A DNA stretch of 64,000 nt from Candidatus Poriferihabitaceae bacterium (GTDB lineage Bacteria > Pseudomonadota > Gammaproteobacteria > Arenicellales > Poriferihabitantaceae). Positions within the stretch are counted from its first letter, which is position 1. Each line of letters starts with the position of its first letter. The stretch covers positions 1,583,380 through 1,647,379 of the forward strand of contig OZ243931.1 of assembly GCA_965214055.1 (NCBI GenBank), read 5' to 3'. Of the stretch, positions 1-64,000 are shown one piece after another. Made by a program: the position numbers and the translations under genes. The notes beneath the pieces are model-generated. The model was not told the origin of the DNA. It ran no database searches and worked only from the letters and a program-made list of their open reading frames with translations.

Positions 1-1671
1 TCTTTCCTCCTCGATTTTCTGTTTGTAGGCCTCCACTCCACCCAGAATCCATTTCATGTCGCTGAAAATCAACCCATCCAGGTCGGTGTCGGTGACCGGG
101 TCGGGTACGCCGGTATAGACGTAGGAAGTTGCGTAGATCAGCAGGTCATGAGCTTGGAAGAACCGAAGTTGCGGTACGACAAGACGGGCCTGCTCCGCGT
201 TTGCGGCCAGAAACAGAAAATCCATATTGTCGTCGCGCCGGGCTGTGAATTTCAGGTTGGTCTTTGCCTGTGCCTGCAAAAGACGGTGTCTGGCAATGCT
301 GTTGTCCAGCCCGAGGAATTTTTGCAGGACCCTGGTGTAGTCGTCAACATCTTTGGGGAAATAACTGTTTTTGACAATCACACCGCCGAGGGCTTCCCAG
401 TAGAACACAAACGCATTGGCCACCCGCTGGCCCCAGGCCGTTTCACTGCGCAGGACACTGGCATTTCTGAGACCATCGGCAAAGGCCTTTTCCGCAATTT
501 GCTGCGCCTCGTCTTCGGGAGAGAGGCTGATGCCGAAAAGGTTTGCATCCTGCTTTTCTTCTGGGACCCCTGCAATGACCAGGGTATCCACTTCGATGGT
601 ATGACTTGAAAGAAGGGATTCAACGGCGGTTCGCCCCAACGGGCCGACGACAAAGTCGGCGCCATCGTCCGTTGCCGCCTGGTAATAAAAGGAAGACAAA
701 GCGGGCTCATTGCCGACATCATAGAGAGTGACCCGGGGTGGATCGGGTTCGAGGCTGTTCTGGTGTGCATCCATGAACCCATCGTAAAAAGCCTGGGCTG
801 CGGGACCATAGGAAGACGTGAGGGGGAGCAGGAGCGCAATCTGCCGGTACCGGGTCAAATCAATGGAGTCAACCGGTTGACTGAACAGGCCCGGGAGGGC
901 TGGATGATGAGGGTAAAACAGGCGCCAGCTGTCCAGGTCCCGGGACCGGAAATCAGGGATGGTGGTTTTCAGGATCTCCACCAGCGCTATCCATCCCTCC
1001 AGCGTCGGTTCGTTTGAATCTTCGCGAAGCATCGACAGGGACAGCGGGCCCATCGCGTCCAGCAGGGAAACCAGATCACGTTGGTTTTTCTCTTTTTCCT
1101 TTCCGGTGGCGAGGGTGTCGAGCTGCAGCATGGTGTCCACGGAATCAAAATGCCTGCCAGTCTCGACCTGGGCGTTGGCCAGGATGGAAAGAATTTGTAT
1201 CCTGGAATCAATGTCCTGTACGTCGTCCAGATGGATGGGATCGAGAAGTAAAATCGCCCGGGGGTGTTGCCCCAGCGAGCTGGCCACCTGGGCACGCAGA
1301 ATTTTCCGGGTAATTTCCTCGTCCGTTGTGAGCGGGTAGGCTTCGAGCTTGTCCAGAGTGGACTGTGCAGCGGTGATCTGGCCCTGTTCGATAAACAGCG
1401 AAGTGGCCTGCATGAGCAACCATGGAACAAAAGCGATATTGGCGTTTTCGGACTGCGCAATGAGTTCGAGGGGGTCATTGGTGGCGAGAACCTCTTCGGG
1501 GTCTCCCAGGGGATGGACGACCGCATCCGGGACTTCTTCGGCGGTATCGGCTTCCCCGGCAATCGTTTCCGGCTCGGTAACCGGTACCGGCGCGCAGCCT
1601 GCCAGGAACAGGGCCATCCAGATCGCGATATGCGATGGAAAATTCAATCTGAAACGGGCAAGGAAGTTCAC
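1..1671 (-). CDS. lpoA: penicillin-binding protein activator LpoA-like lipoprotein (3' end lies beyond the window)
   Basis: I checked triplet by triplet that this minus frame has no stop from position 1 up to 1689. It is missing from the ORF track because it runs off the window. GTG 1671 gives VNFLARFRLNFPSHIAIWMALFLAGCAPVP, a lipoprotein signal with an LAGC lipobox. It continues with a TPR-like helical region and then a periplasmic-binding-protein-like part (GPLGRTAVESL; DFLFLAANAEQARLVVPQLRFFQAHDLLIYATSYVY), typical of LpoA/YraM. Confidence 0.75.
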   Translation of the reverse strand, partial: MNFLARFRLNFPSHIAIWMALFLAGCAPVPVTEPETIAGEADTAEEVPDAVVHPLGDPEEVLATNDPLELIAQSENANIAFVPWLLMQATSLFIEQGQITAAQSTLDKLEAYPLTTDEEITRKILRAQVASSLGQHPRAILLLDPIHLDDVQDIDSRIQILSILANAQVETGRHFDSVDTMLQLDTLATGKEKEKNQRDLVSLLDAMGPLSLSMLREDSNEPTLEGWIALVEILKTTIPDFRSRDLDSWRLFYPHHPALPGLFSQPVDSIDLTRYRQIALLLPLTSSYGPAAQAFYDGFMDAHQNSLEPDPPRVTLYDVGNEPALSSFYYQAATDDGADFVVGPLGRTAVESLLSSHTIEVDTLVIAGVPEEKQDANLFGISLSPEDEAQQIAEKAFADGLRNASVLRSETAWGQRVANAFVFYWEALGGVIVKNSYFPKDVDDYTRVLQKFLGLDNSIARHRLLQAQAKTNLKFTARRDDNMDFLFLAANAEQARLVVPQLRFFQAHDLLIYATSYVYTGVPDPVTDTDLDGLIFSDMKWILGGVEAYKQKIEEER

Positions 1672-2157
1672 GAGGTTGCAGTATCCAAATTAAAGGGCAG
1701 ACATTGATTCCCGAGCATACAGTTCCACAAAAACAGTCGCTTTATAGTATCGCAATCCCCGTTCGGAATCCCGTGGATATTACCCGGAACACGCAAACCG
1801 GATGATATCACTGGTCTTTGCGGGCCTTTACCTGATCATGCCGGTCAGGCGTCCAGACGGAAGCCCTGTTTACCGTACCCACCGGATTTCATCCCTGCGT
1901 GGTCCAGGCAAAGGAGTTTCGCCGTGGCATTGTCGGCCAGGACAGGATGACACCCCGGGGATTTTCGGCAGTAGCCGGGGTTTTGGCAATAAAAACCATG
2001 CAATGGTTTTCTAGGAAGCGGAAGCAGCCTTGTCTTGATTGTCTCCCCGGTCCTCCTGAAATGCCATTCCTTGCCGGAGGCCAGAGAGAAACAACAGGCG
2101 GTGGGAACCGTCATTCACATGTTGTCTTGCCTGCATGGATGCACTAGACTTGTTTTC

Positions 2158-2506
2158 GGGAGTTGGCCAGGCAGTTGCGGCATCACATTCGGTGTCGAGG
2201 AAAGTCCGGGCTCCACAGGGCAGGGTGCCAGGTAACACCTGGGCAGCGTGAGCTGACGGCAAGTGCAACAGAAAATATACCGCCCGGGCAATTCATTTGT
2301 CCGGGTAAGGGTGAAATGGTGCGGTAAGAGCGCACCGCGGAATTGGTAACAATACCGGCAGGGTAAACCCCACCTGGAGCAAGACCGAATAGGGACCCGC
2401 TGGCGTGCCCGCGCCGGGTCCGGGTAGGTTGCTTGAGGCGTCTGGTGACAGACCGCCCAGATGAATAACTGTTCACGACAGAACCCGGCTTATCGGCCAA
2501 CTCCCT
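2158..2506 (+). ncRNA. rnpB: RNase P RNA, bacterial type A
   Basis: Universal core strings are present: GAGGAAAGTCCGGGCTCCACAGGGCAGGGTGCCAGGTAACACCTGGG, GGTAAGGGTGAAATGGTGCGGTAAGAGCGCACC and ACAGAACCCGGCTTATCGGCCAACTCC. P1 closes by GGAGTTGGCC / GGCCAACTCC. Collinear with E. coli rnpB. Confidence 0.95.
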
Positions 2507-2791
2507 TTATCCAGGCGATGAAATGGAGGCTCATTCGGGTGGTTGCGCCACCTTCCCCGGTTCCCGGATGCCCGGTTTTTGGAGTAGTGAATGCAACCGG
2601 CCGGAACCCGGGCAGCGGGGTCATCAGCATGCAGGGTGATTTGACGGGACAAATGTCTCCCAAGGATTGCATCGACAGGAAAAACCGCGCACTATTTGGG
2701 TTTGGACTGCCTGTTACCGTATTTTACCATCATCCCTGTGAAACCTGGAAACGACCACCGCCGGATTGACCTGAGACCGCCTCACGATGTA

Positions 2792-4450
2792 ATGCGCCTG
2801 GAACGCATGGGTTCCTTCCACCAGACAAGGCTCAGTTTCATGCGCGCCCTCCTGCGTTTTCTCAAACAGGGAAACTGGCAGTTTCAACGTACGTGCTGGG
2901 ATGTCGATGTCAGGGGGGTGGGGGTCGCCATTTACCAGGCATCCGGCCCGGGTCACGTCTACTCGCTGATTTGTTTTGCCAATGACCTTCCCGACGAAAA
3001 AAGGTCGGACCGGGTCATTGCGGACGAATGGGACGCCACCTTTGTCCTGTTCGATGGGGTGCCCGAAAAGGAGGAGATTGCAAGACTGCACGGGAATGTG
3101 CCGAAGCAGGAGGCAGGACATTATGCGCAGACCGAACTGGTTCTGTCCCGTGCCAACCGGAGTGTGCGGTTGTTTGAGCATGTGGTGGATTCGTTGTCTG
3201 CAGGACGGCAGCCGGACCTGGAAAAAATGGAGGCCGTGGGCTATCTGATGCGTACCACCGCGGTGTACGGGAATGGAAAGTTTGGAATCAGTGACCGTGA
3301 ACGCATCGCCCACCGACCGGAATTCACCGGGCCGTTCCGGGCGGAACTGTTGTCAGTGTGGTTGATCCGGGCCTTTACCGTGGATATTGCCGAACACCTC
3401 GCGAAGGTGCGGGGCGGCCCCCGGGCAACCGGGCTGGATACTGCAATACGCCGGAGACTCGGCGTCGGCAATGCCACGGGATTGGGAATGGCCCCCTTTT
3501 TGGTGCTGCATCCTGCATTGATCCATACCTGGATCCAGACCAGGGAAACCGCATTGGCCAGGGTGAGAAAAATTGAACGCAGCTCCAGTGAAATTATCCG
3601 GGGTTTCAGCCTCCTGCTTTCCAGGATGATGCTGGGTGTGGAAAGCTGGGGGACTGCCGACCCGCGCCAGCAGAAAAGGATTGAGACACTGAAGCGGGAC
3701 CTGATTGCGCTGGCAGGCTATGTGAAAAATCCGGGATTGGGGGGGTCCTGTCCCTGGAATGCCCTGGTCGACTGGTCTGTGCAGAACCTGTCTCTCGAAG
3801 GCCAGGAGCTGGTGGTCACCCTGGTGATTGAACCCCACAGCGACCTGGTCGACGACCTGGCAGAGGGGATGTCCATTGATGAGTCCCGGTACTTCAGGAT
3901 CAATGGGGCACAGGCCATTTCGGATGCCCTGGAATTTATCCGGGAAACCTATCCCTGGGCGCTGGATATCGATTTTTCGGATCCGGCATCCATGGCCCGG
4001 TTCTGGTATGTTTCCGAGGAAAAACTGGAACCCCGGCTGGGGGAAAGATTTGATGAGCCGGGTGCCGAAAAGGAACACCCCCTGGCGTATGCCCGGGATA
4101 TCGCCAGGCTGTACCGGGATTTGGTGACATTCGTAAAAGACAGTCCGGACAGCCGTTTCATGGCGGAGTTCCTGCTGGCCTGTCCCGAGCACCGGCACGC
4201 GGTGCGCAGAATCCAGGTGGTCAGGCGGTTGCCCTACGCTGAAATCCAGGACAACCTGATCTCACAGGCCATGATGCCCATTGATTTGCTGCGTTGTAAA
4301 TTGTCCTTTTTCGGTGCAAACAAGTTTGACCCGAAATCGGACCGCTGGGTACGGATAAACATGTACCAGCATGCCCCCTTTCCCGATGAATTGTCCGATA
4401 TGGCAGAGGATGACTGGATCTATCCGCCACTGACACCAGGCCAGGGATGA
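2792..4450 (+). CDS. conserved protein of unknown function (552 aa from ATG 2792; the frame is open from TTG 2696)
   Basis: Long uninterrupted ORF with GC-rich third codon positions. I recognise no catalytic motif. Start is uncertain (TTG 2696, ATG 2792 MRLERMGSFHQ, ATG 2807) and no clear SD is present. The next gene follows 16 nt later. Confidence 0.7.
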   Translation: MRLERMGSFHQTRLSFMRALLRFLKQGNWQFQRTCWDVDVRGVGVAIYQASGPGHVYSLICFANDLPDEKRSDRVIADEWDATFVLFDGVPEKEEIARLHGNVPKQEAGHYAQTELVLSRANRSVRLFEHVVDSLSAGRQPDLEKMEAVGYLMRTTAVYGNGKFGISDRERIAHRPEFTGPFRAELLSVWLIRAFTVDIAEHLAKVRGGPRATGLDTAIRRRLGVGNATGLGMAPFLVLHPALIHTWIQTRETALARVRKIERSSSEIIRGFSLLLSRMMLGVESWGTADPRQQKRIETLKRDLIALAGYVKNPGLGGSCPWNALVDWSVQNLSLEGQELVVTLVIEPHSDLVDDLAEGMSIDESRYFRINGAQAISDALEFIRETYPWALDIDFSDPASMARFWYVSEEKLEPRLGERFDEPGAEKEHPLAYARDIARLYRDLVTFVKDSPDSRFMAEFLLACPEHRHAVRRIQVVRRLPYAEIQDNLISQAMMPIDLLRCKLSFFGANKFDPKSDRWVRINMYQHAPFPDELSDMAEDDWIYPPLTPGQG

Positions 4451-4466
4451 CAGGGTTCCCGGAACC

Positions 4467-5114
4467 ATGTTTCGCTCTCTCAATGAAATAGAACAGACGG
4501 TGAGAAAGGCCGTCAGGGGCCGGGGATTGCCCTGGGGTATCGCGGACGAAGCGGGCAAGGCGGTGCGGTGTTTGCATCAGCTGGAATTCGAAGTGACCGG
4601 CCAATTGATCCGGGTGCTGGACGATCCCGATGTCGAGGGGGTGTCCCATCCGCTGCCGCCATGCCGTGACGGGGCCTGGCAATCGAAAAGCGGGAAGCTC
4701 AGCCCCCTGCTGACCGGCCCCAGCCTGTGTGATTTCATGGATCTGGGGGCTTTGGCGAGGGTGGAAATGAGCAATATGGTTTCCCCGGTTTTGCTTGCGG
4801 GTTTTCTTGCAAACGCGGTATCGGGGGGCGGGGATGCCATCCGGTTGAGCTGGTCCGGTGTCCGTATTGAGATATCCTGCAACCGCATCGGAATTCATGG
4901 AAATGCGGAAGGCCTGGGGGCCAGGCGGGGGGACCATGTGGTGTGTGAGCACATTGCCGGGCTGGACAGGTTGCCGGGTTCTGCCCGAACCGGTCAGGTA
5001 TGGGTGGACGATGCGGCCTGGGCCAGGCTGGAACAGTACGCAAAGCGTACCTATGTGGAAGGGACGGAAGCTTCCCGTGCCGGGGCAGGGGCTGGTCTGT
5101 TGGACAACGATTGA
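4467..5114 (+). CDS. DUF3726-like protein of unknown function
   Basis: The 215-aa ORF starts MFRSLNEIEQTVRKAVRGRGLPWGIADEAGKAV, which resembles DUF3726 family N-termini as I remember them. The C-terminal tail is EASRAGAGAGLLDND. Tightly linked to the upstream 552-aa ORF. Confidence 0.65.
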   Translation: MFRSLNEIEQTVRKAVRGRGLPWGIADEAGKAVRCLHQLEFEVTGQLIRVLDDPDVEGVSHPLPPCRDGAWQSKSGKLSPLLTGPSLCDFMDLGALARVEMSNMVSPVLLAGFLANAVSGGGDAIRLSWSGVRIEISCNRIGIHGNAEGLGARRGDHVVCEHIAGLDRLPGSARTGQVWVDDAAWARLEQYAKRTYVEGTEASRAGAGAGLLDND

Positions 5115-5197
5115 ACGAGGGCGGGTACCGGGTCAGGACGCGTTATCCGGCCCGGTTATTCCGGGATGGATTCGTGATGGTGGCTAAGGAGAAACTC

Positions 5198-5758
5198 TCA
5201 CGCACGTTCCTGGTATGCCCCGGTATCGGTGTTCACCCGGATTTTCTCCCCGGCGTTCACAAAAATCGGGACAACAACTGTGAGACCGGTTTCAAGGACC
5301 GCCGGTTTTCCGCTGCCCGACGCCGTTTGTCCCTTTACTGCGCCCTGCGTCTCCACCACTTCCAGCACCACTGAGGTGGGAAGCTCGATTCCGATGGGGT
5401 TGTCATTGTAAAAATTGATCTGCACATCGGTGTTCGGCAACAAATACGGAGACTGCTCCTCCAGGTCCTCAGCCCGAAGTATCCTTTGTTCGTAGGTTTC
5501 ATTGTCCATAAAGACATAATCCTCTCCGTCCAGATACAGGAATTGCATCTGCCTGCTTTCGACGTGGGCTTTTTCCATTTTATCCTCGGAACGGAATCGT
5601 TCATTTAATTTTGTGCCATCGCTGATACACTTCATTTCGAGCTGTACGAACGCCCCGCCCTTTCCGGGTTTGACATGGTTTTTTTTGAGCACACGCCACA
5701 ATTTACCCTGATGCTCCATCAGATTTCCCACCCGGGCATCGAATGCTGAGATTTTCAT
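5198..5758 (-). CDS. efp: elongation factor P
   Basis: 186 aa. MKISAFDARVGNL...HVKPGKGGAFVQLEMK carries the conserved loop lysine, followed by OB domains (FLYLDGEDYVFMDNETYEQ). Confidence 0.95.
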   Translation of the reverse strand: MKISAFDARVGNLMEHQGKLWRVLKKNHVKPGKGGAFVQLEMKCISDGTKLNERFRSEDKMEKAHVESRQMQFLYLDGEDYVFMDNETYEQRILRAEDLEEQSPYLLPNTDVQINFYNDNPIGIELPTSVVLEVVETQGAVKGQTASGSGKPAVLETGLTVVVPIFVNAGEKIRVNTDTGAYQERA

Positions 5759-5847
5759 ATTCTGGTCTGTGTCCTGAAATCGAAAGAATGTACGGAAGAC
5801 TTGGGATTATATAGGGCGGGAAGCTTTAAAATACAGGGAGATTTCAT

Positions 5848-6528
5848 ATGCGAAGAACCATGGTGAATCAATGGCCGAGGGCCTGTTACGATGTTTCGTG
5901 TCGAAAATGCGAACGGTTGGCCAGTTTTCTCGACGAGGTCAAAGCAGAACATCCGGGCTATTTCTGTAAACCGGTGCCCCCCTTCGGGGATGCCAATGCG
6001 GAGTTGCTGATCGTTGGACTGGCGCCGGGAAAGCATGGGGCCAATGCCACCGGGCGCCCCTTTACCGGAGACCACGCCGGGAAGTTGCTGTATAAAACCC
6101 TGTTCGCGTTCGGTTTTGCGTCCCGACCGGAATCCATGTCAGCTGATGACGGACTGACCCTTGTAAATTGTCGAATTACCAATGCGGTGAAGTGTTTGCC
6201 CCCCCAGAACAAGCCGCTGGGGGACGAAGAGAAAAACTGCAATCCGTTCCTGAAGGAGGAAATCTCCGGGCCGGGTGTCCGGATACTGCTGGCCCTTGGC
6301 GTACTCGCGCATCGGGCAATCCTGCGTGCACTGGGGATGAAGTTGGGAAAGTATCCGTTCGGGCACAATCAATGGCACGCATTGGGGGACGGATTGATGC
6401 TGGTCAACAGCTATCACTGCAGTCGGTATAATACCCAGACCAGGCGATTGACCGAGGCAATGTTTTTCGAGGTATTTGAAGACATTGGTCAAAAACTCAG
6501 GGAATCCACTTGTGAACAGAAATTTTGA
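5848..6528 (+). CDS. uracil-DNA glycosylase superfamily protein (family 4/5-like)
   Basis: CRKCERL Cys motif followed by LLIVGLAPGKHGANATGRPFTGDHAGKLL and a C-terminal HCSRYN. ATG 5848 is preceded by CAGGGAG. Confidence 0.85.
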   Translation: MRRTMVNQWPRACYDVSCRKCERLASFLDEVKAEHPGYFCKPVPPFGDANAELLIVGLAPGKHGANATGRPFTGDHAGKLLYKTLFAFGFASRPESMSADDGLTLVNCRITNAVKCLPPQNKPLGDEEKNCNPFLKEEISGPGVRILLALGVLAHRAILRALGMKLGKYPFGHNQWHALGDGLMLVNSYHCSRYNTQTRRLTEAMFFEVFEDIGQKLRESTCEQKF

Positions 6529-8326
6529 TTCCAGGACCTTTTTGCAGGGGGTGGCCGGAATGCCCGGCATCTATATTTTCTATGGTGCTGAAAGGGAAAC
6601 CCTGTATATCGGCAAAGCCCTCAATTTGAAAAAGCGTCTGCAAAGTTATTTCAGGACCAGCGGATTGACGCCCAAAGTCAGCTTGATGGTATCGAAAATT
6701 GTCGAGGTGGAAACGCAGCAGACCCGCACCGAAAGCGAAGCTTTGCTGTTGGAAAACAACCTGATCAAGGACCGGCGACCACGCTACAATATTTCCCTGC
6801 GCGATGACAAGAGTTTTCCCTACATCCGGCTAACTGAATCCGACCGGTATCCCCGGTTTTCGTTTTACCGGGGCAAGCGGTCCTTGCCGGGAAAGTATTA
6901 CGGGCCCTATCCCAGTGCCGCCGCCGTGCGGGAAGTCCTCGGGCATGTCCACAAAATTTTCCAGCTTCGGCAATGCAGCGATGCCTTTTTCAGAAACCGG
7001 TCCCGGCCCTGTTTGCAGCATCAGATCAAGCGTTGCAGCGCTCCCTGCGTGAACCGGATCAGCCCGCAGGATTATCGTGAAGATGTCCGCCAGGCAAAAG
7101 CCATGCTCAGTGGAAAGGATGCCGTGCTTCTGGCAAAGCTAGCTGAAAAAATGGAATCGGCCTCCAACGAGCAGAATTACGAAAGTGCGGCGGTCTATCG
7201 GGACAGAATCGGGTTGTTGCAGCGGATTCGGGAGACACAGTATATTTCGTCCGGAAACCGTGATGCGGATGTGGTGGCTGTGGCAGCGGAATCCGGTTTG
7301 GCGTGTTTCGGAGTGGTATCGATCCGCCAGGGCCGAAACCTGGGTATCCGGTTTCATATCCAGCCCAATGCCCTGGATAAGACACGGTCCGGATTGCTGG
7401 AGGAATTTTTACCGAGAAATTATCTGGGCGCGGCAATTCCCAGAGAGATTCTGCTTGCCGAGCCCATCCAGACAAAGACTTCACTGCAGCAGATATTTTC
7501 CATTGAAAGCGGGAAAAAGGTGGCCATCAAGGACCGTTATCGTGCTGACCGCGCACGGTGGGTGGAATCCGCAAGGATCAACACGCAAGACAATCTGAAC
7601 CGGCACCTGAACGAAAGAAGCCAGATTGATGTGCAGTTCTGTGCGCTTTCTGACCTGCTGAAACTGCAGGAAGTGCCGGAGCGCATAGAATGTTTTGATA
7701 TCAGTCATACCATGGGGGAAAGTGCGGTGGGGTCCTGTGTCGTCTTTGACCGTCAGGGTGCAGTGAAAAGCGATTACCGACGGTTCAATGTTCAGGACAT
7801 TGAACCCGGGGACGATTATGCGGCCATGGAGCAGGTGCTGACACGGCGATACAAGCGGGTACTCGAAAACGATGGAAAGCTGCCGGACCTGGTATTGATT
7901 GATGGTGGCAAGGGACAGCTTGGCCGCGCACAACAGGTGTTTGACGAGATGCAGATATCCGGGCTGGTATCCCTGATGGGAGTATCAAAAGGTCCCGGGA
8001 GAAAGGCCGGGGAAGAAACCTTTCACGTGTCGGGGCAGAGCCGGACAATCAAGCCCGCAGGGACATCCCCCGTATCCCACCTGGTCCAGCGAATCCGGGA
8101 TGAAGCCCATCGGTTTGCCATCACCGGGCATCGGCAAAGACGAAACCGTGCCAGAACCCGTTCGCCGCTGGAGCAAATTGAAGGCATCGGGGAGAAACGA
8201 AGACGGAATTTATTGCGATATTTCGGTGGACTCCACGAAATCCGTCGTGCAGGAATCGAGGACCTGGGAAAGGTGCCGGGCATCAGCCCAACCCTTGCAG
8301 CCAGAATATACAATCAATTTCATTGA
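6512..8326 (+). CDS. uvrC: excinuclease ABC subunit C
   Basis: GIY-YIG N-terminus (PGIYIFYG...LYIGKALNLKKRLQSYF), RNase H-like endonuclease region and a C-terminal HhH pair (IEGIGEKRRRNLLRYFGGL). GTG 6512 (VNRNFDSRTFLQ) matches UvrC N-termini better than the track start TTG 6476. It overlaps the udg stop by 17 nt. Confidence 0.95.
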   Translation: MNRNFDSRTFLQGVAGMPGIYIFYGAERETLYIGKALNLKKRLQSYFRTSGLTPKVSLMVSKIVEVETQQTRTESEALLLENNLIKDRRPRYNISLRDDKSFPYIRLTESDRYPRFSFYRGKRSLPGKYYGPYPSAAAVREVLGHVHKIFQLRQCSDAFFRNRSRPCLQHQIKRCSAPCVNRISPQDYREDVRQAKAMLSGKDAVLLAKLAEKMESASNEQNYESAAVYRDRIGLLQRIRETQYISSGNRDADVVAVAAESGLACFGVVSIRQGRNLGIRFHIQPNALDKTRSGLLEEFLPRNYLGAAIPREILLAEPIQTKTSLQQIFSIESGKKVAIKDRYRADRARWVESARINTQDNLNRHLNERSQIDVQFCALSDLLKLQEVPERIECFDISHTMGESAVGSCVVFDRQGAVKSDYRRFNVQDIEPGDDYAAMEQVLTRRYKRVLENDGKLPDLVLIDGGKGQLGRAQQVFDEMQISGLVSLMGVSKGPGRKAGEETFHVSGQSRTIKPAGTSPVSHLVQRIRDEAHRFAITGHRQRRNRARTRSPLEQIEGIGEKRRRNLLRYFGGLHEIRRAGIEDLGKVPGISPTLAARIYNQFH

Positions 8327-8419
8327 GAGGCTCCAATTTTGCGTCGCAGCTGCGACAGGGTGTGCTACATTGAACAGCCCAAAAAGTTTTGTGACCGGTA
8401 AAACGCCTTCCCCCCTCGA

Positions 8420-8998
8420 ATGCTGAATATCCCGAACCTGCTGACTCTTTTCAGGATTCTGTTGATCCCGGTATTGGTGGTGGTTTACTTTTTGCCGCTG
8501 GACAACCGGGAAATCATCCTCACCGGTATTTTTGTCACCGCAGGCATCACAGATTGGCTGGATGGGTTCCTGGCGCGTAAAATGGATGCGACAACCGCTT
8601 TGGGGGAATTTCTTGACCCGGTGGCGGATAAGCTCATTGTGTCCACTGCACTGATACTCCTGGTCTCCGACCTGAATGTTCTGGATAAGGTCTTTCATCC
8701 GCTGCCATTCGCCGTTGCCGTGTGTATCATCGTCGGACGTGAAATTGTCATTTCAGCACTGCGGGGATGGATGGCTGAAGTCGGTGAAAAGGTGGTGGTT
8801 GCCGTGGGGGTCGTCGGCAAGGTCAAAACGGGCTTTCAGATGGTTTCCATTGCACTCCTGTTGTATGCCATGCCAATATACGGCATCCCCATTTTCAGGA
8901 TGGGCGAAATCGCATTCTATACGGCAGCGATCCTGACATTGTGGTCAATGTGGGTGTATTTGCGGGCAGCCATGCCGTTTTTGCTTGAAAAACTGTAA
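8420..8998 (+). CDS. pgsA: CDP-diacylglycerol--glycerol-3-phosphate 3-phosphatidyltransferase
   Basis: MLNIPNLLTLFRILLIPV... with the CDP-alcohol phosphatidyltransferase motif DWLDGFLARK...DPVADK. Conserved uvrC-pgsA-tRNA synteny. Confidence 0.95.
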   Translation: MLNIPNLLTLFRILLIPVLVVVYFLPLDNREIILTGIFVTAGITDWLDGFLARKMDATTALGEFLDPVADKLIVSTALILLVSDLNVLDKVFHPLPFAVAVCIIVGREIVISALRGWMAEVGEKVVVAVGVVGKVKTGFQMVSIALLLYAMPIYGIPIFRMGEIAFYTAAILTLWSMWVYLRAAMPFLLEKL

Positions 8999-9047
8999 TA
9001 TTCTGAAATTCCGGAATAGCGCGAAGGGATCTTGGAGCGGATTGCTA

Positions 9048-9075
9048 TTGACACGACCATGTGCTTGAATAGAAT
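9048..9075 (+). promoter_or_regulatory. candidate sigma70 promoter of the tRNA operon
   Basis: TTGACA (9048-9053), 16-nt spacer, TAGAAT (9070-9075), 22 nt upstream of tRNA-Gly. Confidence 0.45.
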
Positions 9076-9097
9076 CTACATCCTCCAAAGTAATGAT

Positions 9098-9172
9098 GCG
9101 GGAATAGCTCAGTGGTAGAGCACAACCTTGCCAAGGTTGGGGTCGCGAGTTCGAATCTCGTTTCCCGCTCCA
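9098..9172 (+). tRNA. glyW: tRNA-Gly (GCC)
   Basis: GCGGGAATAGCTCAGTGGTAGAGCACAACCTTGCCAAGGTTGGGGTCGCGAGTTCGAATCTCGTTTCCCGCTCCA folds as a cloverleaf. The anticodon loop is TTGCCAA and CCA is encoded. Confidence 0.95.
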
Positions 9173-9337
9173 GATTCCAAGACCATGGAGACCCGGACAG
9201 GACGGTTGGTGTTGTGAAATGGCAGATGCCTTTTTCGCTGGTGTGGGCACCGTTACAGGATACTTGCCTGCGGATACCAACAGGGTGATTATGTGCAATT
9301 CGTGGAATGTTCGCGGTTGGATTGTCTAACCAAAGAC

Positions 9338-9411
9338 GGCTGAGTGGCAGAGTGGTCATGCAGCGGCCTGCAAAGCCGTTTACCTCGGTTCGATTCCGGG
9401 CTCAGCCTCCA
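9338..9411 (+). tRNA. cysT: tRNA-Cys (GCA)
   Basis: Acceptor stem GGCTGAG/CTCAGCC, anticodon loop CTGCAAA, T-arm CGGTTCGATTCCG, CCA encoded. Confidence 0.9.
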
Positions 9412-9431
9412 TTTGTTTTGTGTATCCATTG

Positions 9432-9518
9432 GCCCGGGTGGCGGAATAGGTAGACGCAAGGGACTTAAAATCCCTCGATGGAAACATCGTGCCGGTTCAA
9501 GTCCGGCCCCGGGTACCA
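9432..9518 (+). tRNA. leuZ: tRNA-Leu (TAA), class II with long variable arm
   Basis: GCCCGGGTGGCGGAATAGGTAGACGCAAGGGACTTAAAATCCCT... with T-arm GCCGGTTCAAGTCCGGC and ending CCCGGGTACCA. Very similar to E. coli leuZ. Confidence 0.95.
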
Positions 9519-9717
9519 TTTGACACTTCCGACAACGTCCGAAGGTGAGCGTTCGGCCGACATGTGATATCAGCAATTATGCGTTCAATTCCCTTGCATT
9601 TCAAATAGGGTTGGAGGCTTGTCAGTATCGTTGATGACCCGCCTCCCGGGTCCGGGAGATCAGATGGAATGGGTCGTACTCTTTGTGGGGAGGTCACTCC
9701 TCCCCTGAAGGAAGATT

Positions 9718-9870
9718 TTACCGGTTGAGGGTCCGTTTCCAGTCACGCCGCAGGGGGCGCAGCCAAGTATCCTTTTTGGGTTTATCCGCCTGTTTGTACC
9801 GATCATACCGACCACGACCCTGAGTGGTACTGACATGGATCCATCCAGAGGCCTGGTAGACGGCCCCGGT
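9718..9870 (-). pseudogene. C-terminal relic of a DUF4338-family gene
   Basis: The tail GAVYQASGWIHVSTTQGRGRYDRYKQADKPKKDTWLRPLRRDWKRTLNR matches, from my recollection, the conserved C-terminus of DUF4338 proteins (...NWIHVG.T.GRG...KDIWL.PL...). The roughly 400 aa upstream of that region are absent. Confidence 0.5.
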
Positions 9871-9883
9871 ATGGAGCGTCAAC

Positions 9884-10444
9884 CTACATGATCGATACGC
9901 CCGATACGTAAGGGTGTGCCAGTGCCACAACAAGATAGACGACAACGCTTACCCCAAATCCTATTGCCTCTTTTGTCCATGTCGGCGTTTCAGGTTTTTT
10001 CCATTCTCCATCTCGACGATTGATAGCAACCACTTCAAGTATCGCCCAAAGCCCCAATCCGCCAAACAGAACAACTGATCGGGTGTCACCATTGGTCAAC
10101 AAATGTGCCAACGACCACACAAGGACAGCAGTGAGTTGTGGGTGTCGTATATATTGCTTCACTCTTGTTGGCATATTGGAAAGAACAAACAACGCAACGG
10201 ATACAAACATCAGTACCTTTGCAACTGGCGCCATGAAAGGTGTCGTTGCGTACAACAGTGACGGTGTTGTACTTCGCCATCCAAAGATGATCATGAGCAA
10301 AGACAGCAGAATAACTAACGCAAATGTAATCTGATATCCTGTGTTTCCAAGTTTGTCCTTCCACTTGGCTTTTACGGGCTGCGCCAATGAAGGAATGAAG
10401 TGCACTGCACTCCAAACCAGCAAGCCGATGAGTAGTAATGACAT
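9884..10444 (-). CDS. NnrU family membrane protein
   Basis: 186 aa and polytopic. MSLLLIGLLVWSAVHFIPS...HPQLTAVLVWSLAHLLTNGD is typical of NnrU. GC content is lower than the flanks. Confidence 0.8.
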   Translation of the reverse strand: MSLLLIGLLVWSAVHFIPSLAQPVKAKWKDKLGNTGYQITFALVILLSLLMIIFGWRSTTPSLLYATTPFMAPVAKVLMFVSVALFVLSNMPTRVKQYIRHPQLTAVLVWSLAHLLTNGDTRSVVLFGGLGLWAILEVVAINRRDGEWKKPETPTWTKEAIGFGVSVVVYLVVALAHPYVSGVSIM

Positions 10445-10484
10445 AGTCGGTTTTTATCCTTTATAGCGTTCGTTTCTCAGTTAA

Positions 10485-10856
10485 TTACGCGACACAACAC
10501 CCTGGGATCGCCATCTTCTCAAAAATATGTGGTGAGGCTACGGCACTAGGTGGATAGTCTTGGAGTGTCGCTTGAAATTCGGATCTTTCAAATGCACGTT
10601 TTAGGTCCTCTACTGACTCCCACACCGAGCAGTTAAGAAATACTCCACTCTCTCCGATCCCCCCATAAAGTTGCATGGAAATATACCCTGGTTGTTGTCT
10701 CATAATTTCGAAGTCGGTCGTCCAATGACGAACCAAGTCATCAGCTTCCTCTGGGGTGACCGAGATCTTGTTTATGACTGAAACTGGCCCACCTCCTTTC
10801 GTTTCCATCTGTTCGAAAAACGTAGGGCCTCTGCCCATTTCTTCAATTGTGATCAT
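10485..10856 (-). CDS. antibiotic biosynthesis monooxygenase (ABM) domain protein
   Basis: From ATG 10856: MITIEEMGRGPTFFEQ...INKISVTPEEADDLVRHW...QPGYISMQLYGG...FLNCSVWESVEDLKRAF, a ferredoxin-like ABM fold signature. The track ORF is extended upstream to 11003 across the divergent promoter. Confidence 0.75.
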   Translation of the reverse strand: MITIEEMGRGPTFFEQMETKGGGPVSVINKISVTPEEADDLVRHWTTDFEIMRQQPGYISMQLYGGIGESGVFLNCSVWESVEDLKRAFERSEFQATLQDYPPSAVASPHIFEKMAIPGCCVA

Positions 10857-10931
10857 GATTTCGTTCTCCCAAGTATGTTGTTGCTTTATGGTAAATAACT
10901 TTAGTACAATTTTGCAACTAGGCACATTTAC

Positions 10932-10944
10932 TATACTAAGTATA
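10932..10944. promoter_or_regulatory. 6-1-6 palindrome TATACT-A-AGTATA in the ABM/hxlR divergent region (candidate HxlR operator)
   Basis: Perfect inverted repeat flanked by direct ATTTACT copies (10926-10932 and 10944-10950). It lies in the 94-nt AT-rich spacer between the divergent ABM and hxlR genes. Confidence 0.3.
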
Positions 10945-10950
10945 TTTACT

Positions 10951-11307
10951 ATGGAATCAGAAACTCCTGAAGAGCGATCCTGTCCTCTCGAAGAGACCAT
11001 CAAGACATTCGCTGGAAAATGGAAACCATCTATTCTTCATTATTTGGCTGATGAGTCTTGTCGATTCAACGCATTAAAAAGGCGTATACCTGGCATCTCT
11101 CAACGAATGTTGACCCTGCAACTTCGTGAACTAGAAAAAGATGGACTGGTGATTCGCGAGCACTATCCTGAAATTCCACCAAGAGTTGAGTATTCCGTTA
11201 GTCCTTTAGGAAGAACTCTAGAGCCCATCTATCTTGCTATAAAGGAATGGGAGGAGACTCATTCTGACGCTATAGAAAAGGCTCGTCAAAAATATTTGGC
11301 TTCCTAA
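10951..11307 (+). CDS. HxlR family winged-helix transcriptional regulator
   Basis: From ATG 10951: MESETPEERSCPLEETIKTFAGKWKPSILHYL...RFNALKRRIPGISQRMLTLQLRELEKDGLVIREHYPEIPPRVEYSVSPLG, the canonical HxlR signature. Confidence 0.85.
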   Translation: MESETPEERSCPLEETIKTFAGKWKPSILHYLADESCRFNALKRRIPGISQRMLTLQLRELEKDGLVIREHYPEIPPRVEYSVSPLGRTLEPIYLAIKEWEETHSDAIEKARQKYLAS

Positions 11308-11724
11308 TATTCATCTACAAAAACGCAAATACCGACCCAAGTTGTTGAAAGCGCCTATGTCCGCTTCTAGCCGACAAGTGACGTATTCGAAGTCTATAAA
11401 ATAGCGCTAATTCGCTTTATTTAGTGAAAAAGGACTCGAATCAGAAAAATTTTTAGTGCGGGTTCAAATCCCAAACTTTAGGCAATAATCTGTCGGTATT
11501 TATGACGGTATAAAGGCAAAATTGAACTGAATATAACGATTAAAAACAAATAGTTATAACTTGATTCAATACCGGCCCTGATACCATGTCGACCAACAGG
11601 GGAAGGTGATACAGGGGGACACACATGGCTGGCCGGATGGTTGCTCGGAGAACCCCTTTGCGGACATCACGGCAGCCAGAACGATTGCGTGGAAAATCAA
11701 CCGTAAAAATATAGGGTACAACGT

Positions 11725-12750
11725 ATGAGATACCAATCCTCCATGGGGACATTCGCGTCAATGGCATGGGTGCTGTGTTTGTTGATGGTAGGCGTTCCGG
11801 CTCATTCGTCAGCCCCCTGCATGAACGAAGCCAGGGTGCTGGATTTCGGTTTCTACGCGGATTTCGGGCCGGTGAGCTACAGCGCCGACAGGGATGAGAA
11901 CTCTCCTGGCTTCCACCAGCATCGCGGATACGAAGCCGACCTGCTGGATGCCCTGGAAGCCATGGAACACCCGAAACTGTCGTTTTCCCGGCAGGGCATC
12001 GCGGTTTGGGATGGTATCTGGCTGCTTCCGGCCGGGCCTCGGTACGATATCGTCGGTGGAGGCATCACGATTCTGGATTCACGGACCCGGGACGCCTCCG
12101 GCAAGACGGCCATCGTCTTTACCTCGGGCCACATCAAGTTTCGCCAATCTCTTCTGATCCACACGGAGGATGCGCAACGGATCGTCCAGCACCGGGACCT
12201 GACCGGTGCGGACCGGGTGGGGGTGTTCCCGGGGACGACGGGGGAGGCACGCTTTTTGGTGCTGACCGGCCTTGCGGATGGGGACGGTGTGCTGGCCGCT
12301 GGTACACAGGTGGACACGCCCGCCGGCACGGTCGTTGCGGACGGCAGCATGCGCTATGTCATCAACGCCGCCGGGGCGTCCCCGGAATTGACTGACCGTC
12401 AGACATTGCGGCCGGCATCGGATACCCTGCCGACGGTGGTGTATTTCGCGGAGGACGAGGCGTTGATCGAGGCGCTTGTACACGGCAGTATTGATGCGAT
12501 CGCCCAGGGCGAAGTTGGCAACCGGGTCGAGGGGATGTTGCATGGGGATTTGCTTTCCGTAACCGCTCTGGATGACCTTTCCGAGACGGGCGGCTTTGCC
12601 CTGTCTGTGGAGGACGCGGAGCTGGCAGCATGCCTCGACCGGAACATTGAGTGGCTGACGGACGGTGGACGGATCGGTTATCAGGAATGGTTCAATGACC
12701 CCACGGTATTCCTGCAGCGTGCCCGGCAACCCATCCCGGAAGATGAATAG
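11725..12750 (+). CDS. secreted family-3 solute-binding protein-like (orphan; no permease or ATPase nearby)
   Basis: N-terminal signal peptide (MAWVLCLLMVGVPAHSSA), then GYEADLLDALA-type and GGGITI / GVFPGTTGE motifs of amino-acid-type SBPs. Very GC-rich (one sampled line 73%). Confidence 0.7.
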   Translation: MRYQSSMGTFASMAWVLCLLMVGVPAHSSAPCMNEARVLDFGFYADFGPVSYSADRDENSPGFHQHRGYEADLLDALEAMEHPKLSFSRQGIAVWDGIWLLPAGPRYDIVGGGITILDSRTRDASGKTAIVFTSGHIKFRQSLLIHTEDAQRIVQHRDLTGADRVGVFPGTTGEARFLVLTGLADGDGVLAAGTQVDTPAGTVVADGSMRYVINAAGASPELTDRQTLRPASDTLPTVVYFAEDEALIEALVHGSIDAIAQGEVGNRVEGMLHGDLLSVTALDDLSETGGFALSVEDAELAACLDRNIEWLTDGGRIGYQEWFNDPTVFLQRARQPIPEDE

Positions 12751-13006
12751 CGGTTTGTATATTTCACAGGGGCAAAAAATAAACGAACTTTCAGATTAAA
12801 ATCTGGAGAGTTTACGGGGGGTGGTTCTACCAGGTCATCACGAATCCCGTTGCCGCTGTCATCCTTCTCGACACAGGTCCAGTAACGCTTGCGTTTGTCC
12901 TTTTTTCGAGTGGCGTCGCACCACCTCTTGTACCATCTCACGCAGTCTCCCCAATGCCATCATTGCGCTGCACAGTTCGATTGCTCTGTGACCTCTGTGC
13001 ATTCGC

Positions 13007-14233
13007 TCAATTCCACAGACACGACAATGGCACTGCTGCCAGCCTGTCGCCGAACGGCACCACGTCCGTGCTGTCATAAAGGACGACACCGAAAGCGAAG
13101 CGGTCTTTGCAGGCCTCGGCCAGTACTCGCAGGCCTGAGAAGTCACCTGGTTTGGCCGTGGCACTCGCCTTGACCGCAATGCCGACGATCATTCCATCAT
13201 CGCGTTCCAGTATGATATCGACCTCATGCATGTTCCGGTCGCGGAAATGATACGGCGTCAGGTGCAGATCCGAGGCCGTGATCAGCTTGAGTACTTCCGA
13301 GAACACGAAGCTTTCCAAAAGTGCGTCGAATGTCCCGCGGTCCGCCTTCACCCTGGCGAAGGTCAGGCCCCGCGTGCTCGCCAGCAGGCCGGAATCGAGG
13401 AAGTGCAGCTTCGCTGTCTTGGCGATGCGCTTCAGTGTATTGGTGAACCAGGGCGCCAGTGTTGCGATCAGAAAGACCTGTTCGAGCAGCCCAACATAGC
13501 GCTGCCCCGTCTTGTGACTGACATTGATTCCGGCCCCGAACTGCGAATAGTTGACCAACTGGCCGGAATGCTCGGCCAGTAGCCGCACGAATTTCGGAAG
13601 CTCGGTCAGTTTCTCGACATCGGCGATGTCCCTGAGGTCGCGCGTGAGGACCGACGTGAGGTAGGACCGTGCCCAGGCCTGCCTGCGCCGCTCGCTTTCG
13701 CGGGCGATCGCTTCGGGAAAGCCACCAAGCAGGACGGTGTCGACGAGATCGTCGCCGACGATCACTTTGCGCTGATTTTGCAGCTTCCTCTCAAACAAGC
13801 GCTCTAGGAAGGTCGGTGTCCGGCCCTCAATCTCGGCCCTTGCCAGTGGCAGCATCTGGAGCGTTTCCATCCGGCCGGCCAGACTGTCGGCGACCCGCGG
13901 CAGGGTCAGCACATTCGCCGAGCCCGTGAGGAGAAAGCGGCCCGGGCGATAGTCCTCGTCGACCGTCTTCTTGATCGCCAGGAGCAAGTCGGGCGCGCGT
14001 TGGATTTCGTCGATGATGGCGCGGTCCAGACCCCTGATGAAACCGACCGGATCTGACTGGGCAGCCTCGAGCACGGTCTGGTCGTCCAGCGTGATATAGG
14101 TATGGCCGGCTTCACCCATTTTCTTGACGAGCGTGGTCTTGCCAGCCCGGCGCGGTCCCACAATAAGGACCACAGGCGTATCTGAAAGCGCTTCCTCCGC
14201 CCGGCGCTCTATAAACCGTTTGAACATTTCCAT
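13007..14233 (-). CDS. AAA family ATPase with DUF4143 C-terminal domain
   Basis: MFKRFIERR...VLIVGPRRAGKTTL (Walker A), IIDEIQRAPDL (Walker B), then a DUF4143-like C-terminus (HFLDSGL..., YHFRDRNMHEVDIIL). Start is among the clustered ATGs at 14239/14233/14227; the track start 14290 is probably too long. Confidence 0.85.
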   Translation of the reverse strand: MEMFKRFIERRAEEALSDTPVVLIVGPRRAGKTTLVKKMGEAGHTYITLDDQTVLEAAQSDPVGFIRGLDRAIIDEIQRAPDLLLAIKKTVDEDYRPGRFLLTGSANVLTLPRVADSLAGRMETLQMLPLARAEIEGRTPTFLERLFERKLQNQRKVIVGDDLVDTVLLGGFPEAIARESERRRQAWARSYLTSVLTRDLRDIADVEKLTELPKFVRLLAEHSGQLVNYSQFGAGINVSHKTGQRYVGLLEQVFLIATLAPWFTNTLKRIAKTAKLHFLDSGLLASTRGLTFARVKADRGTFDALLESFVFSEVLKLITASDLHLTPYHFRDRNMHEVDIILERDDGMIVGIAVKASATAKPGDFSGLRVLAEACKDRFAFGVVLYDSTDVVPFGDRLAAVPLSCLWN

Positions 14234-14620
14234 TTCCATCTCCGAGTCCCCGACAATTGGAATTATCCATACCGGCTGATTGGAAGTCAATGGGCCGCTA
14301 ATTGGAACTCTCCAGGCCGCGATTTGGAAGGAGTTGGGAGGGGAAAGTCACATAATCGCCAAGATATTTGTTCTTTTCGAAATAGTGGGTATTCCACGGC
14401 TGTAAAGATCACCCTCTGTATTGCTGATCCATTCCGCGATAGCATTCGGTACCTGCGAGGCCGACGGTTTCCGTCGAACGGCGACATTAAGCTGAAAATT
14501 TTCACGGTTCACACGGAACCCCCAGGAATTGATTTTTGCCGCTTTGCCCCGCAGAATCAGGGGGTTTTCTGCCGGACACCAAAAAATTCACTGGGACCGT
14601 ATTCAACCCGTAAAAATATT

Positions 14621-15721
14621 ATGGCATTGAAAGTGCTTGCATTGGGGGGGGATGGAATCGGCCCTGAGGTGGTCGACGCTTCCCTGAAAGTCCTGGACGT
14701 TGCGGCCGCTTCGATTGGACTTGCCGTGGACCTCAGCGAAGACCTGCTTCACGGGGCCGCATGGGAACGGTACGGGACCTTTATCCGCCCGCGGACCCTG
14801 GAAGTGGCCCGGCAGTCCGATGCCCTCCTGGTCGGTGCAGTCGGCGGCCCGAAATGGGATCACATCGTGATCGAGGGGGGTCCGGAGGAACAGGACGGTT
14901 TGATGAAACTCCGCCACGAGCTGGATGTGTTTGCCTGTATTCGCCATGCCCGGTCCTGGGAGGCCCTGCTGGACAAAACCCCCTTTTTGCCGGAGCGTGT
15001 CCGGGGTGCGGATATTGTGGTCATGCGGGAACTGTGTGGTGGCGCGATGTTTACCCGGACCCGGGGCGTGGAAACCTGCACAAATGGTCACCGCCGTGGC
15101 TATGACCTGAATGAATACCACAGCGAGGAAATCGAACGGTTTGCCCGGGTTGGTTTTGGGGTCGCCCGGCGACGCAGGGGGCGGGTGGTTTCCGTGGACA
15201 AGTCCAATGTGTTCATGGCCGGGAAGCTCTGGCGGGAGGTGGTCGCAGAGGTCGCAAAATCGGAGTTTCCGGATGTGGAGTTGACCCATTTGTTCACGGA
15301 TTTCGCTTCCTACCGGATGTGTTGCGAGCCCACTTCCTTTGACGTGATCCTGGCGGACAACCTGTTTGGGGACCTTTTGTCTGACCAGGCAGGGGCCATC
15401 GCCGGCTCTCTGGGGATGCTGGCTTCTGCGTCCTTGCCGGACCTGCCCGACGGAGGATGTGTGCAGGGGACGGCAATCTATGAACCGGTCCATGGCAGTG
15501 CGCCAGACATCACAGGGCAGGGAATTGCCAACCCGGTGGGCATGATCCTTTCCATGGCCATGATGCTTGAATACAGTGCCGGGGCCGTGTCTTGCGCAAG
15601 GAAAATCGAAGCGGCGGTGGATGCGGCCTTGAATGCAGGGTTTGCGACCCGGGACATCGGCGGAAGGCAGGGAACCGCGGAGATGACCGATGCCATCATC
15701 CAGCAGTTCCGGTCCCTGTAG
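14621..15721 (+). CDS. isopropylmalate/tartrate dehydrogenase family beta-hydroxyacid oxidative decarboxylase (LeuB paralogue)
   Basis: From ATG 14621: MALKVLALGGDGIGPEVVDASLKVL...LLVGAVGGPKWD...NLFGDLLSDQAGAIAGSLGM...YEPVHGSAPDI. Not in a leuCD context. Confidence 0.85.
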   Translation: MALKVLALGGDGIGPEVVDASLKVLDVAAASIGLAVDLSEDLLHGAAWERYGTFIRPRTLEVARQSDALLVGAVGGPKWDHIVIEGGPEEQDGLMKLRHELDVFACIRHARSWEALLDKTPFLPERVRGADIVVMRELCGGAMFTRTRGVETCTNGHRRGYDLNEYHSEEIERFARVGFGVARRRRGRVVSVDKSNVFMAGKLWREVVAEVAKSEFPDVELTHLFTDFASYRMCCEPTSFDVILADNLFGDLLSDQAGAIAGSLGMLASASLPDLPDGGCVQGTAIYEPVHGSAPDITGQGIANPVGMILSMAMMLEYSAGAVSCARKIEAAVDAALNAGFATRDIGGRQGTAEMTDAIIQQFRSL

Positions 15722-15735
15722 TCGGGAGTGGTACG

Positions 15736-17430
15736 ATGACCGCCAGAATACCGGAATATGATTATGTGGTAGCCGGGGGAGGGTCTGCAGGCTGTACCCT
15801 GGCGGCCCGGCTGAGTGAAGATCCCTCTCTCAGGGTCCTGCTGGTTGAGGCGGGGGGAAACGGCCGCAGCCTGTTTACCCGTATGCCGGCGGGGAACGGC
15901 ATTCTGATAGGAAACAAAAAGTACGACTGGGGCCTGAAAAGTGTTGCCCAGGAAAAAATGCAGGGGAGAACCATCTATTATCCCCGTGGCCTGGGTCTGG
16001 GGGGCAGTTCCCTGCTCAACGGCATGATTTACATTCGCGGCAACCCGGCGGACTACAACCGCTGGGCCGACAACGGTCTGAAGGGATGGTCCTATGCCGA
16101 GGTGCTGCCGTATTTCAAGCGATCTGCCGGTGCCCCCCACCGACCGGGGGATGCCTACCACAGTGTGGATGGAGCGATGAAGCTGAGTCCGTCCGGAAAC
16201 CTGACCCGACTGAGCAAGGTGTTTATGAAAGCCTGCCAGGAGGCGGGGTCGCCGCTGTCCACGGATTTCAATGGTGTTTCCCAGCTGGGAGTGGGTCATA
16301 TCGACACCAAGGTGTTTGGGGGAATACGCCAGTCTGCAGCCGAAGCCTATCTCTCCCGGGTGCCGGACAACCTCACCATCGTGACACATACCCGGGTTCT
16401 CGCCGTTGAGTTTGAAGGGTCCCGGGCAGTGGGCCTGAAACTGTCTACCGGCCCGGTCCGTGCGGCCAGGGAGGTCCATCTGTGTCTGGGTGCATTTCAT
16501 TCCCCCCAGATGCTGATGCTTTCGGGGATTGGTCCGGCGGATCATCTGGTATCCCATGGTATTCCGGTACGAATGGACCTGGCAGGAGTCGGCACCAGGA
16601 TGTATGACCACCCCAATGTTCCCCTGCAGTACGACATTCTGGACAAAAGTCTCAGCATGGCACGTCATCAGCGCTTTGACCGGGCGGCCCGGCTGGTCTG
16701 GCAATACCTTGTCAGGCGTTCTGGACCAGGGAGCGGACCATTCTGGTCGGTGGTACTGTTTCATGCCCTGCGAAATGCCGACCGCCCGGAGCTGGAAGTG
16801 TTTTTCACGCCCATGGTGGTCAGGGAAGAAGGTGCCGGGGGTGGCTGGAATCTGCAGACCCTGATGCGTCCGGGTCGATCAATCATTGCCCGGGGAAAGA
16901 TGGCCAGACCCGGATTTCAATTTGATGTAAACTTGTTGCGGCCCAGGAGCCACGGCACGGTCCGGTTGAGTTCAAACGACCCCATGAAGATGCCGGCGGT
17001 GGACCCGGGCTACTTTACCCATGAAGAGGATATTCGTGACTTGGTTGCAGGCGTACGGTATATGAGAGAGGTGGTGGCCCAGCCCGCCTTTAAGGGTATT
17101 GTCGGGGAGGAATTGTCCCCCGGACATTCCGCCGGAACACAGGCCGGGATCGAAAACGCAGTCCGGACACTGGCAACCACCGGGCACCATCCGGTTTCCA
17201 CCTGTCCCATGGGCGGGGACAATGACTCCCTTGCCGTGCTCGACGATGCGCTGCGGGTTCGTGGCGTGGAGGGGTTGCGCGTGATTGACGGGTCGAGTCT
17301 GCCCGGCCAGGTCAGCGGGAATGTGAATGCCCCGATCATCATGATCGCAGAGAAGGCGGCGGATATGGTGCTTGGCCGGCCACCGTTGCCCCCTGAAGAC
17401 CCGGGGAAACCGAAAGAATTGAAACGATGA
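15736..17430 (+). CDS. GMC family FAD oxidoreductase (choline/alcohol dehydrogenase-like)
   Basis: From ATG 15736: YDYVVAGGGSAGCTLAARLSEDP...VLLVEAGG (FAD fingerprint), GLGGSSLLNGMIYIRG, and a C-terminal HHPVSTCPMG...VRGVEGLRVIDGSSLP. Confidence 0.9.
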   Translation: MTARIPEYDYVVAGGGSAGCTLAARLSEDPSLRVLLVEAGGNGRSLFTRMPAGNGILIGNKKYDWGLKSVAQEKMQGRTIYYPRGLGLGGSSLLNGMIYIRGNPADYNRWADNGLKGWSYAEVLPYFKRSAGAPHRPGDAYHSVDGAMKLSPSGNLTRLSKVFMKACQEAGSPLSTDFNGVSQLGVGHIDTKVFGGIRQSAAEAYLSRVPDNLTIVTHTRVLAVEFEGSRAVGLKLSTGPVRAAREVHLCLGAFHSPQMLMLSGIGPADHLVSHGIPVRMDLAGVGTRMYDHPNVPLQYDILDKSLSMARHQRFDRAARLVWQYLVRRSGPGSGPFWSVVLFHALRNADRPELEVFFTPMVVREEGAGGGWNLQTLMRPGRSIIARGKMARPGFQFDVNLLRPRSHGTVRLSSNDPMKMPAVDPGYFTHEEDIRDLVAGVRYMREVVAQPAFKGIVGEELSPGHSAGTQAGIENAVRTLATTGHHPVSTCPMGGDNDSLAVLDDALRVRGVEGLRVIDGSSLPGQVSGNVNAPIIMIAEKAADMVLGRPPLPPEDPGKPKELKR

Positions 17431-19025
17431 CGGGTCCGATAACCTGTGGCGAAGCCACCATGCGGCTTCTGGAAAAATATGGTGTCACGACGGTATTTGG
17501 CATCCCCGGCGTGCATACCCTGGATTTTTGCCGGGGCCTGGATCATGGTCGGGAGATTGTCCATGTCCAGACACGGAACGAGCAGGGTGCCGGGTTCATG
17601 GCGGAAGGCTGGGCCCGGGCCACGGGTCAACCCGGTGTGGCGCTGGTGATTTCCGGGCCCGGGGTCACCAATGCCAGTACGGCCCTGGGCCAGGCCTGGG
17701 CGGACAGCCTGCCCATGCTGCTGATTTCGGCCGAGGCGGCCAGCTATACCATTGGGAAGGGATGGGGGGTCCTGCATGAAATTACGGAACAGAAAAAGGT
17801 CACCGACCCCCTGACCGCATTCTCCGCTACGGCACGGTCTGCAGCGGATGTGCCGGGGTTGCTTGCCCAGGCGTTTTCCCTGTTTGCCAGCCAGCGACCC
17901 CGGCCGGTTCACATCTCCATCCCCATCGATGTTCAGGCACAGATGGTGAATGAGGCATGGCAGCCGGTGAAACTGCCCGCAGCGGCCGTGCCGGGAAACC
18001 GGCAGATCGAAGAGGCCAGAAGGTTGTTGATCCGTGCAAAACGGCCTCTGCTCATGCTGGGCGGGGGTGCCTGGCAGGCAGGTCCTGCACTGGTTTCCAT
18101 CGCCGAATCCCTGGGTGCCATGGTGATTGCCTCCACAGCGGGGAAGGGAATTGTACCGGACGATCACCCCCTGTCCCTGTCGGCTTCCACCGTTCGTCCA
18201 GAGGTGCTGGGTTTCCTCAAGGAGGCCGATGTGATCCTGGCGGTGGGCAGCGAGTTGTCGGAAACCGACAGTTTTGTAGAACGTATGGACCTGCAGGGAA
18301 AATTGATCCGGGTGGATATTGACGTATCCAAGATGAACGACTTCTATCCCGCTGATCTGGCCATCGTCGCCGATGCAAAAGTGACCATGGAGAGGCTGGC
18401 CACCGCGTTGAGTGACCATGTTCCGGTTGACCGGCCGGGTGCGGAAGACCGGGTAGCGGCCATTCGTACCCAAATCAGTGCCAATCTTTCCGCGTCTGAA
18501 ATCCAGCACACGGCCCTGCTTGGGCGGCTTGCAGACATTGCGCCACCGGATACCATCTGGTGCGGAGATGTCTGCCAGCTGGTGTATACCGGTGCCTTTG
18601 CCATGCCGATGAAAAGTCCGCGGAAATGGTTCTATCCTGCAGGGTACTGCGCACTGGGGAATGCCCTTCCGAATGCTATCGGCGCCAAGCTGGCACAGCC
18701 CGACAGCCCCGTGGTGGTGCTGGCTGGTGACGGCGGTTTCATGTTTACCATGCCGGAGCTGATGACTGCTGCAGAACGGGAGCTGGGCCTGCCCATCGTG
18801 ATCTGGGAGAATGGCGGCCTGAAACAGATTCAGGACGACATGGACAGCCGAAACATTCCCCGGGTAGGGGTTGAAGGAGTGAATCCGGATTTTGTGGCGC
18901 TGGCCCAGGCGTGTCACTGCCATGGCGTGAGACCCCGGAACCCGGAAGAATTCGAAACCGCATTTTTGGATGCATTGAACCGCGACCGGCCTACTGTCAT
19001 CGTGGTTGAGGAACAGCGAGACTGA
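17427..19025 (+). CDS. thiamine diphosphate-dependent enzyme (acetolactate synthase / 2-oxoacid decarboxylase-like)
   Basis: TVFGIPGVHTLDF...RNEQGAGFMAEGWARATGQPGV...GPGVTNA (Pyr domain), and GDGGFMFTMPELMTAAERELGLPIVIWENGG (ThDP-binding motif). Its ATG overlaps the GMC stop (ATGA). Confidence 0.9.
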   Translation: MTGPITCGEATMRLLEKYGVTTVFGIPGVHTLDFCRGLDHGREIVHVQTRNEQGAGFMAEGWARATGQPGVALVISGPGVTNASTALGQAWADSLPMLLISAEAASYTIGKGWGVLHEITEQKKVTDPLTAFSATARSAADVPGLLAQAFSLFASQRPRPVHISIPIDVQAQMVNEAWQPVKLPAAAVPGNRQIEEARRLLIRAKRPLLMLGGGAWQAGPALVSIAESLGAMVIASTAGKGIVPDDHPLSLSASTVRPEVLGFLKEADVILAVGSELSETDSFVERMDLQGKLIRVDIDVSKMNDFYPADLAIVADAKVTMERLATALSDHVPVDRPGAEDRVAAIRTQISANLSASEIQHTALLGRLADIAPPDTIWCGDVCQLVYTGAFAMPMKSPRKWFYPAGYCALGNALPNAIGAKLAQPDSPVVVLAGDGGFMFTMPELMTAAERELGLPIVIWENGGLKQIQDDMDSRNIPRVGVEGVNPDFVALAQACHCHGVRPRNPEEFETAFLDALNRDRPTVIVVEEQRD

Positions 19026-19028
19026 ACG

Positions 19029-20501
19029 ATGAGACAGTATCAATACTATGCAGGGGGACAGTGGCATGATCCCGCTTCCGGACGATGGATCGACAGTGAG
19101 AACCCCGCGTCGGGGGAAGTCTGGGCGAGAATTCCCGACTGCAATGTCGAGGATGTTGATCGGGCGGTGAAGGCCGCTCACGAGTGCTTTGACCAGGGGC
19201 CCTGGGGCAGGATGCATCCTGCACAACGGGGGCGGCTGATCCGCCGGATCGGGGATGCCATTGTAAAACACGCTGACCGCCTGGGTGAGGTGGAAACCCG
19301 GGACAACGGCAAGTTACCCAAAAATATCACGCCTTCTTTGACATCCTGGCAGACGGAAAGCTTTTATTATTATGCCGGAATGTGCGACAAATTCGAAGGG
19401 TCACTGCTGCCTTCGGAGGTTCCGGACATGCTGAACTACCTGCGTTGGGAGCCCTATGGGGTCTGCGGGCTGATCACTGCATGGAACTCCCCGCTTGGGG
19501 TGTTGATCTGGAAGCTGGCCCCCGCGCTGGCGGCAGGCAATGCCGTGGTGATCAAGCCGTCGGAACATGCGTCCGCCTCCACCATTGAACTGATGGAGGT
19601 TTTGCAGGAAGCGGACTTGCCGCCGGGGCTGGTGAATGTGGTGACCGGATACGGCAAGACCACAGGTGAACCCCTTGCAGATCACCCCTGTGTGCGCATG
19701 GTGAGTTTTACCGGCGGAATCCCCGGCGGCCGTGCCGTGGCCGAAGTGGCTGCGCGGAAAGTAAAACCGGTGGTCATGGAACTCGGGGGCAAATCTCCCC
19801 AGATTATCCTGGAAGATGCGGACCTTGATCTGGCGGTCAACGGGGTGGTATCCGGGATTTTTCCGGCAACGGGGCAAAGCTGTATATCGGGTTCCCGGTT
19901 ACTGGTACCACGGTCCCTGCTCGAAGAGTTCAGCAACCGACTGGTGGCGGTGGCATCCCGGGCACGGGTGGGGCATCCTGACGACCCCATGACCCAGGTG
20001 GGACCCATTGCCAATCGGCCACACTACGAAAAGGTGTTGCGCGATATCGAAAGTGCCGTGGAAGCCGGGGCCAGATTATTGCTGGACGGTCGCGGCAAGG
20101 GACCGGACAGGGGGTATTACATCGGCCCCACGGTTTTTTCAGGGGTGACCAATCAGGCCCGGCTGGCCCAGGAGGAAGTCTTCGGCCCGGTGGTAGCCAT
20201 CATTCCCTATGACGATGAGGAGGAGGTTGTCCAAATTGCCAACGACACGGTCTTTGGCCTGGCGGCGGGTATCTGGACCCGGGACACAAACCGCGCAATC
20301 CGCATGGCAGACCGTATCCAGGCCGGCACCGTGTACATCAACAATTACTTCAATGCCGCGACCCAGTCCCCCGTCGGTGGATTCAAGCAATCCGGCTATG
20401 GCCGGGAAAACGGTTTTGAAGGGATGCGCTGTTTCATGCAGACCAAATCGGTTTGGCTGGCAACCAATCCGGACCAGCCGGACCCGTTTCCGGATGAATG
20501 A
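19029..20501 (+). CDS. NAD(P)-dependent aldehyde dehydrogenase
   Basis: ITAWNSPLGVLIWKLAPALAAGNAVVIKPSE, VSFTGG, MELGGKSP and GQSCISGSRLLV, with the catalytic Glu and Cys in canonical context. Confidence 0.9.
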   Translation: MRQYQYYAGGQWHDPASGRWIDSENPASGEVWARIPDCNVEDVDRAVKAAHECFDQGPWGRMHPAQRGRLIRRIGDAIVKHADRLGEVETRDNGKLPKNITPSLTSWQTESFYYYAGMCDKFEGSLLPSEVPDMLNYLRWEPYGVCGLITAWNSPLGVLIWKLAPALAAGNAVVIKPSEHASASTIELMEVLQEADLPPGLVNVVTGYGKTTGEPLADHPCVRMVSFTGGIPGGRAVAEVAARKVKPVVMELGGKSPQIILEDADLDLAVNGVVSGIFPATGQSCISGSRLLVPRSLLEEFSNRLVAVASRARVGHPDDPMTQVGPIANRPHYEKVLRDIESAVEAGARLLLDGRGKGPDRGYYIGPTVFSGVTNQARLAQEEVFGPVVAIIPYDDEEEVVQIANDTVFGLAAGIWTRDTNRAIRMADRIQAGTVYINNYFNAATQSPVGGFKQSGYGRENGFEGMRCFMQTKSVWLATNPDQPDPFPDE

Positions 20502-20734
20502 ACCCCTCCGGCCTGATCCAGGGGGCCGGGTCCTCCGGTTATCGGGATGAAAAACGCACCACGGGATGATCCTGAAATACTGTCAATCCAATTTTAAAAT
20601 ATCACTGTTTTAATCTCACGGGAAACCTTAAAATCGATCATCCTTCAATTCCGGAAAAACTGGACAAAAAACCCGCCGGTTCAGGCCCGGTTCCGGGAAC
20701 CCGCTTACTTTCCGACTATTTTCTGTGACCTGCC

Positions 20735-21298
20735 ATGATTCAAAAACACTATATCTCCGCACAGGAACTGCTTGAAGACTCCTATTTGCTCGGTGCACAA
20801 ATCATCGAAAGCGAATTTCGCCCGGATTTCATTGTCGGAATATGGAGGGGAGGGGCCCCCGTTGGCATTGCAGTTCAGGAGATGCTGGAGCATTTCGGGA
20901 TTACCACGGACCATATCAGTGTGCGCACCTCGCTCTATCGGGGCATTGGTCAGCTGGAACCGGGTGTGCGGGTGCATGGACTGGATTACCTGGTGAAGAA
21001 TTTGAATGCCGAAAATGCGCTGTTGATCATTGATGACGTATTTGATTCCGGGCGCAGTATTGAGGCGGTCCTCAATCAACTGACGAGGAGGACCCGGCGG
21101 AATACGCCGGAGCAGATCAAGGTGGCAGCCCCCTGGTACAAGCCTGCCAACAACAAGACCGATCAAAAACCCGATTATTACCTGCACACCACGGACCGGT
21201 GGCTGGTATTTCCACACGAAGTGCAGGGGCTCAGTGACAAAGAAATACTGCAGGGAAAAGGAAACCTGTATAAAATCATCGAGAGCGTAAAGCGCTGA
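20735..21298 (+). CDS. phosphoribosyltransferase family protein
   Basis: 187 aa. FIVGIWRGGAPVG and the PRPP-binding loop ALLIIDDVFDSGRS. Confidence 0.8.
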   Translation: MIQKHYISAQELLEDSYLLGAQIIESEFRPDFIVGIWRGGAPVGIAVQEMLEHFGITTDHISVRTSLYRGIGQLEPGVRVHGLDYLVKNLNAENALLIIDDVFDSGRSIEAVLNQLTRRTRRNTPEQIKVAAPWYKPANNKTDQKPDYYLHTTDRWLVFPHEVQGLSDKEILQGKGNLYKIIESVKR

Positions 21299-21563
21299 CC
21301 GGGCAAGACAAATACACCATTTCGGGAAGATAGAATATTTGGAAAAATGATGAGTGGACCCTCCCGAATCCAACAGGGACAGCAATGGCCGGTTCGGTTT
21401 GCTCCCGGGCTGAACGAGTATGTCGTGAAAAAGATATGCCGCGACGCAAAGGGGCATATTCTCCGGCCCCCGGAATTTATATATTCTGATGGTGTGCATC
21501 ATCCCAGGTAGTGTAGTAAGCTCCCGGTGTTTGACTATTCAACTGATATCGCAGGAATAAAAT

Positions 21564-22259
21564 ATGACAGACGACTACGATGACGATATAGACCTGTCTT
21601 CGTTGCCCGATGATGAGCTTGTCGAGCAGATGCATGACGATCTGTATGATGGATTGCGTGACGAAATTATTGAAGGTACCGAAATCCTGCTGGAGCGCGG
21701 ATGGGAGGCGACCAAGGTACTGGACGATGCGCTGGTGGAAGGAATGCGCATTGTGGGCATTGATTTTCGGGATGGAATTCTTTTTGTTCCGGAAGTGCTG
21801 ATGTCTGCCAATGCCATGAAAGGCGGCATGTCCATACTGCGGCCGCTTCTGGCGGAAACCGGTGCCGAGCCCATTGGCAAGGTGATCATCGGAACCGTAA
21901 AGGGGGATATTCACGATATCGGTAAAAACCTGGTCGCCATGATGCTGGAAGGAGCCGGATTTGAAGTCATCAATCTGGGAATCGACAATCCGGTGGAAAA
22001 CTACCTGAATGCGATCGAGGAACACCAGCCCGATATCGTCGGCATGTCCGCACTGTTGACCACCACCATGCCTTACATGAAAGTGGTCATCGATACCATG
22101 GTGGAGAAGGGAATCCGGGACGACCATATCGTTCTCGTTGGAGGAGCGCCGCTGAACGAGGAATTCGGAAAGGCCATCGGAGCGGATGCGTATTGCCGGG
22201 ATGCGGCGGTGGCCGTCGAAACCGCCCAGACATTGATCGCGGAAAGGCGCGCCGCCTAA
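21564..22259 (+). CDS. cobalamin-binding corrinoid protein (MtgC/MtbC-like methyl carrier)
   Basis: Four-helix cap region followed by a Rossmann B12 domain with the His-ligand motif GTVKGDIHDIGKNLV...GFEVINLG and SALLTTT. The N-terminal 30 residues are strongly acidic (MTDDYDDDIDLSSLPDDELVEQMHDDLYD). Confidence 0.9.
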   Translation: MTDDYDDDIDLSSLPDDELVEQMHDDLYDGLRDEIIEGTEILLERGWEATKVLDDALVEGMRIVGIDFRDGILFVPEVLMSANAMKGGMSILRPLLAETGAEPIGKVIIGTVKGDIHDIGKNLVAMMLEGAGFEVINLGIDNPVENYLNAIEEHQPDIVGMSALLTTTMPYMKVVIDTMVEKGIRDDHIVLVGGAPLNEEFGKAIGADAYCRDAAVAVETAQTLIAERRAA

Positions 22260-22281
22260 ATGTTGCCGGGACATTGCAGCG

Positions 22282-22941
22282 ATGCCTTCCGGCCCTAGCC
22301 CTGGCCCTGGTTCCAGTACCAACCGGGTCCTGGTGATCGCCTGCGGTGCCCTTGCTCACGACCTGGTGCGGGTCAGGGAGATCAATGGCTGGGATCATAT
22401 GGACATTCAGTGCCTGCCCGCAGAATGGCACAACCGGCCCCAGCTGATTCCCCAGGCGGTGCGGAAGAAAATCAATGAAAACCGGAGTCGCTACAGGCAC
22501 ATGTTTGTGGCGTATTCCGACTGCGGGACCGGTGGATTGCTTGACCGGGTTCTCGAGGAAGAAGGTGTGGAACGCCTCCCCGGAGCACATTGCTATGAAA
22601 TGTTTTCCGGAACCAGTCAGTTCAATGCACTCCATGAAGCGGAAATCGGGACATTCTACCTGACCGATTTTCTGGCCAATCATTTTGACCGGCTCATTGT
22701 AAAGGGGCTCGGTCTGGACCGATACCCGGAATTGAAGGAGCAGTATTTCGGAAACTATACGAAACTGGTTTACCTGGCACAAAAGGACGATGCAGCCCTG
22801 GACACAATGGCCAGGCAGGCATCCGAGTACCTGGATTTGGAGTACCAGCGGGTCAGAACCGGTGACGGACATTTGACATCGGCCCTGGCCGTACAAATCG
22901 GCGGTTCGGTGGAGAACCCTGAAGCAGTGTCCAGGCATTGA
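22282..22941 (+). CDS. DUF1638 domain protein
   Basis: VLVIACGALAHDL...FVAYSDCGTGG...AHCYEMF, the pattern I associate with DUF1638 proteins encoded next to corrinoid methyltransferase genes. Confidence 0.75.
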   Translation: MPSGPSPGPGSSTNRVLVIACGALAHDLVRVREINGWDHMDIQCLPAEWHNRPQLIPQAVRKKINENRSRYRHMFVAYSDCGTGGLLDRVLEEEGVERLPGAHCYEMFSGTSQFNALHEAEIGTFYLTDFLANHFDRLIVKGLGLDRYPELKEQYFGNYTKLVYLAQKDDAALDTMARQASEYLDLEYQRVRTGDGHLTSALAVQIGGSVENPEAVSRH

Positions 22942-23273
22942 GCAGGAGGAGACCGCGATTGGCAAAATTAATTACAGTTTACTGGCGGGATATTCCTGCA
23001 CAGGTGATCGCAAAGGAGCGCCGTCAATCCGAAAAGGTTCCGCTCAGCGACCGTTTTGCCGAGGCCATTGACAGTGCGGCAATGCGGGCCGGAAAAGGCG
23101 GGACCGATGCGTATCTGGAGGAATGGAAAAGAGTCGGCAGGAACTGTGGAGAGGATTTGAAAGCCGAAGCCGAAGCCGAAGCGGCAAGACTGGAGGCGGC
23201 CTATGATAAGGAGAGATTGCTTTCCCTGATCCGGAATCATGGTGTTGAGCCCCCAGGCGAAATTCAATCCTGA
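22938..23273 (+). CDS. small Virulence_fact-domain protein of unknown function
   Basis: ITVYWRDIPAQVIAKE...LSDRFAEAIDSAAMRAG matches the so-called virulence factor domain found beside methyl-THF:corrinoid methyltransferases. Start is TTG 22938 or TTG 22959, coupled to the DUF1638 stop. Confidence 0.65.
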   Translation: MSRRRPRLAKLITVYWRDIPAQVIAKERRQSEKVPLSDRFAEAIDSAAMRAGKGGTDAYLEEWKRVGRNCGEDLKAEAEAEAARLEAAYDKERLLSLIRNHGVEPPGEIQS

Positions 23274-23389
23274 CATTCCGTGGTGCGGCGACGCATCGTG
23301 GATTCAACGGAAGGAGGGTTGTTGACAGGATGTGCCATTTGCCCCGTGATACCCGGACAATATTACTATAAAGAAGATCGAGAAAAAGA

Positions 23390-24292
23390 ATGACAGACAC
23401 GGTGATCAGTTCAGCGACGAAGGAAGTGCGGATAGGGTTTGAGCATCCATTCGTAATTATTGGGGAACGCATTAACCCCACCGGCAGGAAGATTCTGGCG
23501 GAGGAAATGAAAAACGGGGACTACAGCAGGGTGGAAAGGGATGCTCTCGCCCAGGTTGAGGCCGGGGCCCGGATGCTGGATGTGAATGCCGGGATTCCGC
23601 TGGCCGATGAACCGGGAATCCTGGCGGAATCCATCAAACTGGTGCAGTCCATTACCGATGTACCCCTGTCCATTGATTCCTCCATCGTGGCCGCCCTGGA
23701 AGCGGGACTGGCGGTATACCAGGGCAAGCCACTGCTCAATTCGGTGACGGGGGAAGAGGAGAGGCTGGAAGCCGTATTGCCATTGGTGGCCAAGTACCAG
23801 TGTGCCGTGGTGGCGATCTCCAATGATGAAGCGGGAATATCCGAGAACCCGGATGAACGGTTTGACGTGGCAAAGAAAATCATTGAGCGGGCTTCGGACC
23901 ACGGAATTCACCACAGCGATATTGTCGTCGACCCCCTGGTGATGCCGGTGGGGGCGGTGAACAGTGCAGGGCGACAGGTCCTGCACCTGGTGAAACGGCT
24001 TCGTGAAGAACTGAAAGTGAACACCACCTGTGGAGCGTCGAATTTCAGTTTCGGCATTCCCAACAGAAAAGGCATGGATGGGCATTTCCTGAGCATGGCG
24101 ATCGGTGCCGGCATGACTTCAGCCATCACCAATCCCCTGCACGAAGAAGTCATGCAGGGGGTCATGAGTGCGGATGTGGTCATGGGACACGACGTCAATT
24201 GTGCACGATGGCTGAAAAAATACCGTCAGCCCGTGGAGGAGGCCGGCGGGGCCGGTGGAAGGCGTGCCGGTCGACGCCGCCGCAGGGGGTAG
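23390..24292 (+). CDS. methyltetrahydrofolate:corrinoid methyltransferase (pterin-binding TIM barrel, MtgA/AcsE-like)
   Basis: IIGERINPTGRK...MLDVNAG...PLSIDSS...LLNSVTGEE...VDPLVMPVG...TTCGASNFSFG, the pterin-binding family signature. The C-terminal tail is GGRRAGRRRRRG. Confidence 0.85.
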   Translation: MTDTVISSATKEVRIGFEHPFVIIGERINPTGRKILAEEMKNGDYSRVERDALAQVEAGARMLDVNAGIPLADEPGILAESIKLVQSITDVPLSIDSSIVAALEAGLAVYQGKPLLNSVTGEEERLEAVLPLVAKYQCAVVAISNDEAGISENPDERFDVAKKIIERASDHGIHHSDIVVDPLVMPVGAVNSAGRQVLHLVKRLREELKVNTTCGASNFSFGIPNRKGMDGHFLSMAIGAGMTSAITNPLHEEVMQGVMSADVVMGHDVNCARWLKKYRQPVEEAGGAGGRRAGRRRRRG

Positions 24293-24312
24293 GACGATGA
24301 TTCGGTTCTCCT

Positions 24313-24696
24313 GTGGTGGATGAACCCGGAACAAGGACGGGAGGCTGCCTGTGCGAGGGCGTCCGGTACCGGATTGTTGGGGAAATTCGCCCGGTAATCA
24401 ACTGCTTTTGCAGCCAGTGCCGGAAAACATCGGGACACCACTTTGCCGCAACCCGGGCAGGTCTGGACCAGTTTACGCTGTTGAGTGATGAAACCCTGGC
24501 CTGGTATTCGTCTTCTGATGAGGCAAAGCGGGGATTTTGTAATCGGTGCGGCAGCAGCCTGTTCTGGCAAAGGCGGGGGACCGATACCATCAGTATCACG
24601 GCCGGGACACTGGACGGGCCCACCGGACTGTCCACCATGAAAAATATTTTTGTGGAAGAGAGGGGGGATTATCATGATCTTCCGGTATTGAAATGA
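24313..24696 (+). CDS. GFA (glutathione-dependent formaldehyde-activating / CENP-V) family zinc protein
   Basis: GGCLCEGVRYRI...CFCSQCRKTSGHHF...FCNRCGSSLFW, the Cys-rich GFA pattern. GTG start. Confidence 0.8.
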   Translation: MVDEPGTRTGGCLCEGVRYRIVGEIRPVINCFCSQCRKTSGHHFAATRAGLDQFTLLSDETLAWYSSSDEAKRGFCNRCGSSLFWQRRGTDTISITAGTLDGPTGLSTMKNIFVEERGDYHDLPVLK

Positions 24697-26705
24697 ACGA
24701 AACCCCGGGAATGGTTCAAATCGTCTTTCTGCCCTCTGGCAAACGTGGGGAGATTGCGGCAGGGAAATCGGTTCTGGAAGCGGCCCAACAGCTGGGCGTG
24801 GACCTGGATACCGTCTGTGGCGGGCGTGGAATTTGCGACCGTTGCCAGATTGATCACAGCGTCGGTGAATTTGCCAAATTCAGAATCCATTCAAACCCCG
24901 ATCACCTTTCCCCCCACAGTGCCAGCGAAAAAGCGTTTTTTTCGGCGGATACTGCCCCCACCCGCCGGCTGGGCTGCCAGGCAAAACTGGCTGGTGATGT
25001 CGTCATTGATGTTCCGCCGGAAAGTCAGGCGCACAAACAGGTGGTCCGCAAACGCCTGGATGTGCACAACATTGCCGTCAATCCTTCTGTTCGCCTGCAC
25101 TATATTGAAGTGCCGGAACCCAACATGCATGACCCCACCGGTGACCTGCAGCGGGTACTGGATGCACTGGAATTTGACTGGGGGCTGACACAGGTCCGGT
25201 TTGATTTTCATTTGCTGGCATCACTCCAGGAGACCCTGCGTGCCGGCGACTGGAAAATAACGGTGGCGGTTCACCATGAAAATCAGGCCATGGCCATTTG
25301 GCCGGGATTGAAAAACCGGGTCTACGGGGTGGCGGTGGATGTGGGTTCCACCACCATTGCCGCGCATCTGTGCGACCTGGTGAGCGGCCAGGCCGTGGTC
25401 TCCACGGGGCGGATGAATCCCCAGATTCGGTTTGGTGAGGATTTGATGAGCCGGGTGTCCTACGTGATGATGAATCCGGGGGGGGAAGTTGAAATGACCC
25501 GCGCGGTTCGCCAGGCACTGCAGGGCCTGGTTGAGGACCTGGTCAAGGAGGCTGAGGTGGACCTCCAGGATGTGGTGGACATGACCCTCGTGGGGAACCC
25601 GGTGATGCATCATTTGTTGCTCGGCATCAACCCGGTGGAACTGGGGGGTGCCCCCTTTGCACTGGCCACGGACCAGGCCATCCAGACGGCCGCCAGGAAT
25701 CTTGATCTGCATATCAACCCGGGGGGCAGGGCGTATGTCCTGCCCTGTATCGCCGGGCATGTCGGAGCGGACGCAGCGGCGGCCACCCTGTCTGAAGCCC
25801 CCTATGAGCGCGATGAATTGACACTGCTGGTGGATGTCGGCACCAATGCGGAAATTGTTCTGGGCAACCGGAAACGGATGTTGGCCGCTTCCAGCCCAAC
25901 GGGTCCTGCATTTGAAGGCGCACAGATCAGTGGTGGCCAGCGGGCAGCACCGGGGGCCATTGAACGGGTCCGCATCGACCGGACGACCCTGGAACCCCGG
26001 TTCAGGATTATTGGCAGTGAACGGTGGTCCGACGACCCCGGCTTTGTGGAGTCCACCGCTGAAACCGGGGTCACCGGGATTTGTGGCTCAGGAATCATTG
26101 AAGTTATTGCTGAAATGTATCTCGTGGGACTGGTCAAAGCCGATGGGGTTATTGACGGTTCGCTGTCGGACCGGACCCCGCGGCTGGCCCTGGACGGAAA
26201 AACCTGGAGTTATACCCTGTATGACGAAGGACCGGTTCAGGTCATCATTACACAGAATGATGTTCGCGCAATCCAGCTGGCGAAAGCGGCATTGTATGCG
26301 GGCGCGCGCCTGTTGATGGACAAGCTCAAAGTGGATACCGTTGACCGCATCCGGCTCGCCGGCGCATTCGGTGCACACATTGATGTCAAATATGCCATGG
26401 TGCTGGGCATGATCCCGGATTGCCGGCTTGAACATGTCACGTCTGCGGGGAATGCGGCCGGGACCGGGGCAACGATCACCTTGCTGGATCGGGATGCCAG
26501 GTCCGAAATCGAGGATGTTGTCCGGCGCATCCAGAAAGTCGAAACCGCAGTTGAAGCCAAATTCCAGGACCATTTCGTGGAGGCGCTGGCCATTCCACAC
26601 AAAACGGCTCGTTTTGAAAACCTGTGTCAGGAAGTGGACCTTCCCGTCCCGGACAATCCGGGGCCGGCGACCAGTGCCCGGCCGAGGCGCAGACGACGCC
26701 GGTAA
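24693..26705 (+). CDS. corrinoid reductive activase (N-terminal 2Fe-2S ferredoxin plus ASKHA ATPase domain, RamA/RACo-like, DUF4445)
   Basis: The N-terminus VQIVFLPSGK...CGGRGICDRCQ is plant-type ferredoxin-like. Then GVAVDVGSTTIAAHL, LVDVGTNAEIVLG and PTGPAFEGAQISGG actin-fold ATPase motifs. The C-terminal tail is SARPRRRRRR. ATGA overlap with the GFA gene. Confidence 0.85.
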   Translation: MNETPGMVQIVFLPSGKRGEIAAGKSVLEAAQQLGVDLDTVCGGRGICDRCQIDHSVGEFAKFRIHSNPDHLSPHSASEKAFFSADTAPTRRLGCQAKLAGDVVIDVPPESQAHKQVVRKRLDVHNIAVNPSVRLHYIEVPEPNMHDPTGDLQRVLDALEFDWGLTQVRFDFHLLASLQETLRAGDWKITVAVHHENQAMAIWPGLKNRVYGVAVDVGSTTIAAHLCDLVSGQAVVSTGRMNPQIRFGEDLMSRVSYVMMNPGGEVEMTRAVRQALQGLVEDLVKEAEVDLQDVVDMTLVGNPVMHHLLLGINPVELGGAPFALATDQAIQTAARNLDLHINPGGRAYVLPCIAGHVGADAAAATLSEAPYERDELTLLVDVGTNAEIVLGNRKRMLAASSPTGPAFEGAQISGGQRAAPGAIERVRIDRTTLEPRFRIIGSERWSDDPGFVESTAETGVTGICGSGIIEVIAEMYLVGLVKADGVIDGSLSDRTPRLALDGKTWSYTLYDEGPVQVIITQNDVRAIQLAKAALYAGARLLMDKLKVDTVDRIRLAGAFGAHIDVKYAMVLGMIPDCRLEHVTSAGNAAGTGATITLLDRDARSEIEDVVRRIQKVETAVEAKFQDHFVEALAIPHKTARFENLCQEVDLPVPDNPGPATSARPRRRRRR

Positions 26706-26830
26706 CCGGTGGCGAACACAATGCGTTGCCATGCCATGGTTTGATTTCCGGTTGGAGATGGCCGGTCCACCGCCCGGAGAATTCAGGGTCCCGGGTCCGT
26801 TCAACGTCCTGTTTTGCCGGTAGCCACAGG

Positions 26831-27313
26831 GTGACCGGGAAGATTCAGCGGGCAGGTGCCGGGGATGTTGACGCCATCGGCGCCTGTGTGAACGACGCCT
26901 ATCGCCACTATATCCAGCGCATGGGAAAGGTCCCCGGTCCCATGCTGGACGATTACGCCGGCCGCGTGAAAAACGATCACACCTATGTCATCAAGTCCCG
27001 GGACCGGGTCATCGGGCTGTTGGTTCTGATTGAGGATGAAAAGGGAATGCTGCTGGACAACATTGCCGTGCACCCCGATGTCCAGGGGCAGGGAATCGGA
27101 AAAAGACTGATGGATTTTGCAGAAGACCTGGTCGTGCGGTCAGGGTATACGAGGATCACGTTGTATACCCATGTAACCATGACCGAGAGTTTTGCACTGT
27201 ACAAACATCTCGGTTATGCCGTGAGCGAAAGAAAAACCGTGGATGGATACCGGCGGATTTACATGGAAAAGACCCTGGAGAAGCCGCAGACGGACCCGGC
27301 CCCGCTGCCTTGA
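26831..27313 (+). CDS. GNAT family N-acetyltransferase
   Basis: From GTG 26831: ...VIGLLVLIEDEKGMLLDNIAVHPDVQGQGIGKRLM...LYTHVTMTESFALYKHLGY, acetyl-CoA binding motif A. The track ORF from 26624 overlaps the activase and is probably over-extended. Confidence 0.7.
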   Translation: MTGKIQRAGAGDVDAIGACVNDAYRHYIQRMGKVPGPMLDDYAGRVKNDHTYVIKSRDRVIGLLVLIEDEKGMLLDNIAVHPDVQGQGIGKRLMDFAEDLVVRSGYTRITLYTHVTMTESFALYKHLGYAVSERKTVDGYRRIYMEKTLEKPQTDPAPLP

Positions 27314-27456
27314 GTCGTTTGGGGAAGAAAACGATGCCCCGGGGCGGGGCAACGTGGCGCCGCCATCATACTCCGTCATTGCCGTGTTGCAGGGCCTCCT
27401 GGTGCGCACCGCTGCCTGGGAACCAGGTCTGGCCGGTAACGGGGTTCCTTCCGAGT

Positions 27457-28995
27457 CTAGATGTTGGAATCGGCAAATGAATGCTTGCGTTGTTCCATGT
27501 ATGCAAGCAGGGCTTCGTCAATGGCGGGGTCCAGCGCCGGGGGGACATATTCCCGGAGCATTTTTTTCCAGAGCGTGTTGGCCCGGGAAATGGCATCCTG
27601 GGACCCTTCCAGCTCCCATTGTTCAAAGCTGTTGTTATCCGCGATATTGGATCGGTAAAACGCGGTCTTGAAATTGTTCTGGGTGTGGCCACAGCCGAGA
27701 AAGTGGGCCCCGGGCCCGACTTCCCGGATGGCACTCAGTGCCTGCCCGTTTTCAGTCAGGTCGGTCCCTTCGGCGAAGACCGCCATCATGCCCAGCTGGT
27801 CGGCATCCATCACCAGTTTTTCGTAGCCCGAAGCCAGCCCCCCTTCCAGCCAACCGGCTGCGTGAAGAACAAAATTCACCCCTGCGGTCATCGTGGGCTG
27901 AATGGTATTGGCGCTTTCGTAGGCCGCCTGGGCGTCCGGAATCTTTGAGGCACACAGTGCGCCGCCACTTCGGAACGGCACCCCCAGTCGACGGGCCAGC
28001 GCCGCACAGCCGTTCAGCACCAGGGCGGGTTCCGGGGTGCCGAAGGTGGGGGCCCCGGACTGCATGGAAATGGAGCTGGAAAAGGTGCCGAAAACCACCG
28101 GAGAACCGGGCCGTACAAGTTGGGTGAAGGCCATGCCCGCCATGGCTTCGGCAAGTATTTGTGCCATGGTCCCGGCCACGGTCACCGGGGACATCGCTCC
28201 GGCCAGTATGAAAGGGGAGATGATGCTGGCCTGGTTGTTTCGGGCATAGACTTCCGACGCTCCCAGCATGGTTTCGTCGAAGGTCATGGGTGAGTTCGCA
28301 TTGATCAGGTTAATGACCACCGTGTGACTGTCCACGAATTCGCTGCCAAACAGGATCTTGCACATATTGACGGTGTCTTCGGCCCGTTCCGGCTGGGTCA
28401 CTGAACCCATGAACGGCTTGTCGCTGAATTTCATATGGCTGTACACCATATCGAAGTGCCGCTTGTTTACCGGAAGATCCGTGGGTTCGCAGACGGTACC
28501 GCCGGAATGGTGCAGGGAGGGCAGCATGTAAGTCAATTTCACGAGATTCCTGAAATCCTCGATCATGGCATAACGCCGGCCCTTGTCCAGGTCACGAATG
28601 AATGGCGGACCATAAACCGGTGCAAAGACGGTGTGCCTGCCCCCGATTTTTACGTTTCGATGGGGGTTTCTGGCGTGTTGCTCAAAGACTGCCGGGGCGG
28701 AATCCTGGATAATTTTCCGGCACATGCCTTCGGGGAAGCGAACCCGTTCCCCATCGATATCTGCCCCGGCTTCCCTGAAGAGCCTGAGGGCGGGTTCATA
28801 CCGGAAATCAATGCCGATCTCCTTTAGGATGGTCTCGGCATTGCTCTCGATCAGCGATAGCCCTTCTTCGCTGAGTAAAACGTATTCAGGGATTTTTCGC
28901 GTAATATAGGGGCGGATCGTCGGGACCGCCCTGCTTTCGGTTTGCTGTCGTCCTCGACGGCCGCCTCGTTTTCGTCCTCTTGCTCTGTCTGTCAT
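27457..28995 (-). CDS. MttB-superfamily (trimethylamine methyltransferase family) protein, non-pyrrolysine type; likely quaternary amine:corrinoid methyltransferase
   Basis: 512 aa and uninterrupted, with no in-frame TAG. ...LLSEEGLSLIESNAETILKEIGIDF...FREAGADIDGERVRF...RNVKIGG..TVFAPVYGPPF...NANSPMTFDE...ILAGAMSPVT is the family pattern. The N-terminus is Arg-rich (MTDRARGRKRGGRRGRQQ). Confidence 0.9.
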   Translation of the reverse strand: MTDRARGRKRGGRRGRQQTESRAVPTIRPYITRKIPEYVLLSEEGLSLIESNAETILKEIGIDFRYEPALRLFREAGADIDGERVRFPEGMCRKIIQDSAPAVFEQHARNPHRNVKIGGRHTVFAPVYGPPFIRDLDKGRRYAMIEDFRNLVKLTYMLPSLHHSGGTVCEPTDLPVNKRHFDMVYSHMKFSDKPFMGSVTQPERAEDTVNMCKILFGSEFVDSHTVVINLINANSPMTFDETMLGASEVYARNNQASIISPFILAGAMSPVTVAGTMAQILAEAMAGMAFTQLVRPGSPVVFGTFSSSISMQSGAPTFGTPEPALVLNGCAALARRLGVPFRSGGALCASKIPDAQAAYESANTIQPTMTAGVNFVLHAAGWLEGGLASGYEKLVMDADQLGMMAVFAEGTDLTENGQALSAIREVGPGAHFLGCGHTQNNFKTAFYRSNIADNNSFEQWELEGSQDAISRANTLWKKMLREYVPPALDPAIDEALLAYMEQRKHSFADSNI

Positions 28996-29398
28996 GGGTT
29001 GTAGTCATTCAATGTGCCTGCCTCCTGGAAATGGCGAGGTCTATTTGTTGTGGGTGGTTGTGATGCAATCCGGGGGTCACCGAGTGCGCCATATCTGTGG
29101 GATGCATATCCTGTATGGGAGTATACCAGCCAAGGCAGGGTGGAGTGGAAAAACTCACCATGGGGATTTCAGGGAAACACAACCCGGGACAGTCGTGTAA
29201 TCGAACCGTCCGGGCAAAAAGGGATCACCCCCCCGGCGGACGATCCGTTCGGACAATTCATCTTCCATCCGCTAACAGAATCCATGGATTTGTGCTATAA
29301 AACCGACAGTCCGATTGGCTTGTGGTGCCCCGGTTGCTGCCTGCAGGCCCCGGAAACCCAGAATCAGTGAGGCGACCACCATTGTCCGACAAAAGATC

Positions 29399-30493
29399 AT
29401 GGCCAAAGATATCTATGCGGTAAACGGAATTTCCATCACCAAAATTTATGGGGCAGGTGCTTCGGGTGTGACCGCACTGAATGACGTATCCGTCTCCATC
29501 AAGGACAACGAATTCTTTACATTACTGGGCCCATCGGGGTGTGGAAAAACCACGTTGCTGCGTTGTATCGCCGGTTTTGAGCAGTTGTCTTCCGGTCGAA
29601 TCCTGTTGTTTGGCGAAGAAATTGACCACTTGCCGCCGAATCAGCGGCCGGTCAATACCGTTTTCCAGCACTATGCTTTATTCCCGCATATGACCGTCGC
29701 CGAAAATATCGGCTTCAGTCTGCGGATGCTGAAGCAGGGAGATGCCAAAATCAGGGCGACGGTGGAACGAATGCTTGATCTGGTACACATGACCGCGTTT
29801 GCCAGCCGTCATCCGGCGCAATTGTCCGGAGGTCAACAGCAGCGGGTTGCCCTGGCACGGGCATTGGCGAGTCACCCGAAAGTTTTGCTCCTGGATGAAC
29901 CGCTGTCCGCGCTGGACCTGAAATTGCGACAGGAAATGCGGGTGGAATTGAAACAGGTACAGGAAGAAACCGGGATCACGTTCATCTTTGTTACCCATGA
30001 CCAGGAGGAGGCCCTGACCATGAGTGACCGGATTGCGGTCATGTCCGATGGAAAAATCCAGCAGACCGGCAAGCCCACCGAGATCTATGAAAACCCGATC
30101 AATCACTTTGTTGCGGATTTCATCGGTGAAACCAATTTTCTTGCCGCCACGGTGCAATCCGTCGACGCTGACCACGCCCGGTGCGTACTCGCCAATGGGG
30201 CGCAACTGTCCGCAAACCTGGCGGTCCCCAGGGAACGGGGCAGCAAGGTAACGATTTGTATCCGTCCCGAGAAAATTTCTCTGGACAGCCCCGGTACAGC
30301 GGCCGGCGGGATCGACGGAACCGTAGACCGGTTGATCTATTTGGGGACCGATACGCATTATCTTGTACAACTCGGCAACCAGACCTCTGTGCTGGCAAGA
30401 ATACAGAACAGTCACCAATCCCCCCGGTTCAGGCCTGGAGACCCGGCAAGGGTGGTGCTGGATGAATCCGCATGCCGGGTATTGGCGGATTGA
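29399..30493 (+). CDS. ABC transporter ATP-binding protein, PotA/spermidine-putrescine type
   Basis: From ATG 29399: LLGPSGCGKTTLL (Walker A), LSGGQQQRVALARAL (signature), LLLDEPLSALD (Walker B), and a C-terminal TOBE-like domain. Confidence 0.9.
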   Translation: MAKDIYAVNGISITKIYGAGASGVTALNDVSVSIKDNEFFTLLGPSGCGKTTLLRCIAGFEQLSSGRILLFGEEIDHLPPNQRPVNTVFQHYALFPHMTVAENIGFSLRMLKQGDAKIRATVERMLDLVHMTAFASRHPAQLSGGQQQRVALARALASHPKVLLLDEPLSALDLKLRQEMRVELKQVQEETGITFIFVTHDQEEALTMSDRIAVMSDGKIQQTGKPTEIYENPINHFVADFIGETNFLAATVQSVDADHARCVLANGAQLSANLAVPRERGSKVTICIRPEKISLDSPGTAAGGIDGTVDRLIYLGTDTHYLVQLGNQTSVLARIQNSHQSPRFRPGDPARVVLDESACRVLAD

Positions 30494-30494
30494 C

Positions 30495-31433
30495 ATGAAT
30501 GTAACGGAAACGACACCCCGGCGAACCCGGCCTGGAAGGAGTCGTGCAAGACAGATTTCAATAGCCCGGGCCTGGTTGCTTTTCCCCGCGTTGCTGCTTG
30601 TTTTTTGTTTTTTGATCCTCCCGCTTTGCATTATTGTTGTCTATTCCTTTCTGACCCCTGGAACGTATGGCGGGGTGATTTGGGATTTTTCCCTTGAATC
30701 CTATATCCAGTTTTTGTTTGAACGGGACTTCCTGGATGACACCCTGGCGTTTTCTCCCGCCTATCTGCAAATTTATTTCCGTTCTTTTGTTCAGGCGCTG
30801 GTCACCACCATCGTTTGTTTCCTGATTGGGTTTCCCACCGCCTATTACATCGCGACCCTGCCCGAACGCAAAAAGTACATGTGGGTGTTGTTGATTACGG
30901 TTCCGTACTGGATCAATTTGCTGATCAGGACCATTGCGATGCTGTTCCTGATTCGCAATGAAGGACCGCTGAATTATGCGTTGATATCCATCGGGGCAAT
31001 CGATGATCCAATCAAGATTGCCTATACCAATTTCGGTGTGGGGCTCGGCCTGGTCTACACCTATCTGCCGTTTATGGTCCTGCCGCTTTATGCGGCCATT
31101 GAACGATTTGATTTTCGCCTGGTGGAAGCCTCCTATGATCTGTATGCGAATCGATGGACGATTCTGCGGAAAATAATCTTGCCGTTGGTGGTGCCCGGCA
31201 TTGTTGCAGGCTGCCTGTTGGTGTTTATTCCAAGCCTGGGTTCATTTATTGCCCCGGATTTGCTGGGAGGGGGTAAAAAGCTGATGATCGGAAATTTGAT
31301 CGCTTTACAGTTTCAGGGGTCCCGGAACTGGCCCTTTGGTTCGGCTGCGGCGGTGATACTGATGACCATGGTTCTGTGTGCATTGATGGTCTATATCCGC
31401 CAGCAGAGCAAGTCCCGGATTGCGTTGCACTGA
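30495..31433 (+). CDS. ABC transporter permease (PotB-like)
   Basis: From ATG 30495, one nt after the potA-like stop. Six-TM pattern with the EAA loop (AIERFDFRLVEASYDLYANRW). Confidence 0.85.
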   Translation: MNVTETTPRRTRPGRSRARQISIARAWLLFPALLLVFCFLILPLCIIVVYSFLTPGTYGGVIWDFSLESYIQFLFERDFLDDTLAFSPAYLQIYFRSFVQALVTTIVCFLIGFPTAYYIATLPERKKYMWVLLITVPYWINLLIRTIAMLFLIRNEGPLNYALISIGAIDDPIKIAYTNFGVGLGLVYTYLPFMVLPLYAAIERFDFRLVEASYDLYANRWTILRKIILPLVVPGIVAGCLLVFIPSLGSFIAPDLLGGGKKLMIGNLIALQFQGSRNWPFGSAAAVILMTMVLCALMVYIRQQSKSRIALH

Positions 31434-31441
31434 TTGGACCC

Positions 31442-32242
31442 ATGGGTAAAACACACGATCTGAAACGTTATCCCGGTTTTGCGGGAATGACCTGGGCCTG
31501 CCTTGTTTTTTTATATGGCCCGCTCATTGTCATTGCGCTGTATTCGTTCAATGAAATCCGGTCGATCACCGTGTGGGGAGGATTCAGTTTTTCCTGGTAC
31601 GCGAAAGCCTTTAACAACGACCTCATTCAACGGGCCACCTACAATTCCCTGATTATCGCAGTATCCGCCGCCACGGCGTCCACCATCTTTGCCACCGCTG
31701 CCGCACTGGCCATCATACGAAACCGGGCTTTTCGCGGCAGGGAGGCCAGCATCGGGATTATCAGCTTGCCACTGATGGTGCCTGAAATCGTGACCGCCAT
31801 TGCATCGCTGGTATTCTTCGTGCTGGTCGGGATTCCGTTGGGAATCGGCAGTATCTTGCTGGCCCATACCGTATTTTGTATTCCGTTTGCCTATTTGCCC
31901 ATTACCGCCCGGCTGGAAGGCATAGAAAGTCACTACGAGGAAGCTGCCAAAGACCTGTACGCCGACAGCTGGCAAACCTTTCGGTATGTCATGTTGCCCA
32001 TGATGTTTCCGGGTATCGTGGCCGGATTTATTCTGGCATTTATCATTTCCCTGGACGATTTTATTATTACCAATTTCGTCGCCGGACCCGGGGCTACGAC
32101 CCTGCCCCTGGCAATCTATGGACTGGTTCGAACCGGGCTGACACCGGAAATCAACGCGGTATCCACGTTGCTTTTACTGGTGTCCATATTTTTTGTGACG
32201 CTTTCTTACCTGCTGGGGAAAAAGCCCGGTTCCAGTGTATAA
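31442..32242 (+). CDS. ABC transporter permease (PotC-like)
   Basis: From ATG 31442: MGKTHDLKRYPGFA.... EAA loop LEGIESHYEEAAKDLYADSW. Confidence 0.85.
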   Translation: MGKTHDLKRYPGFAGMTWACLVFLYGPLIVIALYSFNEIRSITVWGGFSFSWYAKAFNNDLIQRATYNSLIIAVSAATASTIFATAAALAIIRNRAFRGREASIGIISLPLMVPEIVTAIASLVFFVLVGIPLGIGSILLAHTVFCIPFAYLPITARLEGIESHYEEAAKDLYADSWQTFRYVMLPMMFPGIVAGFILAFIISLDDFIITNFVAGPGATTLPLAIYGLVRTGLTPEINAVSTLLLLVSIFFVTLSYLLGKKPGSSV

Positions 32243-32302
32243 TCGCCCGTTGTGAACCCGCTGGCGGTTATCAATTTTCAATACATCCTATAGGAGAAGA
32301 AC

Positions 32303-33337
32303 ATGAAAAAGATTTCCATTGTTTTTGTATCTTTCTTGAGCCTGGTTTTTCTATCCGGTCCCGTACTGGCCGAGGGGAAGCTGAATATTTATAACTGGTT
32401 CGATTACCTTCCCCAGGAATTGATCGACAAATTTTCCGCAGAGTATGATGTCGAAGTCACGATGGACACCTATGATTCCAATGAATCGCTGCTGGCCAAG
32501 TTGAAATCCGGCGTCACCGGTTACGATGTAGCCGTCCCCGGGGATTACATGGTGCAGATATTGATTGAAGAAGGCATGCTGGAACAGGTCAACGCTTCCG
32601 AATTTGAAAACTTCGGGAACATGGACCCGGACTGGGTGGACGTGTATTTCGACCCGGGCAGACAGTATTCGGTGCCCTATCAGTGGGGAACCACCGGTTT
32701 TATGGTGGATACCGAAGTCTATGACGGGGATATTGATACCCTGGAGATCATTTTCAACCCACCGGCAGAACTGCAGGGCAAGATCAACATGCTTAAAGAT
32801 GTCAATGACGTTCTGAACGCCGGATTGCGTTATCTTGGACTGGACCGTTGCAATGAGAACCCGGAAGACCTGAAAAAACTGAACGATTTGCTGACCAATG
32901 CCAAACAACACTGGTTGAGTTTCAATTCGGATGGCGCCAAGGAAGTCCTGGTTTCCGGGGATGCCGCGGCAGGGCAAATCTGGAATGGATTCGGCATGCG
33001 GGCACGGGCTGAAAAAGCGAGCCTGAAATATGCGTACCCGAAAGAAGGATTTACCGGTTGGATGGACAATATTGTCGCACTCAAGGGGGGCCCCAATCTG
33101 GAGAATGCAAAGAAATTCATGAATTTCATGCTTGTGCCTGAAAACGCGGCCACACTCACCAATTTCGCACGCTACACGGCAGGGGTTTCCGGCACCGAGC
33201 CGTTCCTGGATGATGACCTGAAGACTGCACACGAAACCAATCTGCCGGCATCCGCGCCGACCCCTGATTTTGTACCTCCTTGCAGTCCCGAGGTGGTCAA
33301 GCTGTACGACCGGATCTGGACGAATTTGCTGAAGTAA
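32303..33337 (+). CDS. periplasmic substrate-binding protein, PotD/PotF family
   Basis: Signal peptide MKKISIVFVSFLSLVFLSGPVLA, then KLNIYNWFDYLPQELIDKF...YDVAVPGDYMV...VPYQWGTTGF, typical of polyamine-type SBPs. Confidence 0.85.
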   Translation: MKKISIVFVSFLSLVFLSGPVLAEGKLNIYNWFDYLPQELIDKFSAEYDVEVTMDTYDSNESLLAKLKSGVTGYDVAVPGDYMVQILIEEGMLEQVNASEFENFGNMDPDWVDVYFDPGRQYSVPYQWGTTGFMVDTEVYDGDIDTLEIIFNPPAELQGKINMLKDVNDVLNAGLRYLGLDRCNENPEDLKKLNDLLTNAKQHWLSFNSDGAKEVLVSGDAAAGQIWNGFGMRARAEKASLKYAYPKEGFTGWMDNIVALKGGPNLENAKKFMNFMLVPENAATLTNFARYTAGVSGTEPFLDDDLKTAHETNLPASAPTPDFVPPCSPEVVKLYDRIWTNLLK

Positions 33338-33937
33338 CCGGCCCTGAAATCAACTCCCCGGTGACTTTTCTGCGTTGGTGGATGGTCACCGGTAAGGGGG
33401 ATCCCCTGAATCGGCAGGAGAGCGGTCAGGATGCGGGATGCCAGCGGGTCTTCAGGGCGGCCGGTACCCGAATTCCACGCCTCGACCATCCGTTGCTGTC
33501 CCCATTGATGCGGCATCGGCAGGTCGTCTTTGCCGACAGCCTGTTGGGAAAAACGATCCGGAGCACTCCTGAATTTCCCGTATTCACCGAGTCAGACATC
33601 CGGGACCACAAAATATACGGCAGGAATGGCCCGGGTACCGGCATCCCCACCGTGACCGGCCCGGTCCAGCAACCCTTGGGAAAAGATGACCCATGCCGTG
33701 CCGTTATCGGGTTGTTTGATTTCTGCGGCCTTTCGGGAGCTCGCTCATCTCCCCGGGTGGCCCCCGATGACGGGTTTTTCCGGATTTTGGAAGGCGGCGG
33801 AGTCCAGTGGAAGGCATTGAATCCCGCGAAAACAGACTCCTGGACAGTGCCTGCGGGGGGTCATCGGACTCATGATATGCTTTGCAGTGTGTAGTCCGGG
33901 TTAAAATAACGACATCCATGATCCCTGTTTCAAGCCT

Positions 33938-35701
33938 GTGAACCAGTCCACCAGATCCGCCGATACGGTTAATTTGTATCTCCGGTTGCTTCACCATGTA
34001 TTGCCGTATAAATGGGTATTTTTTGCCGGAGTGGGAGGCATGCTGATTGTCGCTGCCGGGGATACCGGAGCGGCCTGGATCCTGCAGCCGCTCATGGACA
34101 AGGGATTTGTTGAGCGCGATGCCGATTACATCACCTGGATACCGATTGTCCTGATATTGATTACCCTGGGCCGGGCCATCGGTGCCTTTGTCGATGGGTA
34201 CTGCATTAACTGGGTTTCGCGGAAGGTGGTCCAGGATTTGCGTCAGAAAATGTTTGAACGGCTGTTGTATGCCCCGGCCGCCTACTACGATGTCTATTCC
34301 ATTGGGGGGCTGGTCTCCCGTCTGACCTATGACGTGGAACAGGTGGCGCGTGCAAGCAGCGGGGCGTTCAGAACCCTGTTCCGGGACCTGTTGAAAGTGA
34401 TCTTCCTGCTTTCCCTGATGTTTTACCTGAGCTGGAAACTGTCCGTTATATTTATTCTGATCTTTCCCCTGGCGTATGTGATTTTCAAGTTTTCAAGCAA
34501 GCGTTTTCGAAGTATCAGTTCAAGAATCCAGGAAAGCGTGGGGGACATCACCCACATTGCCAAGCAGACATTCCAGTGTCATCAGCTGGTGAAAATATTT
34601 GGTGCCTATGAACTCGAGAAATCGGCCTTCTTTTCGGCAAACAATTCAAATCGGCAGCAATCCATGAAGAAGGTGGCAATTCTGTGTGCAAGCGTGCCTC
34701 TGCTGGTATTTGTGCTGGGGACCGGGGTGGCTGTCGTCATCTGGCTTGCACTGATTCTGGAAATCAAACCAGGAGTTTTTACCTCCTACCTGGTGTCCAT
34801 GACCATGGTGGTGCGGCCGGTGAAAAACCTTTCCAAGATCAATGAGGTGATACAGACGGGGATGGCCGGAGCCGAGTCCGTGTTTCGAACCATGGATTTG
34901 CCCACAGAGAGAGACGAAGGCACCCACCAGCTGGGCCCTGTTACCGGAAATGTTTCGTTCGAAAATGTTTCATTCTATTATACGGATGCCGGTAACCCGG
35001 TTCTGAAGGAGATCAGCTTCGAGATTCCTGCCGGAAAAACGGTGGCTCTGGTGGGTCATTCAGGCAGTGGAAAGAGCACCATTGCATCCATTTTGATGCG
35101 TTTCTACATTCCCGTTTCCGGTCAGGTCTGCATTGACCGGATTCCCATTGAACAAACCACGCTGGAGTCGTTCCGGGACAACACGGCCATTGTCAGCCAG
35201 GAAGTGATGCTGTTTGATGACAGTATCCGGAACAATATCGCCTATGGCCGAAAAGGCGTGATCGACGAGGCCCGGTTGATGGAGGCCGTGGAAGCCGCGT
35301 ATTGCGCCGAGTTCCTGGAGATATTCCCCAAGGGTCTGGATACCGGTGTGGGAGAGTCCGGCATCCGGTTGTCCGGGGGCCAGCGCCAGAGAATCGCCAT
35401 TGCCCGGGCCCTGTACAAGGATGCGCCGGTCCTGATCCTGGACGAAGCCACTTCATCCCTGGACTCGGGTTCGGAAAAGAAAATCCAAAAAGCCATTGAC
35501 CGGCTCATCGAAAACCGGACCACGTTGATTATTGCTCACCGCTTGAGCACCATTGAAAATGCTGATCTCATACTGGTACTGGAAAAGGGGGAAATTGTGG
35601 AACGTGGCACCCACCAGGGACTGCTTGAAAAACAGGGTGCCTACTTTCAGCTTTACAATGCGCAGCACAGTGCCACGGATTCTGGGCCCGGTACTGGATA
35701 G
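33938..35701 (+). CDS. msbA: lipid A export ABC transporter permease/ATPase
   Basis: Six-TM domain plus an NBD (GHSGSGKST, LSGGQRQRIAIARAL, ILILDEATSSLD). Conserved msbA-lpxK-kdsB order. GTG start. Confidence 0.95.
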   Translation: MNQSTRSADTVNLYLRLLHHVLPYKWVFFAGVGGMLIVAAGDTGAAWILQPLMDKGFVERDADYITWIPIVLILITLGRAIGAFVDGYCINWVSRKVVQDLRQKMFERLLYAPAAYYDVYSIGGLVSRLTYDVEQVARASSGAFRTLFRDLLKVIFLLSLMFYLSWKLSVIFILIFPLAYVIFKFSSKRFRSISSRIQESVGDITHIAKQTFQCHQLVKIFGAYELEKSAFFSANNSNRQQSMKKVAILCASVPLLVFVLGTGVAVVIWLALILEIKPGVFTSYLVSMTMVVRPVKNLSKINEVIQTGMAGAESVFRTMDLPTERDEGTHQLGPVTGNVSFENVSFYYTDAGNPVLKEISFEIPAGKTVALVGHSGSGKSTIASILMRFYIPVSGQVCIDRIPIEQTTLESFRDNTAIVSQEVMLFDDSIRNNIAYGRKGVIDEARLMEAVEAAYCAEFLEIFPKGLDTGVGESGIRLSGGQRQRIAIARALYKDAPVLILDEATSSLDSGSEKKIQKAIDRLIENRTTLIIAHRLSTIENADLILVLEKGEIVERGTHQGLLEKQGAYFQLYNAQHSATDSGPGTG

Positions 35702-36689
35702 CATTCAGCAGGGCTGGCGTGAGCCAAACCTTGCCAGTGTTCTGCTGTATCCCCTTTCGCTGCTGTACCGGCTGGGGATGGCAGTGCGGCATACCGGTTA
35801 CCGGATGGGAATATTCCGGTCATCGAAACTGGCAGTTCCGGTCATTGTCGTCGGTGGCATCAGTGTTGGGGGCAGCGGAAAAACCCCGCTGGTCATCGCC
35901 ATGGTACGGTTCCTCCAGGAACAGGGGTATTCCCCCGGGGTCCTTTCCCGGGGATACGGCGGGCAGTTGGATTTCTGGCCCAGGCAGGTGGATGAAAGTA
36001 CCACCGCTGACCTCGTCGGGGATGAACCGCAGTTGATTTTCGAGCGATGCAAAGTTCCCGTTGTCGTGGGTCCAGACCGGGTTCAAAGCGGCACCCTTCT
36101 GATGGATGCCCTTGGCTGTGATGTATTGGTCAGCGACGATGGATTCCAGCATTTCGCCCTCAGGCGGGAGACGGATGTGGTGGTGATTGATGAAGAACTC
36201 GGTACTGCCAATCACTGGTGCCTCCCTGCGGGGCCCCTGCGTGAGCCGATTTCATCCCTGGACCGGGCACATGTCGTTGTTGCCAATGGAAATCCGGACC
36301 GAACCTGTCGGCAGGGGAAGGGGGTACTGGGCATGCAGGTCCAGGTCCACGATGCCAAAAATCTGGCCACCGGATTGGTGCGCACACTCTCCACGTTTCG
36401 GGGCGAACCGGTGCATGCGGTGGCCGGGGTGGGAAACCCGCAACGGTTTTTCCGGGCATTGCAGGAATTGGGGTTGACGGTGGAGGAGCATGCGTTTCCG
36501 GATCACCATCAATACGTTCCTGAAGATTTTTGCTTTGACCCCACCGAAGAGATTCTGATGACCGAGAAAGATGCGATAAAATGCCGGGAAATGAAAACCA
36601 GGGAAAAAATGTGGACGGTTCCGGCCTATTTGCACGCCGACCCGGAGATTTTTGAAAAAGTCCGGGAGCGGCTGGCCCCCAACCAATGA
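35658..36689 (+). CDS. lpxK: tetraacyldisaccharide 4'-kinase
   Basis: From ATG 35658: ...LLYPLSLLYR...VPVIVVGGISVGGSGKTPLV (P-loop). Overlaps the msbA 3' end by 44 nt. The track start 35553 is over-extended. Confidence 0.9.
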   Translation: MRSTVPRILGPVLDSIQQGWREPNLASVLLYPLSLLYRLGMAVRHTGYRMGIFRSSKLAVPVIVVGGISVGGSGKTPLVIAMVRFLQEQGYSPGVLSRGYGGQLDFWPRQVDESTTADLVGDEPQLIFERCKVPVVVGPDRVQSGTLLMDALGCDVLVSDDGFQHFALRRETDVVVIDEELGTANHWCLPAGPLREPISSLDRAHVVVANGNPDRTCRQGKGVLGMQVQVHDAKNLATGLVRTLSTFRGEPVHAVAGVGNPQRFFRALQELGLTVEEHAFPDHHQYVPEDFCFDPTEEILMTEKDAIKCREMKTREKMWTVPAYLHADPEIFEKVRERLAPNQ

Positions 36690-37453
36690 CCGTGCAAGAC
36701 ACCAGGTTTCATATTATTGTTCCGGCGCGGTACCGGGCCAGCCGGCTGCCCGGAAAGCCCTTGCTGGACATTGGCGGCAAACCCATGATTCAGCATGTGG
36801 TGGAACGCTGCAGGGAAAGTGCTGCCACATCGGTTGTTGTGGCCACCGACAGTCCGAGGATTGCGGATGCGGTGGAATCTTTCGGCGGCCAGGCCGTGAT
36901 GACTTCCCCGGATCATCCCTCGGGCAGCGACCGCATTGCGGAAGCGTCTGCGCTGCTTGGAATTGGAGACCGGGAAATCATTGTGAATGTTCAGGGAGAC
37001 GAGCCCGATATGCCGGCGGCGTTAATCAACCAGCTGGCACAGGGGCTCGCGGGGGATGGAGCGGCGGCCATGGCCACCGCATGCGCTCCCCTGGATCGGG
37101 AAACCCAGTTCACCGACCCCGCAGTCGTTAAAGTGGTTTGCAATCAGGCGGGTCATGCGATGTATTTCAGCCGGGCACCGATTCCCTGGGAGAGGGATCC
37201 CGGTTCGGTATCCCCTGGGAAAAATGTCGATTATCAAGCGTATCGTCATCTGGGTATTTACGCGTACCGGGCAGAATTCCTGAGAAAATACACCTTGATG
37301 GAACGGCCGGCCCTGGAAGAACTGGAAAAGCTGGAGCAGTTGCGGGTGTTGTGGCATGGCCACAAAATCCTCTGCCTGAAAGCGGTGGTGGTGCCCAGCC
37401 CGGGTATTGATACCCGGAAAGATCTCATGGCAGCCAGAAAAAAACACGGTTAG
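36686..37453 (+). CDS. kdsB: 3-deoxy-manno-octulosonate cytidylyltransferase
   Basis: IIVPARYRASRLPGKPLLDIGGKPMIQHV...VVATDS...NVQGDEP. ATGA overlap with lpxK. Confidence 0.95.
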   Translation: MTVQDTRFHIIVPARYRASRLPGKPLLDIGGKPMIQHVVERCRESAATSVVVATDSPRIADAVESFGGQAVMTSPDHPSGSDRIAEASALLGIGDREIIVNVQGDEPDMPAALINQLAQGLAGDGAAAMATACAPLDRETQFTDPAVVKVVCNQAGHAMYFSRAPIPWERDPGSVSPGKNVDYQAYRHLGIYAYRAEFLRKYTLMERPALEELEKLEQLRVLWHGHKILCLKAVVVPSPGIDTRKDLMAARKKHG

Positions 37454-37463
37454 CCCGAATTGG

Positions 37464-37950
37464 CTATGAACCACGCAGGTCTCGTACGAGTTGTGCACAG
37501 TCGTGCCAATGTTCTGGCATCCAGAAAGCAGCGCCAGCTCTGGAGGTTGAGGGTCCCACAAACAGAATGGTTGAACCGGTTTTTTCCTGGCTTCGACCGT
37601 AATCAAGGTTCCTGGTCGAAGTACAAAAAAACTTTGATGCAGCCGTCTTTCCGTTGATATTACGACCAGTGGTTATGCAGACTGGATTTTCTTCCGGAAC
37701 CCCGCGATGTCAAAGTCCTGATTTCGAAGGTTTGAATCACGATTGTTGGTGTGGTTGGCCAGATCGGTGAGACCGATGCCAAATTCAGATAACAGGTGGA
37801 ATTCTTCAGGTGCCAATTGACGGGGTGTCAATCCGGTTTTATGCAGAACTCCCAGAACCGGTTGCGGCCATCCGCATAATAGACTGAACTCGTAGCAGAA
37901 TGCTCTCCGGCACTATCGTTCCCATTGACATGTCGACAGGAAACTGCGGA
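37464..37950 (-). pseudogene. decayed mismatch-specific (Mug/TDG-like) DNA glycosylase gene with at least two frameshifts
   Basis: Three consecutive minus-strand frames read as follows. (1) ...VNGNDSAGEHSATSSVYYADGRNRFWEFC, then a stop. (2) VLGVLHKTGLTPRQLAPEEFHLLSEFGIGLTDLANHTNN...FRKKIQSA, then a stop. (3) GKTAASKFF...GRSQEKTGSTILFVGPSTSRAGAAFW...LVRDLRGS, then a stop. Joined, they are collinear with Mug (GINPG..S...A.P.NRFW / AG.T...L.P.E...L...G.G.T.LV / GK.A....G.Q....T.I.VLP.PSG). The N-terminus abuts the upstream antitoxin gene. Confidence 0.6.
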
Positions 37951-37951
37951 C

Positions 37952-38332
37952 CTATACCCTCTCCTCCGATGTTGGATTCAATGAAACATCGATTCTTACC
38001 TGATCGTACGGTGCCCGCGGGGCGAGCGATCCTTGCCGACCCCTTTTCATTTCCACGAGACCATATTGCGCCATCGTCTTCAGTGTACGCGATAGATTCG
38101 ACTTGTTTCGTCCAGATATCTCCGCCAGTTCGGTGATGGAATCCGGCCGTTCCCGGGCAATCAGCGTCAGCAGTTCACAATTGTGCCGGGAGAGCACCTT
38201 CGCGAAACTCTCCATCGACGTGAACCAGACCTTCGGTTCGCCTCTTGCAGGCTTGTACTCACCTCGTGCGATTGCCATGGTCCTCGCCTTCATCAGGTCA
38301 TACCCGGCAATGCCGATCTTCAGTGTCTTCAT
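37952..38332 (-). CDS. HTH (MarR/winged-helix-like) DNA-binding protein, probable antitoxin (TumA-like)
   Basis: 126 aa. ...ESFAKVLSRHNCELLTLIARERPDSITELAEISGRNKSNLSRTLKTMAQYGLVEM is a helix-turn-helix. 4-nt overlap with the upstream small gene. Confidence 0.7.
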   Translation of the reverse strand: MKTLKIGIAGYDLMKARTMAIARGEYKPARGEPKVWFTSMESFAKVLSRHNCELLTLIARERPDSITELAEISGRNKSNLSRTLKTMAQYGLVEMKRGRQGSLAPRAPYDQVRIDVSLNPTSEERV

Positions 38333-38703
38333 TTATTCGCGCCCCTTTGTTTCAGAATTCCGTCGACTTCCAGCCAGAAATCCGATATGAGTGTTCCGGC
38401 ATCCCTGTAGTCGTAAGGCCGGACGGTATTTTGCTGATGACGGTGATCACTCCTGGTACGCCTTTTCGCTCTTCGAGTTCGACCATCCCATACCGGGTGG
38501 GCATTATCGAATCCTGCCAACCTGGTCCCGCCCGGTGCATGCAACGTTAGCGAATACCTGATCCCGTGCGGCCGCTCGGACGTGACCTCGACCCTCCGGA
38601 CTTCGAATTTCACCCAGTGCCCCGCCTCATCCACGAAATAGGTATCGCCATCAAGGTCCAGCAACGTGTCAAGTCCGGGATCATGGTTGGGCGCTGGCAT
38701 CAT
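38329..38703 (-). CDS. DUF6516 / TumE-like putative toxin
   Basis: 124 aa. ...YFVDEAGHWVKFEVRRV...PHGIRYSLTLH...LAGFDNAH...DHRH resembles, from memory, the TumE family (RYDNAPHH...HH.H). Two-gene operon with the HTH protein. Confidence 0.6.
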   Translation of the reverse strand: MMPAPNHDPGLDTLLDLDGDTYFVDEAGHWVKFEVRRVEVTSERPHGIRYSLTLHAPGGTRLAGFDNAHPVWDGRTRRAKRRTRSDHRHQQNTVRPYDYRDAGTLISDFWLEVDGILKQRGANK

Positions 38704-38708
38704 TAAAG

Positions 38709-38727
38709 GTTATCAGAACATGATAAC
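38709..38727. promoter_or_regulatory. perfect inverted repeat GTTATCA-N5-TGATAAC immediately upstream of the TA operon (candidate antitoxin operator)
   Basis: 7-bp arms and a 5-nt spacer, located 6-24 nt upstream of the tumE-like ATG (38703). Confidence 0.4.
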
Positions 38728-39018
38728 TATGGAAAGGCCATCCTCGCTGACTTTCCCATCCTGAATGTGCAATCAAGGAGCCATGGACATCCGGTCTCGT
38801 CGGCCAGTTCACCCTGCGTGCCGGGAGAGACCCGCAGGCTTCCGCTTGGGAGAAGGCCGAATTTCGCCTGTTGTCCCCTGTCGGGCATCCGCGGTGAAAT
38901 GCTGTGATGAAACGCATCCTGATTCCGGGTTTCATTGTCCTTTGGCACCGGCATGGGGTTGTAGACGAATTTGCACGCAAGGAATACAATTCCACTATGG
39001 CATGAAGGGCACAGTTCA

Positions 39019-39534
39019 ATGGCAATCAGAGAAATCGTGGTGTATCCGAATCCCAGGCTAAGAGAAATCTCAAGGCCGGTAACCGAATTTGATGACGGTC
39101 TTCAGGACCTGGTCGCCGATATGGCCGAGACCATGTACGATGCCCCGGGGATTGGTCTGGCGGCGATCCAGATTGGTGTCCCCAGGCGGGTGGTTGTCAT
39201 GGACCTTTCCGAAACCCGGGATCGCCTCCAGGTGTTTGTCAATCCCGAAATTACGGCCCTCGGCGGGATCACTGAATCGGAAGAAGGCTGCCTGTCGGTT
39301 CCCGGCATCTTTGCAGCCGTGGAGCGGGTTGAAAAAGTGAGAATCAACGCCTGTGATGAGTTGGGAAATCCATTTGAAATGGATGCGGATGCCCTGCTCT
39401 CGGTCTGTATCCAGCATGAAGTGGATCATCTGAACGGAAAGGTCTTTGTCGACTACCTTTCCCGGTTAAAACAGAACCGGGTTCGCAAAAAACTCAAAAA
39501 GGAGTTGCGTCTGGCTGAATCAGAATCCGTCTGA
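39019..39534 (+). CDS. def: peptide deformylase
   Basis: From ATG 39019: MAIREIVVYPNPRL...GIGLAAIQIG, EGCLSVPG and QHEVDHLNG, the three Def motifs. Confidence 0.95.
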   Translation: MAIREIVVYPNPRLREISRPVTEFDDGLQDLVADMAETMYDAPGIGLAAIQIGVPRRVVVMDLSETRDRLQVFVNPEITALGGITESEEGCLSVPGIFAAVERVEKVRINACDELGNPFEMDADALLSVCIQHEVDHLNGKVFVDYLSRLKQNRVRKKLKKELRLAESESV

Positions 39535-39548
39535 TCCGGATCATCCCC

Positions 39549-40499
39549 ATGCGAGTGGTTTATGCCGGAACCCCTGAGTTTTCGGTGCCGTGCTTGCAGG
39601 CACTGTCCACCCGGGCATCCGTGGATCTTGTGGGCGTATACACCCAACCGGACCGTCGTGCCGGGCGGGGCAAAAACCTCGCAATCAGTCCGGTCAAAAA
39701 CCTTGCCAACCAGCTCGGTCTTCCGGTGTTTCAGCCGAAATCCCTGAAAGATCACGAATCCCAGGAGCCGTTGCGGGCCCTTGCTCCCGACCTGATGCTG
39801 GTGGTGGCGTACGGGGTGATATTGCCGGAAGCGGTTCTGGAGATCCCCCGGCTGGGATGCCTCAACATTCACGCCTCCCTGTTGCCGAGGTGGCGGGGGG
39901 CGGCACCGATACAGCGCGCCATTGAGCAGGGTGACACCAGGACCGGAGTGACCCTGATGCAGATTGAACCGCAACTGGATAGCGGGCCGATGCTTGCACA
40001 ACGGGAAACCCGGATTGGAGGGGATGAGACGGGTGGGATGCTTCAGCACAGACTCTCTCGGCTGGGTGCCGAAATCGTTGAGGATACCCTGGATGCCGTG
40101 GAACGAAAACAGCTGGTCCCGGAACCCCAGGACCCTTTGCAGGCAACGTATGCCGCCAAGCTGACCAAGGCCGAATCCGGTTTGGACTGGGGGTTGGATG
40201 CACAGCATCTTGAGAGGAAGATCCGGGCGTTCAACCCCTGGCCGGTGACCACAACCGGGATATCCGGCATGACGCTGCGTATTCACAAGGCACATGTTGG
40301 CCCCCGGGAAGATCGCGGTCGGTGTGGAAGCATCCTGCGGGCGGACAAACAGGGGATACTCGTACAGACCGGTTGTGGCACCCTGAACCTGGAAATACTG
40401 CAAAAGCCCGGTGGCCGGCCCCTGGCCGCCGGGGATTTTCTGAATGGTCTGTCTTTGCAGCCTGGCATGGTATTCGAGTCTCCGGTATGCAGGCAGTGA
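39549..40499 (+). CDS. fmt: methionyl-tRNA formyltransferase
   Basis: MRVVYAGTPEF...QPDRRAGRGK...LNIHASLLPRWRGAAPIQRAI. def-fmt synteny. Confidence 0.95.
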   Translation: MRVVYAGTPEFSVPCLQALSTRASVDLVGVYTQPDRRAGRGKNLAISPVKNLANQLGLPVFQPKSLKDHESQEPLRALAPDLMLVVAYGVILPEAVLEIPRLGCLNIHASLLPRWRGAAPIQRAIEQGDTRTGVTLMQIEPQLDSGPMLAQRETRIGGDETGGMLQHRLSRLGAEIVEDTLDAVERKQLVPEPQDPLQATYAAKLTKAESGLDWGLDAQHLERKIRAFNPWPVTTTGISGMTLRIHKAHVGPREDRGRCGSILRADKQGILVQTGCGTLNLEILQKPGGRPLAAGDFLNGLSLQPGMVFESPVCRQ

Positions 40500-41776
40500 T
40501 GGCGGCAGCCAGGGTGTTGCGTGGCGTAATCGACAAGGGCCAGTCCATGGATACCCTGCTTGAGGAAGTTTCGAAAGATTCGGGGGAAAGGCTGCCGGAA
40601 ATCCGGGAGACTGCCTACGGGGGATGCCGCTTTTATGTGCGGATTGATGCCCTCATTGCCAGCCTGGTGCGCCGCCCGGTGAAACGCCGGGACCGGCTGG
40701 TCCATTTCGTTCTGGTATGTGCCATTTATCAAATCGAATATATGCGGGTCCCGGATCATGCAGTGGTGAACAACAGCGTGGGTTCCCTGGACGGCAGTCA
40801 ATATGCCTGGGCAAAAAAACTGGTGAACGGGGTATTGCGAAACTTTATCCGGAACCGGGTGGAACTTCTCGACCGCCTTCAAAACGGGAGCACCCGGAAT
40901 GCATTTCCGCAGTTCATGTACGACAAAATATGCGCCGACTGGCCGGACCATGCACAAATCATCCTCGACGCTTCCAATGAAAAACCGCCCCTGACGCTGC
41001 GGGTCAACCAGTTGAAGATCAGTCGCGGCGGCTACGCCCGGTGGCTGGAGACCCGGGGGATCGATTTCACCCTGACCCGGGACAGTGAAATCGGGATCAC
41101 ACTGGGTTCCCCCCTTCCCGTGGACCGGATCCCTGGATTTGAACAGGGATATGTTTCAGTCCAGGACGAGTCAGCCCAGCTGGTCCCGGGGTGTCTCCGG
41201 TTGCAGAGGGGGCACCGCGTGCTCGATGCCTGTGCCGCCCCGGGTGGAAAAACCTGCCTGATCCTGGAATCCCGGGCGGACATTGCCGGGCTTGATGCGC
41301 TGGACCTGCCTTCCCGAACCCCCCGGTTACACCAGAATCTGGACCGGTTGTCTCTTCAGGCACGGGTCATTCCGGGAGATCTCCTGGAAAAAAAAGCATG
41401 GTGGGACGGGGAAGCGTATGACCGGGTTCTCCTGGATGCTCCCTGCTCAGGAAGTGGTGTGATCCGACGGCATCCGGACATCAAATATCGCCGGTTGCCG
41501 GGGGACATCAAAAAACTTGCAACCCTGCAGTGTGCTATGCTGGATGTTGCATGGTCGGTGCTCAAATCAGGGGGAATCCTGTTGTATGTGACCTGTTCCA
41601 TCTTCAGGGAAGAAAATGATGAGGTAGTGGGTGATTTCATCCGGGAAAGAACCCATTATGCACTACAATCCCTGCCTGGCAGGTTCGGAATCCAGACCCG
41701 GTATGGCCGACAAAGGCTGCCCGGCGGTGGGCATTCAGGGGACGGATTCTTCTATTGCAGCATTGGAAAACTCTAG
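40487..41776 (+). CDS. rsmB: 16S rRNA (cytosine967-C5)-methyltransferase
   Basis: NusB-like N-domain, then VQDESAQL...VLDACAAPGGKT...VLLDAPCSGSGVIRRHPD...LLYVTCS. Start is ATG 40487 or ATG 40499 (overlapping the fmt stop); the track start 40322 is over-extended. Confidence 0.9.
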   Translation: MQAVMAAARVLRGVIDKGQSMDTLLEEVSKDSGERLPEIRETAYGGCRFYVRIDALIASLVRRPVKRRDRLVHFVLVCAIYQIEYMRVPDHAVVNNSVGSLDGSQYAWAKKLVNGVLRNFIRNRVELLDRLQNGSTRNAFPQFMYDKICADWPDHAQIILDASNEKPPLTLRVNQLKISRGGYARWLETRGIDFTLTRDSEIGITLGSPLPVDRIPGFEQGYVSVQDESAQLVPGCLRLQRGHRVLDACAAPGGKTCLILESRADIAGLDALDLPSRTPRLHQNLDRLSLQARVIPGDLLEKKAWWDGEAYDRVLLDAPCSGSGVIRRHPDIKYRRLPGDIKKLATLQCAMLDVAWSVLKSGGILLYVTCSIFREENDEVVGDFIRERTHYALQSLPGRFGIQTRYGRQRLPGGGHSGDGFFYCSIGKL

Positions 41777-41794
41777 ACCAGGATCATTACTACA

Positions 41795-43171
41795 ATGAAA
41801 ATCATTATTCTTGGCAGTGGTCAGGTGGGTGCATCCATCGCTGAAAACCTTTCCAAGGAAGAGAACGATATCACGCTGGTTGACCACAACCGGGAAATTC
41901 TTGAAAAGATACAGGATCGCCTGGATATCCGCACTATCCAGGGGGATGCCTCGTCTCCCGAGGTGTTGAAACGGGCCGGGGCAGATGATGGAGACCTGAT
42001 CCTGGCGGTGACCAATTCGGACGAAGTCAATATGGTGGCCTGCCAGGTGGCCCATACATTGTTCCACACCCCCACCAAAATCGCCCGGGTCCGGTCTGCG
42101 GATTTCCTTTCCCACCCGGAACTGTTTAACCGGGAATCCATTCCCATTGATGTCATTATCAGCCCAGAACAGATCATTACGGAACAGATTCACCGCCTCA
42201 TCGAATACCCGGGGGCATTGCAGGTCATTGATTTCGCAGACGGTAAAATCCGCCTGGTGGGGCTCAAGGCATACTATGGCGGGGCCCTGGTTGGTCATGA
42301 GCTGAAACAGCTGAAAGATCATCTGCCTTCGGTCAAAACCCGGGTCGTGGTCATATACAGGAAGGACCGGGCGATCATTCCCACGGGCAGTACGGTCATC
42401 GAAGCCGATGATGAGGTGTTCTTTATTGCCACCCAGGAAAATATCAAGACCGTCATGCAGGAACTGCGAAGCATTCAGGAGGTCGGGAAAAAGGTCATTC
42501 TGGCCGGTGCCGGAAACATCGGCTACCGTCTGGCCCAATCCCTCGAAACCAGCAAGTTTCACGTCAAGCTCATTGAGCATGACAAGGTCTGTGCAAAACG
42601 GGTATCGGAACAGCTGGACAATACCCTGGTACTGGAGGGCGATGCAGCGGATGAAGAACTGTTGCGCCAGGAAAATATAGACAGCATGGAGTTGTTTTGC
42701 TCGCTGACCAATGATGATGAGGCAAACATCCTTTCGGCAATGCTGGCCAAGCGGCTGGGGGCAAGGCGGGTCATGGCGATTGTCAATCGGCTGGCGTACA
42801 TTGACCTGATTCAAAGCAATGTTCTGGATATTGCCATTTCACCCCAGCAAAGTACTGTCAGTACATTGTTGAGGCATGTGAGACGCGGGGATGTGGTGGC
42901 GGCATACCCCCTTCGGCGGGGGGTGGCGGAAGCCATCGAGGCCGTCGCCCACGGAGACAGAAAGACATCAAGAATGGTAGGACGCCGGCTTGCGGAAATC
43001 AAGTTGCCGGAGGGCGCGACAATTGGGGCCATCATGCGGGATGATGAACTGATCAATCTTGAAGATGATGCCGTGGTCCAGGATGGTGATCATCTCATCA
43101 TCCTGGTTATTGACAAACGCCGGATCCCGGATGTAGAACGGCTGTTCCAGGTCTCTGCAACCTTTTTCTAG
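41795..43171 (+). CDS. trkA: Trk system potassium uptake protein TrkA
   Basis: Two tandem RCK/NAD-binding units (MKIIILGSGQVG...; VILAGAGNIGYRLA). Confidence 0.95.
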   Translation: MKIIILGSGQVGASIAENLSKEENDITLVDHNREILEKIQDRLDIRTIQGDASSPEVLKRAGADDGDLILAVTNSDEVNMVACQVAHTLFHTPTKIARVRSADFLSHPELFNRESIPIDVIISPEQIITEQIHRLIEYPGALQVIDFADGKIRLVGLKAYYGGALVGHELKQLKDHLPSVKTRVVVIYRKDRAIIPTGSTVIEADDEVFFIATQENIKTVMQELRSIQEVGKKVILAGAGNIGYRLAQSLETSKFHVKLIEHDKVCAKRVSEQLDNTLVLEGDAADEELLRQENIDSMELFCSLTNDDEANILSAMLAKRLGARRVMAIVNRLAYIDLIQSNVLDIAISPQQSTVSTLLRHVRRGDVVAAYPLRRGVAEAIEAVAHGDRKTSRMVGRRLAEIKLPEGATIGAIMRDDELINLEDDAVVQDGDHLIILVIDKRRIPDVERLFQVSATFF

Positions 43172-43293
43172 GATCGTCCCATGCCAGTACGGATTTCAAT
43201 GTGCCACAGGCGGTTCCCGGAAGGAGGATACGATGAAGGCCGGGCCTGGACACCCCGGCTTCACTGCACGCAGGGGTTGAACCGGGAATAGCC

Positions 43294-44745
43294 ATGCAGG
43301 TTCACGGCATTCTCAAAATCCTCGGAATACTGACCACGTGGTTCAGTGTTACCCTGGTGCCCCCCATTGCGATCTCGGTTTACTTTGGCGATGGTGAGCA
43401 CAATACCTTCCTGGCCTGCCTGTTGCTGATTTTTTTCATTGGAATGCTGCTGTGGTATCCGGCCAGGCGCCATCAGGTCGAACTCCGGTTCAGGGAGGGG
43501 TTCCTGATTGTAGTACTGATCTGGGTGGTGCTGTCCATGATGGCCGCGATCCCCCTGGTACTGCTGGATGAACCCGCGCTGAACCTGGTTGAAGCCATTT
43601 TTGAATCTTCGTCCGGCCTGACCACCACCGGGGCCACGATTCTGACCAATATCGATCAATTGCCGGAGTCGGTGCTGTATTACCGGCAGCAATTGCAATG
43701 GCTTGGAGGGATGGGGATTATTGTACTCGCTGTGGCGGTCATGCCGGCCCTGGGTGTCGGCGGCATGCAGTTGTACCGGGCGGAAACACCGGGCCCCATG
43801 AAAGACAATAAACTGACTCCCAGAATAAAGGAAACGGCCAAGGCGATCTGGTACATCTATCTCGCACTGACCCTGGTCTGCGGTGTGGCCTATTTTGCCG
43901 CCGGGATGGACTGGTTCAATGCGCTTTGCCATGCTTTTTCCACTATCGCGATTGGCGGGTTTTCCATCCATGATGACAACCTTGGCTATTTCCAGAGCAA
44001 TACCATCTACCTGCTTGCCGCATTCTTCATGGTCCTGGCGGGCTTGAATTTTGCGCTTCATTTTTCCGCCGTCCGGTTTCGGAGTGTTGCCATCTACCTG
44101 CGGGACCCGGAGGCCAGAGCCTATATCGGGATCATATTCTTCATGATCACCCTCGCCACGGCGATGTTGATCGGGCATGGTATCTATGCGGAACTTGACG
44201 AGACCCTGGTCCAGGGCATTGTGCAGACCATTTCCATGGTGACCACCACCGGGTTTGTCATTACGGACTATACGGTGTGGCCAACGTTCATCCCGATCCT
44301 GCTGGTTCTTCTGAGCGGCGCAGGGGGCTGCGCAGGTTCTACGGCGGGGGGGATCAAGGTGATCAGGGTACTGTTGCTGTTCAAACAGGGCGAGAGAGAA
44401 ATCTCCAAGCTGGTTCATCCGAATGCACTGATTCCCATCAAGCTGGGAGGAAAGCCCGTGAAGGACGATGTGATCAATGCGGTTTGGGGGTTTCTGTCGC
44501 TGTACCTGTTCAGTTACCTGATCCTGTTGATCATGATGCTGGCAACCGGGGCCGATCTCACCACCGCATTCTCTGCGGTGTCAGCGTGCCTGAACAACCT
44601 GGGTCCCGGGCTGGGAGACGTGGCCCATGACTACAGCAGCATCTCGGATACCGGGAAAATAATATTGACCTTTGCCATGCTGCTGGGACGGCTGGAGTTG
44701 TTTACCCTGCTGGTCCTGGTCTCCCCGGTTTTCTGGAAAGGGTGA
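43294..44745 (+). CDS. trkH: Trk system potassium transporter TrkH
   Basis: 483 aa and polytopic, with repeated selectivity-filter-like motifs (SSGLTTTGAT, TIAIGGFS, MVTTTGF, GSTAGGIK). Confidence 0.95.
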   Translation: MQVHGILKILGILTTWFSVTLVPPIAISVYFGDGEHNTFLACLLLIFFIGMLLWYPARRHQVELRFREGFLIVVLIWVVLSMMAAIPLVLLDEPALNLVEAIFESSSGLTTTGATILTNIDQLPESVLYYRQQLQWLGGMGIIVLAVAVMPALGVGGMQLYRAETPGPMKDNKLTPRIKETAKAIWYIYLALTLVCGVAYFAAGMDWFNALCHAFSTIAIGGFSIHDDNLGYFQSNTIYLLAAFFMVLAGLNFALHFSAVRFRSVAIYLRDPEARAYIGIIFFMITLATAMLIGHGIYAELDETLVQGIVQTISMVTTTGFVITDYTVWPTFIPILLVLLSGAGGCAGSTAGGIKVIRVLLLFKQGEREISKLVHPNALIPIKLGGKPVKDDVINAVWGFLSLYLFSYLILLIMMLATGADLTTAFSAVSACLNNLGPGLGDVAHDYSSISDTGKIILTFAMLLGRLELFTLLVLVSPVFWKG

Positions 44746-44811
44746 CCGGGCTGTCGGCGTTGTGGACCATGCCGGTCCCTGATCACCATGGAGCCGGTGG
44801 CCAATTGCCCG

Positions 44812-46128
44812 CTAGTCCAGCCAGCTGTTCACCCGCTTGATATCTTCTTCATCCAACTGCCCCGCCGCCCTTTCCAGGGTCAGAATTGACAGGATATAGT
44901 TGTATCGTGCACGCAGGTAGTGGGTACGGGATACGGACAGGTCCCGTTGTGCATCCAGCACATCGAGGTTGGTGGTCAGTCCCGCACTGAACCCTTCTTC
45001 CTTGGCTTCCAGGGCACTTTCCCCGGCAGAAATGGCTTCGAACAGGGCTTCTACCTGGCTGACGCTGCTGGTGACATCCAGAAAAGCCGAGGTGGTCTGG
45101 GAAGCGGCCAGTCGGCGGGCCTGTTCAAGCAGCCGGTTTTCCCGGTTGTACAGAAGCCCTGCCTGCCGGGTGCGCAACTGGATGGCTCCTGCATGGTACA
45201 GGGGATACTGTACGGTAACTCCCACAGAAGTGGTGGTGGAATCATCGGATGAAGACGACATGGCATTGGAGTCCTGCCAGCGATAATTGGCTCCCAGGGT
45301 CACGGTGGGTCTGAGCAGGCTCTTTTGCCGGTCAATTTCAACCCGGGCGATATCCGAGTTCAATGACTGGACCAGCAAGGGAACATTTTGTGCCAGGGCT
45401 TGGTCCACCCAGGCATTGATGTCATTGGGAACCGGTAATACGAGTGGGGCGTCCGCCCCCAGGGGTGCCAGAGCTTCAGGAGTCATTCCGATCATCTCCT
45501 GCAATGCGGCTATGTGGCTGTTGATCTGATTCTGCGCCTGTATTTCGTCGGCCTCAGCCTGTTTGAAGCGCGCCTTGGCATCGAAAAAATCTGTCTGGGT
45601 GCCCAGTCCCACCTCCAGCCTTTCATCGGCAAGGTCCATCTGCCGACGGATGGCGATTTTTTCCAGTCTGGCCACTTCCCGGGCATCCTGCGCCGCCAGA
45701 ATATTGAAATACCGTTCTGCCACCCGCAACATCAAATCATGCCGGGCATTTTCCAGCATGTGTTCGGAAGCCCGTTCCCGGATTTCAGTCTGTGCAATTT
45801 GGATACGGCCGGCGCGGTCATAAATCCGCAGGGATGCCAGGATGCCCAGTTCATTGTCATCACTGGTACGATTGCGTCCGGTGGAATCAGACCGCTGTCT
45901 TCCGACTTCCGCAGTCGAGGTAATCGCGGGCCTGAAAACAGACTGGTCCAGGGGGTGGTTCAGTTCAGTGGCTTCATGGGCAAGTATCTCGGCCTGGAAA
46001 CCCGGGTCGTGCTCCAGAGCGAGTTCATAGATTTCCCATAAATCCGACGCATCCGCTTTATCGATATTCGATAGTCCCACAACACAGAAAGCGGCAGCGA
46101 GGACTGTGCAAAGATCGAGTCGTTTCAT
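44812..46128 (-). CDS. tolC: TolC family outer membrane channel
   Basis: From ATG 46128: MKRLDLCTVLAAAFCVVGLSN (signal), then two OEP repeats (LWEIYELALEHDPGF...; ...LDVLDAQRDLSVSRTHYLRARYNYILSILTLERAAG). Confidence 0.85.
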   Translation of the reverse strand: MKRLDLCTVLAAAFCVVGLSNIDKADASDLWEIYELALEHDPGFQAEILAHEATELNHPLDQSVFRPAITSTAEVGRQRSDSTGRNRTSDDNELGILASLRIYDRAGRIQIAQTEIRERASEHMLENARHDLMLRVAERYFNILAAQDAREVARLEKIAIRRQMDLADERLEVGLGTQTDFFDAKARFKQAEADEIQAQNQINSHIAALQEMIGMTPEALAPLGADAPLVLPVPNDINAWVDQALAQNVPLLVQSLNSDIARVEIDRQKSLLRPTVTLGANYRWQDSNAMSSSSDDSTTTSVGVTVQYPLYHAGAIQLRTRQAGLLYNRENRLLEQARRLAASQTTSAFLDVTSSVSQVEALFEAISAGESALEAKEEGFSAGLTTNLDVLDAQRDLSVSRTHYLRARYNYILSILTLERAAGQLDEEDIKRVNSWLD

Positions 46129-46154
46129 GTTCGATTGGTGTTCCTGGGGAGGTT

Positions 46155-46808
46155 TCAAAATGTAAATTTGCACTCATCGATTACATTGCGTAACCGCGGC
46201 ACATGGGTTTCGAATAATGATTTCCGGGTGCTGTCCGGTCGTACAATGACCACCTGCATCACCGGGTCGTGTCCTTCTATGCCGACGACTCGGCCATCGT
46301 CCGATACCAGACGGGTAAACCTTTCATCCACCTGTGGCAGGGAACCGGAGATCAATATTCGATCGAAAAACCGGCCCTGGTTTTTGGCTTCCCCACAATA
46401 GTGAAAACAGTCGCCACACACCAGGTTGACATTGTCAATGCCGGCCCGGGCAAGATTCACACGGGCCAGGTCATGAAGCGATTCATCAATCTCAATGCTG
46501 ATGACATGGTGGCTGAGGGAGGCCAGTATGGCCGTCAGGTAGCCGGTTCCGGTACCGATTTCGAGCACCCGGTGGCGGGATGAGAGGCCGAGTGCCTCCA
46601 CCATTCTGGCCCCGACTTTGGGTTCCAGCATGAATTCCTTGTCATTCATCGGAACCTGTACATCCGCAAAAGACAGGTCCTGATACGGCTCCGGAACAAA
46701 ATCTTCCCGCCTGATTTCGGTGAGTACCCGGAGGGTTTGGGTTTCCAATACGTTCCAGGGCCGAATTTGTTGTTCGACCATATTGATGCGAGCGGTCTCA
46801 AAGTCCAT
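46155..46808 (-). CDS. protein-L-isoaspartate O-methyltransferase family protein
   Basis: ARINMVEQQIRPWNV...VLEIGTGTGYLTAILA (SAM motif I)...ISIEID. The pcm-like/tolC pairing is common in gammaproteobacteria. Confidence 0.85.
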   Translation of the reverse strand: MDFETARINMVEQQIRPWNVLETQTLRVLTEIRREDFVPEPYQDLSFADVQVPMNDKEFMLEPKVGARMVEALGLSSRHRVLEIGTGTGYLTAILASLSHHVISIEIDESLHDLARVNLARAGIDNVNLVCGDCFHYCGEAKNQGRFFDRILISGSLPQVDERFTRLVSDDGRVVGIEGHDPVMQVVIVRPDSTRKSLFETHVPRLRNVIDECKFTF

Positions 46809-47030
46809 GCGGTGGGCATATTAGTTGTTCAGTGGACGACGAATCTTACCAAATTAAACGATGAATGCATCGGTAATCCGCAAAATAAATGTAAACTGAA
46901 GATGCCGGCCCGTCGGATGACAGTGGGAAGATTGGTTCAATAACCGGAGGATTCGGGCGGGTATCGGGTATAATCCGATTCCGGGCGGTGAACCCGGCCC
47001 CATTATACCGAGTATTCTCCAGCGTTGAAT

Positions 47031-48572
47031 ATGTCCAGCGACTACCCCGTCAATTACCTGAAATCCATACTCAATTCCAGGGTGTACGAAGTCACCCGGG
47101 AAACGCCCCTGGAGCGGATGGAATTGCTGTCGGACCGGTTTGGCCGGAGCATCTGGTTAAAGCGGGAAGATGTCCACCCCATCTTTTGCTACAAGATTCG
47201 GGGCGCATACAACAAAATGGTCAGCCTGGGCCGGGAGGTGCTCGACCGCGGGGTCGTGGCCGCCTCGGCCGGCAATCATGCCCAGGGGGTTGCCATGAGT
47301 GCGAAGCGGCTGGGATGCAAGGCCCTCATTGTGATGCCGGTGACCTCCCCGTCCATCAAGGTTGACGCGGTGAGGCGCTGGGGGGTGAAAGTAGAACTGG
47401 TGGGGGACAGCTATAATGAGGCGTTTGAGTATGCCCGGGACGTTTGCAAAAAACAGGGACTGGAATGGATCAGTCCGTTCGATGATCCGTTGATCATTGC
47501 CGGACAGGGGACGGTGGGTCTGGAACTGCTGAAACAGCACTCCGGCCCATTGGAAGCCATTTTTGTGCCGGTCGGAGGCGGGGGGCTGATTGCGGGAATC
47601 GCCGTGTATGTGAAGCAACTTCGGCCCGACATCAAAATAATCGGGGTCGAACCGAATAACTCCGATGCCCTGTACCAGTCGCTGAAGGCCGGGAAAAGGA
47701 TCCGGTTGGACCGGGTCGGCATTTTCGCCGATGGGGTGGCGGCCAACCGGGTCGGAAAGGAAAATTTCAGAATCTGCAGGGACTTTGTCGATGAGGTGAT
47801 CCGGGTCAGTACCGACGAGATTTGTGCGGCGGTGAAGGACCTGTATGAAGACACGCGTACTATTTTCGAGCCCTCCGGGGCACTGTCGGCAGCGGGGATC
47901 AAGCGGTGGATCAGGCAGAACCCGTCAGCCCGAAGTACGGGGCCGGAGAACCGGAACCTTGTCGCCATCGCTTCGGGTGCCAACATGAATTTTGACCGGC
48001 TCAGACATGTGTCGGAACGGGCCGAGATCGGTGAGCGCAGGGAAGCCATTCTCGCTGTGACCATTCCCGAAACCAGGGGAAGTTTCCGGCGGTTTTACCA
48101 TACCCTGGGCAACCGGAGTGTTTCGGAATTCAACTATCGGTTTTCCAATGACCGGGAAGCGCATATTTTCCTCGGTGTTCAGATCACGCATGGAAGCGAG
48201 ATCGAAGACCTGATCTCCAAACTGGCGGCCAAGGGGATTCCCTGCGTGGATTTGACAGACAACGAAGTTGCCAAAATCCACGCCCGGTATATGGTTGGCG
48301 GCCGGGTTCCCGAAATGACCAACGAACGACTGTTCAGTTTCGAGTTTCCGGAACGACCCGGTGCCCTGGGGGATTTCCTGGACCAGTTGGGCAAGACCTG
48401 GAACATTACGTTGTTTCATTACCGCAATCACGGGTCGGATTTTGGAAGGGTGTTGTGCGGCATACAGATTCCACAGAAGGAATCCGGTGGATTTAACGAT
48501 TTTTTGATCAATTTAGGGTATGGTTATCGGGAAGAAACCGAGAACCCTGTTTACAAACTGTTTATGCGTTGA
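47031..48572 (+). CDS. ilvA: threonine ammonia-lyase, biosynthetic (two ACT-like regulatory domains)
   Basis: YLKSILNSRVYEV...KREDVHPIFCYKIRGAYN (PLP lysine)...ASAGNHAQG...PVGGGGLIAG, then a C-terminal regulatory duplication. ATG 47031 is preferred over TTG 47025. Confidence 0.95.
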   Translation: MSSDYPVNYLKSILNSRVYEVTRETPLERMELLSDRFGRSIWLKREDVHPIFCYKIRGAYNKMVSLGREVLDRGVVAASAGNHAQGVAMSAKRLGCKALIVMPVTSPSIKVDAVRRWGVKVELVGDSYNEAFEYARDVCKKQGLEWISPFDDPLIIAGQGTVGLELLKQHSGPLEAIFVPVGGGGLIAGIAVYVKQLRPDIKIIGVEPNNSDALYQSLKAGKRIRLDRVGIFADGVAANRVGKENFRICRDFVDEVIRVSTDEICAAVKDLYEDTRTIFEPSGALSAAGIKRWIRQNPSARSTGPENRNLVAIASGANMNFDRLRHVSERAEIGERREAILAVTIPETRGSFRRFYHTLGNRSVSEFNYRFSNDREAHIFLGVQITHGSEIEDLISKLAAKGIPCVDLTDNEVAKIHARYMVGGRVPEMTNERLFSFEFPERPGALGDFLDQLGKTWNITLFHYRNHGSDFGRVLCGIQIPQKESGGFNDFLINLGYGYREETENPVYKLFMR

Positions 48573-48586
48573 GGCTGGAATCAAGA

Positions 48587-48814
48587 GTGGAGGACATCGA
48601 TTTATCCGAAGAGGTGGAACTGGGGGGAATTTACAACATTCCCGGGGAAGGGTTCATGGTGGAGCTTCTGTTGCCCCGAACCACCTATCTTTTTGACAAA
48701 CAGGGGTTGCAGTATCGAATTGTCAAAAAAAAACAACAGGGCTATGATGCTTCGGTGGAAGAGACCGCCCTGGCGCAGATCAATAATTTCGGACCTGTAT
48801 TTGAACAATGGTAG
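48587..48814 (+). CDS. small hypothetical protein (about 75 aa), translationally coupled on both sides
   Basis: The ORF begins at or near the ilvA stop (TTG 48569 or GTG 48587). Its TAG overlaps the ATG of the next gene (ATGGTAG). I recognise no similarity. Confidence 0.4.
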   Translation: MEDIDLSEEVELGGIYNIPGEGFMVELLLPRTTYLFDKQGLQYRIVKKKQQGYDASVEETALAQINNFGPVFEQW

Positions 48815-49617
48815 CCCGCCCTTGCGCGGTGACCGAGTGCCCCCTGGAATGGGTGGAGACCACCCCGGGTGTTCCGCTTCCTGCAAACCAGGTCCATCTG
48901 TGGTTCGTGGACCTGCAATCCATCTCCCGGTCCCGGTTTGAACAGCCCCCCGGGGCGGGGCAGGGGAGGTCCCGGGATACCGGGAGCCGGGAAAAGCGGG
49001 ATCTGTATTTCCGGGGCAAGATGGCCCTTGGAACCCTGCTGGCCCATTACAGTGGATTGGAGCATTCCGAACTGGAGTTCGAATACGGCACCCGGGGCAA
49101 GCCTGGCTTGAGGAATCCCGGGCTCCCCGGTGCGCTCCAGTTCAACTATACCCTGTCACGGGGATACGCGCTGTATGCCTTTGCGTGGGAGATGGAATTG
49201 GGGGTGGACATTGAAATCTACCCGCGAAAGGTCAATGCGGACTTGCTTGCCCGCAGAAAGCTGAGCCCGGTGGAGAAAGCCAGTTGGGAGGCGGTCCCTG
49301 CCGGGCAGAAAAACAACGCCATGCTGATGTGCTGGACGCGCAAGGAAGCGTATGGAAAAGTGCTCGGAGTGGGGATCCGATATGAAATGCGAAAAGTATC
49401 GCTGTTTCGGGGTCTGAATGGATATCGCTGGGAAACCCGGGTTGGCGGGTTGTTCGGCGAAGAAAAGTGTGAAGGAATCGACTCCCTGCACGGAGTGCAG
49501 ATTGCGTTGCCGGTCCCCGGTGCCGGATCACTCATGTATGCCGGCAGTCCCTTCACGCCGGCGTCGTCTTTGCCATTGATTCCAATGGTTCTCGACCATC
49601 GGTTTATAGAGGAGTAA
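48808..49617 (+). CDS. 4'-phosphopantetheinyl transferase (Sfp/EntD-type)
   Basis: ELGVDIEIY (metal-binding motif) and CWTRKEAYGKVLG (W/F..KE..K motif). Confidence 0.8.
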   Translation: MVARPCAVTECPLEWVETTPGVPLPANQVHLWFVDLQSISRSRFEQPPGAGQGRSRDTGSREKRDLYFRGKMALGTLLAHYSGLEHSELEFEYGTRGKPGLRNPGLPGALQFNYTLSRGYALYAFAWEMELGVDIEIYPRKVNADLLARRKLSPVEKASWEAVPAGQKNNAMLMCWTRKEAYGKVLGVGIRYEMRKVSLFRGLNGYRWETRVGGLFGEEKCEGIDSLHGVQIALPVPGAGSLMYAGSPFTPASSLPLIPMVLDHRFIEE

Positions 49618-49623
49618 CGATTC

Positions 49624-50733
49624 GTGAAGTTTGTCGACCTGGATGCCCAGTTTAAAGTGGTGGAGCCGGAGATACGTGCTGCACTGGACCGTGTTTTGCA
49701 GCATACCCAGTTTATCATGGGCCCGGAAATCCAGGCCCTTGAACGGCAGTTGAGCGAATATTGCGGGGCCCGGCACGCCCTCACCGCCGGGAGCGGAAGC
49801 GATGCACTGCTGATGGCCTTGATGGCGTACGACGTCGGGCCGGGAGATGGCATTATTGCCCCTCCATTTACCTTTGTCGCAACGGCGGAAATGGTCCAGT
49901 TACTGGGTGCAACCACGGTTTTTGTGGATGTTGAAGAAGACAGCTTCAACCTGGATGTCCATCTTCTCGAGGAGGCCATCCGGAAAACACGGGACCGGGT
50001 CAATCTGAAAGGGATTATCCCGGTGGATCTGTTTGGCCTGCCTGCCCGTCATGACGAGATACAGGCCATCGCTGAGCGAAACGGGCTGTTTGTATTAAGC
50101 GATGCAGCGCAAAGCTTTGGCGCCGAATACAGGGGTCAGAAGGTCGGTGTCTTCGGGGATATTGCGATCACCAGTTTTTTTCCGGCCAAGCCGCTGGGAT
50201 GCTATGGAGACGGTGGCGCCGTATTCACCGATTCCGATGAGCTGGCAGAAAAAATCGAATCCATACGGATTCACGGCAAGGGGAAGTCCCAATATGAGAA
50301 CATCCGTATCGGGGTAACGGGCCGGATGGATACCATCCAGGCGGCTGTTCTTGGCTGCAAGCTGAAAATCTTCGAGGACGAATTGAACCGACGCCGGGAG
50401 ATCGCAGGCTGTTACAGCGAGCAGCTCGGAGATTACGTGACGGTCCCTTCGGTGCCGGATGACTGCCAGAGCACCTGGGCAGCCTATACGATACGGACCC
50501 CCAAACGGGACCGGGTCCGGGCCCACCTGCAGCGGGAGGGGATTCCGTTTGCCGTCTACTATCCTTCCCCCCTGCACCGGCAACCGGCGTTCCAGAATGC
50601 GTTCTGGGGAGGGAAGGATATGGCGGTATCGGACCGGTTGTCCGAAGAGGTGATCAGCCTGCCCATCCACCCCTATCTTTCCCGCCGCGACCAGGACCGG
50701 ATTATCGAAGGGGTCATAAAGGGGCTGCGATAG
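49624..50733 (+). CDS. DegT/DnrJ/EryC1/StrS family PLP-dependent sugar aminotransferase
   Basis: FIMGPEIQALERQLSEYCG...GSGSDALLMAL...PFTFVATA...SFFPAKPLGCYGDGG (PLP lysine context). GTG start. Confidence 0.9.
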   Translation: MKFVDLDAQFKVVEPEIRAALDRVLQHTQFIMGPEIQALERQLSEYCGARHALTAGSGSDALLMALMAYDVGPGDGIIAPPFTFVATAEMVQLLGATTVFVDVEEDSFNLDVHLLEEAIRKTRDRVNLKGIIPVDLFGLPARHDEIQAIAERNGLFVLSDAAQSFGAEYRGQKVGVFGDIAITSFFPAKPLGCYGDGGAVFTDSDELAEKIESIRIHGKGKSQYENIRIGVTGRMDTIQAAVLGCKLKIFEDELNRRREIAGCYSEQLGDYVTVPSVPDDCQSTWAAYTIRTPKRDRVRAHLQREGIPFAVYYPSPLHRQPAFQNAFWGGKDMAVSDRLSEEVISLPIHPYLSRRDQDRIIEGVIKGLR

Positions 50734-50801
50734 CCGGGCAGCTCCCGGGGACGGCAGGGGAGACAGGGGGATGGCCGGTTCACCGGACCGGAGAATTTCC
50801 C

Positions 50802-53141
50802 TTATTTTCGGGAGGCCTTCGGGGTCCGTTTCTTTTTTCTTCGGGATGGTTTGGCGTTTTCCAGCAGCTTCTTGCAGTGGTCAAGGGTCAGCAGTGCGGG
50901 ATCTTCAACATCTTTCGGTATGCGGGCATTCTTCTTGCCATCGGTCACATAGGGGCCGTACGGACCATTCAGCACCTGGATGCCGGGGTCTTCAAAGTTC
51001 AGGATGATCCGGTTGGCGTCCTGTTCTTTTTTCTCCGCAACCAGGTCCAGGGCGGCTTCCCGGGTGATGGTATGGGGATCCTGCCCCTCCTTGAGGGAAA
51101 CAAACCGGTTGCCAAAGCGGACATAGGGACCATATCTTCCGATGGCGGTGGACAGTTTCTCTCCTTCCGGGGACTCTCCCAGGGACCTCGGCAGCTTGAA
51201 CAGTTCCAGGGCTTCTTCAAAGGTGATGGTGTCCAGTTTCTGGTCAGACCGAAGGCTGGAGAAAGTCGGTTTTTCCTCGTCGTCACGGGAACCGATTTGT
51301 GCAAAGGGTCCGTACCGTCCCATTCTTACCGACAAGGGCTTGCCGGACTTGGGGTCGGTGCCGAGTTGTCTGGATTGAATCACATCCTCCCGGCTCACTC
51401 CTTCCGACTTGTCTTCAACCTGCCTGGAAAATGACTCCCAGAATTCCGACATCAGGGGGATCCATTCTTTCTCGCCCCGGGATATTTCATCCAGGGCATC
51501 CTCCAGTTTTGCCGTGAATTCGTAGTCGACGTACTGGGTGAAATGGGTGGACAGGAAACGGTTGACGATCTTGCCGATATCGGTGGGCTCAAACCGCTTG
51601 TTTTCCAGGGTTGCATACGACCGGTTTTGAAGTGTGCTGATAATCGACGCATACGTCGAGGGCCGGCCGATGCCATAGGCTTCCAGTGTTTTGACCAGCG
51701 TGGCTTCGTTGTATCGTGGCGGCGGCTCGGTAAAATGCTGTTCGGGACGGATTTTCCTGATCTCAACGGACAGGCCTTTCTCCAGGGGCGGCAGTATCTT
51801 TTCCCTGGCATTTTTGGCTGGCTTGTCATCCGTTCCTTCCCGGTAGACAGACATGAATCCGGGAACGCGTATCGTTGAACCGGATGCCCGGAATACCGCG
51901 GTTACATCCTGTGGTTCTCCGGTATCGAGATCAACGGATACCGTATCAATCGTGGCATGAATCATCTGGGAGGCCATCGTTCTTTTCCAGATCAACTCAT
52001 AGAGTCGGTATTGATCCGGGGAAAGCGACCGTCTCAAACCATCCGGCAGGCGTTTAACAGACGTTGGCCGAATGGCCTCGTGTGCTTCCTGGGCATTTTT
52101 GGATTTGTTCTTGAACGTCCGGGGTGCACGGGGCACCGTGTTGGCACCGTACCGGGATGCAATCAATTCCCTGATTTCGGCTACCGCGCTCCCGGCAAGT
52201 GCCACGGAATCCGTGCGCATGTAGGTGATCAAGCCGGTGGTCTCGCCACCGATTTCAATGCCTTCATACAGTTGCTGGGCGGTTTGCATGGTTCTTCGGG
52301 CGGTAAATCCGAGTTTCCTGGAGGCTTCCTGTTGCAGGGTTGACGTGGTAAACGGGGGAGCAGGATTGCGCTTTCGCTCCTTTCTGGTTATTTTTGAAAC
52401 CGTCAGCATCCCGGCTGCAGCGGTTCGAATGGCAGAATGGTACTGGTCAGCAGTGCTCCCGTCCGCAATGGAAAACCGGGTCAGTTTTTCCCCCTGAAAT
52501 TGCGTCAGTTTCCCGACGAACGGATTTCCTTTCGTGTCCAGGTCCGCTTCAATCGTCCAGTATTCCCGGGTAACAAATTGGGCTATTTCCTCTTCACGCT
52601 CACAAATCAGTCGCAGTGCAGGGCTCTGTACTCTCCCGGCAGAAAGTCCCCGCTGTACCTTTTTCCATAACAGCGGAGACAGGTTGAAACCAACCAGATA
52701 ATCCAGTGCTCTTCGGGCCTGCTGTGCATCGATCAGGTTGGTGGACAGTTCCCGGGGATTCCTGACGGCATTTTGGATCGCGGTCCGGGTGATTTCGTGG
52801 AACTCAACCCGGTAAACGGGTTTCTTCCCGATGGCGTTTTTCTCTTTCAATATTTCATACAGGTGCCAGGAGATGGCCTCCCCTTCCCGGTCCGGGTCAG
52901 TCGCGAGGTACAGGGAATCGGCGTTTTTCATTGCCCGGACGATCAAATCGACGTGCTGCTTGTTGCGGGCAACAATCTCATACCGCATCTCGAAATTGTT
53001 TTCCGGGACGACGGCCCCTTTTTTTGGCAGGAGGTCCCGAACGTGCCCGTAGGACGCAAGGGCCTTGAAATCGCCTCCCAGATATTTTGACAGTGAGCGC
53101 GCTTTGGCAGGCGACTCCACAATAATCAAAGGCTTTCCCAT
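50802..53141 (-). CDS. topA: DNA topoisomerase I
   Basis: MGKPLIIVESPAKARSLSKYLG (TOPRIM), ...TYMRTDS (active-site Tyr), and a C-terminal Lys-rich tail. Confidence 0.95.
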   Translation of the reverse strand: MGKPLIIVESPAKARSLSKYLGGDFKALASYGHVRDLLPKKGAVVPENNFEMRYEIVARNKQHVDLIVRAMKNADSLYLATDPDREGEAISWHLYEILKEKNAIGKKPVYRVEFHEITRTAIQNAVRNPRELSTNLIDAQQARRALDYLVGFNLSPLLWKKVQRGLSAGRVQSPALRLICEREEEIAQFVTREYWTIEADLDTKGNPFVGKLTQFQGEKLTRFSIADGSTADQYHSAIRTAAAGMLTVSKITRKERKRNPAPPFTTSTLQQEASRKLGFTARRTMQTAQQLYEGIEIGGETTGLITYMRTDSVALAGSAVAEIRELIASRYGANTVPRAPRTFKNKSKNAQEAHEAIRPTSVKRLPDGLRRSLSPDQYRLYELIWKRTMASQMIHATIDTVSVDLDTGEPQDVTAVFRASGSTIRVPGFMSVYREGTDDKPAKNAREKILPPLEKGLSVEIRKIRPEQHFTEPPPRYNEATLVKTLEAYGIGRPSTYASIISTLQNRSYATLENKRFEPTDIGKIVNRFLSTHFTQYVDYEFTAKLEDALDEISRGEKEWIPLMSEFWESFSRQVEDKSEGVSREDVIQSRQLGTDPKSGKPLSVRMGRYGPFAQIGSRDDEEKPTFSSLRSDQKLDTITFEEALELFKLPRSLGESPEGEKLSTAIGRYGPYVRFGNRFVSLKEGQDPHTITREAALDLVAEKKEQDANRIILNFEDPGIQVLNGPYGPYVTDGKKNARIPKDVEDPALLTLDHCKKLLENAKPSRRKKKRTPKASRK

Positions 53142-53212
53142 TGGTCCTGTTCTTTACCTGTGGAGGAGTGTTTTTTGGTCATGGCCGGAACAGCGATGGC
53201 GGCAGATCGGGT

Positions 53213-53698
53213 TCAGTGGATGCAGGCATGCGATCCATCGTAAACCAGGGTTTCCATTAAATCGGACACCCCTTCTTTTTCGGTATAATTGCTCAGTACC
53301 ATCAACACCACCCATTTCACATGTTCGAGTTCGATGGTTTTCCGATCCAGGGCCAGGAGCTGGTCAACCACCATTTCCCGTGCTACAGGGTCCAGAACCC
53401 CGCTTTGTTCGAGCCTCAACAGGAAACCGCGGCTGGCAATGCACAATTGGCGGCATTCGTATTCGTTGTAGTGGCGAATGACATCGTGCTTCGGCATCGG
53501 CAATTTCAGAGGGTTTTTCTCGCATAACCGTGCCAGGCTCTCCAGCCAGTCAAAAGCCTGGGTGATCATCATATGATCGAATCCAACCAGACTCAGTTCC
53601 CATTCCAGTTCTTCCTGGTTCGGTTCCATCCCATCATCATCATCGAACATATGGTTCTCAAAGAGATAAATGAGAACATCAAGCATGTCTTCTTTCAT
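53213..53698 (-). CDS. smg: Smg protein (DUF494)
   Basis: MKEDMLDVLIYLFENHM...QAFDWLESL is the canonical Smg N-terminus. smg-topA synteny. Confidence 0.9.
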   Translation of the reverse strand: MKEDMLDVLIYLFENHMFDDDDGMEPNQEELEWELSLVGFDHMMITQAFDWLESLARLCEKNPLKLPMPKHDVIRHYNEYECRQLCIASRGFLLRLEQSGVLDPVAREMVVDQLLALDRKTIELEHVKWVVLMVLSNYTEKEGVSDLMETLVYDGSHACIH

Positions 53699-53887
53699 AA
53701 CTTACAAACATCACAATCAGTTTATCTGCTCCGGTCAGTGGATGCTCAGGGTCCATGACACCGGATTGCCCTGGTTCCAGATGTGGAGCCTTGGGCAATT
53801 TGTACACCGTAGGCTGCTTCAGCTGTACTGGTACGAACAAAACTTCATCTGTATTTTCACCTAGCATTGCGGGGGGAGTCTATCAGG

Positions 53888-54100
53888 TTACAGCGGGAAT
53901 TTTATATCGATTTCATCCATGGCGGCGATTTCCTGACCCGGATCGCTGACCGGTGGATTGTACCGCTTCCTCGGGGCATCGTGGATTTTTCCATCCGTTT
54001 TGCCTGGGCAGGCTGGTGATACGGACTCGCGGATGATCCCAACCCGTCCGCCTTGAGGTTCACATATCCGTTGGAAAATCACGCTATTGTTCAGGCTCAT
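53888..54100 (-). CDS. small hypothetical protein (70 aa)
   Basis: ATG 54100 is preceded by AAAGGAAA. MSLNNSVIFQRICEPQGGRVGIIRES.... I recognise no similarity. It lies where dprA is usually found. Confidence 0.3.
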   Translation of the reverse strand: MSLNNSVIFQRICEPQGGRVGIIRESVSPACPGKTDGKIHDAPRKRYNPPVSDPGQEIAAMDEIDIKFPL

Positions 54101-54299
54101 TTTCCTTTGGACATCTATGGATAGCAAACAGCGCGTCTTTTGTGGTAGGGTACAGCCGCTGAGTCGCCGGGGCACAGCGGTTGCATAAAGAATTCCCCTG
54201 CAAGTACCTTGCCAGCGCAAGGGCGGCGGTACAGCAGCGGGAATATATCCTGCCCAGAACAGTAGAGGCATCGTGCTTCATTGACCGAACCGGAAAATT

Positions 54300-54890
54300 A
54301 TGACCCACAGAACTGCCCGGGTTTCCCGAAACACCCGGGAAACCCAAATTGAAGTGAATATCGACCTGGATGGGTCGGGAAAGTCCGAATTCGATACCGG
54401 GGTACCGTTTTTGGAGCATATGATGGAGCAGATTGCCCGTCATGGATGTGTGGATATCATGGTGCGTGCCAGGGGTGACCTGCACATCGATGATCATCAC
54501 ACCGTTGAAGACATCGGGATCACACTGGGCCAGGCTGTGTTGAAGGCGCTGGGGGACAAGAAAGGCATCCGGCGGTACGGCCACGCGTACATCCCGCTGG
54601 ATGAAGCGCTCGGCAGGGTGGTCATCGATTTTTCGGGACGTCCATTGCTGGTACAGCATGTGGACTACCCGGATCGCAACATCGGCCGGTTTTCCACGTC
54701 CCTGATCCATGAATTTTTCCAGGGTTTTGCCAATCACGCACTGGCTACCGTGCACATCGACCGGTTGCGCGGAGAAAATTCACACCACATTGCAGAAACC
54801 CTGTTCAAGGCATTTGGCCGGGCATTGCGGATGGCCGTGGAGCACGACCCCCGGGTACGCGGCGTGCCATCCACCAAGGGCATGCTTTGA
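54300..54890 (+). CDS. hisB: imidazoleglycerol-phosphate dehydratase
   Basis: [16 protein letters not shown]...[12 protein letters not shown]...[11 protein letters not shown]...[17 protein letters not shown]. Confidence 0.95.
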
Positions 54891-54943
54891 TTCCCGGCAG
54901 CGGTTTCATGGCTGTGGGGAAAGCGTAGGGAAAGTCATCGGAA

Positions 54944-55603
54944 ATGGCCAGGACAGTCATCGTGGACCTGGGTACCGGAAACCTGCATTCCGTGTACAAG
55001 GCGGTCGCACACATCAGCGATGAGATCAATGTATGCATCACCTCTCATCCGTCAGAAATCCAGTCAGCGGATTATCTCATCCTGCCCGGGCAGGGGGCCA
55101 TCGGGACATGGGTCCGCCAGCTCGAGGAGAACCCGGGTCTGGGGGATGCGATTGCACAGCGGCTCGATGCAGGACCCGTTCTCGGGGTCTGCCTGGGTTT
55201 GCAGGCACTGTACCGTTCAAGCGAGGAAAATGGCGGGGTCGCCGGGCTGGGAATCCTGGAAGGGCATGTAAAACATTTTTCCGGTCATCCGACACACCGG
55301 GAGGCAGTGGACGGGAAGGATGCCCTGAAAATTCCCCACATGGGCTGGAACCGGGTCCGCCAGAAAGCAGAACACCCGCTTTGGCATGGAATCCAGGATG
55401 AGGAGCGATTTTATTTTGTCCACAGCTATTATGTGGACAGTGGCAATGTGGATCAGGTGTACGGGGAATGCCGGTATGGGAATCGTTTCACGGCGGCAGC
55501 GGGGCATGAAAATTTGTTTGCAACCCAGTTTCACCCGGAAAAAAGCCACCATGCCGGATTGAGACTGCTCCGTAATTTCCTCAACTGGAACGGGAAACCC
55601 TGA
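54944..55603 (+). CDS. hisH: imidazole glycerol phosphate synthase, glutamine amidotransferase subunit
   Basis: VIVDLGTGNLHSV...LILPGQGA...GVCLGLQAL (catalytic Cys)...FATQFHPEKS. Confidence 0.95.
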   Translation: MARTVIVDLGTGNLHSVYKAVAHISDEINVCITSHPSEIQSADYLILPGQGAIGTWVRQLEENPGLGDAIAQRLDAGPVLGVCLGLQALYRSSEENGGVAGLGILEGHVKHFSGHPTHREAVDGKDALKIPHMGWNRVRQKAEHPLWHGIQDEERFYFVHSYYVDSGNVDQVYGECRYGNRFTAAAGHENLFATQFHPEKSHHAGLRLLRNFLNWNGKP

Positions 55604-56359
55604 ATGCTGTTGATCCCGGCCATTGATCTTAAAGAGGGGAAATGCGTCCGCCTGCGGCAGGGCGACATGGACCAGACCACCGTGTTTTCCGATGACCCGC
55701 TGGCGGTAGCCGGGCGCTGGGTCAACGAAGGTGCGCGCCGGCTCCATATGGTTGATCTTGATGGGGCCGTGAAAGGCGAGCCCGTCAATGCGGAGATCAT
55801 CCACCGGATTGCCCAGCGCTACCCCGATGTGCCGATCCAGGTCGGTGGTGGAATACGCAATGAACATACCGTGAAGATTTATATACAGGCCGGGGTCCGT
55901 TACGTGATCATCGGCACCCAAGCCGTGAAAGAACCGTCTTTCATCCCCGCCCTGTGTGCGGAATATCCGGGTCGCATCATCGTCGGACTGGATGCCCGGG
56001 ATGGAAAAATAGCGACGGAGGGTTGGTCAAAGCTGTCCGGGCACCATGTCATCGACATGGCCCGGCATTTCGATGCCGAAGGAGTGGAAGCCATCGTGTA
56101 CACCGACATTGCCCGGGATGGAATGATGCAGGGAGTGAATATCGAAGCGACGGTGGCCCTGGCTGAATCCGTGAATGTTCCGGTTATCGCGTCCGGGGGG
56201 ATTCACAATCTCGAAAATGTCATCCGGCTCGCTGAAGTATCCGGTTCAGGAATTTCCGGGGCCATTACCGGCCGTGCAGTCTATGAAGGGACCCTGGATT
56301 TTGCCGCAGGCCAGAAGGCGGCTGACGAAGTGTCGGGTGTCGGGAGAATTCGCCGGTAG
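55604..56359 (+). CDS. hisA: 1-(5-phosphoribosyl)-5-[(5-phosphoribosylamino)methylideneamino]imidazole-4-carboxamide isomerase
   Basis: [22 protein letters not shown]...LHMVDLDGA...VQVGGGIR...[13 protein letters not shown]. Confidence 0.95.
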
Positions 56360-56384
56360 GGATATGACGGGAGAGAGCAGATAG

Positions 56385-57155
56385 ATGGCCCTGGCCAAAC
56401 GAATCATTCCCTGTCTGGACATCGACAATGGCCGGGTTGTCAAAGGCGTGCAATTTGTGGATATCTGTGATGCGGGTGACCCGGTGGAAGTGGCCAGGCG
56501 ATACGATGCCCAGGGAGCGGATGAAATCACATTTCTGGATATAACCGCCAGCTCTGACGGCAGGGATACCCTGGTCCATGTGGTGGAACAGGTCGCCAGT
56601 GAAGTGTTTATCCCCCTGACGGTGGGCGGAGGGATTCGCCGGCTTGATGACATCCCCCGTCTGCTCAAGGTCGGGGCAGACAAGGTATCCATTAACACCA
56701 CGGCGGTGAACAATCCGGACTTCATTCGCCAGGCCAGCCGGCATTTTGGGAACCAGTGCATTGTCGTGGCCATTGATGCCAAGCGGGTGGACGCCGGGTC
56801 CGGGGACAAATGGGAAATTTATACTCATGGAGGCAGGAAGCGGACCGGGATTGATGCCATAGAATGGTCGATGAAGATGGCGGACCTGGGCGCGGGTGAA
56901 TTGCTGGTCACGAGTATGGACCGGGACGGCACCAAAAACGGTTTTGATCTGGCGTTAATGAAACAAATCAGCCGTAGCGTTTCGGTCCCGGTGATTGCTT
57001 CGGGGGGGGTCGGTTCGCTGGACCACCTGGCGGCAGGAGTGCTTGAAGGCGGCGCGGATGCGGTACTCGCCGCCAGTATATTCCATTACGGAGAGTTTAC
57101 GGTGGGGCAGGCCAAATCCTACATGGCAGCGCGGGGTATTGAGGTCAGGCTGTAG
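56385..57155 (+). CDS. hisF: imidazole glycerol phosphate synthase, cyclase subunit
   Basis: [20 protein letters not shown]...[11 protein letters not shown]...PLTVGGGIR...VIASGGVG. Confidence 0.95.
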
Positions 57156-57165
57156 ACGGGTTAAC

Positions 57166-57558
57166 ATGAATGTCATGATTGAACAGGTACAGTGGAACGA
57201 AGCGGGCCTGGTTCCTGCCATCGCGCAGCAGCACGATACCGGGCAAGTGCTCATGGTAGCCTGGATGAACCGTGAGGCGCTTGAGGCCACGCTGACCGAG
57301 GGAAGGGCCATTTATTTTTCCCGCTCACGGCAAAAACTGTGGCGCAAGGGGGAGGAATCCGGCCATGTGCAGCAGCTCAGGGAGATCAGGATCGACTGTG
57401 ACGGTGATGTCGTGTTAATGCAGGTGGAGCAGATAGGCGGAATCGCCTGCCATACCGGCAGGCACAACTGTTTTTACAGGCGCTATCAGGACGGTGAGTG
57501 GGAAGAGGTGGACCCTGTCCTGAAAGACCCGGCCGAAATATACCCGGCTACGTCTTGA
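57166..57558 (+). CDS. hisI: phosphoribosyl-AMP cyclohydrolase (monofunctional; no HisE domain)
   Basis: From ATG 57166: ...[26 protein letters not shown]...[20 protein letters not shown]...IDCDGDVVL...[11 protein letters not shown]. The protein is 130 aa and ends before any pyrophosphohydrolase domain. Confidence 0.9.
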
Positions 57559-57708
57559 AAAACATTCCGCAGTGCCGGGATTTCCCGCTAAAATTGGACC
57601 GGGTCGCGTGGGTGCTTGAAGATTCGTTGAAGAGAACCATATTCCATTGGATGAATGGGCAAGCAAGACCCGGTATAAATCAGACAACCTGAGTGGAGAC
57701 AACAGATT

Positions 57709-57942
57709 ATGGGTATTGGCGGAATAAGTCCTGTACAGTTACTGATCATATTGATCATTGTGCTATTGATATTCGGGACCAAAAAACTGCGCAACTTTGG
57801 TGGTGACCTCGGTGGCGCAATCAAGGGGTTCAAAAAAGCCGTCAAGGAAGACAGCACAACTGACAAGATTGAAGAGGCTGACAAAGAGGGGGAAGAAGTT
57901 GTTGTAACGGAAAAGCAGGGAGTAGACAAAAAAAATTCCTGA
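57709..57942 (+). CDS. tatA: twin-arginine translocase subunit TatA
   Basis: [35 protein letters not shown]..., a TM helix plus amphipathic helix. Confidence 0.95.
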
Positions 57943-57958
57943 CCGGGTTTAGTCTCCC

Positions 57959-58675
57959 ATGTTTGACATTGGTTTTTGGGAGATGGCGTTCATCGGCGTC
58001 ATCGCACTTGTTGTTATTGGGCCGGAGCGACTCCCCGGCGCTGCCCGCACGGTAGGGTTATGGGTCGGCAAGGGTCGTCGGATGCTGGCGGAAATCCAGG
58101 CAGATGTGAAAAAGGAAATTGATGCGCAGGATCTTGCACAGGTCAAGGAACTGAAAAACGAACTCACCTCGGCAACCCGGGAACTCAGCGATATCGCCAG
58201 TGTGGACAATGACCCGCTGGGAATCCAGGAAGCGGGAGAGGGACTGAAGCAGTCCATGGATGAAATCAAAGCGGAGGCCATGGGGAAAGGCACCCAGCCG
58301 TCGGTAGGGAACCCCTCCGCATCCGCAGAGAAAGCAGCTAAAAAGAAGGTAACCAAAAAGAAGGCAGCCAAAAAGAAAGTAGCTAAAAAGAAGGCAGCGA
58401 AAAAGAAAGTAGCCAAAAAGAAGGTCACCACAAAGAAGGCAGCCACAAAGAAGGCAGCCAAAAAGAAGGTAGCGAAAAAGAAAGCACCGGCCAAAAAAGC
58501 AACCTCATCCGTCAGAGATGCATCGAAAAGGAAAGCCGCAAGGAAAAAGTCACCCGGCAACCCATCCGCAACCAAAACAGCCAGGAAGTTGAAGTCAAAG
58601 AAGGCCTCCACCAGGAAGACCTCCCAGCCTGCCCGGAAGACGGCAAAACCCGGTGCAGGCGATCAGGCGAAGTGA
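57959..58675 (+). CDS. tatB: twin-arginine translocase subunit TatB with an extended Lys/Ala-rich repeat tail
   Basis: MFDIGFWEMAFIGVIALVVIGPERLPGAARTVGLWVGKGRR is the canonical TatB N-terminus. The C-terminal half is KKK-repeat rich (see the repeat feature). Confidence 0.9.
   Translation: MFDIGFWEMAFIGVIALVVIGPERLPGAARTVGLWVGKGRRMLAEIQADVKKEIDAQDLAQVKELKNELTSATRELSDIASVDNDPLGIQEAGEGLKQSMDEIKAEAMGKGTQPSVGNPSASAEKAAKKKVTKKKAAKKKVAKKKAAKKKVAKKKVTTKKAATKKAAKKKVAKKKAPAKKATSSVRDASKRKAARKKSPGNPSATKTARKLKSKKASTRKTSQPARKTAKPGAGDQAK
58334..58498 (+). repeat. in-frame 15-nt tandem repeat, about 11 copies, encoding [A/V][A/T]KKK pentapeptides inside tatB
   Basis: Units GCAGCCAAAAAGAAA / GTAGCTAAAAAGAAG alternate, giving AAKKK VTKKK AAKKK VAKKK AAKKK VAKKK VTTKK AATKK AAKKK VAKKK APAKK. 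Confidence 0.9.
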
Positions 58676-58678
58676 CCG

Positions 58679-59452
58679 GTGGCTGAAAACGAAGAAAACG
58701 GAATCGCGGGGGAAGGGACGTTTGTTTCCCATTTGATCGAACTGCGTGACCGCCTGCTCCGGGGGGTATTGTCCGTACTGGTGTTTTTCATCCTGCTGGT
58801 TCCCTTTGCCAATACACTGTATGAGGTCTTGGCGAATCCATTGATGTCTGCGTTGCCCGAAGGCAACACCATGATTTCTACGGAACCTCACGGACCCTTT
58901 TTCGTCCCGTTCAAATTTGCATTTGCCTGTGCCTTTGCACTGGCTGTTCCGTATCTGCTGTACCAGATGTGGGCGTTTGTTGCCCCCGGGTTGTACAAAA
59001 AGGAAAAACGCCTGGTGATGCCGTTGCTGATTTCCAGCAGCGGGCTGTTTTATCTTGGGATTCTGTTTTCGTATTTTGTGGTCTTCCCCATCATTTTCAC
59101 CTTTTTTGCCAATACTGCTCCAGAAGGGGTGGCGGTGATGACCGATATCAACGCGTACCTGAGTTTTGTCATCAAGTTGTTTTTCGCCTTTGGGGTGGCC
59201 TTTGAAGTGCCGGTTGCAACCATGCTGATGGTACACATGGGGGTCACCGATGTCCCCAGCCTGAAGAAAAAACGTCCCTACATCATTGTCTCGGCATTTG
59301 TAGTGGGCATGCTCCTCACGCCGCCGGACATCTTTTCCCAGACGCTGCTTGCATTGCCGGTCTGGGCCCTGTTCGAGGCCGGGTTATACTGCTGCCGTTT
59401 CCTGAAACGGGGCACTGACGACGATGGGACGAAACTGGACCAGGGCGTATAG
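58679..59452 (+). CDS. tatC: twin-arginine translocase subunit TatC
   Basis: GTG start. ...FVSHLIELRDRLLRG..., six TM segments, and ...LLTPPDIFSQTLLALP. Confidence 0.95.
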   Translation: MAENEENGIAGEGTFVSHLIELRDRLLRGVLSVLVFFILLVPFANTLYEVLANPLMSALPEGNTMISTEPHGPFFVPFKFAFACAFALAVPYLLYQMWAFVAPGLYKKEKRLVMPLLISSSGLFYLGILFSYFVVFPIIFTFFANTAPEGVAVMTDINAYLSFVIKLFFAFGVAFEVPVATMLMVHMGVTDVPSLKKKRPYIIVSAFVVGMLLTPPDIFSQTLLALPVWALFEAGLYCCRFLKRGTDDDGTKLDQGV

Positions 59453-59554
59453 TGGCCAGTCGGGTGCGGGTCGCCGACAATGCACAGCCGGGGCTTGTTT
59501 CCGGGTCCCGGGGAGTGTCAGGGCCCCCGTTGCGGCCAGGGACCCGGGAGATCA

Positions 59555-60268
59555 TCAACTGTTGAGGATTCGCCACTCCTGGTTGATGAACCCGAACAGC
59601 GGCCTGAAGTTGCTTTTGTACGACATTTTGCTGCATCCATTGATCCAGTATCCAAGGTAAAGCCAGTCAAGGCCCACCTTCTGGACATACTCAATCTGCT
59701 TCATAATGGCATAGGTTCCAAGACTGCGTTTCGCCATGGCTGGATCGAAATAGGTATAGACCGCGGACATTCCGTCATCGGGCAGGTCGCACACCGATAC
59801 GCAGACCAGTTTTTCATTGATGCGGAATTCCAGGAAAACGCTGTCAATGGGGGAATCCACCATGGATTCCCGGTACCGGTCCGGGTCGTTGTGATCCATG
59901 TTGTCGCCGGCGTGACGCCAGGACTGGTAGCGGCAAAACAATTCGAAGTGCTCTTCACTGAAACCGGCGGGTACCATGGTGGTGTAAACATCCCGGTTTC
60001 TCTTGTAGCATCGGCGCTGGGCCCGGTTCGGCAGATACTCACTGGCGGGGATTCTGACCGATACACAGGCATGGCAGTTCCGGCAATAAGGCCGGTAAAC
60101 AATCTTTCCGCTTCGCCGGAAACCGGACTTGAGTGACAGGGAAAACAATTGATGGTCGATTCCGGAATCCGTCTCCATCACCATCGTCGTTGCCGTTTCC
60201 GACTCGAGATATGGACAGGCGTAGGGAGCCGACAAAAAAAACCGGGGTCTATGCAGCGGAATGGTCAC
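59555..60268 (-). CDS. bpt: arginyltransferase-family aminoacyl-tRNA--protein transferase (Bpt)
   Basis: ...CPYLESETATT...GFRRSGKIVYRPYCRNCHACVSVRI...RRCYKRN...YLGYWI. Confidence 0.9.
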   Translation of the reverse strand: MTIPLHRPRFFLSAPYACPYLESETATTMVMETDSGIDHQLFSLSLKSGFRRSGKIVYRPYCRNCHACVSVRIPASEYLPNRAQRRCYKRNRDVYTTMVPAGFSEEHFELFCRYQSWRHAGDNMDHNDPDRYRESMVDSPIDSVFLEFRINEKLVCVSVCDLPDDGMSAVYTYFDPAMAKRSLGTYAIMKQIEYVQKVGLDWLYLGYWINGCSKMSYKSNFRPLFGFINQEWRILNS

Positions 60269-60969
60269 GATGTTGGGAAGGGCGGCATGAACATGGTTTC
60301 GGGGTCCAGCGATGACCAGCTTTCGATTTTGTCCGGTTGGGACAGGGCCAGCTCCAGGTTTTCAAGGAATTCCCGCCTTGGTATCTCGGTGGCCCCCAGG
60401 CTCAGCAGATGGGGGGAGGTGACCTGGCAGTCAATCAAATGGTACTGCCGCGCACAAAGATGGGAACTGAGGCAGTACAAGGCGGCCTTCGATGCGTCGG
60501 TCACCAGGGAAAACATACTTTCACCGAAATACATGCCACCCATGGCGATGCCGTACAGTCCCCCTGCCAGCCGTCCATTTTTCCAGACTTCCGTGGAGTG
60601 GGCATATCCCCGGTAATGAAGCTGGATATAGGCTGCCTTCATTTCTTCCGTGATCCAGGTCCCGGGTTCCTGGGCCCGGGGTGCTGCGCAATACTCAATC
60701 ACACTTTCAAAATCCCGGTCGAATGTGAAGGTGAAGCGGTTTTTCCGTATCGATTTTTTCAGGCTGCGGGAAGGCCTGAATTGATGCGGATACAATACAC
60801 ACCGGGGGTCCGGTGACCACCACAGGATGGGTTCGCCTGGGCTGTACCACGGAAAGATACCGCATCGATATGCCTTGAGCAACCGCTTGGTGCTCAGATC
60901 GCCACCGAGGGCAAGCAGGCCCTCTTCCGTGGCAAATTCGGTATCCGGGAAGTCCTCCACCGGGGTCAT
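60265..60969 (-). CDS. aat: leucyl/phenylalanyl-tRNA--protein transferase
   Basis: ...GLLALGGDLSTKRLLKAYRCGIFPWY...PILWWSPDPR...WITEEMKAAYIQLH..GYAHSTEVW..GRLAGGLYG...FGESMFS. 4-nt overlap with bpt. Confidence 0.9.
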   Translation of the reverse strand: MTPVEDFPDTEFATEEGLLALGGDLSTKRLLKAYRCGIFPWYSPGEPILWWSPDPRCVLYPHQFRPSRSLKKSIRKNRFTFTFDRDFESVIEYCAAPRAQEPGTWITEEMKAAYIQLHYRGYAHSTEVWKNGRLAGGLYGIAMGGMYFGESMFSLVTDASKAALYCLSSHLCARQYHLIDCQVTSPHLLSLGATEIPRREFLENLELALSQPDKIESWSSLDPETMFMPPFPTS

Positions 60970-61242
60970 ATCGTCAAGCGGTCCGCGGTATTTTGTGCTG
61001 TCATTTCTGTATACTATCGAACAACTTCGGGCAATGTAAGTTACGGGGATTATATATCGAAGAAAAGGTCACTTCGTGTTTTCCCGGATAAGCCGGCCCG
61101 AATGGGATGAACCCGAACCCCTGTGATTGATGGAGTCCGGACCCCTCTTGTGCGTGGTATGGAGTGGGGAATGATGAAAGAAGTCATGGGACGTATCCAT
61201 ATTCTGTCAACGAATCTGCATTATTCCCTTAACATTATACCG

Positions 61243-62256
61243 ATGCGAATCCTGGGAATAGAAACCTCCTGTGATGACACGGCTGCGGCCATCTATGACA
61301 GCGACCATGGACTGGTTTCCCATTACCATGCTTCACAAGTCGAATTGCACAGCCGGTATGGCGGTGTGGTCCCGGAATTGGCCGCCAGGGACCATATACG
61401 TACCTTGTTGCCTTTGATTGACAAACTGTTTACCGGACCTGAAAATGATTCCAGGGTGCCGGACGGGGTTGCCTATACCGCCGGGCCGGGGTTGTCCGGA
61501 GCGCTGCTGGTAGGCGCTTCACTGGGCAAGAGCCTGGCACAGGCATGGAAAAAGCCGGCATTGGGGGTTCATCATATGGAAGGGCATTTGCTGGCCCCGA
61601 TGCTGGAGGAGTGTCCCCCCGAGTTCCCGTTGCTGGCACTGCTGGTGTCAGGTGGACACACGTTGCTGGTGGATGTTCCCGCACCCGGCCGATACCGGAT
61701 ACTGGGGGGAACCCTGGATGATGCGGTAGGAGAAGCTTTCGATAAAACGGCGAAATTACTCGGTCTTGGATATCCTGGGGGACCGGTGATCGCACGCGTT
61801 GCAACGGCTGGAAATCCCGACCGGTTCCAGTTTCCACGACCCATGACCAATCGGCCCGGGCTGGATTTCAGTTTCAGCGGTCTGAAGACGCATGCCCTGA
61901 CCACGGCGCAACAACACGAACTCGACCCCCAGACTGTGGCGGATATCGCTCTTGCATTCGAGCGGGCGGCGGTGGATACCCTGGCCATAAAATGTGTCAG
62001 GGCAATCCAGGCGACCAGGCGGAAGCGACTGGTTGTGGCCGGGGGAGTGGGCGCGAACCGGCGTTTGCGGGAAAAGCTGGAAGGATTGTCCCTTGATAAC
62101 GGCTTCGAGGTATTTTACCCGAGACCTGAATTCTGCACCGATAACGGAGCCATGATCGCCTATGCCGGATATTTCCGATTCAACCTGCATAAAGAGAGAA
62201 GTCACAGCTGCAGCTTCGGGGTGTATCCAAGATGGAGCCTGGAAGAGATAGAATAA
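61243..62256 (+). CDS. tsaD: tRNA N6-adenosine threonylcarbamoyltransferase
   Basis: From ATG 61243: [19 protein letters not shown]...[11 protein letters not shown]...[11 protein letters not shown]...LLVSGGHT...VAGGVGAN. The track start 61123 is over-extended. Confidence 0.95.
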
Positions 62257-62265
62257 CCCGTGGCT

Positions 62266-62850
62266 CTACCATTGAATCCTGTTTTCATTCCCGGCAATAA
62301 AACGGGAAATATTTGTTTTGTGCCGCCAGAACAGCAATGTACCGATGAACAGTGCAAGAAAAAAATAAGCCGTTTCGGGCAATATCCAGAGCACCAGCAA
62401 AGGGGCACAGGTTGTGGCAGTCAGTGCGGCCACAGAGGAATAACGGAAGATGACGGCAACGGTCAGCCAGATCGACACCAGGATCAATGTGACGGGAAGA
62501 CTCGTGCCGATAAATACGCCCAGGGCAGCAGCCACCCCTTTCCCCCCCTTGAAGCCGAAGAACAGCGGAAACAGGTGGCCAAGGAAAGCTGCTCCCCCCA
62601 CCACGGCAATGGTGGTGGCGCTGTCGGTGGCGAATTTTGCCGCAAATACGGGAAGAAAACCTTTGAGAACATCGCCAAACAACGTAATGGCCGCTGCTTT
62701 TTTACCCCCGATCCGAAGTACATTTGTCGCGCCGGGATTATTTGACCCCAGAGTGCGGGGGTCGGATAATCCCATGGCTTTACAGACTATAATCGCGCTG
62801 GAAATGGATCCCACGCAATATGCGATCAGTGGAAGAATGACGATTTCCAT
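62266..62850 (-). CDS. plsY: glycerol-3-phosphate acyltransferase PlsY
   Basis: ...YCVGSISSAIIVCK...GSNNPGATNVLR..GKK...DVLKG...GHLFPLFFGFKGGKGVA. Confidence 0.95.
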   Translation of the reverse strand: MEIVILPLIAYCVGSISSAIIVCKAMGLSDPRTLGSNNPGATNVLRIGGKKAAAITLFGDVLKGFLPVFAAKFATDSATTIAVVGGAAFLGHLFPLFFGFKGGKGVAAALGVFIGTSLPVTLILVSIWLTVAVIFRYSSVAALTATTCAPLLVLWILPETAYFFLALFIGTLLFWRHKTNISRFIAGNENRIQW

Positions 62851-62921
62851 GGGGTATCGGTTGAATTACATTGGATACATCCTGTTTGGATGATCCGCAA
62901 CGCTATAGTCTAATATTAATT

Positions 62922-63278
62922 GTGGACATTATTTACCTTCACGGTCTAAAAGTCGACTGTGTAATCGGGGTCTGGGAATGGGAAAGGCAGATCACCCAGT
63001 CGATTACCATTGACCTGGACATGGGTTTTGATACCCGGCCGGCTGCGGCCAGTGACAGCCTGGAAGACACGTTGAGCTACAAGGATGTTTCAAAGCGTGT
63101 GGAACAGCATGTGAAAACCTCCGAAAATCTTCTGGTGGAAAGACTGGCGCAGGAAGTTGCAGACATTTTGTTGACCGAGTTTGAAATCCGGTGGTGCCGG
63201 GTAAAAATCAACAAGTTCGGTGCAGTTCGGGGCGCCAGGGATGTTGGCATCATTATTGAAAGGGGCGAGAAAGGGTGA
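62922..63278 (+). CDS. folB: dihydroneopterin aldolase
   Basis: From GTG 62922: VDIIYLHGLKVDCVIGVWEWERQITQSITIDLDM...DTLSYKDV. Divergent plsY/folB pairing as in E. coli. Confidence 0.85.
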   Translation: MDIIYLHGLKVDCVIGVWEWERQITQSITIDLDMGFDTRPAAASDSLEDTLSYKDVSKRVEQHVKTSENLLVERLAQEVADILLTEFEIRWCRVKINKFGAVRGARDVGIIIERGEKG

Positions 63279-63766
63279 CTCAGGTTGTTGTGAGTCTTGG
63301 CAGTAACATTCACCGCGAAACCAATATTCGGTTTGCCGTGGGAAAAATCAGGCAAAAATTTGGCGCGATTGAAATTTCTCCCATTTATGAGACTGAATCG
63401 GTGGGATTTGACGGTCCGCCGTTTTTGAATCTCGTCATCGGATTCCAGTGCCCCCGCACCCTGTCGGACCTGCGCACGGACTTGCGTGAGATTGAAACAG
63501 CGTGCGGAAGAATACGGGGCAGGAAATCGTTTGACAACCGGGTGCTTGATATTGATGTCCTCCTTTTGGGTCACCAGGACCTCCGCGCAGACGGATACAA
63601 TATTCCCCGGGACGAGATTGAGAAATACGCCTATGTGCTCAAGCCCCTGGCAGACTTGTATCCGAATTGGTGCCATCCCGTCAGCGGGTTGACGTATGGG
63701 CAGATGTGGAAGGATTTCAATCAAACAGGGCAGCAACTCGGGTTAATCGACTTTGCGTTACCGTGA
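63275..63766 (+). CDS. folK: 2-amino-4-hydroxy-6-hydroxymethyldihydropteridine diphosphokinase
   Basis: VVVSLGSNI...ISPIYETESVG...FLNLVIGF...LDIDVLLLG...PRDEI..YAYVLKPLADL. Overlaps the folB stop. Confidence 0.9.
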   Translation: MTQVVVSLGSNIHRETNIRFAVGKIRQKFGAIEISPIYETESVGFDGPPFLNLVIGFQCPRTLSDLRTDLREIETACGRIRGRKSFDNRVLDIDVLLLGHQDLRADGYNIPRDEIEKYAYVLKPLADLYPNWCHPVSGLTYGQMWKDFNQTGQQLGLIDFALP

Positions 63767-64000
63767 GGGTGGCCCCTGTTCGGGGTTTGCCGGTGATTTC
63801 CCCAGCATTCTGGCCAGGGTTTCATTCCGGTCTATGAAATGGTGCTTGAGTGCAGCGAGGGCATGGATACCCGAGAGCAGGATCACCGACAGTGCGAACC
63901 AGTAGTGCAGTTCCCCGGCCCAGTCCTCCTGGTTGGCGGACGATAGCGTTGCCGGAACCTCAAACAGGTTGAAGACCCGGATACTGCTGCCATCCGCCGT
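63758..64000 (-). CDS. cytochrome b561 family protein (C-terminal 80 aa; 5' part beyond window)
   Basis: The minus frame reads ...FNLFEVPATLSSANQEDWAGELHYWFALSVILLSGIHALAALKHHFIDRNETLARML..., the conserved last TM helix and His of CybB-type proteins. The stop at 63758-63760 overlaps the folK end. Confidence 0.7.
   Translation of the reverse strand, partial: TADGSSIRVFNLFEVPATLSSANQEDWAGELHYWFALSVILLSGIHALAALKHHFIDRNETLARMLGKSPANPEQGPPSR

Follow-up and report, generated by a model that had tools for sequence, protein, structure and literature searches.

A predicted MtgBCD-type cobalamin-dependent demethylase cluster with a conserved PF13769 protein in a Candidatus Poriferihabitaceae bacterium

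The window analysed here, a 64-kb stretch of DNA from a Candidatus Poriferihabitaceae bacterium, contains seven co-directional genes that converge on an MttB gene on the minus strand. This arrangement had been predicted from the sequence, and the open reading frame list and Pfam searches confirmed all eight genes at exactly the coordinates below, along with their domains, the DxHxxG motif of the cobalamin ligand and an MttB frame of 512 aa free of TAG. The Pfam matches of all eight proteins far exceed the curated cut-offs. The features are:

21564-22259, plus strand: MtgC open reading frame, 231 aa
22282-22941, plus strand: DUF1638 open reading frame, 219 aa
22938-23273, plus strand: PF13769 (Virulence_fact) open reading frame, 111 aa as opened
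22959-23273, plus strand: PF13769 gene with the likely start TTG 22959, about 104 aa
23390-24292, plus strand: MtgD open reading frame, 300 aa
24313-24696, plus strand: GFA open reading frame, 127 aa
24693-26705, plus strand: RACo/RamA-like activase open reading frame, 670 aa
26624-27313, plus strand: GNAT open reading frame, 229 aa as opened
26831-27313, plus strand: GNAT gene with the likely start near GTG 26831, about 160 aa
27335-27351, no strand assigned: GC-rich hairpin with a T-run on the minus strand (consensus terminator scan)
27457-28995, minus strand: MttB (MtgB-type) open reading frame, 512 aa, uninterrupted
29399-33337, plus strand: PotABCD-like ABC importer (NCBIfam), cluster membership uncertain

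From MtgC to the RACo-type activase the spacing is operon-like, with gaps of 22, 17, 116 and 20 nt followed by a 4-nt overlap of the GFA stop with the RACo start. For the PF13769 gene, TTG 22959 (104 aa) is the most likely start because homologues have 99-104 aa, and a GNAT start near GTG 26831 is most likely since the domain begins there and a syntenic homologue has 151 aa. The hairpin between the convergent GNAT and mttB genes is likely the terminator of mttB, a call that is a pattern match only.

The MttB protein matched the MTTB family (PF06253) with 762 bits. Its frame is uninterrupted and hence without an in-frame TAG, and L347 occupies the pyrrolysine position, as deduced from the 5' end of PYLIS_3 and the offset in the alignment with 7xcl rather than read directly. 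Identity was 69% to the MttB protein of a Paracoccus cluster, 67% to PDB entry 4yyc, 55% to a paralogue on pSymB of Sinorhizobium meliloti, and 44% to the glycine betaine methyltransferase MtgB of Desulfitobacterium hafniense (2qne). Y128, R342 and H378 align with Y97, R312 and H348 of MtgB; of the four residues that contact betaine, these three are conserved, and they are invariant across the orthogroup. F356 of MtgB is replaced by G386, and W382, four residues upstream, is invariant; this signature is common to all 68 compared sequences, which comprise the window protein, 4yyc and orthologues from related loci. The protein is predicted to be an MtgB-type, non-pyrrolysine methyltransferase of the MttB superfamily.

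MtgC combines B12-binding_2 (PF02607) and B12-binding (PF02310) domains, and its translation contains KGDIHDIGKN (DxHxxG), then SAL and GGAP. The best PDB matches were 1y80, the MttC chain of 7xcn (7xcn_M) and the B12 domains of MetH. Identity is 78% to the carrier of the S. meliloti cluster and 74-90% to carriers adjoining MttB orthologues in 25 of 80 loci; the score with the NCBIfam model for the anaerobe-type MtgC (208 bits) lies below its cut-off of 370. These features point to a corrinoid (cobalamin) carrier with a B12-binding cap, a Rossmann domain and the His-on motif DIHDIG. MtgD matched Pterin_bind (PF00809, 96 bits) and NCBIfam PRK07535 (361 bits, cut-off 259). [quoted passage not shown] It is predicted to be a methyl-corrinoid:tetrahydrofolate methyltransferase with a pterin-binding TIM barrel, catalysing a probably reversible reaction. 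The activase contains the RACo linker (PF17650, 96 bits), middle (PF17651, 160 bits) and C-terminal ASKHA (PF14574, 301 bits) domains and aligns over its full length with RACo of C. hydrogenoformans (3zyy, 3e-90), where CGGRGICDRC...C falls on the 2Fe-2S site (CGGxGxCxxC); it does not reach the equivalog cut-offs of NCBIfam for either AcsV or RamA. It appears to be a RACo/RamA-like ATP-dependent reductive activase of corrinoid proteins with an N-terminal 2Fe-2S ferredoxin. The postulated complete module of substrate methyltransferase, carrier, tetrahydrofolate methyltransferase and reductive activase around a non-pyrrolysine MttB protein was thereby borne out, with His-ligand and pterin-binding residues kept.

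Relatives of the MttB protein with 67-85% identity are widespread in Proteobacteria, and the neighbourhoods of 80 loci with such orthologues were compared. The core genes recur near the MttB gene: RACo in 35 loci, MtgD in 28-29, MtgC in 25, PF13769 in 23 and DUF1638 in 21. Explicit gene orders were obtained for Woeseia (L007), Competibacteraceae (L081) and Azoarcus (L087). Further neighbours are GbdR-like regulators (20/80), SoxA (18/80), MetF (15/80), DMGDH (12 plus 6), MtgE (12) and BCCT (7). At least one glycine betaine-related neighbour (GbdR-like, dimethylglycine/sarcosine oxidation, BCCT) is present in 43 of the 80 loci, which makes the osmolyte glycine betaine the most likely substrate; the original prediction had held that the substrate could not be read, and by comparative genomics it can reasonably be inferred. 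Within the 64-kb window, no genes for MetF, dimethylglycine/sarcosine enzymes, MtgE (PF02574), BCCT or a GbdR-like regulator were found. The PotABCD-like importer is divergent from mttB, at the position where close relatives have a GbdR-like regulator. Its PotA scores above the NCBIfam subfamily cut-off and its PotD-like binding protein far below the equivalog cut-off; weakly similar transporters occur in only three of the 80 loci, and the Paracoccus transporter is not orthologous. Membership of the importer in the methyl-transfer system is uncertain.

PDB entry 4yyc is the MttB protein of the MtgBCDE cluster of S. meliloti, whose locus comprises MtgC, DUF1638, PF13769, MetF, MtgD, RACo, bmt and a glycine betaine ABC transporter. 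The window cluster is orthologous and syntenic with the clusters of S. meliloti, Paracoccus and Azoarcus. Such systems have been described in marine bacteria from 2018 to 2025 (Price 2018; Mausz 2025; 2025 preprint). A dual-function glycine betaine demethylase, MtgBCD(E), is known from aerobic marine Alpha-, Gamma- and Deltaproteobacteria; the study that described it knocked out MtgC and MtgD and observed that glycine betaine induces MtgB, RamA and DUF1638 (PMC12478193). An mtgB1 knockout was reported in a 2025 preprint (bioRxiv 10.64898/2025.12.19.695462). In Phaeobacter inhibens, the matching gene set was assigned to the core of a split methionine synthase with RamA-like and DUF1638 reactivation proteins (PMC5764234). 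With the reservation that the characterisation is genetic and proteomic, not biochemical, the MttB protein falls into a characterised clade that shares its neighbourhood, which the original prediction had named as grounds to regard the cluster as known. The cluster is best seen as a further member of the published MtgB-MtgC-MtgD system of Proteobacteria, in which DUF1638 and a RACo/RamA-like activase accompany the three proteins; its functional proof, genetic and proteomic, comes from the literature on Ruegeria and Phaeobacter.

The DUF1638 protein (PF07796, 92 bits) was modelled by AF2 as a Rossmann-like alpha/beta fold (pLDDT 87), for which no specific PDB match was found; C21, C44, C81, C104, H50 and H103 are invariant. 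The published P. inhibens data give DUF1638 a genetically supported role as an accessory factor for cobalamin reactivation, and the protein is induced on glycine betaine in R. pomeroyi (PMC12478193). The original view, that no role had been assigned in such systems to DUF1638, PF13769, GFA or GNAT, thus had to be given up for DUF1638 and holds, in the literature searched, for the other three.

The GFA protein (PF04828, 72 bits) shows the zinc pattern CxC, CxCxxC, CxxC. As here, L001, L002 and L082 have its gene between those of MtgD and RACo. A GFA gene lies no more than 10 kb from the MttB orthologue, at varying positions, in 10 of the 80 loci, and in Woeseia L007 it comes after a dimethylglycine dehydrogenase-like gene. 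It is recurrent and variably placed, and possibly serves formaldehyde or thiol chemistry. For the GNAT protein (PF00583, PF13508, PF13673), no homologue was found in the 80 related loci; a 54%-identical GNAT is encoded at the matching position in one close relative, L082. The gene appears restricted to close relatives and probably stands outside the methyl-transfer system.

From these data it appears likely that the locus encodes a proteobacterial 'aerobic' cobalamin-dependent quaternary-amine demethylase, MtgBCD, with its cofactor-repair machinery. MtgB, a TIM-barrel protein of the MttB family and most likely a glycine betaine:corrinoid methyltransferase, would bind glycine betaine and offer one of its N-methyl groups to the Co(I) of the cobalamin on MtgC, yielding dimethylglycine and methyl-Co(III)-MtgC. 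MtgD would pass the methyl group to tetrahydrofolate and regenerate Co(I). Oxidation of Co(I) to inactive Co(II) would be expected often in an aerobe, and the activase would reduce it back with its 2Fe-2S cluster and ATP; DUF1638 and, as we propose, PF13769 would be accessory to this step. Methyl-tetrahydrofolate may be oxidised for energy, or MtgC and MtgD may run in reverse and, with an MtgE homocysteine module encoded elsewhere, serve methionine synthesis.

The latter possibility, compatible with demethylation, leads to a reading in which MtgC-DUF1638-PF13769-MtgD-RACo is mainly the core of a split cobalamin-dependent methionine synthase and demethylation by MttB is secondary. Mutants of R. 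pomeroyi in MtgC/MtgD (PMC12478193) and of P. inhibens in their homologues (PMC5764234) are methionine auxotrophs, MetH is absent from about 70% of genomes with MtgBCD (PMC12478193), MtgE lies no more than 10 kb from the MttB orthologue in 12 of the 80 loci, bmt belongs to the S. meliloti locus, and L081 and L086 have the core operon without a nearby MttB gene. However, the window lacks a PF02574 gene, and the MttB gene sits tightly beside the operon, in relatives as well as here; this division of labour is possible but less likely than the main reading. A different substrate with the same architecture, such as carnitine, choline, proline betaine, another host-derived quaternary amine or a methylamine, is unlikely. 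Characterised MttB relatives act on several different quaternary amines, Proteobacteria have up to seven paralogues with uncharacterised substrates (PMC12478193), and sponge tissue contains carnitine (PMC9999580). The replacement of F356 by Gly, with a clade-specific Trp, counts against glycine betaine, as does the lack of downstream pathway genes in the window, among them those for dimethylglycine and sarcosine; the divergent importer is of the PotD family, not BCCT or ProU. Yet the Gly/Trp signature also occurs in orthologues beside GbdR-like, DMGDH, Sox, BCCT or ProVWX genes, the closest relatives (L002-L005, L082) carry a GbdR-like regulator next to the gene, the Tyr is conserved together with the Arg and His that bind the carboxylate, and the PotD-like transporter is not conserved alongside the MttB gene.

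The module had also been regarded as inserted into a housekeeping context. The rest of the window does consist of housekeeping genes, and homologous clusters are plasmid-borne in Paracoccus, Azoarcus and Terrarubrum. Insertion as a recent mobile island is nevertheless very improbable: the order PRT-MtgC-DUF1638-PF13769-MtgD-GFA-RACo-...-GNAT-MttB is syntenic in L001, L002 and L082, several sponge-associated relatives with 80-85% MttB identity share the order PRT-cluster-MttB-(regulator)-MsbA/LpxK/KdsB, and the GC content of 0.50-0.61 is similar to that of the remaining window. Open reading frame and family scans of the window showed neither an integrase or transposase nor a repeat boundary, and what varies is the neighbouring DNA: a block of ~11 kb (9.5-20.6 kb) and the PotABCD operon. 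The cluster thus appears as a syntenic element of sponge-symbiont relatives, not a recent insertion.

Support for glycine betaine comes from genetics and proteomics in other genera, and from gene context in this organism; the substrate used here, the direction of flux and the roles of PF13769 and GFA are matters of inference. The new element of the cluster is the small, highly conserved PF13769 protein (87 bits), which has no published role in the literature searched. The best 120 of 4119 homologues were examined, and all of these are stand-alone proteins of ~100 aa. WRDIPAQ, the AAMR core of an AIDxAAMR stretch, YL..W and one Cys are invariant, and no PDB match was found for the fold. In all 19 loci with both, the gene comes directly after DUF1638 and on its strand; in four more it follows MttB directly. 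In Terrarubrum flagellatum (L086:9001-11283), P0245 and P0246 it forms the N-terminal part of a fusion with RACo. These fusions and its travel with the core operon point to the reactivation machinery, and we propose that PF13769 may be an accessory module of the RACo-type activase.

All eight genes of the original prediction were found again in the ORF list with the same coordinates and strands, and Pfam searches bore out their family assignments.

Genes of the cluster with window positions, strand and assignment (by Pfam, except for the hairpin, which was obtained from a terminator scan)
21564-22259, + strand: corrinoid carrier MtgC, B12-binding_2 and B12-binding domains
22282-22941, + strand: DUF1638 (PF07796)
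22938-23273, + strand: ORF of the small PF13769 ('Virulence_fact') protein
23390-24292, + strand: methyltransferase MtgD, Pterin_bind (PF00809)
24313-24696, + strand: GFA
24693-26705, + strand: reductive activase RACo, linker, middle and ASKHA domains
26624-27313, + strand: GNAT ORF
27335-27351: hairpin with a T-run between the convergent GNAT and mttB genes
27457-28995, - strand: substrate methyltransferase MttB, MTTB (PF06253), 762 bits, uninterrupted ORF of 512 aa

From carrier to activase, the genes are spaced as in an operon. The PF13769 gene most likely starts at TTG 22959, since its homologues are 99-104 aa in size, and the true start of the GNAT gene is most likely near GTG 26831. A promoter scan, which yielded fewer sigma-70-like sites than shuffled sequences, was uninformative. 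The methyl-transfer architecture proposed for these genes is right, with PF06253, the carrier, MtgD, and RACo all present according to Pfam and motifs. Neither the His-ligand nor the pterin-binding residues are lost, both motif sets being intact. The carrier contains PF02607 and PF02310, and DIHDIG...SAL...GG is readable from its translation. The translated activase starts with a ferredoxin pattern (CGGxGxCxxC...C) and aligned to RACo (3zyy) from end to end (3e-90). MtgD scored 361 bits with PRK07535 (cut-off 259), and alignment with 2yci revealed that its motifs for pterin contact, which we take to be the pterin-contacting residues in MeTr and MetH, are retained.

Among known structures, MttB is most similar to 4yyc (765 bits, about 67-68% identity), an orphan entry described as 'putative trimethylamine methyltransferase', followed by the glycine betaine methyltransferase of Desulfitobacterium hafniense (2qne/9yce) with 44%. 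By tblastn, 4yyc matched a Sinorhizobium meliloti record at 100% (locus L083; strain Ak57, CP090106.1). This record is titled 'plasmid pSymB', yet its 3.72 Mb are chromosome-sized and the title is probably mislabelled. The genes at the locus are arranged in the order RACo, MtgD, MetF, MetF C-terminal protein, 'virulence factor', formyltransferase, DUF1638, and cobalamin-binding protein, with bmt (MtgE) and a glycine betaine ABC transporter further on. This gene content fits the colocalised MtgBCDE locus of S. meliloti (Mausz 2025, PMC12478193), to which 4yyc thus belongs, and the orphan structure is now linked to the orthogroup of the window protein. Every core protein of the window has an orthologue in S. 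meliloti (MttB 68%, MtgC 78%, MtgD 61%, RACo 57%), as have PF13769 (54%) and DUF1638 (47%). The S. meliloti MttB gene adjoins the carrier gene. It is divergent from the carrier gene, whereas that of the window converges with the operon end. MetF, the MetF C-terminal protein, the formyltransferase, bmt, and the transporter are extra in S. meliloti, while GFA and GNAT are missing there; a small ORF between MtgD and RACo was ruled out as GFA by sequence comparison with the window proteins. An equivalent cluster is located on a plasmid of Paracoccus methylovorus, its MttB being 69% identical to that of the window. With 67-69% identity and conserved neighbours (4yyc, Paracoccus), as opposed to only 55% identity to the MttB paralogue on S. 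meliloti pSymB, the window MttB is an orthologue of the MttBs in described clusters.

Two other affiliations were weighed. Trimethylamine methyltransferases of the pyrrolysine type belong to the same Pfam family, and an Rfam match to PYLIS_3 is located inside mttB (27858-27957, - strand, 40.6 bits, gathering score 38). However, the mttB frame was correctly described as lacking an internal TAG: 512 codons are open, and an alignment placed Leu347 at the inferred pyrrolysine position. The codon at the 5' end of the PYLIS_3 match is also that of Leu347, and because mttB contains no TAG, the match is read as coding-sequence homology and not as a recoding signal. Only the C-terminal half of the pyrrolysine MttB of Methanosarcina barkeri (7xcl) could be aligned (108 bits), and the score with TIGR02369, 256 bits, is below the cut-off of 525. 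With no TAG, a leucine at the inferred position, and this low score, the pyrrolysine type was ruled out. Apart from PYLIS_3, neither a cobalamin riboswitch nor another RNA element was detected in the locus at the Rfam gathering threshold. As for the activase, its four-domain architecture is common to RACo of Carboxydothermus hydrogenoformans (3zyy, 4c1n) and methanogen RamA, but it scores below the cut-offs for AcsV and RamA. The CODH/ACS-associated RACo (AcsV) was ruled out by 393 bits with NF040756 (cut-off 800) and by the lack of acs genes in the window, which contains no CODH/ACS or CoFeSP genes. In contrast to the CODH/ACS enzyme, the activase is paired in the window lineage with DUF1638 and PF13769, and a few genomes fuse PF13769 to RACo.

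The components of the cluster are instead those of a system known from aerobic marine bacteria. Transposon fitness data from Phaeobacter inhibens showed that methionine is produced there by a B12 carrier, a pterin-binding protein, and a homocysteine methyltransferase, each of them a stand-alone protein; also required are a DUF1638 protein and a RamA-like protein of the 2Fe-2S/ASKHA type, both of which were assigned to B12 reactivation, DUF1638 without a specific mechanism (Price 2018, PMC5764234). In Ruegeria pomeroyi, growth on glycine betaine needs MtgC and MtgD too, and glycine betaine induces the MttB-family protein MtgB, RamA, and DUF1638; mtgBCD-type genes are present in marine Alpha-, Gamma-, and Deltaproteobacteria (Mausz 2025, PMC12478193). 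A P. inhibens double deletion of mtgB1 and the oxygenase genes gbcAB does not grow on glycine betaine (bioRxiv 10.64898/2025.12.19.695462). Since this set of parts has been described before, the window cluster is a member of a known, published system rather than a system of a new kind. The novelty originally claimed is therefore outdated, and so is the view that DUF1638 has no assigned role, since genetic support for its function in reactivation has been published (PMC5764234). We consider it quite likely that the cluster specifies a cobalamin-dependent system of the MtgBCD type that transfers methyl groups from glycine betaine to THF and relies on RACo, DUF1638, and PF13769 for reactivation; it may also serve as core of a split methionine synthase.

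Shared with Ruegeria and Phaeobacter, both hosts being aerobic and proteobacterial, are MtgB of the PF06253 family, MtgC with cap and B12-binding domain, pterin-binding MtgD, a RamA/RACo-like activase, and DUF1638, and within orthologous loci the carriers are closely alike (74-90%). In the window, a single locus combines all parts, which in Ruegeria and Phaeobacter are dispersed. Unlike in the descriptions of these species, MtgE, MetF2, and dimethylglycine/sarcosine genes are not found near the window cluster, and its operon embeds PF13769 and GFA, neither of which is named in PMC12478193, PMC5764234 or bioRxiv 10.64898/2025.12.19.695462. The host differs as well, a member of the Arenicellales that is probably sponge-associated. 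No PF02574 (MtgE) homologue was detected in the 64-kb window, although one may be present elsewhere in the genome, and genes for glycine betaine uptake or catabolism are also absent from these 64 kb.

To place the cluster among its relatives, MttB was searched in one genome per species, revealing at least 558 relatives, of which the best 80 are 67-85% identical. The closest among these 80 are from sponge-associated MAGs of Ca. Poriferihabitaceae (Arenicellales), followed by Woeseia, Granulosicoccaceae, Steroidobacteraceae, Kiloniellales, Hyphomicrobiales, and Burkholderiales. Within 10 kb of the best 80 of the at least 558 MttB genes, RACo was found at 35 loci, MtgD at 28-29, MtgC at 25, PF13769 at 23, and DUF1638 at 21. 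A GbdR-like AraC/DJ-1 regulator is present at 20 of the 80 loci, sarcosine oxidase alpha at 18, MetF at 15, dimethylglycine dehydrogenase-like genes at 12 plus 6, MtgE (PF02574) at 12, and a BCCT transporter at seven. At least one betaine-related neighbour occurs at 43 of the 80 orthologue loci, and the statement that the substrate could not be read from the sequence was thus too pessimistic. In Woeseia (L007), the genes are arranged as BCCT-MttB-MtgC-DUF1638-PF13769-MetF-MtgD-RACo-HD-DMGDH-GFA, and on Azoarcus pAZKH, ProVW and a GlxA-family regulator are followed by PurU, the core operon, and a betaine binding protein. The closest relatives (L002-L005, L082) harbor a GbdR-like regulator divergent from mttB. 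At this position, the window contains a PotABCD-like operon (29399-33337, between mttB and msbA). This transporter is not conserved near related MttBs, the transporter beside the Paracoccus cluster is not orthologous, and it is uncertain if the importer is part of the system. Its binding protein is far below PotD/PotF equivalog scores.

A glycine betaine:THF system consisting of MtgB, MtgC, and MtgA was reportedly described in D. hafniense by Ticak in 2014. The window proteins share with it the MttB-superfamily fold without pyrrolysine and the three-component logic (PMC13080624), but MttB identity is only 44%, and carrier and THF methyltransferase do not reach the NCBIfam equivalog cut-offs set for their counterparts from anaerobes. 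D. hafniense is a strict anaerobe, and DUF1638 and PF13769 are outside its described system. In MtgB, betaine is contacted by Y97, R312, H348, and F356, as defined by mutagenesis and a ligand-bound structure (Picking 2026, PMC13080624). According to pairwise and multiple alignments, the first three are conserved as Y128, R342, and H378 in the window protein, but G386 aligns with F356. Comparison of 68 sequences (window, 4yyc, and orthologues from related loci) revealed that the R, H, and W positions are invariant and that a single sequence lacks the Y. Tyr-Phe is exchanged for Gly-Gly in 67 of the 68, the remaining one having R for the second G, and four residues upstream of the F356 position Trp is found instead of Ile, W382 in the window. 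The segment I-L-Q-Y-F of D. hafniense thereby becomes W-L-E-G-G (window residues 382-386). To judge from the alignments, W382 may supply a second aromatic face in place of F356. The exchange of F356 for Gly together with the new Trp is a change of the whole clade, not a peculiarity of the window, and some loci of this clade clearly serve betaine catabolism. It is flagged here as a clade-wide change of the betaine pocket relative to an experimentally defined site.

That PF13769, GFA, and GNAT are without a role, as originally stated, holds for PF13769 only in so far as the protein is not mentioned in Price 2018 (PMC5764234), in Mausz 2025 (PMC12478193) and the supplements searched, or in the results of a full-text literature search; fusions of PF13769 with RACo point to the activase. 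PF13769 has 4119 homologues; 40 of them, sampled from the best 120, showed about 68% identity per column and an invariant WRDIPAQ motif. PF13769 directly follows DUF1638 in the same orientation in all 19 loci containing both genes, and in Alpha-, Beta-, and Gammaproteobacteria it travels with the MtgC-MtgD-RACo operon. Four loci without a carrier nearby have it directly after MttB. Only eight records of the plasmid collection contain PF13769. The corrinoid core lies beside it in all four loci inspected or aligned, S. meliloti, Azoarcus, Terrarubrum, and L081, a Competibacteraceae MAG locus from outside that collection. No PF13769 gene is present near the Paracoccus cluster, and the protein is therefore not universal. 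On the Terrarubrum flagellatum plasmid NZ_CP091854.1 (L086:9001-11283), downstream of carrier and DUF1638 genes, one CDS of 760 aa combines PF13769 at the N-terminus with a complete RACo (Fer2, linker, middle, and ASKHA domains) that is 59% identical to the window activase. The same clean junction is present in two metagenomic proteins, P0245 and P0246; a third fusion protein, P0247, derives from a noisy assembly and was left out of the count. Such Rosetta-stone fusions suggest that PF13769 is a likely partner of RACo-type activases. Considering also its strict placement after DUF1638, its co-travel with the operon, and its very high conservation, we lean towards PF13769 being a so far unrecognised, conserved subunit of RACo/RamA-type reductive activation in aerobic Proteobacteria, which would act with DUF1638 on MtgC. 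An AF2 model of PF13769 reached a pLDDT of only 70, and Foldseek returned nothing from the PDB below E = 1.8. At another locus (L088:5582-6931), a single gene of 449 aa comprising B12-binding cap, B12-binding domain, and DUF1638 is located just upstream of a PF13769-RACo gene. This fusion may be an artefact, because the assembly is frameshift-prone and RACo is split into pieces.

For DUF1638, a Rossmann-like AF2 model was obtained (pLDDT 87), and four Cys and two His residues are invariant; as structural relatives, only generic Rossmann-like PDB entries were matched (best E = 5e-3, TM <=0.4), which did not point to a mechanism. In the window and in L001, L002, and L082, GFA lies between MtgD and RACo, the end of its gene overlapping the start of RACo, and a GFA gene in variable position occurs within 10 kb at 10 of 80 loci. 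GFA may plausibly be connected with formaldehyde set free when further methyl groups are removed downstream. GNAT is absent from all 80 loci and present in only one close relative (L082); it was rejected as a component and is judged to be a lineage-specific neighbour.

The remainder of the window is of housekeeping nature (RNase P RNA, UDG, UvrC, tRNAs, MsbA, LpxK, KdsB, Fmt, RsmB, TrkA, IlvA, TopA, HisHAF, TsaD), and the cluster was thought to be inserted into it. However, in L082 the genes UDG-UvrC-PgsA-x-PRT, x being an ORF of 193 aa, are directly followed by the same cluster, which is therefore ancestral at this site. The variable parts are the PotABCD operon and a block of about 11 kb (9.5-20.6 kb). 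The block (~9500-20600) follows three tRNA genes (9098-9515), includes a stretch of low GC content (0.45-0.46 at 10-12 kb), and is entirely absent in the syntenic L082. It contains a DUF4143/AAA ATPase gene (13007-14290, - strand) and a tight operon for an isopropylmalate/tartrate dehydrogenase-like protein, a GMC oxidoreductase, a TPP decarboxylase of the 5-guanidino-2-oxopentanoate decarboxylase subfamily, and an aldehyde dehydrogenase, and may represent an acquired catabolic island. A choline-to-betaine route formed by the latter three enzymes, encoded upstream of the cluster, was rejected as part of the system; all are below the BetA and BetB cut-offs, and their genes hardly occur at the 80 related loci and are missing from L082. 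For two long ORFs elsewhere in the window, 2696-4450 (+ strand, 584 aa) and 43261-44418 (- strand, 385 aa), Pfam returned no family at E <= 1e-5; the latter is overlapped by an ORF of 483 aa (43294-44745, + strand) that was outside the Pfam scan.

Of wider interest is the link between PF13769 and the activase as one lead: as a likely missing component, PF13769 may matter for in vitro reconstitution of the aerobic MtgBCD system or of the split methionine synthase. According to a recent proposal, osmolytes in the ocean are turned over to a major extent through cobalamin-dependent demethylation of glycine betaine, which also drives the demand for B12 there. In the window, a whole betaine demethylation system is compactly arranged in one locus, and with sponge symbionts (Arenicellales, Ca. 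Poriferihabitaceae) as the nearest relatives of its host, the pathway is extended to host-associated Gammaproteobacteria, for which host-derived betaines are a plausible substrate in the sponge setting.

Follow-up and report, generated by a model that had tools for sequence, protein, structure and literature searches.

Acidic extension of the corrinoid carrier MtgC and basic tails of its client enzymes: a putative electrostatic docking or addressing element

Across phyla, an acidic front end on the carrier and Arg-rich tails on its client enzymes are gained and lost in step, a pattern suggestive of a putative electrostatic code for docking or addressing that has not been described before. The window (the whole stretch of 64,000 nucleotides that was analysed) carries an MtgBCD(E)/split-methionine-synthase cluster with genes for the carrier MtgC, a DUF1638 protein, a PF13769 protein, MtgD, a RACo/RamA-like activase and an MttB-family enzyme. 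It belongs to the known system of MtgBCDE glycine-betaine methyltransferase/split methionine synthase with RamA-like activase and DUF1638, described in Ruegeria pomeroyi (Mausz et al. 2025, PMC12478193) and Phaeobacter inhibens (Price et al. 2018, PMC5764234). The components are the same, namely stand-alone MtgC, MttB-family MtgB, pterin-binding MtgD, PF02574 MtgE, a RamA/RACo-like activase and DUF1638, and MtgC from the window is ~75% identical to MtgC of a Ruegeria locus; the host, however, is a gammaproteobacterial relative of Arenicellales/Ca. Spongiihabitans, and has 11 MttB paralogues. The new part is, with fair likelihood, a charge-complementary docking or addressing element between MtgC and its client enzymes. 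The literature that was searched, including PMC12478193 and PMC5764234, makes no mention of an acidic MtgC extension or of basic tails on its partners, in agreement with the preliminary description of this DNA, whose author knew of no such report for MttB-type systems.

Charged termini of the cluster proteins

MtgC, a stand-alone corrinoid (B12) carrier (21564..22259, plus strand), has Pfam B12-binding_2 and B12-binding domains and a GDIHDIGKN motif. Its 29-residue N-terminal extension (21564..21650, plus strand) reads MTDDYDDDIDLSSLPDDELVEQMHDDLYD, with 13 Asp or Glu and no Lys or Arg, and the whole protein has a net charge of -29 and a pI of 4.2, the MtgC clade being unusually acidic. The ATG is preceded by AGGA, located 8-11 nt upstream, and the acidic extension is retained at the protein level in 80/80 related MtgC-clade loci, both of which indicate that it is translated. 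Corrinoid proteins from PDB align from about residue 17-28 of MtgC. In the AF2 model, residues 1-10 (pLDDT ~51) are scored as disordered, and residues 11-28 (pLDDT 96) are confidently predicted as an acidic helix, ordered and seated on the cap domain.

The C-terminal tails of three client enzymes are translated, because the stop codon fixes them. MtgD, the pterin-binding methyl-H4folate:corrinoid methyltransferase (23390..24292, plus strand; Pfam Pterin_bind), ends with GGRRAGRRRRRG (to 24292); PDB MeTr 2YCI aligns with residues 18-280, so that the Arg/Gly-rich tail PVEEAGGAGGRRAGRRRRRG (24230..24289, plus strand) is outside that fold. The ATP-dependent reductive activase of the corrinoid protein (RACo/RamA-like, 24693..26705, plus strand) contains the RACo linker, middle and C-terminal Pfam domains; PDB 3ZYY aligns with residues 9-637, and the C-terminal extension (26604..26702, plus strand), which ends with SARPRRRRRR (to 26705), is located beyond this ASKHA fold. 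The homocysteine methyltransferase MtgE, encoded 3.8 kb outside the window, ends with RRSRRRPRR; it is the corrinoid-dependent member of the PF02574 family in this genome, and the two other paralogues have no poly-Arg tail.

The MttB-family (non-pyrrolysine) substrate:corrinoid methyltransferase (27457..28995, minus strand; Pfam MTTB, 761.8 bits) is MtgB-like and matches PDB 4YYC with 765 bits and D. hafniense MtgB with 427 bits. It begins with MTDRARGRKRGGRRGRQQ (28995 downwards), part of a basic N-terminal extension of ~26 residues with net charge +7 (28918..28995, minus strand). D. hafniense MtgB aligns from about residue 33, leaving the extension outside the homologous fold; residues 1-23 are predicted to be disordered (AF2 pLDDT <50), and the packing of the tail is modelled without confidence. 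The start is bracketed by an in-frame TGA three codons upstream of the ATG and by the next start codon, more than 60 codons further in. All 11 MttB paralogues of the genome, which are 25-55% identical, have basic N-termini (11/11), scattered paralogues far from the operon included.

The four termini quoted in the preliminary description, those of MtgC, MttB, MtgD and RACo, are present in the sequence exactly as quoted, and the starts and stops hold, so the objection that the tails are products of mis-annotation fails. Two other statements have to be amended. Instead of three partners, the carrier has at least 14 (11 MttB paralogues, MtgD, RACo and MtgE), and in the acidic tail of MtgC flexibility is limited to residues 1-10, with residues 11-28 predicted as a helix of the cap.

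Three other genes of the cluster encode proteins without charged tails. No conserved charged tail was found in 72 homologues of the DUF1638 protein (22282..22941, plus strand; Pfam PF07796). The small protein with the PF13769 ('virulence factor') domain (22959..23273, plus strand) likewise has none when the starts of its homologues are compared: its apparent basic start, MSRRRPR, is an over-called start, an in-frame reading of the AGGAGG ribosome-binding site, which is located 7 nt upstream of the revised TTG start at 22959, and the homologues begin with MAKLI or MASLI. The gene of the GFA family (glutathione-dependent formaldehyde-activating-like; 24313..24696, plus strand; Pfam PF04828) is an untailed insertion and not a conserved member of the cluster, with GFA matches at only 6/80 related loci. 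In Phaeobacter, DUF1638 is required together with the activase (PMC5764234). The lack of tails on the DUF1638 and PF13769 proteins, which the system also requires or conserves as partners, counts against a docking role for the tails.

Distribution and repeated origin of the tails

The 80 MtgC-clade loci, Ruegeria among them, are found in Alpha-, Beta- and Gammaproteobacteria, Actinomycetota and Chloroflexota, and their MtgC proteins are 73-88% identical to the one in the window. All representatives with at least 58% identity have the acidic extension, and those with 55% or less are without it; the acidic MtgC clade probably has a single origin. The comparison group consists of chloroflexal and actinobacterial clusters with the same gene architecture as in the window (corrinoid protein-MtgD-RACo-DUF1638-PF13769/MttB), in which the corrinoid protein is 40-50% identical, has a net charge of only -6 or -7, and lacks the acidic extension.

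The preliminary description proposed to test whether an acidic carrier tail goes together with Arg tails on the partners, and across homologous clusters it does. With acidic MtgC, a basic tail is found on MtgD in 42/43, on RACo in 40/40 and on MtgE in 32/32 cases, compared with 1/21 for MtgD and 0/36 for RACo where the corrinoid protein is non-acidic, each of these three families providing a contrast of one clade. For the MttB family the counts are 90/91 and 0/44, with the N-tail labels of the untailed clades curated by eye from conserved orthologue starts, as an automatic threshold failed; 86 of the 135 sampled MttB proteins have a basic N-extension and four more have a basic C-terminal tail, which together account for the 90. 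The pattern holds even where tailed and untailed systems share one genome, as is the case in one genome from Chloroflexota and seven from Actinomycetota. Among the gene families of MtgC-clade neighbourhoods, Arg-rich C-terminal tails are limited to MtgE, MtgD and RACo. Counts of acidic and basic residues are modestly correlated (r 0.43, uncorrected for phylogeny).

Much of this co-occurrence could be explained as co-inheritance of one transferred system, and the 73-88% identity of MtgC across phyla suggests such transfer. Taken further, the same argument would make the tails a neutral by-product of GC-rich composition, read-through or annotation error, carried along with a horizontally transferred operon, and spurious Arg-rich reading frames do arise from GC-rich upstream regions. 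We regard this as highly improbable, and it is largely refuted already. Basic tails are near-universal in MtgC-clade loci, and their composition is conserved while sequence and linkers drift; they persist, with Lys in place of some of the Arg, where genomic GC is 35-48%; and they are found on paralogues distant from the operon and in four unrelated folds, with starts and stops that are correct.

The history of the MttB tails also speaks against a by-product. In one distant subfamily of MttB the N-extension is missing and 118/120 homologues end with RRRNxRRGG instead, and on the best MttB tree the tail state changes five times. A single clade of all N-basic MttB proteins is rejected (AU p 2e-5) and a single origin of the C-tails is nearly rejected (AU p 0.068), whereas merging the two N-basic clades in one half of the tree is not (AU p 0.40). 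The independent contrasts within the family are concordant in four cases and discordant in none, a sign test that is non-significant (p 0.125). A tail was also gained in each of MtgD, RACo and MtgE, whose folds are unrelated. The tails, therefore, arose repeatedly and at either terminus.

Rarity in the genome and other possible ligands

The charged tails are rare in the genome and exceed chance expectation. Of ~2,617 crude ORF-genes of the whole genome, only 11 have at least six Arg among their 15 C-terminal residues, and the five most Arg-rich C-termini include MtgE (9 Arg), RACo (7) and MtgD (7); the chance of all three being in this 11-gene set is ~5e-8. At the other terminus, 46 genes have at least 7 Lys or Arg in a 15-residue N-terminal window, and 8/11 MttB paralogues are among them.

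The remaining members of the Arg-rich C-terminal set are RNase R, an RluB-like protein, a RecO-like protein and doubtful ORFs. Since comparable tails are thus present on RNA-binding types of protein (RNase R and the RluB-like pseudouridine synthase), and disordered tails rich in Arg and Gly are well known for binding nucleic acids, the ligand might be a different polyanion: RNA or DNA, polyphosphate or anionic membrane lipids might localise or co-concentrate the enzymes, with the acidity of MtgC unrelated or just indirectly related. This we consider unlikely, because it leaves unexplained the restriction of the tails to systems with an acidic-extension carrier, their absence in homologous untailed systems of the same cytoplasm, and the choice of the corrinoid-dependent protein among three PF02574 paralogues.

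The client tails are short, disordered and Arg/Gly-rich, with net charges of +4 to +8, and the client bodies carry -10 to -21. This difference would suit tails that neutralise or fold onto their own acidic body and affect solubility, oligomerisation or auto-inhibition without contacting the carrier, and the oligomer of archaeal MttB is stabilised by N-terminal strands (PMC9842639). Such an intramolecular role is slightly less plausible still: in all four families there are homologues that work without a tail (PDB entries and untailed clusters), the MttB tail can be at either end, its packing is not predicted with confidence by AF2, and the tight link with the acidic extension of the carrier is left without explanation.

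A putative docking or addressing element

The preferred reading, charge-complementary recognition between MtgC and its clients, takes the same charges differently: as the client bodies are acidic, the basic tail would be the sole attractive element toward MtgC. In this known type of system the carrier receives methyl groups from MttB-family enzymes, is demethylated or remethylated by MtgD (the folate enzyme), donates methyl to homocysteine by way of MtgE, and is re-reduced by the RACo/RamA-like activase. We infer that the tails contact MtgC physically and have a kinetic effect: they would capture its acidic cap or N-extension by long-range, low-specificity electrostatics, raising the encounter rate and the local concentration of modules that have no MetH-like covalent link. 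Such contacts would be weak and exchange quickly, and for that reason would let many clients alternate (11 MttB paralogues, MtgD, MtgE and RACo). Because the acidic segment is located on the cap, tail binding may also aid in pulling the cap off the cofactor. Finally, the tail may serve as an address, assigning the enzyme that bears it to the hub carrier and setting this enzyme apart from co-resident untailed corrinoid systems. The shuttling within one complex that had been proposed in the preliminary description fits the data no better than transient steering would, or than an address code by which parallel corrinoid systems are kept separate.

Homologous folds and like chemistry are found in D. 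hafniense MtgB, MtgC and MtgA and in the MeTr, RACo and corrinoid proteins of Moorella and Carboxydothermus. The untailed systems differ in having neither the acidic N-extension on the corrinoid protein nor basic tails on the partners, and they are usually operon-encoded, with one to three adjacent MttB genes, in contrast to the many-client hub seen here. In methanol methyltransferase, an N-terminal addition of MtaC docks this corrinoid protein on MtaB (PMC9842639; PDB 2I2X complex), a precedent for docking and specificity through an extra N-terminal element; the MtaC element, however, is a folded domain in a groove of one stable partner, while MtgC has just a short acidic stretch, and its counterparts are disordered basic tails on many partners that would exchange. 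The modules that visit the cofactor in turn (Hcy, folate, cap and B12) are the same in MetH, the fused cobalamin-dependent methionine synthase, but there they are covalently tethered by linkers, whereas those of the cluster are separate proteins; by analogy, charged tails may stand in for the covalent linkage of MetH.

Hubs that recruit many clients by an acidic tail or surface are exemplified by the C-terminal tail of bacterial SSB and by acyl carrier protein with its basic-patched enzymes. The likeness is that of a small acidic shuttle or hub with many partners and largely electrostatic, fast-exchanging recognition, putative on the MtgC side; the proteins and their chemistry are unrelated, and the clients of MtgC have disordered terminal tails in place of a surface patch.

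Parts of the corrinoid system

Judged by its list of parts, the cluster that encodes the stand-alone corrinoid protein MtgC is an ordinary member of the MtgBCD(E) system, a glycine-betaine methyltransferase and split methionine synthase. The MtgBCDE system has been described in Ruegeria pomeroyi (PMC12478193) and in Phaeobacter inhibens (PMC5764234), and is reported to be a major means by which abundant bacteria of sea and soil demethylate glycine betaine and synthesize methionine (PMC12478193). MtgC (21564-22259; B12-binding_2, PF02607, and B12-binding, PF02310) is followed by a DUF1638 protein (22282-22941; PF07796), a small PF13769 protein (TTG start at 22959, end at 23273), the pterin-binding methyltransferase MtgD (23390-24292; PF00809), a GFA-family (formaldehyde-activating-like) gene (24313-24696), which separates mtgD from the activase gene and shares 4 nt with the start of the latter, and a RACo/RamA-like activase (24693-26705) with RACo linker, middle and C-terminal domains. 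A divergent gene at 28995-27457 encodes an MttB-family methyltransferase (PF06253, 761.8 bits), and the homocysteine S-methyltransferase MtgE (PF02574) is encoded at genome positions 1651161-1652222, 3.8 kb beyond the 3' edge of the window.

MtgC consists of a cap and a Rossmann B12-binding domain, with the DxHxxG motif in the form GDIHDIGKN, and matches corrinoid proteins of the PDB and the B12 module of MetH. It is 73-88% identical to the proteins of 80 MtgC loci, including those of Ruegeria, Mesorhizobium and Rhodobacteraceae; other corrinoid proteins are at most 55% identical, which leaves a gap below the MtgC clade of aerobic bacteria, and thus, by identity, the protein falls within that clade and apart from the corrinoid proteins of anaerobes. 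The MttB-family enzyme is of the non-pyrrolysine, MtgB-like kind: the PF06253 match covers its full length with no in-frame stop, and it scores 765 bits against PDB structure 4YYC and 427 bits against D. hafniense MtgB. The activase aligns to PDB structure 3ZYY over residues 9-637. The source genome, a single contig of 3.14 Mb, has one copy each of MtgC, MtgD and RACo; MtgD and MtgE are separate proteins, and a tblastn search of the genome with MtgC found no fused MetH. The named relatives of the closest proteins belong to Arenicellales / Ca. Spongiihabitans (Gammaproteobacteria).

Several neighboring genes deserve a remark. GFA matches occur in just 6 of the 80 related loci, and five further GFA paralogues are found in the genome. 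Directly 3' of the activase gene comes a GNAT acetyltransferase gene (26894-27313). The longest ORF for it would start at 26624, in overlap with the activase tail, and is probably an over-call. The segment 29411-33337, in divergent orientation to the MttB gene, encodes an ABC importer made of a TOBE-domain ATPase, two permeases and an SBP_bac_8-type binding protein, which looks more like the PotABCD type than like a classical betaine transporter. On the 5' side of the cluster are genes for a ThDP-dependent enzyme (17427-19025), an aldehyde dehydrogenase (19029-20501) and a phosphoribosyltransferase-domain protein (20735-21298).

Charged termini of the carrier and its clients

A preliminary description of the region pointed to an acidic N-terminus on MtgC and to poly-Arg tails on MttB, MtgD and the activase, and proposed that they act as electrostatic tethers. 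The four termini quoted there agree exactly with the sequence, and all of them are translated: the C-terminal tails are fixed by stop codons, an in-frame TGA stands three codons 5' of the MttB ATG and no further start codon comes within the next 60 codons, and the ATG of MtgC is preceded by AGGA at 8-11 nt. The description also placed all of these tails beyond the catalytic folds. This holds for the clients and for MtgC residues 1-10; MtgC residues 11-28 are predicted to be ordered. In alignments to PDB structures, D. hafniense MtgB begins at about residue 33 of the window MttB, and the Moorella corrinoid protein at about residues 17-21 of MtgC; Carboxydothermus MeTr ends at MtgD residue 280, so that MtgD is 20 residues longer, and the alignment of the activase to 3ZYY stops at residue 637, which leaves 33 additional residues. 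AlphaFold2 models built with alignments are disordered at MttB 1-23 (pLDDT below 50) and at MtgC 1-10 (about 51), while MtgC 11-28 forms a confident helix on the cap (pLDDT 96). Half of the acidic "tail" is therefore predicted to be a true tail and the other half an ordered acidic helix. Carrier and tails are complementary in charge: MtgC has a net charge of -29 and a pI of 4.2, its first 29 residues carrying -13, and the client bodies are themselves acidic, with net charges of -10 to -21, and bear tails of +4 to +8.

Two readings of basic N-termini were considered and set aside. The start of MttB could be taken for a Tat signal peptide, but its basic run continues into QQTESRAVPTIRPYITRK without a hydrophobic stretch, and this reading is further undercut by the occurrence of the same kind of tail at C-termini. 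The PF13769 protein, as called from TTG 22938, would begin with MSRRRPR, but its homologues begin with MAKLI or MASLI at the second TTG, 22959; AGGAGG, the ribosome-binding site, stands 7 nt before that codon and gives SRRRPR when translated in frame, and the caller's start is probably over-extended.

The tail pattern of the source genome is beyond chance. Only 11 of approximately 2,617 crude ORF-genes have at least six Arg among the last 15 residues; RACo, MtgD and MtgE are among the top five, and the rest are RNase R, RluB-like and RecO-like proteins or doubtful ORFs. MtgE, for which a tail had been predicted beforehand, ends with RSRGERRSRRRPRR. No tail is seen on the two other PF02574 paralogues (near 1300301 and 1290677), which need no corrinoid carrier. 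The genome encodes 11 MttB paralogues, 25-55% identical, and the N-terminus is K/R-rich in all 11. The carrier had been thought to dock on exactly three partners; the set of tailed clients is larger, as it takes in MtgE and every MttB paralogue. No other client family emerged from the URO-D domain, the sole homologue of which in the genome is HemE. The ten further MttB genes are located at 13715, 194215, 1992107, 2021048, 2055160, 2316266, 2432672, 2578840, 1684283 and 3096730, and all MttB paralogues of this 3.1-Mb genome have one corrinoid carrier among them.

Co-occurrence of tails and acidic carriers

We compared 80 loci of the MtgC clade from Alpha-, Beta- and Gammaproteobacteria, Acidimicrobiia, Actinomycetes, Thermoleophilia and Chloroflexota. 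The acidic extension, M-x-[DE]n-[IL]-x-L-x-x-L-x-D-[DE]-E-L-x-x-Q-M-H-D-D-L-Y-D, is found in 80/80. In a library of representatives at 50% identity, every corrinoid protein at least 58% identical to MtgC has the extension, and those at most 55% identical begin at the cap helix. The basic tails of MtgD, RACo, MtgE and MttB in the 80 loci keep their charge while sequence and linkers drift. C-tails were scored by a maximum net charge of at least 4 in a 13-residue window within the last 30 residues; an earlier rule (5 K/R in 8 residues) was dropped because it under-called tails of the RGRREGGHRRR type. Arg-rich C-tails are specific to corrinoid clients, being confined among the gene families of the neighborhood to MtgE (32/32 in acidic systems, i.e., clusters with an acidic carrier), MtgD and RACo, and no conserved tail is seen on DUF1638, PF13769 or GFA proteins among the related loci. 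Basic tails are also retained at a genomic GC of 35-48%, where they contain more Lys; this argues that GC bias is not their cause.

A sample of 201 Chloroflexota and 301 Actinomycetota genomes, of which those positive for MttB were searched for a carrier, brought out homologous clusters with a non-acidic carrier. Such untailed clusters share the architecture corrinoid protein - MtgD-like - RACo - DUF1638 - (PF13769) - MttB. Their corrinoid proteins, 40-50% identical to MtgC and with a net charge of -6 or -7, lack the acidic extension and begin with MSREEEIRQELF, MTHEEILQLLYD or MNDDMEILK; MttB begins at its core (MWKNT, MFVNSMPRYE or MFEREGALK, one of them with a stop directly upstream), MtgD ends with RAAKKRAVATA or QAAAES, and RACo ends with FPDLEDVA. 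Co-occurrence of tails with the acidic carrier, which the preliminary description had proposed to examine, is borne out: under the same 13-residue score, C-tails are found in 42/43 MtgD of acidic systems versus 1/21 of non-acidic ones, and in 40/40 versus 0/36 RACo, and MttB assigned to the two kinds of carrier is tailed in 90/91 versus 0/44 cases.

Seven genomes of Actinomycetota and one of Chloroflexota have tailed and untailed systems together, and thus the tails are not a trait of cytoplasm or lifestyle. Clusters of either kind contain DUF1638 and PF13769, so these are not the determinant of the tails either; on these sequence comparisons, the determinant is the acidic carrier. The two co-resident systems are apparently insulated B12 methyl-transfer systems within one cell. 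The tails might instead bind RNA, polyphosphate or membrane, or they might balance charge intramolecularly, or be a neutral by-product; each of these explanations leaves unaccounted for both the link to the acidic extension of the carrier and the contrast between tailed and untailed systems within a genome. A second, complete untailed operon (corrinoid-MtgD-RACo-DUF1638-MttB), in genomes that also have the tailed MtgC hub, is seen at loci L269-L273 and L275-L277 of Actinomycetota and L169 of Chloroflexota genome G084.

The tail is not tied to one terminus of MttB. A distant subfamily (25-30% identical), from genomes with acidic MtgC, begins with MRPxLxVL, has no N-extension, and carries a C-terminal linker ending with GGGRRRNLRRERPAD; an RRRNxRRGG end is found in 118/120 close homologues. 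It is represented at loci L174 (1536-3092), L170 and L175 (genomes G129, G084 and G001) and L004 (near 516). A separate, second C-tailed case is a gammaproteobacterial MttB ending with RTRQHASRRRRTARSVAL. The MttB assignments come from a tree of 135 sequences (IQ-TREE quick, tail columns left out), the best version of which has five tail-state changes. An automatic N-tail rule (at least 7 K/R in 16 residues, majority per 60%-identity cluster) failed, since it missed main-clade tails in which Gly and Ala are interspersed and, in GC-rich genomes, flagged untranslated leaders rich in Arg; therefore, labels of untailed clades were curated from conserved orthologue starts. Independent contrasts are concordant in 4 cases and discordant in 0, with just these 4 informative (sign test p 0.125). 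A tree constrained to a single clade of all N-basic MttB is rejected (delta lnL 194, AU p 2e-5); joining the two N-basic clades within one half of the tree is not (AU p 0.40), and a single origin of C-tails is borderline (AU p 0.068). Counted conservatively, the tree implies at least three changes in MttB, to which are added one gain each in the unrelated folds of MtgD, RACo and MtgE; tails have been gained convergently, at either terminus.

Tails as a putative address for MtgC clients

The modules of MetH are covalently linked, whereas those of the window system are separate proteins, for which charged tails are proposed as a stand-in. Through long-range electrostatics, the tails would bind MtgC at its acidic cap or N-extension, making up for the missing linkage and for the mutual repulsion of the acidic bodies, and binding would be so weak as to let many clients alternate. 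As the acidic segment is part of the cap, tail contact might also aid uncapping; the co-resident untailed systems suggest an additional function in addressing or insulation. Structural precedent exists in the folded N-terminal addition on MtaC, which docks on MtaB (PMC9842639). The interpretation as a whole is partly supported, strongly by comparison rather than by biochemistry. The fullest version of it, to which we tentatively give somewhat less than an even chance, is that a short Arg/Gly-rich tail, whichever terminus it occupies, acts as a portable address by which any enzyme is enrolled as a client of MtgC and the hub is insulated from co-resident untailed systems. In this version, at least six lineages (MtgD, RACo, MtgE and at least three of MttB) would have gained the code convergently, and it may keep the split enzyme in a fuzzy, salt-sensitive multi-enzyme assembly, with tail binding aiding uncapping.

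The tail code is unmentioned in PMC12478193, PMC5764234, a 2025 MtgBCD preprint, a 2026 MtgB structure paper and the MttB-MttC structure paper, and full-text searches that paired MttB with "arginine-rich" gave no relevant match, in a corpus that leaves out most subscription journals and so gives no proof of absence. A docking code of this kind, if true, would provide a mechanism by which one oxygen-sensitive carrier cycles among the many separate partners of a split B12 enzyme, and would account for the absence of cross-talk between parallel corrinoid systems in one cell. It would also offer a simple sequence signature for reading the client list of MtgC from a genome, orphan MttB paralogues included (there are 11 MttB here), and a handle for engineering methyl-transfer modules.

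A different element is seen in group B of Chloroflexota (loci L163 and L166-L168), where the non-acidic corrinoid proteins of untailed clusters share a conserved C-terminal extension ending with AVELIDKTLKKG, absent from the MtgC clade, which may be an alternative docking element.
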